Of a DNA stretch of 49,945 nucleotides, positions 1-49,945 are shown one piece after another. This stretch comes from Craspedostauros australis (taxonomy: Eukaryota). The notes below the pieces were generated by a model. It saw only the letters and a program-made list of their open reading frames with translations, had not been told where the DNA came from and did not search any database. Location of the stretch: positions 1 through 49,945 of the forward strand of contig JALAGF010005131.1 of the NCBI GenBank assembly GCA_030167865.1. Reading direction: 5' to 3'. Every line of letters starts with the position of its first letter. The stretch's first letter is position 1. The translations under genes and the position numbers were made by a program.

Positions 1-477
1 TTCAGATCCCGGTTAACACGCGTCCTTGCTGGCAGATTCGTCCTTGTTGCTGGTTTCGTATGAACTACCAGCAGCCAGTTTGGCTGCAGCAAGGTCCATG
101 ATGTCTTCGAGAGGAGCCAGAGGAGGGCTGTTGGTCTCTGTGAGAGGTTTGATGCCTCCTCTCTGCATCTGCGAGTGAATCATTGCTGCAATCTTCGCCT
201 CGTAGTCGGATGATGTTGAAGAAGAGAGGTCGACGGCACGGACCNNNNNNNNNNNNNNNNNNNNNNNNNNNNNNNNNNNNNNNNNNNNNNNNNNGAAGAA
301 GAGAGGTCGACGGCACGGACCTCGCCATTCTTGACACCTTCGGAACGATTCGTGTAGACATCGCTGGATGCCAGGCTGTATGTTTCACTTGCGCTGCTCT
401 CTGCCGACGGACGCGACTGCTTGCTGCCACTGGCGTTCTGCGCTATTTCCGCTGCTGTTCCACCGACGGATGATGAT

Positions 478-2220
478 CTATCGCATGTGTTGGAAGATGA
501 TGCAGCTGCTGCTGCCACGGCCGCTGGAGCGCCAACTGCGGCTGCTCCGACCACGATCCCCAGAAATGAAATTTCCGTCGCTGGTGCTGCCATTGGCACG
601 GTTGGAGCGTGACTCTCCGTTCGAGTACGTCGAATCGTCGTAGTATACCGATCCGCTTGACAACGTGTCGTTGCACCATGTAGGCCTGTGTGACGAGCTG
701 GCTCCTGTGATCACGCTTGGTCGGCGGTGTTCGTGGAATTGTTGCGTGCTGGACGAGTCTGATTCGTTGAAGCGGACCGACTTTTGCGATCCTTCATCTA
801 TGACCGAAACGGCCCGCACTTCGATGTTGTCGGTCTGTTCTCCNCTGTCGGTAGCTTGCGTCATGGTCACAGCTGGGGGTTCGGCATTTCGTGCCAATTT
901 CTCGGCCTGCTGTTGGTCGTTCGACTGCTGGTCGGCCTCGGACCCAGAAGACAAGGATGCAGAACGTGCTGCTTGCGCCGATTGCAGGTGGTTTGGAGCA
1001 AGCACACGGTTTGCAACGTATGCTCCCGCTAGAAGCTCGATGCCTGTTGCAGAGGCNNNNNNNNNNNNNNNNNNNNNNNNNNNNNNNNNNNNNNNNNNNN
1101 NNNNNNCCGATCCGCTTGACAACGTGTCGTTGCACCATGTAGGCCTGTGTGACGAGCTGGCTCCTGTGATCACGCTTGGTCGGCGGTGTTCGTGGAATTG
1201 TTGCGTGCTGGACGAGTCTGATTCGTTGAAGCGGACCGACTTTTGCGATCCTTCATCTATGACCGAAACGGCCCGCACTTCGATGTTGTCGGTCTGTTCT
1301 CCACTGTCGGTAGCTTGCGTCATGGTCACAGCTGGGGGTTCGGCATTTCGTGCCAATTTCTCGGCCTGCTGTTGGTCGTTCGACTGCTGGTCGGCCTCGG
1401 ACCCAGAAGACAAGGATGCAGAACGTGCTGCTTGCGCCGATTGCAGGTGGTTTGGAGCAAGCACACGGTTTGCAACGTATGCTCCCGCTAGAAGCTCGAT
1501 GCCTGTTGCAGAGGCTGTTGGCGACGCGATTCGGACCTGCATCATGCTGTTGTCGCGTCGCTGGTTGGAGACGCGATCTGTGACGTCCATGGATGTGGTC
1601 TGACCATCATGATTGTTGTGAATGCTTGAGATGGTGTTCTTTTCGACGCCGGCACTCGCATTCTTGCTTTGTCCAATGCTGGATGGTGGTTCTTTGCCAA
1701 GCGAATTGTTGTAGAACGTTGGCATCGACCGACTGGCAGCAATTGCACCAAAAGCCGCCACCGCCTGCTTACCACGCATCTTTCTGACCGAAGTGGGTGC
1801 AGGGATGACAGATACCGAGCCTTCCGCCTCTTTCCTGGACAGTGCCACAATGGCAGGGTTGTTTCGGTTTTGGTTCTCTTCGGCTCGGACGGAGCTCGAC
1901 GCCACCGAGCATGCGCTGGCTGTGCCGTGTTGAGTGGAGGGTGTGGACTTGACTGAAGTGGCTCCGCTGCCTGCCGTCGTGGCATTGCGTTGGTCGACGG
2001 AGGTTGCGGTTGGCGTTGCTGCTTTGAGCACAGTGGGGGTGTTGTTCAATTGAGCGTCCGTAGTTTCCCCACCCTTCTCTGACTTGGATGCATCATTGCC
2101 AGCAGCCTTTCTTCCAAACATCGTCCCTACAAATCCCAACGTCGCGGACACAAGGCCCAGTTTGGCCCCTTGCTTGCGCTGCTGCTGCTGCTGCTGCTGC
2201 TGCGATGGCAAAGATGACAC
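478..2220 (-). CDS. Hypothetical Ser/Gln-rich low-complexity protein, probably running off the window start; ends uncertain
   Basis: Long ORF with no recognisable domain, inflated by the gap-associated duplication 648-1515. Similar composition continues in another frame (180..599), implying a frameshift or intron near 480-600. The ORF starts on GTG rather than ATG. Confidence 0.35.
   Translation of the reverse strand: MSSLPSQQQQQQQQRKQGAKLGLVSATLGFVGTMFGRKAAGNDASKSEKGGETTDAQLNNTPTVLKAATPTATSVDQRNATTAGSGATSVKSTPSTQHGTASACSVASSSVRAEENQNRNNPAIVALSRKEAEGSVSVIPAPTSVRKMRGKQAVAAFGAIAASRSMPTFYNNSLGKEPPSSIGQSKNASAGVEKNTISSIHNNHDGQTTSMDVTDRVSNQRRDNSMMQVRIASPTASATGIELLAGAYVANRVLAPNHLQSAQAARSASLSSGSEADQQSNDQQQAEKLARNAEPPAVTMTQATDSGEQTDNIEVRAVSVIDEGSQKSVRFNESDSSSTQQFHEHRRPSVITGASSSHRPTWCNDTLSSGSXXXXXXXXXXXXXXXXXASATGIELLAGAYVANRVLAPNHLQSAQAARSASLSSGSEADQQSNDQQQAEKLARNAEPPAVTMTQATDXGEQTDNIEVRAVSVIDEGSQKSVRFNESDSSSTQQFHEHRRPSVITGASSSHRPTWCNDTLSSGSVYYDDSTYSNGESRSNRANGSTSDGNFISGDRGRSSRSWRSSGRGSSSCIIFQHMR
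648..1515. repeat. 409-bp exact direct duplication across a 50-N gap (likely scaffolding artefact)
   Basis: 648-1056 equals 1107-1515, separated only by Ns at 1057-1106. Confidence 0.85.
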
Positions 2221-3027
2221 TGTAGCATCGTGTGTGCTCGTTGCATCGCACAGTCATCATCTTGTCTCGCGGAGGAAGAGTAGCACGATGTCTCTTCCTC
2301 TGTTGTGACTCGTTTTGCATGACGTGGAATCCGTTCCCTGTGACGTAGAAGACGGATCAGCGAGAGCAAACACGAAATAGCTCTAAATATCCAATCGCCG
2401 TTTCTCCCAAAAGCAAGCAAGCCAGTGGCAACGAGGGGCCAAAACTCCACAACTAGTGTTATCGCGAGTGCATCAACTGCGATCTGGACCTCGTACGACT
2501 AGTCGTACCATCCTGAATCGCGTTGGGAACTGGCGCGTTGGTATTTTCGTTGGCGTTTCCCTCACTTTTTGGATTGTCTCATTCTACGGATTGTGGTTGG
2601 TGGTGGACATGCGATCCTGAGTCACGAATTAGACAAATGTCGTAGAGATAGTCCTGCGACATGGAACACATAATACCACTGTAAAATGCGGTTCCATCTC
2701 ACGCGCAACAGAACATCTGACCAATAACTACGATCTATCGCTCCATCGATCAACATCTGCGGAGTTCTCGTGAGGACACGTGCTTTTTTATCTTCGTTGC
2801 GTTTGTTCCAAGACCACATTTGGCCACTTTTGGTCACAAAATGGCTTGGATCGGTTGCGGGCCATTCGTTTTTTGTGCGAAGTTGGTCGCTCCAAGGGAG
2901 GGAAAACCGGATGACGATGTCGAAGGGACGTGGCAGCGTTAAATAGTACGAACGACTTCGTACGCGTGCGCAGGTGCACAAAAGCCACTGCGACGGACAC
3001 GAGGGGTCCACGGAAACAACACCCACG

Positions 3028-3089
3028 ATTGTCTTTCTAGTTGGTGGGCGTGCAGCAATTGTCTTTCTAGTTGGTGGGCGTGCAGCAAT
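3028..3089. repeat. 30-bp perfect tandem duplication
   Basis: ATTGTCTTTCTAGTTGGTGGGCGTGCAGCA occurs twice in tandem. Confidence 0.9.
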
Positions 3090-4286
3090 GGAAAGGCGAT
3101 GGTGGACACACACAATACTCGCACGTTGCATGCAACTTGCGTGGAGAGGGAGACGACAGTACCCTGTGTGCCTTCGGCTGTTGTTTGCCCATGAACACAT
3201 AGAACAGCCCACTTGCACAACACAACCACAACCACACAAACACACAACAGCGGACGCGAACACGACAATCCTGTATGACAAGTGCCATGCTCCACTGACT
3301 TGTACACGAAACACAAAAATTGTACCAAACTGCACAGAGAGATCATATCTCTTCACGACACCAACTGCCTCTTCCTGGAACACAGTACCATCATCTGACA
3401 TTGCCTCTGTTGTCTGGCAACGTACCTACTCTCACTGGTATTATTATCCAATCGCGGCAGTATCTTGCGGACCAAAGAAACGAAGAGGAGGGAAGGGAAC
3501 AACACAACCTCCCCAAAGCACCGCATCGAATCGCATTGCATCGCATCGTCCGTCGTTGCCGTCTCATCCGTGGAATCGTCGACCAACCCAAACCTCTGCG
3601 ACCAGACAACGCAACCTTCGCGGCTTAAGGTCCTTGTGCAGTTTTGCGAGGGGCCCAACATTCTTGAACCTGGAATCGGCATTCTGCATGCCGCATTGCC
3701 CCGATTCATTGTCGACTCAACTTTCAACAGCAACAACAACGACGGCATCACCATCGATTCTGGAATTTGTCCAAACCCACACAAACAGGTGAAAAGCAAC
3801 CTTCGTTTCACGACACACGAGGGCAATTGGATCAAGATCAGAACAGCAACCGACACACCATCTCTGTCGTCAACGTTGGCGATTCGCTTTGCTGTTGAGT
3901 GGCGCAACGCTTTCAGGAGTCTCCCAAACCAAACTCTTTGCACCCCAACAATTCGAGAGCGCAGTATCACTTCCTGCTTCGATTCCATTGACTCGCACAC
4001 ACAATTCAACTTCTCGTCCGGAGCGAAGCATTGGTCGTTGGCATCATCAGCACAGAGCACAACCGAGCGCAAAAATTCCAAGCCTCTTTCTTTGGGCGGT
4101 ATCGACGCTACGTCGGGAACAAGGCAACACCCAAACCAGCGAGGCATTTATTGACAGTCGAACACGGTGTCAATTCTGGGGCAATTCCTCATCCTGGCTG
4201 TCCATCACACCATACATCACAGACATCAAACTCGAACCTCTTCCCTTTGGAAGATCGACACGACGACATCAATCGAAATTGACAAC

Positions 4287-7200
4287 ATGAGCACTGCGAC
4301 TGAAAGCGCCGAGCCGTCGCGAATAGTGCACAGAGATGCGGAAACACACAGGAGTAGCGACAAAGGAATTCATGACAATGGTGCAGCAGAGAACGACGAC
4401 GATCGCAACGTGGCATCCAAAGCAAGAGACAACGAGGAAGCGAGCATGGGCGACGACGACACTGATTCTTGCGCAACATTCCCATCGCCTACTTCCGCAG
4501 TCACCACAACTGCCCTCGGCGCTGCACTTCGGTCGAGAACTGTGACGATGAAACCGAATACAACGCGGAATCGAAGGATGGGAAACGCAGCCACTGACCA
4601 GGCTGCCAAACACAAGCCGGGGATGGATCAGTTCTGCGCGGACAGCAATACCGTGGAGATGAAGGAGCCACCCAAGTCTCGATGCGATAGCGACAATGCC
4701 GAGAGTGAAGTGGCGTTGCACCGTGACGATGACGGCGAGCAAGCGATCGCCGACCACCCAAACAATGCAAAGACTGCAAGTCACGATCCCACAACTTGCT
4801 GTAGGAAAGGTCGTTCAACACAAGCTGATGCAGGCGAATCAGAGCAGCCGACGACGGTCACTGACGAAGGAGTGCAATCACGGGCACAATCCCCGTCGTC
4901 ACCAACGCCACAGCAGCGATCGCAGGACGAATCGCAACAACGGGCCCCATCATTGCCCGGAGAGAAGAAATCAAGCAAAGACGCAACGCCAAAATCAACG
5001 TCAACGTCAACGTCAACAGCAACGAGCAAGCCGGGAAACAGAGAAGTCTCCACAAAAGAACACAAAACAACCCAATCACAATGGACAATGAGACAAAAAG
5101 AGATAGAGCGAGAGATATCGAAGCAAGAGTGTCGGCTTCACTGGGTGTACGAAATCGTCCGTTCTGGCAACAAGTCCAACATTCCGACCAAGTTCGGCAA
5201 ATTGAGAGATTCCAACCCTTTTTGCCAACGATTTTCGGAGGCCGACATCCGTGCGATGGCAACCGAATCCACAAATCGGACACGCAGAGATCAGACGACC
5301 AACAAGAGAAAGCACAGGCCATATGACTCCGTGACGACAGAGCGCGCGAAGCAAATGCGACACGGAAGTCAACTGCATGCGACGGCCCAGTCTCAGCCAA
5401 CGATGGAACCCACCCAGCGTACAATGCAAGCATTCACGCCTCCCCCCACATTCGCACGCGTCGGAACGAGGGCGACTCCTGGCTGGAGCAATCGTGAATC
5501 TCACGCAAACCAGTACAATGCTCTACATCGTATCGAGCGATCGACTCAGCAAGCGCCTAGGGGAACCATCGAAAGATGGGGGAATGGAAATACGCGCAGC
5601 GTGACCGTACCCTTACCAGCAAACACGCCGGCTCCAACGCCGCCCTTCAGGATAGCGGTAGACCAAAATACAGCCGGCGCAGGTGCGGCTGGTGTTCATC
5701 AGTATCTCAAATCAAACTCCCCCTTGGGGTTATCACCGACCTTGGTTGGGAATGGCAGGCAGCGTTTGCAGGGAGATCTCCCAACCGTTCCGCAAGCAGA
5801 CCAACCGGGATTTCTCCCCAATGCAATGATTCCAAATACGACGGGGGCGAATGGCGGCAGCGCACCACGTCCACCCGCTCCTCCTGCTGCGGCTGCTGCT
5901 GCTTCACTTCTGCAAGGTGTGACTGACAAGCAGAAGAAACCTAAAGAAGCAAGTCCCCTGGTGAACTTTGCCGCTGCGACCCGAAGATTCATGCCCACGC
6001 TCAACGTAGTGGAGAGAGAGGTGTACAGCCGGCTGATTGCGCAATACCTCCATGAGGATAGCACCGGCAAAGCCGGCATCCACAAGCTCTCCAAAAGGAG
6101 GCCCAAGCGACTTGCCCTACAGATCTTCGAGCCGAAATCCTTCAGCACGAGGCCAGATTTCTACGAAGACACGAATAAGAATGGGGTGATTTTCGAGCCC
6201 GGTCCAAACGGTGAGTCGTTGCAGACACATTTTGCGTTCTGCTTTACCGACGTTCTTACGAATACGAATTTGGCCACACACATGGGTTGTCGTACTTACC
6301 GCACTCTGCTCCATGAAACTCGGTTCTACTCTCCTTTCCTTGCTCATCCTCCGTACCTCCTTCGCACACTATCGGCAACATGAGCACACAGACATGGTTT
6401 TTGGAAACCTCATGGGATTGACGCAGCATGTCGGGTGTAAGAGGTTTCGGCATTGGATCAAACTGCACCAGAAGCAATACGAAAATCTCACTGAGCAGCA
6501 TGATAAGTTCGAGATGCTTCAAGATCTTGCCCATGACTGGGTCAATAGGCAGTACCCGCCCGGGCGGTTTCTCATTCCCCATTATCTCCCACCCGGACGC
6601 AACGGCGATGCGCAGGGCGATGCAAACAAGACAGCCATGAAACCAGCAGGTCCAGATCCAAACCAACGCACAGTCTTGTGCTATCAGCATCTTGACGCGC
6701 AGACGACAATCGTGAATCTGGCGTATGAGATCAGCTGTCGCTTCGAAGGGAGTTGGGAGGCTATTCTGAAAATGAAAGCGGCCAGCGCAGAATGCGGATC
6801 TCACCGGGCCGACGCAAACCAAATGCCGTCTGACGACACTGCACCAGCTGGCACTAGAACGGATCAAGAAGATACGCGCTTTATGGATGCTGAAGAAGAT
6901 GAAGAAAGTGAACTCAATGCCAGCAACTCCGTGCGGACAGCCCAGGGTCGTGCACCGAACAATCCGGTGCTGTACATCATCTTCCCGCCACCAGGGCACG
7001 GGCTTCTGGTGTCCAAACTGAGAGAGCACACAAAGGAACTGAAGGATGACGTTGACAAGGCACATTACAAGTCGCCATTCTTCGTTAGCCATACCAACCA
7101 GATCCGCTCCACAATCGCAAAGGTGATTGACTACTGCGAGGAGCTCAAGTATCATCGGAAGCTCAATCCCTATTACTGTGCTCCGAAACCTCATCTCGCG

Positions 7201-8721
7201 CACACCCATGGCAACGGACGGGGAGAAGATGGTTACGAAAGTGGACAGAGCGAAGGTGATGCGACGAATCACCCCGATCAATTGAAGATCGGAAGGGTGC
7301 TACTGAGCCTGATTGAAGCGATCGGAGATGTCAAGAATGCATCCGTGGGATCGCAGGAGCATCGATTGTTAGGATTTCTCCTCGTTCGAAAACGCGGGGC
7401 TTTACTACAGCAGCTGAAGGCGGCGAAGAAGCGGTCTCGTGAACGGCTGATGATCCACCGGAGGATTCAAACCCTCGATTTGTTCTTTGCTGCCGCAATT
7501 CAGAACCAAACCTTCGAGAGATGCCTCGGACCTGGGTGCGGAACAACAGACAAGCGTGTTGGCAAAAGTGACAACAACGACGTTGCCGAAGATGCAGATT
7601 TCTTCCCCATTTCCAAATCAAATGAACACCGTGGTCACATTGGCATGCCTGGGAGCAACCAACATCGACCATTTGCCCATCAGGATGGTCTGGCGAATCG
7701 CGCTCAAATACTTCCCTCTGCAGGTGTTGCCGGCAATCGATTCGAAACGGTGGGAGCATCTCCACTCCAGCAAGGCTCACCCCACTTTGTTCACGTGCCA
7801 TTAGGTTACATGGACCTGAAGAAGGCACAGAAAGTGAAGAATTCCACCAAGGCGCTAAGGCGTCACAACGCAGTTCTCACTCAACAGATTGCGCAATCGC
7901 AGGGTGCGATCGCACGGACTCACCCTTCCGTAACTCCCCAAGTCAGACATGCTAACATGCTGGGTATGAACACCAACTATACCAACAGCGGATTGCTGAA
8001 TCGGTTCCTCGCACCAAACGAGGCAACCATCAATGCATCGAACCACGCAAGGAAGATTGGTATGAGCAACACAATGAACAGCATGATGGACAGCATGATG
8101 AACAACGCCATGAACAGTCCAATGAACATGACAGCGAATCCACCGCAGCACAACCACGCGCCTCAGTTGGCTATGCGTAACGCCACATCACCTGTGTACC
8201 CACTCAGAACTGTAAAGCCTGGACGGAGCGATGGTCTTATGTCTGCAAGGGTGCTTGCCATGGGGCAGCATCAAACAATTCATGCACAAGTCTCTGCTCA
8301 AAATGAGTGGGGCGAAAGTCAAGATGAGGAGTCTGCGGCATCATCTCAACATTCAGGCGACAACCTGCCAATCCCAGAACCCACCTCCTCTGCTTCAATT
8401 CAACGTACAGCGTCGGTTGCGTCATTTTCGTCATCGGGATCAGGATCTGTTTCATCACGGTCGACGTACTCTTCCGCATCCTCGTCGTCACGATCGTCGT
8501 CGTCGTTGCCACCGCCTCCGCTGCAAGAAACGAGAGCACAAGTCAAGTGCGAACCGATGCCGCCGATGGTACGAAGAACACCCGTGCCCGTTCCTGCGCC
8601 GACGGTAACGACAACGGTAACACCGACATTTGCACAAGATGCAGTCGGCGCAACAGCCGCTATGGGACAATCCGACGAGCTGTCGCAAAATTCGCAAGAG
8701 CAGATCTTCAACCAATTGTAG
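4287..8721 (+). CDS. Large low-complexity protein with a diatom-type DUF6824 domain (exons 4287-6210 and 6392-8721)
   Basis: Splicing GTGAGT(6211)..CACAG(6391) joins the two long ORFs in frame. The join gives EPGPNDMVFGNLMGLTQHVGCKRFRHWIKLHQKQY...K...PPGRFL, matching the DUF6824 pattern (P..DV..G......H.GN..FR.......Y...GRFL). Confidence 0.75.
6211..6391 (+). other. Spliceosomal intron, 181 nt, phase 1
   Basis: GTGAGT donor and CAG acceptor; removal restores frame and motif. Confidence 0.8.
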
Positions 8722-10017
8722 ACGGCCGAGCAAACGATGCCTCCGCAACAGATGCCAGAGTTGGCTCCGCCTGGTGCTCAAACCGACCCAGCTATGTCCG
8801 CAAAGAGTAAGTTGAAGCGTTGCAAGTGTCATGAGTCCAATTCCTGTGGAGTACACAGGCTACCGGGACTCCACGGTATTCGTCCTCCACTCAGAGCATA
8901 TTAGTACATTCGATGAAAGCAGACGTGGATAAACATACCATTTCCATGTGAGAAATGACAACGATCCCGCCAACAGTGGCGATGCTTGTGATGTATGACA
9001 ATACCAATACAAAGATCCATGCATATCGAACCCGTCGGCTAACTGACAGACCACCCGCTTGATTCCTTGCTAACAAGTCATGTTCTCCTCTCTGCTGTGC
9101 TATGCTATCTTCAAATCCACAGAAAATCGGACGATGAACGTGTAACTTCAAGGTGGAGGTAGGATCGACGATCATGGTTTGTTTCAGAGTGTACCGCAGC
9201 AGTTCGCTCAGATCTTCTTCCTCGCCCCAACCACAAAACGTCCGAAAGGCGGCGCTGGAGATTTGCAGACTTTGGGAACAGAACGGCGGGACCTTCCTCA
9301 AGGCGGATACGCCCAGCCTCCGCGTTTCGACGAGTCAGGAAGCAAGCATTGAGATTCAAATGACTTACGAAATGCATCTTGCGCACATGCAGATCACGAA
9401 GCTCACCGCCTAGAAATGACGATGAGCAGTTGCTCGTGATGATGGTCCCCCTCACGTGCCATGCGACGGACTGCATCGTTCTTCTGGACAAGCGCAGACG
9501 CCTGTCGAAAGAACTGACAAACACCCACAAGACAGCGCGACGACGGCGTCTGCTGCGGTCTCTCGGTCCAAGATAACACAAGTGTGCGCCATTGCGCATT
9601 CGTTCGTTCGTTCGTTCGTTCTGCCGTTTCTCCAACGGTTCGAATGCTGCGTCGGCATGGCGACGTAATCGGTCCGTGCTCGTACGAGGACAACATAGAT
9701 AGAGAGTCTTTGTTTTGACAGTAGCATTGTTTACAGGTACGACTGTTCTGTGACTGTGCGCAGGTGCGATGTTCATGCTGACGAACAACGCGCTGGGTTG
9801 TAGAAATGGTGCAGCACAGCGCAGTACTCCATGCAGATGAATGGAATGGAGCGGAGCGAAGCAGAGTTGAGTGGAGAACTTCGATTTTATCACGCATTAA
9901 CACTGAGCCGCCAAACCACGAGTAGAATCGATGGTCACGTCTTCTTCGGCTGTCTCCCATGAGCTTGCTTGATTCGGACGGCGACTACGGATGCCGCCAA
10001 CATTGCGTGCCTGCCCG

Positions 10018-10947
10018 TCACACAATGGGCGTGCAGCATTCCAGCAGGACGAGGAGATCATCGGAGCAGGCAACGGTCTGCGCGGCCGATTGGAGCCGAA
10101 GCTTGGCATCACGTTCCTTGTCAGTGACGAGCAAATCATCGAGAGATGCACGTGCGAGGTCAGTGCTGGACTCCGGCGGGTCCATGCTGCGGCTCTGCGG
10201 CACGTCGGGTAGGGGTCTCTTCGTCTCTGGTGCTGCGTCTGGTGCCACCTGTGTTACCGCATCGGATGCCACATCTGCTGTTCCTTCCAATGGCATCGCC
10301 TCCGTCTGTGCCTCCGCGATTGCTTCGAGCGTCGACGTCGGCATGATCTCGATCTGATCATTCGCATCCACCTCGAAGGAGATGCTGAGATCCATCTCCT
10401 TCGTTTCTTCTCCCTCCTTAACCGCCGCCTCGCCAGCATCGGCACGCATCTCCAGATCCTGCAGCAACGTCCGGATCGACTTGCCCTGCGTCAGGTCCTC
10501 GATGATGGCATTGACGTAGGCTCCGTAGGCGTCGACGAGTCCCAGCGACTTTTGCAGCAATCGTTGCGTCAGCAGCGTGCGCAGCTGCTCGGCGTTGCGG
10601 TTGTCGTCTCCTGCTTCGAATGCCGCGACCTTACGTTGCGCGTGCTCCAACTTGGCAACGAGATCCGCGAAATGCCCCACGAAGTGGCTGTTGGCAAAGT
10701 CCTCGTTCTGCGTGAGGAAGAGCTGCGGGAAGGCGTCGCTGTTGAATCGTGCAGCGAGCTGCCGCGTCAGCGTGGACAGCTTGTCGTCGTGCACGTCAAA
10801 GTAGAGCGGAGCGATGTCATGGTCCTTGAGAATGGACATGGCCACGGTGGTCTCTTGGGACACTGTCGCATCGCCGGTGTGGCTCAGCACGAGCAGCGAT
10901 GTCGTGATGGGTTCCTGCGCATTGGGCGTTGTGGTCGTCATCGTCAT
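10018..10947 (-). CDS. Protein with N-terminal SH3BGR/glutaredoxin-like (thioredoxin-fold) domain and acidic tail
   Basis: Likely ATG at 10947. Motif ..LYFDV..FPQLF..FVGHFADL resembles glutaredoxin-like PQxF..xGxxxL; no CxxC. Confidence 0.5.
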   Translation of the reverse strand: MTMTTTTPNAQEPITTSLLVLSHTGDATVSQETTVAMSILKDHDIAPLYFDVHDDKLSTLTRQLAARFNSDAFPQLFLTQNEDFANSHFVGHFADLVAKLEHAQRKVAAFEAGDDNRNAEQLRTLLTQRLLQKSLGLVDAYGAYVNAIIEDLTQGKSIRTLLQDLEMRADAGEAAVKEGEETKEMDLSISFEVDANDQIEIMPTSTLEAIAEAQTEAMPLEGTADVASDAVTQVAPDAAPETKRPLPDVPQSRSMDPPESSTDLARASLDDLLVTDKERDAKLRLQSAAQTVACSDDLLVLLECCTPIV

Positions 10948-11701
10948 CGTCTTAACTTGCGTCTTAAGTTGCGTCTTAAGTTGCGTCGTGTTATGACTTG
11001 ACTTAGCTTGAGATTGACCTGACTTTGTTATCAGAATTATGACAGCGGGTGTCGGCAAGCAACGCCCGCGATGAGCTGTTTGCGCTACCAATCCATGGTC
11101 GTCCACAGCGCGTATCCAATGATGACCCACCAAGGGCAACGCGATGAGAAATTTGGGTGCGCATGAAGTAGGTGCGACGCGTTTGCCGCCATCCTCTCGT
11201 GTGTGCCAATTCACACTTTTCTTGGTAAAACGACCAAGTTGAAATGTGAGGGGCGTTATAATGACGTTATCAGACTCGTTTGAGAGGCGCCAAAATGTCA
11301 CGCACAGTTGTGTGCAGGCCGTCAGCAATTTTGGTGGCGGAAGGGCCGAGACACGTGGAGGAGTCAAGATGACACCACACGTCAGCGTCCCAGAAGGATC
11401 CAAACCACACGAACCAGAGGGTGTGATCAAGAGAAGGAGGCAATCAAAGGCAAACACAAAGAGGAGAGAGGACCATGCGACCAAGGCAACAACACACAAC
11501 ACACAACCCAATACTCGAGCACATCAACAACAGACATCGAATTGCCACGCATCTTCATCACACAGTGCACGGTACTCATACTGATACAAGCCAGTACAGA
11601 CACCACCATCGATATCTCAGCAATAGGCAGCTCAGACTACACACTTCCTCGACAGCCAATCCCACGTCAATCGTCCAGCAACCATTGACCATTCTCTCAA
11701 A

Positions 11702-12325
11702 ATGCCGAGTGTTACGAACAAACAACTCATTGATGCTGCCTGGACAGGTGACTTGTCGGTGCTGAAGGAATGGAAGAAGCAGACAACGATGCAGAACGAA
11801 GGAGTTGATATCAACTGCAATACCAACCATGGTGATAATCCCCTTCAATACGCATGCTTCAGTGGCCACCTGGAGTGTGTGAAGTACCTCATCGAATCAT
11901 GCGAGGCGAACATCAACTGGAAAGACGAAAATGGAAACACACCCCTTCATGACGCATGCTTGCGTGGCCACCTGGAGTGTATCGAGTACCTCACCAAATC
12001 AGGTGGAGCGAACATCAACTGCCAAAACAACAATGGTAACACTCCCCTTCATTGGGCATGCCGCCACGGCCACCTGGAGTGTGTGGAGTCCCTCATTAGA
12101 GGACTTTCGCCTTCAGTTCACCCACAACTGCAACAATCGCAACAGCAGTTGAAGCGAAAGAGGCAAGAGAATGAACACAAACACAGTAGCCACAAGAGGA
12201 CCAACATCGCATCGGAGAAGACCGCCTCAGATCTTTCTGAACCGAGAACAGGACAGGCACTATCTTCTTGTGTGGACAGGACGACCAACAACGACCAATC
12301 AAGGCAAACTCCAGAGTCCTCATGA
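11702..12325 (+). CDS. Ankyrin-repeat protein copy A (N-cap, 3 repeats, Gln-rich coil); truncated ankyrin-BTB gene
   Basis: GxTPLHxACxxGHLECVxYL repeats of 34 aa. A 1-bp deletion at ~12208 relative to copies B and C shifts the tail out of the BTB frame. Confidence 0.85.
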   Translation: MPSVTNKQLIDAAWTGDLSVLKEWKKQTTMQNEGVDINCNTNHGDNPLQYACFSGHLECVKYLIESCEANINWKDENGNTPLHDACLRGHLECIEYLTKSGGANINCQNNNGNTPLHWACRHGHLECVESLIRGLSPSVHPQLQQSQQQLKRKRQENEHKHSSHKRTNIASEKTASDLSEPRTGQALSSCVDRTTNNDQSRQTPESS

Positions 12326-12690
12326 TCACCGTCCCATCCATTCAGACATTAATCAGCTCTGGAATCCAACATCACCACACAAATGATGGCACCGAATGTC
12401 AATAGGACTGAGTGAGTGAATCAATGTTGTTCGCTAATATTTATGAGAGATTGTATTGATTAGCGCTGGAGTTGCGGAAAGGATTCCTGATCGTAGCTTG
12501 CCTGTCTCTAGCAGAAAAGTGGGCGCGAGGTGCATAGCGTTCTGGCGATGGACAGGCGAGTCACGGGCGGGACTGGAATCAGCACCGAAGACGGCGTGGC
12601 CCCATGCAAGCAACCATCTCTCTTCCCAACCTTCAACCAAAGCACGTCCGATACGTCCTCCAATGCATCTACACAGGTGAGATGTCCTTC
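12210..12690 (+). pseudogene. Decayed BTB/POZ-like domain of copy A
   Basis: Reconstructed as TIFLCGQDDQQRPIKANSRVLMITVPSIQTLI...ATISLPNLQPKHVRYVLQCIYTGEMSF; broken by frameshifts, a TGA and an LTR insertion. Confidence 0.7.
12397..12584 (-). mobile_element. Solo LTR, 188 bp, 5-bp TSD CCGAA
   Basis: TG...CA ends; CCGAA at 12392-12396 and 12585-12589; absent from paralogous copy C (25511-25530). Strand inferred only from the ...TTGACA end shared with the Copia LTR. Confidence 0.75.
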
Positions 12691-13561
12691 AATGACAGCG
12701 CTCCTGACGACACCAATGGTGATGACGCAAACCAGCATCTCTTCATGCAACGCAACTCTGTTCGATGGTGATGGCGATGGTGACCACTCCAACAGCGCCG
12801 CATCCCTTCACATTGGTACCACCACCAACAACACCACCAACACAAACAATCAGACAAGATGATGAGACATCGACATCCAAGAGGAACTGTGGGAAGGCTC
12901 GCCAGTTGCTCCGTACCCTTGACCCACCCGTCGTACGACTATGAGTATTACTATGGAACCTTCCATGAGTATGATCTACTCTGGGAGTTGCCACAGCAGG
13001 GCGTCCAGCCTGATACTCTGTTCGAACCTTCGCTCGGTCATGACGATCGAAGTTGCTGGAAGAGGACGATGTCAGACCACCGGGTCCGTGTGCTGCCGTG
13101 GGAAGGCACGCCTGCACACATCTGCACCCATGTAAACACATCGTCAGCATCCCATACTCGTAATACCGGCAGAACACAACAGTCTCAAACTCGGCATCGC
13201 GCAGTGCAGCGACAGACTGTGAGGATCGCAACATCCTGCGTGTGAGCATCAAGGTTGCGAAGTTGCTGAAACAAGTTCTGCCAATGACGTACGACGCCGC
13301 ATTTCGCAGCATCGATTGCATCGACCAACCGCAACAACAGGTCCGGCTCGAATGAAGCCGGCGCCACTAAATCCCTTCTTGAATCAACACCCAACTGCAA
13401 CAGACGAAGCTGATGCCAGCACCTATGACAGGGTGGGAACCCAGTGGTGGAATGAAGAAGAACCCGATGTAGTAAGTGGGCCAAAGGTGTCTCGAGGTAT
13501 ATATAATAGTAGTCTACGACCACGTATACAAGTACGAGTGCTCTCCAGAGAGCAGAATCTA

Positions 13562-15118
13562 TCATATTATCCTGCACTGCGAATGAATCGATGAATCACC
13601 CCCTATTTGAAAGATCCAGGTCTTGACGGCGCCCGCAGTCTCCATTGCATTCGATACCTCCTGTGCCTTGTCTGCGGAACACCAAGCAACGCCACATCCA
13701 CCACCACCGGAACCCACGATCTTGAAACCCCACGCTCCCGTATGCAGGGCTGCGGTGCGCATATCCTCAATGCGAGGCGTCGACAACTGCAATCCATCCC
13801 GCAACGCACAATGATGCACGTCCATCAGCTTGGCGAGTTGCCGACCGCTACCAGTTGCGTTGGACATCCACAGTTTCGCGGCTTCCGCTTCCACATCACG
13901 ATTCGTGCGCGTCACCTGCAACAGCGTGCGTTCGGTATCGTCCAGATCGGCATCCTGCGTATCCCAATCACCATTCAGCTTGGTCGCGTACAGTTCCAAC
14001 CGATCGTACTTGCAGCGTTTGAGATGCCGCATCGTGTNNNNNNNNNNNNNNNNNNNNNNNNNNNNNNNNNCGCCATCGACGGGCGGCAACTTCACGACGG
14101 CGTCCGGAGCAATACGCAGACACGTGCCGCGACTGCAGCAGATCGACACATGATCCATCGTGCCGCCCGGTGCGCCGAAGTGCGTGACTTCCGCGCGATG
14201 CGCAAGCCGGGCCAAATCATCGTCGTTGTGGCGGGGTTGTGACGCCAATCGCGACAGCACCAGGATCCATGCCGCGACGAAGGCCGTCGAGCTGCTGCAA
14301 CCCGATTGCAANNNNNNNNNNNNNNNNNNNNNNNNNNNNNNNNNNNNNNNNNNNNNNNNNNCCTGCGTATCCCAATCACCATTCAGCTTGGTCGCGTACA
14401 GTTCCAACCGATCGTACTTGCAGCGTTTGAGATGCCGCATCGTGTCCTTGGGCTGGCCCGAGTCCGCCAGCACCCACACGCCATCGACGGGCGGCAACTT
14501 CACGACGGCGTCCGGAGCAATACGCAGACACGTGCCGCGACTGCAGCAGATCGACACATGATCCATCGTGCCGCCCGGTGCGCCGAAGTGCGTGACTTCC
14601 GCGCGATGCGCAAGCCGGGCCAAATCATCGTCNNNGTGGCGGGGTTGTGACGCCAATCGCGACAGCACCAGGATCCATGCCGCGACGAAGGCCGTCGAGC
14701 TGCTGCAACCCGATTGCAACGGGATGTCGGTTGTGGAAACGCATCTGGCACCGCCGTTGCGGAACTCCCATCCGTCCTGGAAGGCCTCCTGCAATGCGGA
14801 TAACGCAAAATCCATGGCCTCGCCGTCATCATCATCATCACCGTCGTTGCTTTCACCGTCGTTGCTTTCACCGTCTTTGCCATTGTTCCTGCATGGTGAC
14901 ACCTGTGATGAGATCGCGTGCAGATCGTAAGTGAAGTGCTGATCCAGCTGCGGCACGGTCAGCTCGATGCATGCAGAATCTGGGGTGGGCGTCACCTCGA
15001 TCCGGCATGTCAGCGGAATGGCGCAGGCGATGACCGGCAGATCGAGGTAGTCCTGATGCTCGCCAAACAAGCACACCCTGCCAGGTGCGACGGCAGTGAA
15101 CGGCGTGTTCAAAGTCAT
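13562..15118 (-). CDS. galK: Galactokinase-like GHMP kinase (~382 aa once the artefactual duplication is removed)
   Basis: Motifs APGRVCLFGEHQDY, PLQSGCSSSTA, GTMD and GFKIVGSGGGGC. Confidence 0.85.
   Translation of the reverse strand: MTLNTPFTAVAPGRVCLFGEHQDYLDLPVIACAIPLTCRIEVTPTPDSACIELTVPQLDQHFTYDLHAISSQVSPCRNNGKDGESNDGESNDGDDDDDGEAMDFALSALQEAFQDGWEFRNGGARCVSTTDIPLQSGCSSSTAFVAAWILVLSRLASQPRHXDDDLARLAHRAEVTHFGAPGGTMDHVSICCSRGTCLRIAPDAVVKLPPVDGVWVLADSGQPKDTMRHLKRCKYDRLELYATKLNGDWDTQXXXXXXXXXXXXXXXXXLQSGCSSSTAFVAAWILVLSRLASQPRHNDDDLARLAHRAEVTHFGAPGGTMDHVSICCSRGTCLRIAPDAVVKLPPVDGXXXXXXXXXXXXTMRHLKRCKYDRLELYATKLNGDWDTQDADLDDTERTLLQVTRTNRDVEAEAAKLWMSNATGSGRQLAKLMDVHHCALRDGLQLSTPRIEDMRTAALHTGAWGFKIVGSGGGGCGVAWCSADKAQEVSNAMETAGAVKTWIFQIGGDSSIHSQCRII
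13954..14719. repeat. 358-bp direct duplication across a 50-N gap (likely scaffolding artefact)
   Basis: 13954-14311 equals 14362-14719 apart from Ns; gap at 14312-14361. Confidence 0.85.
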
Positions 15119-15754
15119 TGCTGCGGAGCGATGGGATGCGGCAGAAGGTGCTCGGTGGCTTCAGCTCATACCACACGAGTGCCTATCGCTTCTGTCATCG
15201 TCATTGCCCTCCGCCCTCCTTGGGATAGTCCCATTGTCGGTTGTATTCTGACGAGCTGTATTGTGTTGTGTTGTGCATCATGAGTGTGTGCACAAGATTT
15301 TGTCGTGTTTCGATCCATTTTCGTCACTTTCGACCGTTTCACTCCAAATTGTTGTTGCTTTGTATTGGAGCGAAACCAGTCACGAGGACTCGAATGAGTC
15401 ACGATCAGCAGACAACAACAACACCCACAGAAACAGACACAGAAGACTCAACGCAAAGAAAGAGAAACCAAAACACAGAAGACACAATCCATCAAACAAC
15501 ACATTGGATACGAACTCATACCCAACTACCGCCACCGTTTCAATACAGACATCGAATTGCCACTCGTATTCATCACACAGTGCATGGTACTCATATAATA
15601 CCAATACAAGCCATTGAAGACACCATCATCGATATCTCTGCCAGAGGTATAATAGCTCAGACCACACACTTCCTCAACAGCCAATCCAACGCCAATCGTC
15701 CAACGTCAATTGTTCAACGTCGATCATCCAGCAACCATCAACCATCCTCTCAAA

Positions 15755-16744
15755 ATGGAGAATGTTACGGACGACCAACTCCTTGATGCTGCCCGTGCAG
15801 GTGACTTGTCGGTGTTGAAGGAATGGAAGAAGCAGAACGATACTCAGAACAAAGGAGTTGATGTCAACAAGGGTAAAGACTGGCTTGGTCAGATTCCCCT
15901 TCATTTGGCATGCCGCAAAGGCCACCTGGAGTGTGTGAAGTACCTCATCGAATCATGTGGGGCAAACATCAACTGCAAAGCCAAGCATGGTTGGACTCTG
16001 CTTCATCAGGCATGCATGCGTGGCCAGCTGGAGTGTGCGGAGTACCTCATCGAATCATGTGGGGCAAACATCAACTGCAAAGACAACAATGGTTCCACTC
16101 CCCTTCATGTGGCATGCATGCGTGGCCAGCTGGAGTGTATCGGGTACCTCATCAAATCATGTGGGGCAAACATCAACTGCAAAAACAACCATGGTTTCAC
16201 TCCCCTTCATGTGGCATGCATCAACGGCCACCTGGAGTGTGTGAAGTACCTCATCGAATCATGTGGGGCCAATGCCAACTGCAAAATCAGCGCTGGTTAC
16301 ACTCCCCTTCATGGGGCATGCTACTTTGACAAGCTGGAGTGTGTGAAGTACCTCATCGAATCATGTGAGGCGAACATCAACTGCAAAACCAGCGCTGGTT
16401 ACACTCCCCTCCATAAGGCATGCATGCGTGGCCAGCTGAAGTGTGCGGAGTACCTCATCGAATCATGTGGGGCGAACATCAACTGCCAAAACAACCATGG
16501 TTACACTCCCCTTCATGTGGCATGCCACAACAACCAGCTGGACTGTATCGAGTCCCTCATTAGAGGACTTTCACCTTCAGCTCACCCACAACTGCAACAA
16601 CTGCAGCAACACTTACAACAAAATGAACAAGCAAATGAACAACCACAAGAACAGTTGAGACAGCAGTTGAAGCGGAAGAAGGAAGAGAATGAACACAAAC
16701 ACAGCAGCCACAAGAGGACCAACATCAGCATTGGAGAAGACTAG
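15755..16744 (+). CDS. Ankyrin-repeat protein copy B (N-cap, 7 repeats, Gln-rich coil), 329 aa; truncated ankyrin-BTB gene
   Basis: ATG at 15755 in the same context as A and C; seven 102-bp repeats. The frame beyond the TAG reads LKSFQTENRTDTIFLCGQGN*QQPIKANAKVLMITVPSIQTLMD. Confidence 0.9.
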   Translation: MENVTDDQLLDAARAGDLSVLKEWKKQNDTQNKGVDVNKGKDWLGQIPLHLACRKGHLECVKYLIESCGANINCKAKHGWTLLHQACMRGQLECAEYLIESCGANINCKDNNGSTPLHVACMRGQLECIGYLIKSCGANINCKNNHGFTPLHVACINGHLECVKYLIESCGANANCKISAGYTPLHGACYFDKLECVKYLIESCEANINCKTSAGYTPLHKACMRGQLKCAEYLIESCGANINCQNNHGYTPLHVACHNNQLDCIESLIRGLSPSAHPQLQQLQQHLQQNEQANEQPQEQLRQQLKRKKEENEHKHSSHKRTNISIGED

Positions 16745-16886
16745 CTCAAATCCTTCCAAACGGAGAACAGGACAGACACCATCTTCTTGTGTGGACAGGG
16801 CAACTAACAGCAACCAATCAAGGCAAATGCCAAAGTCCTGATGATCACCGTCCCATCCATTCAGACACTGATGGACAAAGGAATCC

Positions 16887-17075
16887 TGTGAATAAGATGA
16901 GTAGTGTGTAAATCAATGTTGTTCGCTAATATTATGAGCTATTGCATTGATGAGCTGAGGAGTTGCGGTCTTAGCTCCTGCTAGTGTCTTGCTCTGCTCT
17001 AGGAGGAAAGTGGGCACAAGGTGTGCACTTTGCCTACGTAGGTCAGTTGGGTCATGTGCAGGACTGGAATCAATA
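16887..17075 (-). mobile_element. LTR-like element (189 bp) homologous to 12397-12584; no TSD, and the copy B tail is missing beyond it
   Basis: Shares AATCAATGTTGTTCGCTAATA, GGAGTTGCGG, AAAGTGGGC and GGACTGGAATCA blocks; roughly 70% identical by eye. Confidence 0.7.
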
Positions 17076-17981
17076 TGGAGATTTCTGGTTGTCCAACACA
17101 TTTTGCATCCACAGCTTACATGGTAGTATCGTACGTAGTCATAGTTATCTCGCTCCTCCCTCAGGGGGATCGTCTCAAGCATGTCCAGCGATGATTGATT
17201 GAACGAATACTCACCATTGCAGGCTAATTCATCCATGTTGGCAGCATTGTTGCAGTGAGCTATTGTAGTTGTAAACAATGGTGTGCACCGTTTGGAGCTG
17301 CTCGAGGGTGACTTCATGACTCCCATGAGGATAGTGAAGACGGAGTTGACCAAGGAAGAGAGGGGGGTGCCTCCGGAGGCTGTGGTGCCATCGGGACCGA
17401 CGAAGGTGATCATTCCGTGAAGCACCAGAGTCCACCAAGCTGACGCTTGTTGCTCTCTTGCATCGTTCTTGGCTGATCATGCTGCTGCTGTTGGTGTTGC
17501 TCTTGTTTGTGATGTGGGTGCTGTGCATGATATTCATTGATTTGCTGAGTTGCTTGCATCTGAGTTGTTGGTGATGCTGATGCAGATGCTGATTTGTGAG
17601 ATGAGGACTGGTGGGAACGAAGAGACTTGAGGATCTCACATGATATGGATGCCACAAGATGGATGGGATTCATCGCCAATGCTGAGAGTAGCATCCATAT
17701 ACACATGAACACCCTGGCACGATCGTTTGGATGTTGTGCAGGCGTTCGCCACGAGAAATCAATCTTGTTCGGCATCTTCAGGAACGTCGCAGGTTCTCAA
17801 CTACAAAAGCACCTCCTGTTGTGGAGGGGCCATTTTGTGTTGTTGTTGGAAGTATCCGTGGATGTTGGTGGTCTCGTCTATCGATGGCTCATGGGACAAC
17901 CACCATGGCAATATGAGTGATGGAATGCTGGAGTATCAGCATATGGAAATGGGGATCATCCTATCCCTCCATCATCAGGAG

Positions 17982-18151
17982 TGACAATTCTCACAGAATT
18001 CCTTACTTCTTACTTCTTTACTAATCGTACTAGTCAAATACTGGTCGGGGGCTGTCTTCGGACAGCACTCACAAATAAACAACCAGAGCTCCGACCAGGG
18101 CACGAAACAACGGGCCAATACGTCTTCTGTAGTTACTTGCACTGTTTGACA
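17982..18151 (+). repeat. 5' LTR, 170 bp
   Basis: Direct repeat of 23707-23890 with 5 substitutions and two fewer CTTACTT units. Confidence 0.95.
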
Positions 18152-18181
18152 GATTAAGAGTCGTGCTTACCAACACTGAGC
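18152..18181 (+). promoter_or_regulatory. Primer-binding site complementary to the 5' half of tRNA-Lys(CUU)
   Basis: GATTAAGAGTC abuts the LTR and is the reverse complement of the anticodon arm GACTCTTAATC; further blocks match the D-arm. Confidence 0.75.
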
Positions 18182-18227
18182 AACACCCAACACCACACCA
18201 CCTTTTACCATCTTACGAGTTACCATC

Positions 18228-21200
18228 ATGGACCGACCAACCAACATCAACACCTTCAACAAGATCATCCAAGAGCTGGTTCAGCTCGATGACGAAGAGA
18301 TGGCGTTCATCGGCAAGAAACTCGGGAGAATCGATCGTGTCATCCGCAATTCGGACACCACCATCGTGGCGGCTTTGGTGCTCTTGCCAATGCTGTCATC
18401 AATCAACATCACCAACATCCTGCGCATCTTCGCATACGCGAGATCCAATACCATCACCGCGCGAACCGATTGGGCAGCAATCAACTTGTTCAACAAAGTG
18501 AACAGCTACGTGCCACCAGAAGTCAGCACGCCAGTCGCGAACGCAGCTGCTCAAGTACGGTCGGAGATGGCGATCAGAGAGGAAGCCGCAGCAGCGGATG
18601 CCACTGACACAACGGGTCGCGAGATCACAATCAGCTCACCGAGCCGCGTGACACGCACCGCCTGATCACCACGAACTCCAAGGACTCCATCAGGATGGAA
18701 GTTCAACAAGATCAGCATGCCAGAAGCACCCGAATTCACCGGCATGAACTGCGACTGGTATGACTGGAAGATCACGTTCAAGCGCCAGCTGGTCACATCC
18801 AGGTATGCCGCGTACCTCGATGTCGACAAGCCATCGCACTTCAGTGTGGAGATCGACGCGCAGCTATACACTGTCCTGCACACCAAGACAGAGAAGGGAT
18901 GCGCAGCATTCATAGTGGAAGCATATGAACCCAACGGCCATGATGCATACCAGGCACTCATACGCATGTATGAATCCGTCGACAACAAAGCTGAGGCCAT
19001 CGTCGAGGAAGAACAGAAGATTGCCGAGCTCCGTTACGACGGATCCGAGCCATTCCCAGTATTCGTCATTGCTTTCTCCAAATGCATCCGCGTCATGGAG
19101 CAAAACGGGAAGCAGATGACCGACCAGCAGAAGATCGCGAAGTTCTTTTGCAGTATCACAGACGATCGCTTCACAAGCGAGGTGTCCAGGTTCCGTAACA
19201 CGGAACACTCCTTCAGCGCAATCCGTGAGGCGTTCATGCAACATGACGCGCTCCTCACGAAGTCGGAAGGACACTACTCTCCCAAGCGCAACCGTCGCTA
19301 CCAGCAGAAGGACACCAAGAACGACCGCAAGAGGCCACGCGAATCCTCCAAGTGGGATCGCAAGGGCACCGCATCGTTTCGGTTGCCGGACTCCGTCTTC
19401 CGCCGCATGCCGGTGAGCACTCAAGTGCTCCTTGTCAAAACGTCTTGCCACTTCCGCACTACCGGGAAACCAATCGATGAGGAAACCCTCAAGCGCAACA
19501 AACCGACAGAGTACGCGCGCAACCTCGAGTTGCCAATGACCCAGCACGGGCCCAAGCGGCCCCGCACGGGCGAACACAAGACTGGACAACCCGGCACCCA
19601 AGGACCATGGAACGCCGGTTCTTGACAATCAAAGACGGGCACAACTCGCCGTCAGTCGGAGATTGTCATCCACCTCAAACCCCGCGACTGTAGGGGGGCG
19701 AGCGTGACGACCGCAGCGGGAATGCCCGGACGTGCACGTCCGGAGGCGCCACAAGAGTCCCGTCCGTGCACAACCCACCCAACAGTGGAGCATTGCATCT
19801 GAAGGGCGAGAGTAACGAATAGCCAAGGCTTTATCATCCTAGACTCAGGGGCGGACGGAGACATCGTTCATGCGTCGGGCTGGGAGGTGACCCACACACA
19901 CCAACAAGAGTTTCGTGCCTGAGGGGCGACGATGGACTCACCAATCGAGACATTCCAGATGGTCGACGCGGTGGCAGCATACGAGCCCCCATCAGGCGGC
20001 GTGATCCTCATACAAGCGAACTACGTGGCTCTCGACAAGCATCCACAGCAGACGGAATCACTGTTTAACACACATCATATGCACGCGTCCGGACTGAACG
20101 TCTACGATCGCCTACTTGAACATCAGGGACAGCAGCGGGTCTCATCGGGTGATATCAGCTTACCACTGGACAACCATGACGGCAACACGCTCCGAATTCC
20201 CATCAGAAAGCCAACAGCCCACGAGATGGCGACGGCACAGCATATCATCATATGCGACAGACACCAGCGTCTACGACGCAATGCGGGTCGGATCGATTTC
20301 ACGCGAATCTTCCGACACCTTCCACCACACGTGGTGGAGAAAACCATGGCGGCATCCACTCAGCTGGCGGATACTCCGATCGAGGCAGAGTCAAGGCTTA
20401 TCCCGCAGCAGTATCGAGCGCAGCGAGCAGGAGTGCTGCAACCCAACAGAATCGACGGCAGAGTTGACACGGACACGTTCTTCTCCACCGTCCAGTCCAT
20501 CCGGCACTACAAGTGTTTCCAGCTCTTCTCGCACAACCAATCGAAATTCATCTGGGCGAAGCCACTGAGCCGCGAGGCCATGGCGCCAGGGGCGCTCACG
20601 GACTTCATCGTCCGCGTCGGCGCTCCGGATCTACTCGTGTCAGATAATTCGCAGGTGCAGTCAGGAAAGGCATGGAAAGCGGTGACGGCGAGATATCTCA
20701 TCAAGCATCAATTCACCGTGCCAATGAAACAGAACCAGAACCACGCAGAACGGGCAATCGGCGATGTCAAGCGGCATGCATACCAGCTACTGTGGGCGGC
20801 CTTGGCGCCACTCTCATTCTGGTGCTATGCTGTGCAACACGCCATCGACACATGGAACTACACGGCGAAGGCGAGCCTCCAATGGCGTACACCAATCGAG
20901 ATTCTTCGCGGCCATACTCCCGACATCTCGATGTTTCGCTTCACGTTCTTCCAACCCGTATGGTTCTTCGAACCCATGACCAAATTTCCCAACCATCCAT
21001 TCAAGCCAGGGTACTTCCTTGGCATCGCATGGAATCACGGCGATCCATTCACCTACCACATCTGGTCGCCACGAGGCGACGACGTCACGAAGGGCACCGC
21101 GCTTGTGCGAAACATCGTCAAGCCGCATGTCGTCGAAGACGCCGTTCCTCCACGCATCACCGACGCGGAGGTCGACCGCATCGCTCGACTCGATATCATC

Positions 21201-23709
21201 CACACCACTACGCGCGGCGAGTCCGGCGAACGCGCCCAAACCAAGACATTGCCGGCGGAACTCGCTCGACAGGTCCGCGAGGCCATCGACGCGATTGCTG
21301 TGCAATCAGGGGCGGCAGCGGGTCCACCGGAGCCGGAGACGCAGGAGGTCAGGGGCGTATCCGAGACTAATACGCCAGCAGGCACGGCTGACCGATGGTT
21401 CGGTCAACCCAACATAATTCCCAACGACGGCGACAGGCCAGAACAGAATGCACACGGCGTCATCTCAGATGACAACGGCGACGCATCCACGGGTAACATC
21501 TCTGAGGAGACCGATGACTCCGAAGTCACGGCAATGCCAGATCCTCCGGAGCACCGCTCTCAGGGGCGTGAGTCCTCTCTCATCGAGAGAGAGAGCATGA
21601 CGAGCTGTTCCGAAATCAGGTCGAAAACGAGAAATCTGACGACTTGGCAGTCCAATCCATCCTCAGCCACGCATTCAGAGACGGACATCTACACTTCAAT
21701 GTGCAAGGGTCCAACACTGAAACGCAATGGTTCCGCTACGACGTGATCCGAGCTGACCATCCCGAAATGGTAGCACGATACATCATCGACAACGAACCAC
21801 GACGCAACGATCGACACAATCGACAATCGCAAGTCCTACTCAAGTGGGCAAAACATGCACTGCGAGTCATCAGGCCAGAATCCGACGAATCGAGCAGACT
21901 CAAGCCTTCGCAATGGATGAGAATGACAACATCATCATCGTCAGACGAATCCGTCCAGGCAAGAAGAAGCCGAAACGAGACTACTTCGCCACTGTATATC
22001 AATACGGTGTCGAGGTCCCACGCAACATGAAACATGCATTGCAACTGGATGAAGCCAATGGGGATCACCAATGGAGAGATGCAGCGAAGAAAGAGATCGA
22101 CGCATTGATCAAACTCGACTGCTTCACGTTCCACCCATCAACGTACCAACCACCACCAGACTACCAGAGCACGAAACTCCGACTCATATTCGCGGTCAAG
22201 CAAGATCTGCGACGTAAGGGGCGCTTGGTAGCAGGCGGGCATCTCATCGAGCTGGCGGACAACATCCGAGTCTACTCNTCAACCGTCAAGTCGACAAGCG
22301 TCNGCATNCTNGATGCAATNGCAGANGCAAACAACCTGCANCAGCTATGTGGCGACGTCGGCAANGCATTNGTCAATGCNTACACCAATGAGAAGATCTA
22401 CGCGACAGCAGGAAAGGCATTCGACGACAAAGAAGGACAAGTCATTGTGCTCAAGAAAGCACTGTACGGTCTTTGGTCGAGCGCACAATGATTCCATGCA
22501 CACTTCGCTAACACTCTCTCATCAATGGGATTCACGCCATCTCGGCATGATCAAGATGTATGGATCCAGCGCAGAGATGACTCTGGCTACAACTACATCT
22601 GCACCCATGTGGACGACTTCAAGATAGTCGCCAAAGACCCAGATCAGTACATGAAAGCGATCCAACAAGTCTACACAGTCAAAGACATTGGACCACCAAA
22701 GTACTATTTCGGCAACGATTATTCCAGGAACGCAAAAGGAAAATGGAGCGTCGGATGCGACAAATACATTTCCAATGCTCTGGACAAGATCGAACGGCTC
22801 CATGGGGAACTGCATGATCAACATGTACCCATGAAGAGCAAGGATCACCCGGAAACGGATGATACACCACTACTAACACCTGACAAGCAACAACAGTTCC
22901 AGCAGCTCATTGGCATGCTGAACTGGGTTGTACAGCTTGGACGTTTCGACGTCGCATTTGCAACCTCTTCTCTCTCGCGTTTCACGTCGACACCACGAAA
23001 AGGGCATCTCACACAAGCACTTAAGATATGGGGATACCTCAAGAACAAATCAATGCTGAGAACCATGATTGACTCAAAGCCCATCGCATTCGAGAACTTC
23101 AATCCAGAATCGCCCAACCCGGAGATGGTTGCACAGATGAAGGAAGAGTACCCCGAAGCGGCCGAGGACATTGACGATCAGGCACCGGCAGCGATATATC
23201 CTGAGATCCAGATGTGCGCATTCGTCGATGCGGACCACGCACATGATCTGGTCACGCGGAGATCGAACACCGGCATCATCATATTCCTGGGGCGCACCCC
23301 AGTGCACTTCTCCAGCAAACGCCAGACATCAGTCGCAACATCAACGTACGGAGCAGAATTCAATGCAATGCGCTCGGCTACCGAGGAAATCATTGCGCTC
23401 CGATACGCACTCCGATACGCACTCCGATTGCTGGGAGTCACAGTCAAAGCGCCAACGATCACGTTTGGCGACAATGCTGCAGTGATATCAAACACGACCA
23501 TTGCAGACAGCTTGCTACAAAAGAAGCATGTGGCAATATCATTCCACAGAGTCCGCGAAGCGGTGGGAGCTGGAATCCTTGTTCCAGTATATGTCCCATC
23601 GAAGCAGAACTTTGCGGATATGCTCACAAAGGCACTGGCAAAGCCAGAACTCACATCATTTGTCACAACTCTGTTCTATGCAGGTCTACCTCGAGATCAG
23701 GGGGTGTGA
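18228..23709 (+). pseudogene. gag-pol polyprotein with 5 in-frame TGA stops and 2 frameshifts
   Basis: Gag PEFTG...W; protease IILDSGA; integrase DTDTFF/VSDNS/NHAER; RT LKKALYGL and HVDDF; RNase H FVDADHA, STYGAE, FGDN, ADMLTK. Stops at 18663, 19623, 19800, 19920, 22489; frameshifts at ~21590 (GA repeat) and ~21872. Confidence 0.9.
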
Positions 23710-23890
23710 CAATTCTCACAGAATTCCTTACTTCTTACTTCTTACTTCTTACTTCTTTACTGATCGTACTAGTCAAATACTGGTTGGGGGCTGTCTTCAG
23801 ACAGCACTCACAAATAAACAACAAGAGCTCCGACCAGGGCACGCAACAACGGGCCAATACGTCTTCTGTAGTTACTTGCACTGTTTGACA
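23707..23890 (+). repeat. 3' LTR, 184 bp, preceded by purine tract AGGGGG
   Basis: Matches the 5' LTR and is followed by TSD AGGAG. Confidence 0.95.
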
Positions 23891-24668
23891 AGGAGCGCCG
23901 ATGACTTGCTGGTCAAACTTGTTGGGAACATGATCGTTCAATCCACCGCCTTCATGCATACTCGTAGTAGTACAACACATCGTGCATTTCCCATGTGCGG
24001 TTCTCAGGCAACCATGTTGCCGATTGGACTCCTTGGGGGATACGCGTACATCGTGACGTGCGATGGTTGCAATTGAGATTGTGATCATCTTGGTGTTCTC
24101 CCCATCGCATCATCGCTGTTGGCGTCATCATCACTTTCGTGGTTGTTTCGAGTTGACGATCAGAGATCTCATTTGAACGCCTTTCTGACGTGTCCTTCTC
24201 ATGAAAGAAGCTAATAAAGTACTTCATTGACACACAGAATTCGTGGAATTGGGAACATCTCTGCACGCGCAAAAGTGGTGAAGCGAGAATGGACGATTCC
24301 CATTTGTGGTGTTCTCGTGTTCGCAACAGCGATGTTGTGGGGTGTGGGGTGTTCTGTTCCTTCTTCTCGTTGTTGTGTGCGCCAGTTCGTAGTCAGCAAA
24401 AGGAAGGATCCGCACTCTCCGGACAGCGGTGGTGCCCTCTCCCAAACCAGGGTGGGATCAAGAAGTACACAAACAGAGAAACGAGGAGAGGAACGGGAGA
24501 ACATTGAAACGAGGCAACCGCACACACCGCTCAACCCCACACTCCAACACATCAACAACAGACATGTCATGGGTAGCTCGAACAGCACACTTCCTCGACA
24601 GTCAATCCAACGCCAATCGTTCAACGTCCAACGTCAATCGTCCAGCAACCATCGACCATCCTCTCAAA

Positions 24669-25346
24669 ATGGAGAATGTTATGAACCAACAACTCAGGAT
24701 TGCTGCCACGAACGGTGATTTGTCGGTGTTGAAGGAATGGAAGAAGCAGAACAAGACGCAGAAGGAAGGAGTTGATGTCAACAAGGTTACAGGCGAGGGA
24801 CGTATCACTCCCCTTCATTGTGCATGCATCAACGGCCACCTGGAGTGTGTGAAGTACCTCATCGAATCATGTGGGGCGAACATCAACTGCAAAACCAACT
24901 ATGGTTACACTCCCCTTCATTGGGCATGCGACAACGGCCACCTGGAGTGTGTGAAGTACCTCATCGAATCATGTGAGGCGAACATCAACTGCAAAACCAG
25001 TGCTGATTACACTCCCCTTCATTTCGCATGCATGCGTGGCCAGCTGAAGTGTGCGGAGTACCTCATCGAATCATGTGGGGCGAACATCAACTGCCAAAAC
25101 AACCGAGGTGAAACTCCCCTTCATCAGGCATGCGCCAACGGCCACTTGGAGTGTATGGAGTCCCTCATCAGAGGACTTTCACCTTCAGCTCACCCACAAC
25201 TGCAACAACTGCAGCAACACTTACAACAAAACGAACAAGCAAATGAACAACCACAAGAACAGTTGAGACAGCAGTTGAAGCGGAAGAAGAAAGAGAATGA
25301 ACACAAACACGGTAGCCACAAGAGGACCAACATCAGCATTGGATAA
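24669..25346 (+). CDS. Ankyrin-repeat protein copy C (N-cap, 4 repeats, Gln-rich coil), 225 aa; truncated ankyrin-BTB gene
   Basis: ATG at 24669; four 102-bp repeats; the terminal TAA lies where copy B has GAA. Confidence 0.9.
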   Translation: MENVMNQQLRIAATNGDLSVLKEWKKQNKTQKEGVDVNKVTGEGRITPLHCACINGHLECVKYLIESCGANINCKTNYGYTPLHWACDNGHLECVKYLIESCEANINCKTSADYTPLHFACMRGQLKCAEYLIESCGANINCQNNRGETPLHQACANGHLECMESLIRGLSPSAHPQLQQLQQHLQQNEQANEQPQEQLRQQLKRKKKENEHKHGSHKRTNISIG

Positions 25347-25630
25347 GACCAACTCAAATCCTTCTAAACCAAGAACAGGACAGACACCATCTTCTTGTGT
25401 GGACAGGGCAACTAACAGCAACCAATCAAGACAAACGCCGAAGTCCTCATGATCACCGTCCCATCCATTCAGACACTGATCGACAAAGCAATCCGACATC
25501 ACCACGCAAATGATGGCGCTGAAGACGGCACGGCCCCCCATGCAAGTAACTGTCCCTCTTCTCAACCTTCAACCAAAACACGTCCGATACATCCTCCAAT
25601 GCATCTACACAGGCAAGATATCCTTCAACA
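25347..25630 (+). pseudogene. Decayed BTB/POZ-like domain of copy C
   Basis: TDTIFLCG..PIKTNAEVLMITVPSIQTLID...VTVPLLNLQPKHVRYILQCIYTGKISF, with TAA at 25365 and 25413 and a +1 slip in poly-C 25534-25539. Confidence 0.7.
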
Positions 25631-26547
25631 ACAACACTCATGACGACACCGATGATGATGACGCAAACCAGCATCTCTTCATACGACACAACTCTGTTCG
25701 ATGATGGTGATGGCGATGGCAATGGTGACCATTCCAACAGCACCACATCCCTTCACATTGATACCATCAACGCAAACACCAACGCAAACACCAACGCAAA
25801 CACCAACACCAACAATCAGACAAGATGATGAGGCATCAACATCCAAGAGGAACTGTGGGAAGGCTCGCCAGTTTCTCCGCACCTTCACCCACCTGCCGTA
25901 CGACTATGAGTATGGAAGCTTCCATGAGTATGATCTACTCTGGGAGTTGCCACAGCAAAGCGGGCAGCCTGATACTCTGTCCGAACTTTTGTGCGGGCAC
26001 GAGGTCATGACGATCGAAGTTGCTGGAAGAGGACGATGTCAGACCACCGGGTCCGTGTGCTGCCGTGGGAAGGCATGCCTGCACACACCTGCACCCATGT
26101 ACACACATTGTCAGCATCCCATACTCGGAACACCGGCAGAACACAACAGTCTCAAACTCGACATCGCGCAGTGGAGCGACAGACATTGAGGATCGCAACA
26201 TCCTGTGTGTGAGCATCAAGGTTGCGAAGTTGCTGAAACAAGTTCTGCCAATGACGTACGACGCCGCATTTCGCAGCATCTATTGCATCGACCAACCGCA
26301 ACAACAGGTCCGGCGCGAATGAAGCTGGCGCCACTAAATCCCTTCTTGCATCAACACCCAACTGCCACAGACGAAGCTGATGCCAGCACCTATGACAGGG
26401 TGGGAATCCAGTGGTTGAATGAAGAAGAACCCGATGTAGTAATAATAATAACTCAATGATTACATTAGGAATGTGCCCTGTAAGCTTTACCCTCGCCTCC
26501 GCCGGCCCCGTAGGACCGGGTTTCGAGCGAGCCGTCGAACACCTGAA

Positions 26548-29500
26548 TCATGCTAGGTCCAGCCAGCGACTCATCAGCCGCCGCTCATTCTGCATGGTGC
26601 GCGCCCGTCGCCGGGCGGCCACCCTGGAATGCACCTCCCGCATGTCATGTATCCACTGCCGCATCTGCGACTCCGTTCCGTATTCCATCTGATAGCCCTC
26701 CCGCAGAAGGACCATCTCTGACTCGTTCATGTCCTGGCTGGCGCTTGCCGCGATCCGCCGCACTTGCTTCCGCAGCTCCGCCAATGACGGGTGCTGCTCG
26801 CCGTCGTGCACCTTCTCGTTGCGCGCCACCCAAACGCCCCAGGGAACTTTCCAAACCCACCGGACCACTTCCTTCGTCCATGCTGCCGCGTCCGGGAAGA
26901 CGCACTCATGATGCTCCATCCACTGAGACTGCTGTTTCCGCCAATCCTTGTGTAGGAACCCCAGCAACAAGGGATACCACCCAATGTCGCCCTGGGTGCT
27001 CTGCGGCTTCTGGCGCCGCCGCCAGCGGGCCATTCCCACCCTCATTCCTGACACCAGCCTTGGGGCTGACCCAATAGTCACCATGCGATCGATAAGTTCC
27101 TCGGTCGCAAGGTTCCACGCTGTCTCGTGCTCCTTACAGCGCAGGACGTGGTGTGTCGTCTCCTTGGCGCCACAGAACTGGCAGGTGGAGGACTCTTGCT
27201 GGCCCATCTGCTGCATCTTCCGCCCGACGCCCACAAAGCCAGAGGACCACTTGGTAACGAATTTCGACACGGCCTGGTTCTTCCTTGCTGCCCTAGCGCC
27301 TTGGTATACTTCCCAATCGACTTGTTTGGTTGCACCCTTCGTCCATTCGAACTTCTTCGTCCAGTATCGAAGAGAGTCAGACGCCTGCAGCGTCTTGTAA
27401 AGCTCACTTTGACCCACGTGGGAGTAGTGTTGATCGCTGACCGTTAGGGTCCATCGACTTGTTGTTGACGACCACTGCCGGGCTCGTCGTCGAGAGACTG
27501 TCGCTCCCCAAAACGCCTTGGCGCGTTTGTCGCATTCCACATTGAGCTTCTCCAACGTTGTAAGGTCTTTACCCGTGTCGTCTTGGTGTCCGCGGACCCA
27601 CACCCATTTGAGGGTTGCCCGTATGCGTTGCCTCAACCGGCGTATTTCGACGAGGATGTCCCAGTCGCGTTGGCCTGGACTGATGGAGTCGGATTGGGCT
27701 TGACGGAGGGCCTGAAGACCGTCGAGTGCCAGCGTCACTGTGCACACTTCGTTCAGCTCCGGAATCATAGCAAGCATTTCCAATGAGGCCCAGATCCCGG
27801 CGAGTTCGCTGCGGTAAGAGCTGTGGACCGACGCTGGGCCTGGCACAAAGGTATTACACGCCACGTGTTGTTGGGAACGAAGGTCGAACATTATGGAGCA
27901 AGAGGTGCCCCTTGCATCCTTGAACGACCCGTCACTCACCACCACCAGCTTGTGGTCCCTCGCCGCCGCCAGCATCTGGCCAAAATCGGCATCCCCTCCG
28001 AGATCTTCCACCGGATCGTAGCTCGATGGCTGTGCATCCGGCTCACGATGCAGACCAATCCTGCGGTCCCAAGTGATCCCTCGTTCGGTGACGACGACTG
28101 ACACCCGGTGAACTAGCTCCGGGATGCCCTGGACGGATCCTTGTAGCCGGTACATGGCCTGCCTTGTCCGGCGTCTGGTCACCGGCACGAACACCCGTAC
28201 AGGGTCCGAGTAGGAGTCGTAGATCTCTTCAGTCAAGGCCGCCTTCCACCACTGCCACGATCCATCGTCCCCGTACCACTTTCCAAGAGGGCTCTGGAGC
28301 ATGCGTCCTCGATAGCACAAAGACTTGCACCACCTCCGCCACTCCTTCCACCATCCACTGGGCAGCCGATCCGGCCGCCGCGCCCACAGCTGTCCTCGGA
28401 CTGGAACGTCTTGACCTTCCATGGCCCCGACCACCAGCGCAGATCCTGCAGCAGTAACGATGTCGGACATTCGTGCAATCCCGAGCTGTCGTCGGCACAT
28501 GTTCAGGTGATAAAGCTTGGCGCCTTTCAGGCCCATACGCAACCACACTTGGACGAGGAACTCGTCCCCATCACGCTGTAAAGCTATCGATTCCGTGGTC
28601 TCAATGACTCCAATCCCTGTGTCCTGGAGTTGTTGCCACAGACCTTTAACCCAGCAGGGCGTCACGCACTGGTGCAGCTGGTCGAACGGTTGTGAGAACA
28701 GAGACCCTCCGATACCCAGCTCTGCCTTGATCGCCTGTATTGAGCACACGAGCATGCACCCTGTAGACGTGTCGCCATGCACCTCGTCAAAAAGCAATTG
28801 CAGTTGCTTGATCACTTGCCGATGGACAGGATTTGGAACTCCCAATCCCCCGAGGGATGTCGAGATGTACATGTGAGTATATGTCAAGATGTACGTGTAT
28901 ATGTGCATCGTTCACCCGCTATTCTCTCATACGCACTTGGACGGTANNNNNNNNNNNNNNNNNATAGTATGCTGTGATTCGTCAGAATTACAGGGGAAAT
29001 GGAACACACGAAAAGGGGCAAGATTTCTGGAGGAAATTTGCAAATTACAATTTCTGAGAGAATTGGAAGATCGTCCGTCCATCCACCAATGGTACCAAGA
29101 GAATCTCGAGGTACTTCCCAACTAACCCTCAGATGACGATATCATCTGACAGACTGCTGCATCACCAATGGAACGTGACATCTGGAGAGCAGAAGAACGC
29201 CTACTGACGTCGACAGGATGTCAACATGTCACCACGTCGACATCTGTCTCCAAGTCAGAGCAGGAGGCGAAGATCAGATGACCCATGAAGATCATGGATA
29301 CTGAAGGTGAACTTCAAATGGTAAGTACTCATGGAGTAGGAACCAGTACTGAACAAACGGAGTGTCGAATGCAGAGTACGCATCGAACACGGAGTATCGT
29401 GTAGCATGAGCACACGATGTTGAGAGAGAAAGAGAGAGAGAGAATACAGAGAGGAGCGAGAGAGGATCTCGCGTACCGACTCATAGTCGGAGACTGAATC

Positions 29501-32500
29501 TACAAAACAGATTGAAGCGCCNNNNNNNNNNNNNNNNNNNNNGGCGTACACCAAGAGGATTGGAGTAGCCAAGTAATGAAATAGCAAACAGACGACTATC
29601 AACCAACACCATCTTCCACGATCGTAGGCTTCCGTGAGCGGAACTTTCCAACAGAGGGAGACTGGAGCGTACACCAGATCCCGTGGGAACGTTCTTGCGC
29701 ATCCCATCTTTGGGAGGGCCGCCAAGAGTGCTGGGGCCATGATGCGCCGCCACTGATGGCGCGTGAGTTGAGAAACCCCCATCACGTACTCAATGGACTT
29801 GATGAAGCGCAACGTAAGGGCCGACTTGGCGTCTTCCGGAGACAGCTGAGCGTGACGCATCCGTCCCGCGAAGTCCTCCGACTTCTTCCGCAGCACCTGG
29901 ACCTGTTGGTCATCGACGCTGTCAAATGTCAGGAACACGCCGAGGGTGAACAAGGGTTCAGCAATTGTCTTGCGAGGGATCGCGCTGTTGGCGCCGTCAC
30001 CGTCGACAATGACAATTTCCTCTTGCTCATCCCCGTCGCCCCATGTCCACCGTCCTTCCTCGAACCGTGGCCGCATGGACCACCACGCCGACTTCGAGGG
30101 GACAATAGCACCGCCAGTAACCCGCAATAGGCCGCTCCAGTCTTGCACCATCCGGGCGAAGCTCGCGGGGGTAGTGCTTTCCCGAATGCCTAGGGTCACA
30201 AGGTCGGTGTCGTCCACAAAGGCCGATCCCAGCAAGTCAAAAGCACCAACCCCTTCAGGGTATTCGATGGTCTGCTTGTGCCCCCGAAGCTCCATGGCTT
30301 TGAACATGACCGAGCTGATCACCGCCCATATGGCGGGTCCCGCCCCGTTGCCTTGTCCTATGCCATGCATACTGCAGTCCGGTCCACTTTGGTAGGACCT
30401 ACTGGATACTCCAAAGGCCGTACTGATGCGGTGACTTGTGTCTCGTAGCGTTTGGAACATGCACCTCGTCGCCGCTGGATTGGCACCTGCCGCCATCATC
30501 GCGGTGGCCGCGAAGTTGGGCACTATACGGTCGTAGCATGACTTGGCGTCGTTCGAGCAGAACCATATGGGCACTTTCTTTTGCTTGCCGATGTCGATCG
30601 TCAGTCGCTTGTTCAAGGCTGCGCTTATGGCCGATCGTCGCTTGCGGCTCCCGAATTGGAAGTCCGAGAGCCACCCTTGTGCTTCCGCTGTGGCCATCAT
30701 TTGCTTCCCCAGACGCTTATTATTCAAGTTGAACTGCAAGTCCATCAACTGTATGGTCCTCATTTTTTCAATGTTGAAAACTTGAGCCTTCTTCAGGATC
30801 TCCACATCTGTGATGCGCTGCCACTCTGTTGGGGAGTAGCCCGTCTGATATGGTATTTCCTGCATGGCCATGTCCACTTCAGAGAGGGTGGTGTCGTATG
30901 ATGCCGCCTTGTAGTGACCGAAATGGGGTCCGCTTGGCTTGGAGTTAGTTAGTTCCGTCTGCTTGCGCCACGCCTTGACATGCTCTTTCACCGTCAGCTC
31001 GTCCGTTTGGTACGGCACTGACTCCAAGGCCTGCATGAGACAGTTCCAGAGCGGGTGGTCAAATTGCGAACGGGCATCCCCTCGCAGAAGCTCCGGGGCC
31101 GTCGCCGGGTTCCAGATCTTGTCCATCAATTGCCGGCCTCGTCCTGTCATACACGGGGTGTCCTTGGCTTGCGAGAACCTCCGCTTGTTCTCAATGACGC
31201 ACGCCTCCACAATTTCGTCTTGCTCTGTGCACTCGTGTATCGCTCCGTCTACGTCTGTAAATAGAACTTTCGTAGTCATCGACTTGCCTCCACCGAATAC
31301 GGTTCGGAGACGTCCGGCCTGTTCTCGTTGGCGCTCCCGGTTCATGGGAGTGTTGATGGCTGTCTCATACTCCTGTTCGCGGCTGTCGTGCCGTTGTCGG
31401 GCGAGGTCAACCAGGTGGTTTTGTTGGGCCTGCTTGTGCTCCTTCTTCATTCGGTAATAGGCTTTGTACGCCTCCACTTGGGCTTGTAAGGCCGCTTCCA
31501 GGGACTCAGCCCCCTCGCTACCGGCCTGTAGCCGAAGTCGAGCTCTGAGAGACAAGCTTGTCTTCACTCCTCGCCAGTGTTTCACCTCAATGGACCAGTG
31601 CCGCACTTGGTGTCGAGCGGCCTGCATCTCGGGTGACCAGGCAACTTCTCCCATGGTCAACTTCCGACTCCGCTTTTCAGCATAGCGTCTGATTTGGAAG
31701 ATCTGGGTCATTAGTCCATCGAAGGCCCGTTGTTGGGAGGGGCTTAGTTGCCACCCTTGTGCCTTGGCTTTGGTGAACAGATGCATAGCCCGCTGGTGCA
31801 CGTTGTGTTTCCCGTATTCTTGAAGAACCATCTCGTTGTACTTGCGTACCACGTTAGGGTTGCTGAGCACCAACCGTCTTGGCGAAGGAGACTTCACTCG
31901 TTGGACCCCTATCCCCAGTAACTGGGAAAAGCTGAGGTCCACCCAAATCGCCCTGTGGTCTGAGGGAATGGCCTTGCCAAACCCTGAATAACCTGCGCGT
32001 ACGATCTCGACACCTTCCGACACGTAAATCGCGTCGATGGGCGTATTGGTTTGGTTCCGCTGTTGCGTGGCTCTTCTGGCGCCGTCACCGATGCGTTCTA
32101 AGACTGCGTTCTTCAATCCAACGGCCATAAGGGCCTGAGCTGTGCCCCCTTCATCCGTGTCTTCATTTAGATCGACTCCGAGAACTATCGAGTCACCTGC
32201 CACCGTCCATGCTCTCACTTGATGTTGGAGGTCCTTGATCCACGCTTCATGTGGGTCCTTGGTTCTGCCTTGAGCTTGTAGTGCGCGTGCTTGTTGGTTC
32301 CACACTGTGGTGTCCCCTGAGGTGGACTTGCAGGGCCTGTAGGCCGCAATTATTCTCACCGTCTTGCTCCGCTTGCCTTCCACTCTGGACCATGACCATC
32401 TCCCCAGCCCCGTAGTGTCCACACCGTAGTTGAATGTTCTTGCGGCCAGTTGTTCGGTCAGAACAATGCCCGTGCCTCCGTAGAGACATGGTTCTCGGCC

Positions 32501-32824
32501 TGGCTCATGTAGGTTATACGAGAACACGTGTTTGGATCGCTTGACCTTCCCACGTACCCTTTCTTCCCATTGGTCGGCGGGCTGAACGTGGTTCCATCGC
32601 AGGTTGGTCTCCGCCATTGTCAGCACGTCCAATTGGGACCGCCGTATGAATTCGATGATCTCCTCGTTCTTTTGCTGGTACGTGTGTTGAGGGATTTGAG
32701 ACGCATTCTGGAAGACCACTCTGATTTCGTTGTCTGTCTTCGTGTTCATCACATCTCCGCAAGCATCGTTTAGCTTACTTGCTGCCTCCTCTCTTGCCGT
32801 TTGGCCGGCCGCCGTCGCACTCAT
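26548..32824 (-). CDS. LINE ORF2: AP endonuclease, reverse transcriptase, RNase H and CCHC knuckle (1824 aa reconstructed), split by an insertion at 28858-29653
   Basis: APE: FQNA, AETN, DLN, IDAI, SDH. RT: DAKSCYD, QGNGAGP, FVDD. RNase H: VSDGS, RSELAG, LDG, WVRGHQD, NVECD. Knuckle: CQFC...HHVLRC. Confidence 0.92.
28858..29653. mobile_element. TG...CA insertion (solo LTR or collapsed LTR element) with 6-bp TSD GAGGGA; contains two N gaps
   Basis: Ends TGTCGAGA...TTCCAACA; GAGGGA at 28852-28857 and 29654-29659; removal restores YAPVSLGGLG in frame. Confidence 0.8.
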
Positions 32825-33453
32825 GCTGGTTGTGTCGTCGTCGTTGACGTTGACGTTGTCGCTGTTGTAGTCGTTGTCGTTGTGACTGTGAACGCCGCTG
32901 CCGGTGTCGTCGCAGTAGCTGTTGCTTTTGCTATTGCTGCTGTTATCGCTGTTGCTGTTGCTGTTGCCGTTGCGGCTGGTAGCTGTTGTTGTTGTTGTTG
33001 TTGTTGTTGATATTGACGTTGATGATGTTGTTGTTGCTGTTGCGGTTGGTGGTGTTATCGTCGTTGATGGCGTTGTTGCGGTTATTGTTGTTGTGTCGCA
33101 ACACTTTTGCTGTCGCCGTTATCGTCGTCGTCGCTGTCGTCTTTGCCGTTGTCGACTTTCCCTTCCTTCCCTTTTTTTAAGCTTTTTGTCGTCACCTGGC
33201 CCGTCTGTGCTTGACTCTGTGATCGTTGTTGTGTTGTCGCTGTCGCGCGCTTGCCTTGTATCTTCAATGCTGTGATCTTTGATGTGGCGGTTGCGGCGGT
33301 CTCTGACTTGTTGGACTTTGTTGTGTTGGTACCTTTGGTTGCTATAGTCTTTCGTTACTGACCTCGTCGGGCCTCTCGCCTTTGTTGCTGGCGACTCGTT
33401 TGCGGTCGCTCCTTACTCTTGCGGGTATGGTGCGCCCTCCGTTCCTTCGCCGA

Positions 33454-35784
33454 CTATGCTTGGATTGTGGCCTCGCCACCGCTATCAGATTTGTCGGAAC
33501 TTGTGTCCATGTTATCGCTGCTTTTCCCGACCGCGTCGTCGTTTGATTGGGAGTCGTCAGCGCTTGGCTGTTCATCGCCTTCCTCCTCTTCCACAATTGG
33601 TTGGGGGTGGTCCACGTCAAAGTCGGTCTTGGCCGTGGGGTCTGACACGAATGCGTCTGGGTTGTCGTTCTTGTTCGTAGCTGCCTTCGATATGGCTTGA
33701 GCCACATGACTCGCCTGTTGAGCTGGGGAGGCTGTGGCGAACGTGCCCACAGTGTAATTGTCCCCGTTCTGTGTTCTTGGGTTTGTTGTGAGCTCCACTT
33801 CGAAATGAAGAAGCGGGACGGGCTTCATCTTGCCTGCCTTGTCCACGTATCCTTCCCATCCCATCTCAGCTGGAGTCATGCCTGCGGCCTCTTCAGCATC
33901 CAGGTCCAAGAATCTGGGACCGGCTTGAACCATTTGTCCCATTTCTTGTTCTTCCTTACTGAGAACGAGCCCTGTCTCCCAGTCCACGTCATAGTGCTCG
34001 TTCTGAGCCCACGCATGGGGGGTGAACCATCCTTGGCAGCGGTAGTCCAGTTTCTTGTAACAGAAGAACGGCAGCTTCGAGATCAGCTCCTGTGCTTCGA
34101 CTCTCCGTTTCGGGTGAAAGACGAAGAAAGTTTGAGACCAATCGCTTCTATCCGTATCGACAGACACGAACAGGGAGTAGTCCGGGTCGTCGAACGACCT
34201 GAGATTCATGATCACTTTGCGGAGAGTCAATCTCCAGATGGGGATCTCCACATCCAACTGCATGATGGAGTGTACTCCTTGGACCTTCATCTCTTTCTCG
34301 AACTCTCGTTGGTGTGCCGCCATCTTGCTCAGGCTGGCCAATTCGGATGGGGGGTGCTCGAACCTGGCATCCATCGCGTCCGGCATGAATCGCATCTGTT
34401 TGCCCAACAGTCGCACGGTCTCCGACCGGTTATTGAAGAGCTCCTTCATTGCGACTCGGCACATTTGTGTCTTCGTGGACCCGCTCATCACATGGGGGGC
34501 GCGGGGTCGACTGCAATAGTCACTTGTGTCTTTTGGACGGTTCCTTTTGCTGACCAGTTGTATCTCCTTCATTCGCAGCTGAACCTTGAAGTTCCCCTTC
34601 ACCAGATTGCTCGTATTAATGACCTCTGCCAGATCGTCGTTGTTGGTAGTACTGTGACTCCCGAACAACCACCCTGCCGTCACAATGTTGTGCTCTTGGA
34701 TGACTGACTTGGAGAACGTGATAGCTGCCATCTGTAGAGTGCCGTCGTCGTCGAATACTTCCACGTCAGCCTTGTGGGCCACCCAGATCCTTGTGTACGT
34801 GCTGAACCCGGTGCGTGCGTACAAGCTCTCCGTGAACTGTTTGACCGTCTCTCGGGCGGTCCATGGGACGTCCTTGGACGTCCATGGTCGCATCTCTTTG
34901 ATCTTTCTCCAGGCAACTATCTGTGCTTTGGGATCAGCCCGGAAGATGAAGGCCCTTACTTTGTTGAGTCCTTCAATGACTTGGTTGATTAGAGGGTCGT
35001 TGGATTCCCTCGCCATTGGCAGGCGGATGTCGAAAAAGGTCTTGTGGAATTTGCTTAGGACGTCATTCACACTGAGGAGCTGTGCTGGCTTAGGCGCTTT
35101 CCTTGGAAATGCCACGACCTTGCGTCTTGATTTGCGTTGCTTCTTCTTTTTCTTTGGGTTAGGGGATGTTGTCGTCTCTTCCTCTCCGTCGAACTCGATG
35201 CCCTTGGAACGCATGAACACAATCCGAGCCGCCACCCATGCTGCCGTCTCGTGCGTAGACTTGATGCTACCGGCTTCCCACAGTCTGGGGAAGATGTTGG
35301 GGGTTGCCACCAGTCGCACCATGAGTTCCACGATGTTGATGTTGTTATCTGGGTGAAGCTTATTGTCGTAAGCGTCTTGGAATGCGTCGATCCACTCTTC
35401 GAGGGTCACGCCTCGGTTGATGTCTTGTGCTCCTTCCTTGAGGTGGGCAATGGTTTCATCGAGTGCCCCGTCCTCGCCGGTGGCCGCAGTGAAGGGTTCG
35501 GCGTCGCGCGTCAAAAGATTTCTTTCAAGGAGAATGTCTCCCCACGATTTCTCATGGTCATGGCTCCAAATCCAACGGATGTCACCCGACCTCGTGTTGT
35601 TTTTTGCTCCCTTTTTTTTGCTCACTTCTCTGGCCTGTTTCCGGCCTCCTCCTCCATGCCCCGCTGCGGCCTTGGTACCATTGTGACGGCCTCCTCGTCC
35701 TGATCGTCCCTGTGCCCTCTGCTGACCTCGGGGGTGCTTGGGGCTGGCTCCGCTGGAGGTGTTTGTTGCGTCGGTGCGCACCAT
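33454..35784 (-). CDS. LINE ORF1, 776 aa, basic N-terminus, no domain recognised
   Basis: First ATG inside the element boundary is at 35784; the upstream part of the computed ORF crosses the TSD and is spurious. Confidence 0.8.
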   Translation of the reverse strand: MVRTDATNTSSGASPKHPRGQQRAQGRSGRGGRHNGTKAAAGHGGGGRKQAREVSKKKGAKNNTRSGDIRWIWSHDHEKSWGDILLERNLLTRDAEPFTAATGEDGALDETIAHLKEGAQDINRGVTLEEWIDAFQDAYDNKLHPDNNINIVELMVRLVATPNIFPRLWEAGSIKSTHETAAWVAARIVFMRSKGIEFDGEEETTTSPNPKKKKKQRKSRRKVVAFPRKAPKPAQLLSVNDVLSKFHKTFFDIRLPMARESNDPLINQVIEGLNKVRAFIFRADPKAQIVAWRKIKEMRPWTSKDVPWTARETVKQFTESLYARTGFSTYTRIWVAHKADVEVFDDDGTLQMAAITFSKSVIQEHNIVTAGWLFGSHSTTNNDDLAEVINTSNLVKGNFKVQLRMKEIQLVSKRNRPKDTSDYCSRPRAPHVMSGSTKTQMCRVAMKELFNNRSETVRLLGKQMRFMPDAMDARFEHPPSELASLSKMAAHQREFEKEMKVQGVHSIMQLDVEIPIWRLTLRKVIMNLRSFDDPDYSLFVSVDTDRSDWSQTFFVFHPKRRVEAQELISKLPFFCYKKLDYRCQGWFTPHAWAQNEHYDVDWETGLVLSKEEQEMGQMVQAGPRFLDLDAEEAAGMTPAEMGWEGYVDKAGKMKPVPLLHFEVELTTNPRTQNGDNYTVGTFATASPAQQASHVAQAISKAATNKNDNPDAFVSDPTAKTDFDVDHPQPIVEEEEGDEQPSADDSQSNDDAVGKSSDNMDTSSDKSDSGGEATIQA

Positions 35785-37623
35785 GGTCGATGTTTTTTCT
35801 GCGGTAGTAATTGTACACGTTCTACGTAAATTTTTTAGTACCGGTCCTACGTACGTCTTCTCGGTGGAAGGGTCACACGGACTATAGAGAACCCGATGTA
35901 GTAAGTGGGCCAAAGGTGTCTGGAGGTATAATACGTACGACCTGGTCATCCGACTATGATGGTTGGCAGAAGACCAAGACGTTCCCACGGGGCTGCTTCT
36001 GCATCCCATGAGCAATGCGTAGTTAACTGCAATGCTGCGCTCACAAACCACAAGATGAATGAGATTACTAGACATGTACCAGTGTGGTATTCACTGGTCC
36101 TGTTCGCTGATCCTGGTCGAGTACACGAATATGTTAGAGTATTACCGTAATAATACAAACGTAAGTATCTTTATATACAAACATCACCGCTACTTACAAT
36201 AACAACTATTTACGTACCATCATCATCATCTTCGGACAAATCAATCGAATCGTGTTCGGTGTTTTTTGGAGGGGCTTTAATGATTGTTCATGCCGGATAT
36301 GGAGTACAGCGAACATTTGTGTCCTCCGTGTCGCCGTGGAAGCGATTGTTGTTCTCCTTTCTCTGTTTCTCGTTGTGTCCGATTCTGATTGATTTCTCCT
36401 TCTGTGTGGACACGGTCGTTCGTGCCAAACAGTTCGCGCGCACAACTGGAACCTCATCCGCTCCCAGCCTTCACAGCAGCCTTCCGATCAGAGAGCAGGG
36501 TGTTCGTACGTGTGCGAGGTACGAGTACGACCGGTGGTATGTGTGGTTCTGTTGCAGAACGCGCTGCGCTGTTGGAGCAGAAATGTAGCTCTCATTCACG
36601 AACAAAGATACTCTCCAGCGTCCATCACGTCGGTAGAACTTCCCCACGGGCGGCATCGACCGCAATTGACACTATCCCCCGAACCACGAAACACTTCATC
36701 GGGGTTATTTGTGGTTCTGGGGAGGACGCCAGCCGCCTTCTCGGTGCTTCAGAAGTGGTCTCGTTGATAGAAGGGTTGGCGAAGAAGCCAGAGCAACCAT
36801 ACCATGGAGGCAGCGCGCGCTGCATCCTGTCGCGATCGCCTGCTTCTCCTCTCCCCTTGTCGTGTCCGTACGCGTCAATTGCCATTTCCCTCTTGGACCT
36901 CGTTCACAATGCCAACCATGCGCATCTCTGCGCGTGCACGTCCCGCGATCACAGGCACGGTACCAATACGGTGGTTGCACAGCACAGCACAGCACAGCAC
37001 ATCACACCACACCACATGCACTCTTGACTGGCCACCATCCGCCGCTCTATTTTCGTGGCCATTCCCTCCTTGTGCATCTGTTTCTTGTGTTCTGCGTCTG
37101 CCGAAGACGTTCTCGCTTCACCGACTTCTTCGTCCACTCGACTCCGCTCCACCCCGAATTCACTCCAAGAGACACCATCGCCATCAATGCTGCCACGATA
37201 ATACTAATTCTACGAACAACACGAGCAGATACCATACGACCCCTCATCTACGAGCTGAGCTCTTGTGTTTCCAACCATTGCTCGTAACAAAAAAGGTCAG
37301 GCATCTTGACACAACTGTACACTATTCACCACCGCAGCTCAACACAATCACGTCGCATCACATCACAATACAAAGTCGTAGGTAAACGATCACAGTGTCA
37401 TCCCGACGTCCACTTTCACATTCACTTTCACATTCAGACCCACGCTGACAATCCAACAGTGCCATCGCACAAGCATCCGGAACAACAGCCATAATTTCGC
37501 GAAACATCAGAAATCATCCGCATTCCATCAATCTCTCACACATCCTTCAGTCCATCAAGGTAACAGCATCAGCAGCACCATCAGTGACAGCAGCAGCAGC
37601 AGTAACAGCAACACATTTTCATC

Positions 37624-38472
37624 ATGATTCCAGCCATCGACGGAATTCGCAGGGTCGCCGTGGTCACAGGCAGCAACCAAGGCATCGGCTACTTCATCGC
37701 CCTGCAGCTGGCCATGTCCGGGAGGTTCCAGGACGTCGTGCTTGCATGCCGCAATGAGAGCCGCGCGATGCAGGCCGTCGCATCGATGCAGCCAAAGCTC
37801 ACGGCTGACACGAACGGCGCCTGCTGCGTCTCCTATGAGACCTTGGAACTTGGCAACAGCACCAGCCACCAGCAGTTCGTCAAGAGGATGGAGGAGAACT
37901 TCGGCAAGGTCGATTGCTTGGTCAACAACGCTGCCATGGCCTTCAAGACCACCGATCCCACACCGCACGAGGAGCAGTGCACGCCCACTCTGGATATCAA
38001 CTTTCGTGGCACGGTGGACTTCACGGAGAAGATGCTGCCGCTGATCCGCAAGGGTGAGGATGCCCGCATCGTCAACCTCTCCTCGTCCACGGCGCGGTTG
38101 GATCAGGTCTCGCCAGAATTGCAGAAGCGGTTCTCGTCGGACGATCTCACTATGGAGGACTTGCGGAAGATGATGGACGCGTACGAGCGGGATGTCAAGG
38201 ATGGCACGTATGCAGAGAAAGGCTGGTCCAACACGAACTACGGAATGAGCAAGCTTGCGATCACGGCTGCCACCAGGGTCCTGGCAAGGGCAGAGGCTGG
38301 GAATGGTATCACTGTCAATTGCTGCGATCCCGGCTACTGCAAGACCTCCATGACATCACAGCGCGGCACATTCTCACCGGAACAAGGTGCCAGGACAGCC
38401 GTCATGCTTGCCCTCGAACAAGATCTGCCGGACGGTGAATTCTTTGCCAACGAGAAGGTCACCAAGTGGTAG
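37624..38472 (+). CDS. Short-chain dehydrogenase/reductase, carbonyl reductase (CBR1-like)
   Basis: Motifs VTGSNQGIG, LVNNAA, IVNLSS, YGMSK and PGYCKTSM. Confidence 0.92.
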   Translation: MIPAIDGIRRVAVVTGSNQGIGYFIALQLAMSGRFQDVVLACRNESRAMQAVASMQPKLTADTNGACCVSYETLELGNSTSHQQFVKRMEENFGKVDCLVNNAAMAFKTTDPTPHEEQCTPTLDINFRGTVDFTEKMLPLIRKGEDARIVNLSSSTARLDQVSPELQKRFSSDDLTMEDLRKMMDAYERDVKDGTYAEKGWSNTNYGMSKLAITAATRVLARAEAGNGITVNCCDPGYCKTSMTSQRGTFSPEQGARTAVMLALEQDLPDGEFFANEKVTKW

Positions 38473-38630
38473 TATAGTACAAAACCAAGATCAAGATCAA
38501 ACACCAAAATCTGAGGTGAAGCGATGTCAATTGAAGTGAAGCGAAATGAAATGAACGCAGCGAAGTGAAGCACCAATCATGGCGTCAATGCCGCCAAAGC
38601 ATGAAAGGTGGAAGACACTAGGCAGAGAGT

Positions 38631-38654
38631 GAGAGAGAGAGAGAGAGAGAGAGA
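38631..38654. repeat. (GA)12 microsatellite
   Basis: Read directly from the sequence. Confidence 0.9.
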
Positions 38655-38872
38655 CGAAAACCGAGACAAACGGAGGGAAGCACGGCCAAGATGATGCCAC
38701 CAATACCAACGACAGATTCTACTACATGCCATACGCTTCCACGTTTCAAGATTGGATCAAGACCAAAGAGAAGGACAGGATGGTTGGTGAGCTGTACTCT
38801 TGCCTGCTCTCTACCCTCTTCTCACGGGACATATGAGCAGTTTGATAGATTATCATGCATGTGACGTTGACG

Positions 38873-38892
38873 CTCTCTCTCTCTCTCTCTCT
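38873..38892. repeat. (CT)10 microsatellite
   Basis: Read directly from the sequence. Confidence 0.9.
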
Positions 38893-41044
38893 CCCCAGAA
38901 GTTCCGTGGTTCAGCAACAGTATTCAAGTAAAGAGAGCAATGCTTTAGTTGTGCTCTAGTTGATGTAGCATACTTGTACTCATACCCGTGCACCATTGCA
39001 ATCGATCAGCAATCCTCGTACTTGCAGGAGGTATTCTCTGCGATTATCATAGCATATGCTATTTGCGTCTGGGTTGCTCGTGCAATTGGTGACATCATCG
39101 CCGTAATTTGCAAAACGCCGCGAGAACCAACCTGTGGACAGGCTCCGAGGCAGCAGCATGCGGATAGCCACGTCGTTTGCGAAAAAAAAACATCCATTTC
39201 GAGTTGCGAAACCCATGAGCCATCACCCTGCTCGTACGCCCACAACTTGCACGATTACAGAAAGCGTAGAAGCACTCGTCTCTGCGATACTCCCACCAGA
39301 GAGAGAGCGCGTGCACGTAGCTCCAAAACTACGAATAAACGTAGTAGAGAGAGGTGCATACCTGTGCGTACTGTGCTAATACTCTCTCGCGTACTCGGTC
39401 TTGTTCTGTTGCTGGTGCGATAGGTACGAGCTGTGCTACCGTAATCACAGGTGATGTTGTGACCAATAGCATGTCACATGTACGTGCAAGCAAGATGCCT
39501 GACACACACGTTCTCTCCGTACTGAAAAGCAGTTAACACGACCCTGCGAAAACAGAAACGCTACTCTCAAAGCGTTGCACAAAGATACTATACTAGAAAT
39601 GCTGTGCACGGAAAGGGAGTTTCCAGGGACTGCCACTGCGCAAAGGGCCGTCCCACAGCACGCATTCGAGGTACTCTTGCGCGGGCTACGAGGGCGGTGC
39701 CCACCTTTTCGGGAATAAGCTGCCTTTCCCTCGGAGGTCCATGGATGTTGTCCATCGGCCTCACACCCATGTCCGAGAATGGGGTGTGGCTTGTATTCTA
39801 TGTTTTATACATGGACATGGGGTGTCCAGGATTTCGTTTGTTGGTGCCTCCTTTTCTCTCTTCCTTCTTTCTCTCTCTCTCTCTTTCGGTGTCGCCTGCA
39901 CGAGGGGTCTCGCAGTGCAGATTCGCTCCAAACAGCAAGCATCACGTGGTGTAGTGCGGGAAAGGACAGGATAGGAAAGGGTGAGTCTCCGTTGATACAA
40001 TGAATGCTTCCATAAATCTGGAGTGGTATAGGTCGTAAGCATATCTGTATAGTTGTTCAGAGGTGTGTGGAGTAGCCGCATCGTCGGCAGGTAGTGCTCC
40101 TGTGCCAACAGTTATGGTAGTCTACCCTGGGTCGTACATCTATCGCGACCCTTGGTGATGCAATGCTCGCTTGTCTGGTTTCTCGTTCCTTTCCAAGATT
40201 CACAGCATCGAACGTGGTCTTCGGGTGTCTTGATCGTGGCCCGAAATGATGTTTCTGTTTTGGTCGTTCCACGTATCTTTGACAAAGAGAATCTACGTGA
40301 ACACCCGAACGATGATGTCAGCGACACTCACAACAACGCCAACACTGGCAATAGGGAAGGGAGACGATGGCGGCGATCCGCCAGAAAAGAGAACGTGGGT
40401 GCGGAGTACCAATACGGCGCGACCTATCGCCCCCGAGGAGGCTGGTTTGGACACGGTGATGTGTTCGTTCCCTGGTTTTTATCCGGCTGCGCTTCGCAGT
40501 CACAATTACAAGCACGAGACATCGCCCAATCCCATAGTTGTTTCGTTTGTTGTGGTCTTGCATCTCTTCACATTCTCTTCACCGCGAGACCACTCCGACA
40601 AGGGCGACAAGATTCAGCAAACGCGGTACTGCCAAGAGCTATGGTACGACCACTACTACTAATAGATACCCAAGCCACGCAATCACGATGATCTGATGAT
40701 GGTGCCGTGTTGTCTTGCTACTCGTACGATCTACGCCATCTATCTGAACATTCGGGCGATTGCGACTGCAGTGTCACCAGAGTCTCGTGCGCGTACGAGC
40801 TACTCCACAATTTAAGCCAAGCACAGATGTTATACGTAGTAGAGCAGTTGTACTCGATTTCATTCGTCGGACGTCCACTCGAAATGATCTGTTGCCATGT
40901 GATGGATGTGGTGCGGTATCGGGTGATTCTTTGGATTACTATGCTGTCCTTAGTACACGCGTATTACAATATTATTATATGTCGTCTCAATCTGTTACAG
41001 AGCATTCCCCATACCAAACTCGCCAGTGTGCTGTGGTCGACGAG

Positions 41045-44000
41045 CTAATTCTGCTGGAGCTGCTGCCAAATCATCTTCAGTTGATCGAGGTTGCCGCTGC
41101 GAACGAGATCCATGATGTCCGTCTTGTACTTTTCGGCATCCCCGCCTTGCGTCACCAGTAGCTTGCGACGCTTGTTGTTGCCGCTGGTGATGCCCACTTC
41201 CGCCTCAAACTCCGCACTTGCACGCTTGGCCGTCACCAGGACTTCATCAGGCAGACTGGCCAACCGAGCCACGTTGATACCGAAGGACTTGGGGCAGGTG
41301 CCAACGCCCAACGTGTACAGGAAGGTGATGGACTGATCTGTCTTGCCGCCGGCATCGCTCTTCTCCTTCAGGGCAAATCCGTCGTCCGCATCCATATCCG
41401 CGTCATCGTCCATGTCAGCATCAGCATCAGCATCCTCCACCAAGCACTCCATGTGACCAAGACGGACTTCCGGTTCCGCCTTCCATTCATCGAGGAGGGA
41501 ATGGTAATGCGTTGCAAACAACGCCAGGCACTTGCTGCGTTCCACAAGATGCTTCACCGTTGCCCCAGCGATGGCCGTTCCATCGAACGTCGACGTACCA
41601 CGACCCAGTTCGTCCATGATGACCAGACTGCGTCGCGTGGCTCCGCGCAACGCGGCTGCCGTTTCTGCCAGCTCGACGAAGAAGGTCGACTGTCCCAGGA
41701 GGATGCGATCGGACGCACCCAGCCTGGTGTAGATGCAATCGACGGGAGTCAATTCGCAGCATTCGGCCGGGACGAAGCAACCGATCTGGGCGAGGATGGC
41801 GATGAGGCAGGTTTGGCGCAGCAGAGTCGATTTACCTCCCATGTTCGGCCCACTCAGCAGCAGGACGCGGGATTGGTCGATCTCACCTTCCGCCGATCCC
41901 AACGCCAGGTCGTTTGGAATGAACTCGCTGCCGCTGGCCGTGTTCTCCACGCACGGGTGGCGGCCCTGGACCACCTTGATGGATGGGTCGCAGTTGGCGG
42001 GACAATCCACGATGGTGGCACGGCAGTAGCCTGGTCGTGATGCGACCTTGGCCAGCGAACCCAGCGCGTCCAGCAAAGCGGTGGCCTGTGCTGCCGCCGC
42101 CCACTTGGAGCGTTGCTGGTCGAACTTGGCAAAGATGAGCTGCATGCCCTTGGCCTTGCGTTTCTTCTGGATGTCCAGCACGGTCTCGTACTCCTGCATG
42201 AGCTCGGCGACGAAGCTGGAGCGGTACTTGTTGACCTGCTTGGCGCCAGAACCGCGCTTGCCTTTCACAATGAAGTCGTCGGGCACCTGGAGGCTTGCCG
42301 GCAGCTCGATGAGGTACTTGTCCTTCGATTCTGGCTTCACGTTGATGTACTTCCACGCGCTGAGCGCCTTGCTGCTAGGCTGCAGGACGTTGTTGCACAT
42401 CTCATCTTTGTAGTCGTCGAGCTGTGCCTGAATACGCGCCACCTCGTCGCAGGCATTGTCGTATTCGTCATCCATGCCGCGCGTGGGCTCGAACGTCCCC
42501 TTCGCGGCCTTGTCGCAATCGAAGTTCTCGAAGAACCAATCCAGTTCCTCCACCATGTCCGGGAAGCAACCGCCGGCGGTCTTCAGTTGCACGATCTTCT
42601 TGAGCAATCCGCTCTGAATGTCAATGTCAGCGAACAGCTCGGGGATGCGGCATGCCACACGCAGTCCGTTGAGGAGCTTCGAAAAGTCTCCCACCTTGCG
42701 CTTCGTGTACTGATCGCCCTCGTACAGAACTGCACGATCGTTGGGATGGATGGCCGCATCTGCGCTTCCGTTGTCGTTGCCGCTGTTGATCGCTGCGGAA
42801 GTCGCTTGCCATCCGGACAAGCTGTGCACACGCGTGAGCAAGCGTTCGAGGTCACCGATCTTCGATAGCACCTGCTGCTGCGCTTCGTCCAACGGCATGC
42901 TGGCGGCACCAGATTTCAGCTCCTCCACAGCGTCCGCACGACGGTCGATGTCGGCCTTTTGGAACAAGGGACGGAGCAGCCAGGCACGCAGCAAACGCGA
43001 TCCGTGCGGCGTCTTGGTGTGATTGATCTTCGACCACAAGCTGCCCTGCACCTTGTGATCCACGGCATTGGTCAGAATCTCCAGATTGTGCAACGTTGTG
43101 CCGTCTAAAGCCATGTTGTTGATGTGGCTTTCCGGATTGTTCGCTGTTGCAGCTGTCCCCGTGTGAATTTGTGGAATGCCCGACATGATGGATGGCGCCA
43201 CGGATGCTGCCGCCGCCGCTGGTGTCGTTTGTTGTTGAGTCATGGTGTTCGCCTCATGACCCTGGCCGCCTTCGTCACCGACCGAATTCAAATCAAAGTC
43301 GCCTGCTTCGGCTCGGTTTTGTTGCGTCATGATGCGTTCCAGCACAGTCTGCGACTGGGATTGCGACTGCGTCTGAGTGAGCTGCGATGGCTGTCCCATC
43401 GGCAGGGGATCGGTGTCACGGCGTGGTGCCATGACGGATGGTGGAATGTACGCCTTCACTTGCCCCATCGACAAGATCTCACCGTCGATCAGGTTGCGTT
43501 GGAGGTAGTACAGCGCTGCGCCGAAGCTGGAGATACATAGATCGGCGCTGCCTTCGACAGCAGCCTTCAGCACGGACGGCCAACGTGATACCGAAGGCGC
43601 CGTGTTGTGCTGACGCGATGCTCGGGGATAGTATCCGCGACGGTGCAATTCCTTCACGGTGTCCTGGACGTTCCACGGATGGACCTTGCCACGCACGCCA
43701 CGCTCCAGCTGTTTGCGGATGGAAGAATCCAACGCTGTCGATTTGGGGAAGAACTCGTCATGGTTGATGACTTCGACACGGCATGGGCTGATACATGAGT
43801 TCTGATGCGCCTTGAGCACGGAATGCAACGTCGCGGATGCGCTTTGATTGGCGTCGCTGTCTTTGCCCGATCCGTTGCTGCTCTGCGTACTCGCACTTCC
43901 CTGGCTGCTGGTACTGGGATGGCCCTGCACCAAGATTTCGGATGGTGTGTAAGTTGTGAGGAGGGTGTGCATGCGTGAACGGAGCACGTCATCTGCGAAC

Positions 44001-46335
44001 TGTCCCAGCGTGACCTCCGCACGCACAGAATCGATGAGGGTGATGCCGTATTCACAAACTGGTCGAACCTCATCATCATCGTCGTTGTCGTTGGCATCGT
44101 CGGCACCGTTCTCGCCATGCGAATTTGGAATTGCATTCGTCGCATTGCCAGTCTTCTTCTGACCGCCATCCGCATCCTTGATAATTTCACGAATCGCAAG
44201 CAACGGACCGCCATTGCCACCGCCGCCGCCAGCATCTCCGACGCCGTTCATCATCTCTGTCAGTCCGCTGGTGTCGTCGAGGTAGCAGAAGGTCCGCGTT
44301 CCCATCGTCATGATGGAGCAGACTTCGCGATTAACGACCTGCGGCTTCTTCTGACCGCGCTTGGTGTTGGCTTTGCGCTTTTTTAGCATGTCGGGTGTTT
44401 CGGTCTGTTCCACGCGCGCCACCTTGTAGCCTGCCTTGACCAGGATGTTGGAGAAGTTGCCGTATCCGATTTCGGGAAAACCAGCGTGGGCGATGTGTCC
44501 CTTCATGTAGTTGAAGCCCAGCAAGTCGACGCCGATATCGGCATCCATGTGGAACATCTCATAAAACTTGCCTGAGGACATGGTACGCACAATCAACAGT
44601 GTGGTACGCAAATTGGTCAAGTGATAAGCAGAATTGTGTTGCGTCACAATGAAACGGAAGAAGGGAAATTGCGGAATGTGAGAAAGGATGGCGATGGCAC
44701 AAAGCACTACAGTATCTCATGAATCAGAAATTCCATTCAATCATTGCACGCACGCACGCATGCACGCACGCATATATGGCAAGATATGATCACATGTTCA
44801 CGACGCAGGACAATCAACTCACCTGTTTTGAACAATAGTACCGTGTCGAAGTACTGCGCCTTGAGATCCCACCATTGCTGCACGGCGGACGTCAGTTTGA
44901 CTCCATGCCTCTCCAGTTCGCTTGGGACGATGCGCAACGTGCGGGGATTGTAGCCCGGGTCGTTGATGGATTTGCCATTCGCATCCTTGGGTTGTTGCAG
45001 GAACTTCAAGTGGTTGTGCACGTGGGAGCCCTTGGAATTGACGGCACCCTTCTGGTACATTGTGGGTTTGGGTCGAGGTGGTGGCGGTGCATTGGTTTTG
45101 GATTTAGATGGTGTTGCTGTTGCTGTTGCTGGATTGCTCGGTGATTTCGCCGTGCCAAAGCTCGTGCCGATCTGGCGTCTTGCCGATGGTTTGGATGTCG
45201 CTGTCGCCAGCTGCGATGGCAATGCTGCAGTACGCTCTGCAGCATCAACGCCTCGTGCTGCCGCGATGGATGCTGCAACTGATGGAGTGTTGGCAGACAC
45301 CGCAGAAGAAGAAGAAGAAGAAGAACCGTTGACAGATGATGGTGACACCGTGTTGGCGAACTGTCCCAACGCTGATTTTCCATTCGAAGCGGACGCAGAC
45401 GAAGCACCGGCGGGGTCATCAGCAGTTGGCGTTGCTGCCTTCGATGATGCGATATTGTGTTGGGGCGTGGATGGCGCATCGTGATGTGTGATCTTCCATT
45501 TCTTGTCGGCAGCGTTATCGCCACTTCGTTTCTTTTTCTTTTTCTTCTTGCCTTGCGATAGTTCCAGATCAGCTTCATCATCCGTGACCATCCAGTCATC
45601 GCCATTGTGATCATCGTCGTCGTCATCATCGCCGTTTGGCGCAAATACAGAACCATCATCATCGTCATCCTGATCATCCTTGTCCTCGCTCATGGTGAAT
45701 TGGAATTCCAGATCATCATTGTCATCATCACCAACGTCATCGTCCTGGATGCGACGTCGTTTGGAAGCAGATTGGGATGCTTGCGTGTTGTTCGCGGATG
45801 AATTCTGTCCTCCAGATCGTTTGGTCGCCGATGCTGCGCTGGTACTGCCTTTTTTGAGGAGACGGTACCGCTCCACGGACAGATCGATCCATTCCGTCGT
45901 CTCGTCGTCGTAGTGAATGAAGTACTGCGATGCTCCACCCCTTTGCTTCGACACGATTCCTGGGTAAAACTGATCATCGTCCGGCCAGTAGACTTCGAGA
46001 CGAGTTCCAATGGGGATCTTGGTGTGCTTATCCGAAGCTCCCGCAGTAGATGATCGCGATGGCGATGCTTGGGACAGACCGTTCTTCTGGGTGGTCTTCT
46101 TCTTGCCGTTGCCGCTGACGCTGTTGGATTTGCTGTTGCTCGCGGTGGTGCGTTGGGAGGCGAACGATCCCAACGAGGATGTTGTGGAATCTTGGCTGCA
46201 TGGTTGCTTTCCCCCAACACCTCCAGCCGCCTTCTTCATTGCCCCTGCGGAAGCAGTTGCTGCTGTCGCTGTCTTGGCCGGCTTCTTGGAGAAGAAGGAG
46301 AACAGCGTTCCCTGCTTCATCTTGCTTGCCTTCAT
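41045..46335 (-). CDS. MSH6: DNA mismatch repair protein MSH6 (exons 46335-44823 and 44571-41045)
   Basis: PIP box QGTLFSFF; Tudor domain; spliced LFKTGKFYE mismatch-binding motif; GYKVARVEQTETP; Walker A GPNMGGKST; DELGRGTST; FATHY. Confidence 0.95.
44572..44822 (-). other. Spliceosomal intron, 251 nt, in MSH6
   Basis: GTGAGT donor and CCTCAG acceptor; removal restores FKTGKFYE. Confidence 0.9.
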
Positions 46336-47235
46336 GCTGTCTTCTCTCTTCTCTACTCTACTCGTAACTTGTTCCTTCAATGCTTTTCGTGTTTTTAAAT
46401 TTGTTGATTGTTGCAGTGTGTCACTGTTGTTGTTGTTATTGTGTTTCTTCTTCCTCAAAGTTGTGGCGAATGACGAAACGGCTGTTGGGATGTGTTGTGA
46501 GGAATTGCGCAGCACAGAACTTTGTCTTGTTGACGAACATCACCACTCGCTGTTTTGGCACGCAGTTTTGGAGACTTGTCGCAATGCACACCGCGCCAAC
46601 CCGACTGCCTCGCTCAAAAATCATGTGATCGGAAACACGGTACCGGGGCTGTACGTTGGATCATGTCGGCATGAAGAAATGGCGCGAAGTTGCGTTGGAT
46701 CGAAGGAATCAAATTGGACACGACATAGATTCGATTGAGTCATACGACGAACAATGTTGATTTGTTGATGTTCGACCAGCTGGATCCATGTGCCAAGAAC
46801 GAGAAAATCCACAACAACGACAACAACAACAACGACTCTCTCCGCCTGCACAACGAACCAAGCAGGCAAAGAGAAACAGAGAAACAAGAAAGGAGAAACG
46901 CAAGGGTGTGGAGAAGAGAAGAGAAAAGTGACAACCACCATTGCTTCTCCACATCAGATCGATCCACCAAACGATCGCATGTGACGATCGTCGCGACTGC
47001 ATGTGTCGGTGTGTGCCAGTCTGCGTGTGGGTGTCTCAATAGATACCATATCATACCATTTCACGACGCTGCGCAACACTGCAGCCAGTCGCATTCGGCA
47101 TCTTTCCAGCCAGCCGGCTGATTGCCCCTTGTTTGCCCTGGTTCCTTGATTGGTTGGAGGGAGGGAGATAGATCAATTGGGTTTTTCGTCGAGGATCTCA
47201 TCTACCACTACGTAGAGCACCCTATCGTCATCATC

Positions 47236-49590
47236 ATGACAGCATCCGCCGTGTCAGGCGCCGGGAAGCCCAACAGCAGGAAGCAGCAGAAGCAGCTGCA
47301 GCAGGAACAGCAGCAGTACTTCCAGCAGCCGCACCAGCAGCACCAGCCTCAGAACTTCCGCAGGAGACTCACGGGCCGTCCCAAGATCACGGCGCGCAGC
47401 AGGAACTATGACAGGGAAGCCGTAAGGGCGCGAGCGCAGGAGAGGGAACGGGAGCGCGAGAGGCAGAGGGAGGAGCTGGCGCGCATTCCGGACTCCTGCA
47501 TACCCAAGCCGTTCCCAGGAGATCCGGAATTGGCCTCCATCTTCAAATTCTCAAGCGCCGCCGCCAACCTGGCCTTCGAGGCGGCGATGCCACCCGTCAT
47601 GCTCAAACGCGCGCGGTACAATATAGCCAAGGGAGGCAGCGCGACGGCTCCCAATTCGAAGCCGCCTGCATCGCAATCCGCCACCGGCAACGACGGAAGC
47701 AGCAATCACGACGACGAAGAGACCGACGATCATCCGGACGTGGCTCCCGGGTCCATCTCGCCTTGCGGTCTCATCGCGCCGCGCATCACCCTCACGATAT
47801 ACATCCCAACCGCCTTCGTCGGCACCGTCGTTGGAAAGGGCGGCGCCACGATCGCCTCGCTGCAGCAAAAGGCCCAGATCCAGGCCGCGAATGGCGGGGG
47901 CACGTTGCCGCCGCAGGTCCATATCCGCATCGCCATCCGTCCGCCATTTCCGGTGCGCGACACCAATTCCCGTCTCGCTGCTGCGTTTGCCTTTGCCACT
48001 GCGAATGCCACGAACCGGACTGCCGCCGCCGTGCCCGTCACGCCTGGCGTCGGCCTCAATGCTGTCGGTGGGCAAATGTACTACGCGCCCGGTAATGAGT
48101 ACGCCGCCGGGCTCATGCCAAATGATCATCTGTCTTCGGCATTGGTTGCAGCGTCTGCCTTTGCGCCCAACGACCCCGCGTTGGCCAGCTCAATCGCGAC
48201 GGTCAATGCCGGAAACGGTTTGCACGCATCGAACGCCGTGGGCAGCTTCCAACCTCACACCGCCGGCGCTGACACTGGCATCAGCACTGTCACAGGCGCA
48301 GGCACTGCAGCAACTCATGATCCAACACCGAAACCCAATAATCGCCCCAACATCATCGATCTGGAGGAGCAGCTCTCCAACTACAGCCAGCACCAGGTCA
48401 TCCTGCTGGCTCGGCAAAACAACCAATTCTCCAGCGTCTACGATTACAATGTCGACATCCCCACCTACTCCCCGCTGGACTTCTCCTCACCCTACTGGAC
48501 GCCCATCGTGCTGCACGGCGACCCCGCCTCCACCTTCTTCATTGCCAAGAAGATCGAAGGTCTCGTGGATCGCATGGTGGACGAGGTCGTCGTCGATGTG
48601 CCTCTCTCCCAAACCAAGCACGCCAACGTCATTGGCAAGCGCGGCTTGACGCTGGCACATCTCTCCGCCGACAGCAACGTCCGCATCATGGTCCCGCAAC
48701 GTCAAGTGCGCCATGACATGATCCAGCTCGAAGGCGATGTCGGCAACGTCATTTCGTGCTGCGAACGCATCCTCCAGCTCACGGCCACCAGCACCATGTC
48801 CTTCTTTCATGTCACCGATTACATCGTCGGTCCCATCCGGGAGCGTCTCGCTGCGGCCGCCACTTCTACTTCGCATGCAGGTTCCAATACAAATTCTGAA
48901 GCTGCGTCAGCCACGAACAACAGCGCCAACAGAGAAGCAGACGGCAAGGGCGGCTCTTCCCAGCAGCTGAATAATGCCGGCAACAATGCAACAAGGACAT
49001 CACAGCAATCGCAAGCGTCACAAACGCCGGGCAATCCGAAAAGCACAGCAGCGAAAGGCAAGGCAACCAATGGGGGCGAGACGACAGCACCAAGAACACC
49101 GCAAGGAAAGAGAGAAGCAATGTCTGCCAACGCCACCAATGCGGCAGCATCAATGCCAGCACAGTCATCTGGAAAGGCACAGACGAAACCTGCCTCGCCA
49201 CCAAAACCGCCCGCGCCGAAGAAGTCCTCCACGATCATCGTGCTCACCTTGATGCCATCGGCAAACAAGTTGCGAACGATATCCCGCAGAACGGACACGA
49301 CGATACGCAAGAAGAAACGCGATGAAACATCTTGGAATTTCACCATCACTGGTTCCAACGATTCGTCAGTGCGCTCCGCCGTGCACATGCTGCAGAAATG
49401 GATCGAAGATGCACGGCGCAACGCCAATAATGCAGCCACTGCGGGTGGCGGTGGTGGGAGCAACGGCAAGAATCGCGGCAACAATGTCAACAACAACAAC
49501 AACAATGGCAATGCCAACAACAAGAGAAGAAATAACAACAAGGTCAAAGACAAGCAGCAGCAACAACAAGACGTCGACGGAGGACCGTAA
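47236..49590 (+). CDS. KH-domain RNA-binding protein (two GxxG KH domains, possibly a third degenerate one), divergent from MSH6
   Basis: IPTAFVGTVVGKGGATI and HANVIGKRGLTL; ATG at 47236. Confidence 0.85.
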   Translation: MTASAVSGAGKPNSRKQQKQLQQEQQQYFQQPHQQHQPQNFRRRLTGRPKITARSRNYDREAVRARAQERERERERQREELARIPDSCIPKPFPGDPELASIFKFSSAAANLAFEAAMPPVMLKRARYNIAKGGSATAPNSKPPASQSATGNDGSSNHDDEETDDHPDVAPGSISPCGLIAPRITLTIYIPTAFVGTVVGKGGATIASLQQKAQIQAANGGGTLPPQVHIRIAIRPPFPVRDTNSRLAAAFAFATANATNRTAAAVPVTPGVGLNAVGGQMYYAPGNEYAAGLMPNDHLSSALVAASAFAPNDPALASSIATVNAGNGLHASNAVGSFQPHTAGADTGISTVTGAGTAATHDPTPKPNNRPNIIDLEEQLSNYSQHQVILLARQNNQFSSVYDYNVDIPTYSPLDFSSPYWTPIVLHGDPASTFFIAKKIEGLVDRMVDEVVVDVPLSQTKHANVIGKRGLTLAHLSADSNVRIMVPQRQVRHDMIQLEGDVGNVISCCERILQLTATSTMSFFHVTDYIVGPIRERLAAAATSTSHAGSNTNSEAASATNNSANREADGKGGSSQQLNNAGNNATRTSQQSQASQTPGNPKSTAAKGKATNGGETTAPRTPQGKREAMSANATNAAASMPAQSSGKAQTKPASPPKPPAPKKSSTIIVLTLMPSANKLRTISRRTDTTIRKKKRDETSWNFTITGSNDSSVRSAVHMLQKWIEDARRNANNAATAGGGGGSNGKNRGNNVNNNNNNGNANNKRRNNNKVKDKQQQQQDVDGGP

Positions 49591-49945
49591 AGGCGGCGCG
49601 ATGCATTCTTCAACATGTCAGCCTGCAGGCGAATGGATCAAACATGAAAACGAGCATGCAGGGGCAGGCTGGGAATGGAAGTGACATACGACCTATGACG
49701 ATACCAAATGGAAAGCACCGCCGAATCACTCCACCAGCACCGGTTTCGTTGGCGCAGCCGAGGACACAAGCGACAATACGCGCACACCAAGATGCGGTGT
49801 GTTCTCAGGTGTCAGCTCTTTCGGATTTGGTTTTCTCGGAGTTCCCATAGTGGTCTTGGCATAAAGAAGCATGAGCACAAGACTGTTCGACTTTATGAAC
49901 ACGCAACACTCTGCTCCATTCCCTACCATACAACTACACCCCCCC

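Follow-up and report, generated by a model that had tools for sequence, protein, structure and literature searches.

What are the three ankyrin genes at this locus, whose repeats keep a common nucleotide scaffold and vary at the codons of the binding face? The window, by which we mean the whole stretch of 49,945 nucleotides from the diatom Craspedostauros australis that was analysed, carries genes A, B and C (Table 1). All three match PF00023/PF12796 far above the Pfam cut-off and are thus tandem ankyrin genes, with units of 102 bp (34 residues), and C differs from the 3' part of B at 65 of 703 nucleotides. The original prediction described DARPin-like genes with a fixed framework, and its readings of the individual repeats stood when they were taken again from the window units: the repeat numbers of 3, 7 and 4 with 102-bp units, the residues that follow LH/LQ (Y, D, W, L, Q, V, G, K, C, F), and the pairs that follow AC (FS, LR, RH, RK, MR, IN, YF, HN, DN, AN). 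The near-invariant scaffold, silent sites included, is also there, in that none of the three bases varies in codons 9, 11, 12, 19 and 23 across 13 window units (the first unit of A lies outside this set), and codons 3, 5, 10, 13 and 14 differ by 1.5–1.9 nucleotides per pair in the same units.

Table 1. Features of the window discussed in the text
Feature	Position	Strand	Remarks
5' flank of A	11391..11701	+	Common to the family; putative promoter/5'UTR
Gene A	11702..12325	+	Single ORF, 207 aa: N-cap, 3 ankyrin units, Gln-rich/basic tail (Pfam)
BTB remnant 3' of A	12250..12714 (ends approximate)	+	Overlaps the tail of A in part; frame shifted, stops; insertion of about 185 bp at 12397–12581; BACK part replaced
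Gene B	15755..16744	+	Single ORF, 329 aa: N-cap, 7 ankyrin units, tail (Pfam)
BTB remnant of B, N-terminal piece	16760..16886 (start approximate)	+	In frame but past stops; truncated
LTR retroelement, presumably copia-like	17982..23890	+	AGGAG target duplication; upstream of C; context, outside the genes
Gene C	24669..25346	+	Single ORF, 225 aa: N-cap, 4 ankyrin units, tail (Pfam)
BTB remnant of C	25368..25650 (ends approximate)	+	Stops, frameshift; BACK part replaced

Flanks related to the 5' flank of A also lie upstream of B (from about 15545) and of C. The copia label of the LTR element rests on its motifs, and a Pfam scan of the element gave no match. The RT near the window genes is part of a LINE with a target duplication.

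The genome contains at least 185 N-caps and 103 copies of the sub-type to which A, B and C belong; 47 full-length genes were recovered, and genes of the family carry between 1 and about 47 repeats. In its parent form the family is built as ankyrin(n)–coiled coil–BTB–BACK, the layout of a SPOP-like Cullin-3 adaptor. Full-length paralogues have an intact in-frame BTB (PF00651, 29.4 bits, cut-off 20.5), their Pfam matches to BACK (E 0.002–0.003) lie below the cut-off, and the best solved relative is SPOP (E 0.008), the C-terminal helices of which align. The next database relatives of the family BTB are MATH-BTB proteins, a Cullin-3-like gene is present in the genome, and a transcriptome collection supplied two older relatives that join ankyrin and BTB, P0003 and P0005. 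The acidic motif by which SPOP binds Cullin-3 cannot be made out in the consensus of the family (GIQxQ).

By their sequences, A, B and C derive from an ankyrin-BTB-BACK family resembling Cullin-3 ubiquitin-ligase adaptors, and have lost its BTB. Neither the genome-wide family nor the broken BTB remnant behind each window gene figured in the original prediction; the recognition receptor that it proposed has to be recast as a BTB-less derivative of an adaptor-like family. None of the three genes has an intact in-frame BTB of the SPOP-like adaptor type, and they belong to an offshoot of about 100 copies in which the ankyrin ORF is open and the BTB decayed. The remnants of 83 copies carry 43 stops and 43 net frameshifts, against none of either in the BTB of 45 full-length genes, which were selected as open frames; frameshifts were counted as net-frame clusters, since a pairwise count produced 44 false calls among open genes. 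The classes split only modestly in BTB dN/dS, at 0.78–0.82 in the broken and 0.64 in the intact class. In a tree whose bootstrap had not converged, 62 of 64 BTB-less copies fall on one 100/98 branch together with three intact genes, and the label changes five times; this topology does not establish a single origin of the class. The three intact genes nest inside the BTB-less remnants, the intact BTB of L081 groups with the full-length genes, and P0100 combines a junction of the BTB-less type with an intact BTB; a tail search within a length window (four candidates) matched only P0100 and one unrelated ankyrin. Both classes draw on the same spectrum of variable residues.

Two other accounts of the tails and their spread were considered. 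A BTB-rescuing intron was rejected because the first stop is placed anywhere between 39 and 888 nt, at 41 distinct offsets, and lesions occur throughout the remnant. A transposon-carried cassette is not supported: it would have common sharp ends, and flank homology instead fades stepwise and differs by subset; the window's own LTR and LINE pieces occur in only 5–7 of 169 scanned loci. In run X1, which is RNA only by guess and is therefore weighed neither for nor against expression, 924 contigs aligned at 85% likeness. They extend over gene B and the sub-type junction into the beginning of the BTB remnant; positions 18214–22200 are uncovered, and the 15 of 20 joints shown include no GT-AG joint in the tail.

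Amino-acid-level positive selection at the binding-face codons, as first proposed, is supported. Our own FEL-like codon model, applied to 223 distinct units out of 230 sampled from 464, gave dN/dS of 25–40 (LRT 67–206) at codons 3 and 5 of the hairpin and codons 10 and 13 of helix 1, and the same four were positive again in 190 full-length-class units and, with another tree, in all 442 distinct units. Selection is weaker at codons 1 and 16, codons 2 and 14 are variable with dN/dS of about 1, and sites 21, 25, 31 and 34 are distrusted because shuffled-column simulations produced two to three false positive sites per run. At the selected sites, the LRT for dN/dS>1 did not exceed 9 in neutral-hypermutation simulations (four runs). 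The ancestral four-fold third base is largely retained at the selected codons (C in 166 of 175 at codon 5 and 91 of 106 at codon 13, G in 143 of 164 at codon 10, T in 30 of 33 at codon 3), this conservation spans 6–8 codon boxes, and third-base diversity over codons 3, 5, 10, 13 and 14 is 0.38, compared with 0.56–0.64 in neutral simulations matched to the observed first- and second-base diversity. Among 105 close unit pairs, single changes at variable codons are 8 silent and 106 replacement, against 69 and 128 at framework codons (Fisher p 6e-9). The scaffold is only weakly constrained against missense change, with a framework dN/dS of about 0.6 in both classes, and a rare-variant test gave no support for such constraint: at core positions the BTB-less class has 22 replacement to 4 silent variants, similar to the 242 to 56 of the dead remnant, and many copies may therefore be decaying. 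The 477 units present 405 distinct five-residue faces.

Fast repeat turnover is likewise supported, with mis-assembly a possible contributor, and the repeat shuffling of the original prediction agrees with it. In 21 sister pairs, the remnants of which diverge by 5.7%, the last repeat differs at 63 of 84 variable residues; repeat number is equal in one of 17 pairs, and distances at the 5' and 3' sides give a rho of 0.05. The r2 at 6–15 bp is 0.014, units differ at 16.5 of 102 nucleotides within genes and 18.8 between genes, and 335 of 465 units have their closest counterpart in a different gene. Framework divergence of the last repeat is 6.9% in sister pairs and 7.6% in random pairs, so that new mutation is indistinguishable from wholesale replacement, and part of the selection may be older than the loss of the BTB. 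Exact stretches common to the arrays of different genes have a median of 70 nt and a maximum of 395 nt; since the assembly is fragmented (6734 contigs), mis-joining may account for some of these mosaics, and some copies may be alleles.

The ankyrin frame of the BTB-less copies has nevertheless stayed open while the BTB behind it decayed. Complete gap-free ankyrin ORFs are open in 89 of 92 cases, the ATG is kept in 96 of 96, and all seven N-cap length classes of these 96 copies are multiples of three; the BTB, by contrast, is spread 20/16/36 over the three frames relative to ankyrin, and the ankyrin frame runs into the BTB core in only one of 88 copies. A stop occurs in one of 465 units, where 17 (transitions only) to 36 are expected (P 0.02 to 1e-4, assuming a third of events to be independent); this range was used because a pooled estimate of 117 is inflated. 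TAG at codon 10 is absent, against 19.6 expected from base frequencies, and first stops set in 39 nt past an end-of-array anchor and hardly ever ahead of it. The count of array lesions per kb, 3 against 45 expected, overstates the deficit, since the arrays are homogenised and there is a fourth lesion (L082).

These patterns are best read as a repertoire of intracellular binders under selection from an arms race, and we think there is a reasonable likelihood that this lineage-specific diatom family constitutes a library of intracellular ankyrin binders that works as follows. Unequal crossing-over and gene conversion among the 102-bp units would homogenise the scaffold and reshuffle the binding faces, with new residues arising by point mutation and selection. 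Full-length members would dock to Cullin-3 and tag the proteins they bind for ubiquitination, and BTB-less members would be translated and, as free binders, block or sequester what they bind; the former probably direct targets to ubiquitination and the latter probably bind only. The likeliest driver would be a fast-changing set of foreign proteins, from a virus, parasite or transposon.

The variable codons and the loss of the BTB could each be explained otherwise. If DGR-like adenine mutation or local hypermutation made the variable codons without selection, AAC, AAT or AAG could be the source of many of them, but this account is scarcely credible and already contradicted: silent adenines in the same units are near fixed (GCA in 450 of 477 at codon 11, TCA in 468 of 477 at codon 26), codon 25 is without any GAG, and the third bases that simulated hypermutation scrambles are spared. 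A diversity-generating retroelement was rejected on the same near-fixed silent adenines, as its adenine-specific mutagenesis would include them. That the copies are young pseudogenes, recently amplified dead or dying adaptors with a selection signal inherited from functional full-length genes and arrays kept fresh by concerted evolution, is suggested by the absence of a BTB from nearly all of them, by the weak framework constraint and by a missing C-terminal capping repeat; we regard it as quite unlikely given the depletion of stops, the missing TAG at codon 10, the position of the first stops and N-cap indels that are all in frame.

Gene conversion offers another role for the BTB-less copies, as a reservoir of stored cassettes that mainly donate repeat variants to full-length ankyrin-BTB genes, bad donors being purged or overwritten and the frames hence open. 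Chicken pseudo-V genes and trypanosome VSG donors are precedents, the nesting of the three intact genes, the BTB of L081 and the make-up of P0100 fit such exchange, and six cross-class unit pairs lie at most 4 nt apart. Among 201 full-length-class units the nearest unit of another gene is BTB-less in 83 cases, of the own class in 84 and tied in 34, but BTB-less units outnumber the others more than two to one in the sample, which inflates cross-class neighbours, and of the 464 BTB-less units 395 have their nearest neighbour within the class. A pure donor would not need the ATG, N-cap frame and 5' flank that are retained, and we consider this role rather unlikely. Very unlikely, in our view, is a self/non-self or regulatory system, with endogenous targets (allorecognition or mating factors, selfish drivers) or with BTB-less decoys that shield substrates from full-length relatives. 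Two fungal studies place high-conservation repeat NLRs in allorecognition (PMC13449251, PMC4986451), and the residue spectrum common to both classes also speaks for such a system; translations and Pfam scans, however, showed neither a signal peptide nor a membrane span nor the ATPase domain of an NLR, and decoys require matched faces, for which the six close cross-class pairs are few.

A binder repertoire, the reading we prefer, has partial counterparts elsewhere. The MATH-BTB and F-box adaptors of nematodes and plants (PMC4334554) also form a large birth-and-death family with a positively selected substrate-binding part, are proposed to degrade foreign proteins, and share the SPOP-like BTB-BACK; in the diatom the substrate binder is a shufflable tandem ankyrin array and not MATH, the BTB is only weakly purified (0.64), and about 100 copies lack it with the binder still open. 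Fungal NLRs with ANK, WD40 or TPR repeats of high internal conservation (PMC4986451, PMC13449251) resemble the diatom family in near-identical repeats, number variation and exchange within and between genes, and Podospora Pa_3_8560 shows positive selection at five positions of its concave ankyrin face. Near-identical repeats, few selected binding-face codons and inter-gene exchange are all found in the diatom family, which differs in having no NACHT or NB-ARC in Pfam scans of A, B, C and relatives and no death effector domain, in repeats that lie N-terminal to BTB-BACK or stand alone, and in far more copies of one scaffold. The ROCO-LRR and NB-ARC-TPR candidate immune receptors of Ectocarpus, also a stramenopile alga, show similar gene turnover, diversifying selection on repeats and shuffling, but have one exon per repeat where the diatom arrays are uninterrupted single ORFs, another repeat type, and a GTPase/ATPase that the diatom family lacks (PMC3341825). 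DARPin libraries, randomised at positions 2, 3, 5, 13, 14 and 33 (PMC1261162), likewise combine a fixed framework with variable positions 3, 5 and 13, and 2 and 14; the diatom unit is natural, Cys-rich and 34 residues long. The DARPin overlap originally predicted is partial: 3, 5 and 13 are strongly selected, 2 and 14 vary with dN/dS of about 1, and position 10, among the strongest selected, is absent from the DARPin set. BTB-LRR and F-box expansions of Parachlamydiaceae (PMC4209131) share birth and death of BTB-plus-repeat proteins, but are bacterial secreted effectors with an N-terminal BTB, LRRs and purifying rather than positive selection. Fungal NLR ankyrins and MATH-BTB adaptors each hold half of the trait combination, and a search of the openly accessible literature found no description of the family or of its combination of traits.

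The family joins in one place two strategies known separately, selected ubiquitin-ligase adaptors and shuffled near-identical repeats. We also raise, as a doubtful extension, that it may be a natural DARPin-type repertoire in a unicellular alga, in which one scaffold recombined over about 200 loci, with four selected codons per repeat, would supply interchangeable Cullin-3-ligase targeting heads together with 100 copies acting as free neutralisers or as donors for conversion. This would be a germline-encoded, combinatorial form of intracellular immunity against viral or parasite proteins that possibly diversifies in clonal lineages. On the largely open question of how diatoms recognise intracellular invaders, the family supplies specific candidates whose variable positions can be named and whose output is predicted (ubiquitination or blocking). 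It marks positions 3, 5, 10 and 13 as those that natural selection has randomised in an ankyrin repeat, one of them fixed in the classic DARPin library, and its distinct faces represent a natural binder library.

The window holds three ankyrin-repeat genes, A, B and C, whose repeat numbers bear out the original prediction, as do the variable residues that it listed after LH/LQ and AC, correct on re-reading of the translations. The 102-bp units have 34 codons; the N-cap is common to all three genes, and each has a basic tail rich in Gln. Unit numbering is anchored on what we take to be the ankyrin consensus. The motif G4-x5-T6-P7-L8-H9-x10-A11-C12-x13-x14-G15 was set to the usual ankyrin numbering, with positions as in the available text of PMC1261162. 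Other elements of the window are listed with the genes.

Genes and other features of the window
Feature	Position	Strand	Observation
Second near-perfect duplication	648-1056; 1107-1515		spans an N gap; same artefact type as the GHMP-kinase repeat
Gene A	11702-12325	+	single ORF, 3 ankyrin units, Pfam ankyrin matches
Empty LINE site	about 13459-13501		behind gene A; corresponds to the site of gene C's LINE
Galactokinase-like GHMP kinase	13565-15121	-	between genes A and B; similar sequence flanks family loci L032, L048, L064
GHMP-kinase repeat	13954-14311; 14362-14719		lies around N gaps; the duplication is probably an assembly artefact
Gene B	15755-16744	+	single ORF, 7 ankyrin units, Pfam ankyrin matches
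Repeat of unassigned kind	17076-17975		also upstream of 7 other family loci
Copia-like LTR element	17982-23890	+	5-bp target duplication, pol frames split, N scattered; LTR also adjoins 7 other family loci
Gene C	24669-25346	+	single ORF, 4 ankyrin units, Pfam ankyrin matches
LINE, 9.4 kb	26441-35887	-	3' flank of gene C; endonuclease and RT Pfam matches, 15-bp target duplication
MutS/MSH6-like gene	41045-46539	-	presumed from its translation

Variation is concentrated at codons 3, 5, 10, 13 and 14 rather than spread evenly over the unit, with first- and second-base diversities of 0.64 and 0.53 versus 0.12 and 0.07 in the framework (454 distinct internal units). At codons 3, 5, 10 and 13 the ancestral third base is kept across 6-8 codon boxes (where free, T in 30 of 33, C in 166 of 175, G in 143 of 164 and C in 91 of 106, respectively). 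Pairwise pN/pS at the variable codons is saturated, at 1.6-2.2 when paths are averaged and 1.0-1.3 when the most synonymous ones are taken. In 105 independent close unit pairs the single changes at these codons are silent in 8 cases and replacements in 106, with 54 multi-base changes besides, against 69 silent and 128 replacement single changes in the framework. When the genome copies were gathered and their units compared, as had been proposed, our own grid-based site model (kappa fixed, tree built on framework codons) gave dN/dS of 25-40 at codons 3, 5, 10 and 13 (LRT 67-206), 10 at codon 16 and 4 at codon 1; the four codons still reach 10-25 when all 442 distinct units are included and the tree is built on all sites, and full-length paralogues with an intact BTB have identical selected sites. 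Four neutral runs were simulated in which the variable codons were hypermutated 12-fold, two of them with free recombination, and the LRT for dN/dS >1 at hypermutated codons never rose above 9; recombination produced 2-3 false sites at other codons, and we therefore do not trust codons 21, 25, 31 and 34. Site model, third-base conservation, close-pair counts and simulations together uphold the positive selection originally claimed.

Placed by ankyrin numbering, the variable codons would form the ankyrin binding face. According to the available text of PMC1261162, DARPins are randomised at positions 2, 3, 5, 13, 14 and 33, and variability at such positions is a general ankyrin property; what is special to this family is the dN/dS on a near-identical scaffold. 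The predicted coincidence with DARPin positions holds for 3, 5 and 13 but not for 10, which is additional in the diatom family, and dN/dS is only about 1 at 2 and 14.

The 65.9-Mb genome matches the 24-nt array/tail junction pattern at 103 places and the N-cap pattern at 185 (reversed controls 0), copy counts that may include alleles. The catalogue of the BTB-less junction sub-type to which A, B and C belong (98 loci plus the window) holds 104 copies; 89 are intact, with 2-20 repeats, and the others have a stop (2), a frameshift (1) or an N gap (1) or are cut at a contig or locus end (11). The 100 listed junctions spread over 85 contigs, and 28 junctions share their contig with one or two others. 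Homology between the flanks weakens step by step, the pattern that segmental and tandem duplication would leave, which speaks against a transposon cassette as carrier. The nearest named homologues bear the label Craspedostauros australis, a diatom, and the window is probably from that species or one close to it.

In most copies the tail is followed by BTB-BACK-like sequence, overlooked in the original prediction. L081 is the single copy whose frame continues through it; the domain there reaches 29.4 bits with Pfam BTB, whose cut-off is 20.5, matches Pfam BACK weakly, under cut-off, and has SPOP as its best solved relative (E 0.008). Used as a genome query, this domain produced 144 matches when 139 of 396 candidates were scored, and 55 fetched loci, picked for long open frames, yielded 47 non-duplicate full-length genes with N-cap, 1-47 ankyrin repeats, capping repeat, coiled coil, BTB and BACK. 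The genome also carries a Cullin-3-like gene. The domain has 95 matches among 1.84 billion cluster representatives, and the 18 best, domain-scanned, include 8 ankyrin-BTB proteins and 6 with a MATH domain, suggesting that the ancestor may have been a MATH-BTB adaptor in which ankyrins took the place of MATH.

We note that the full-length member L139 (G000:C3870) has about 47-49 ankyrin repeats in one open frame of 2469 codons. In L131-L132, L136-L137 and L102-L127 the coiled-coil linker of the full-length members consists of tandem Gln/Glu/Lys repeats that are variable and differ widely in length, possibly an adjustable spacer between binder and BTB. At L117, L122, L125 and L126, and in the database relatives P0001, P0096 and P0097, BTB-BACK is a separate open frame (240-300 codons) and the linker before it is broken.

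Genes A, B and C belong to an offshoot without the capping repeat; stops, frameshifts and truncation disrupt the three BTB remnants behind them, and the genes lack the intact BTB of an adaptor. The ankyrin frame extends to the BTB core in 1 of the 88 offshoot copies with enough sequence. Over the 83 remnants, stops number 43 (17 distinct) and net frameshifts likewise 43 (about 15 distinct); 59 remnants have a lesion inside the domain, and the remainder are cut off in the linker. In the BTB tree 62 of 64 offshoot copies share one branch (support 100/98) alongside three intact genes, and the offshoot may or may not have a single origin. L073 (G000:C5812) has two family copies head to tail in one open frame, either a tandem fusion or a mis-assembly.

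The predicted repeat shuffling is likewise supported: the nearest unit sits in a different gene for 335 of 465 units, and 1 of 17 complete sister pairs has equal repeat number. In 21 sister pairs, defined by BTB remnant (5.7% divergent), 63 of 84 variable residues of the last repeat differ, with the caveat that framework divergence (6.9%) is near that of random pairs (7.6%). Distances at 5' and 3' ends show next to no correlation (rho 0.05, 74 genes), and linkage between variable sites, to which recurrent mutation contributes, has r2 of 0.06 at 1-5 bp and at most 0.014 farther. Exact stretches common to arrays (median 70 nt, 55-85 nt in the window genes and as much as 395 nt in some copies at contig ends) are long enough that mis-joins in a fragmented assembly could produce some mosaics, but these cannot produce the codon-position signal.

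The BTB-less copies maintain an open ankyrin frame, and it is quite unlikely that they are young pseudogenes, although framework dN/dS is 0.6, four lesions lie within their ankyrin parts, and rare core variants (22 replacement to 4 silent) resemble the remnant (242 to 56). The ATG is kept in 96 of 96 copies; all seven N-cap length classes are multiples of three, whereas BTB frames are scattered 20/16/36; one of 465 units has a stop, where 17-36 are expected from silent rates within those units (P 0.02 to 1e-4, assuming a third independent); TAG is absent from codon 10, where 19.6 are expected; and first stops begin 39 nt past the array anchor. That these copies are a donor reservoir is doubtful, if still viable given the exchange with the full-length class, which is evident from 83 of 201 full-length units having an offshoot unit as nearest neighbour. 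Targeted mutagenesis as generator of the variable codons is highly improbable, and its DGR-like form is excluded by nearly fixed silent adenines. Endogenous targets or decoy roles, in place of the foreign targets that we favor, seem improbable.

The observation is real, and the family combines kinds already known separately; in searches mainly of freely available main texts we found no published account of it or of its combination of features. Its repeat evolution is like that of fungal high-internal-conservation NLRs (PMC4986451, PMC13449251) and Ectocarpus ROCO/NB-ARC genes (PMC3341825), as far as the available texts describe them, although it is not an NLR. Its working mode would be like that of nematode and plant MATH-BTB and F-box adaptors, proposed destroyers of foreign proteins in the available text of PMC4334554. 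We think it reasonably probable that recombination among 102-bp units and selection maintain numerous intracellular binding surfaces, that full-length members would be Cullin-3 substrate adaptors and BTB-less members would be translated as free binders, and that conflict with fast-changing foreign proteins would be the driver.
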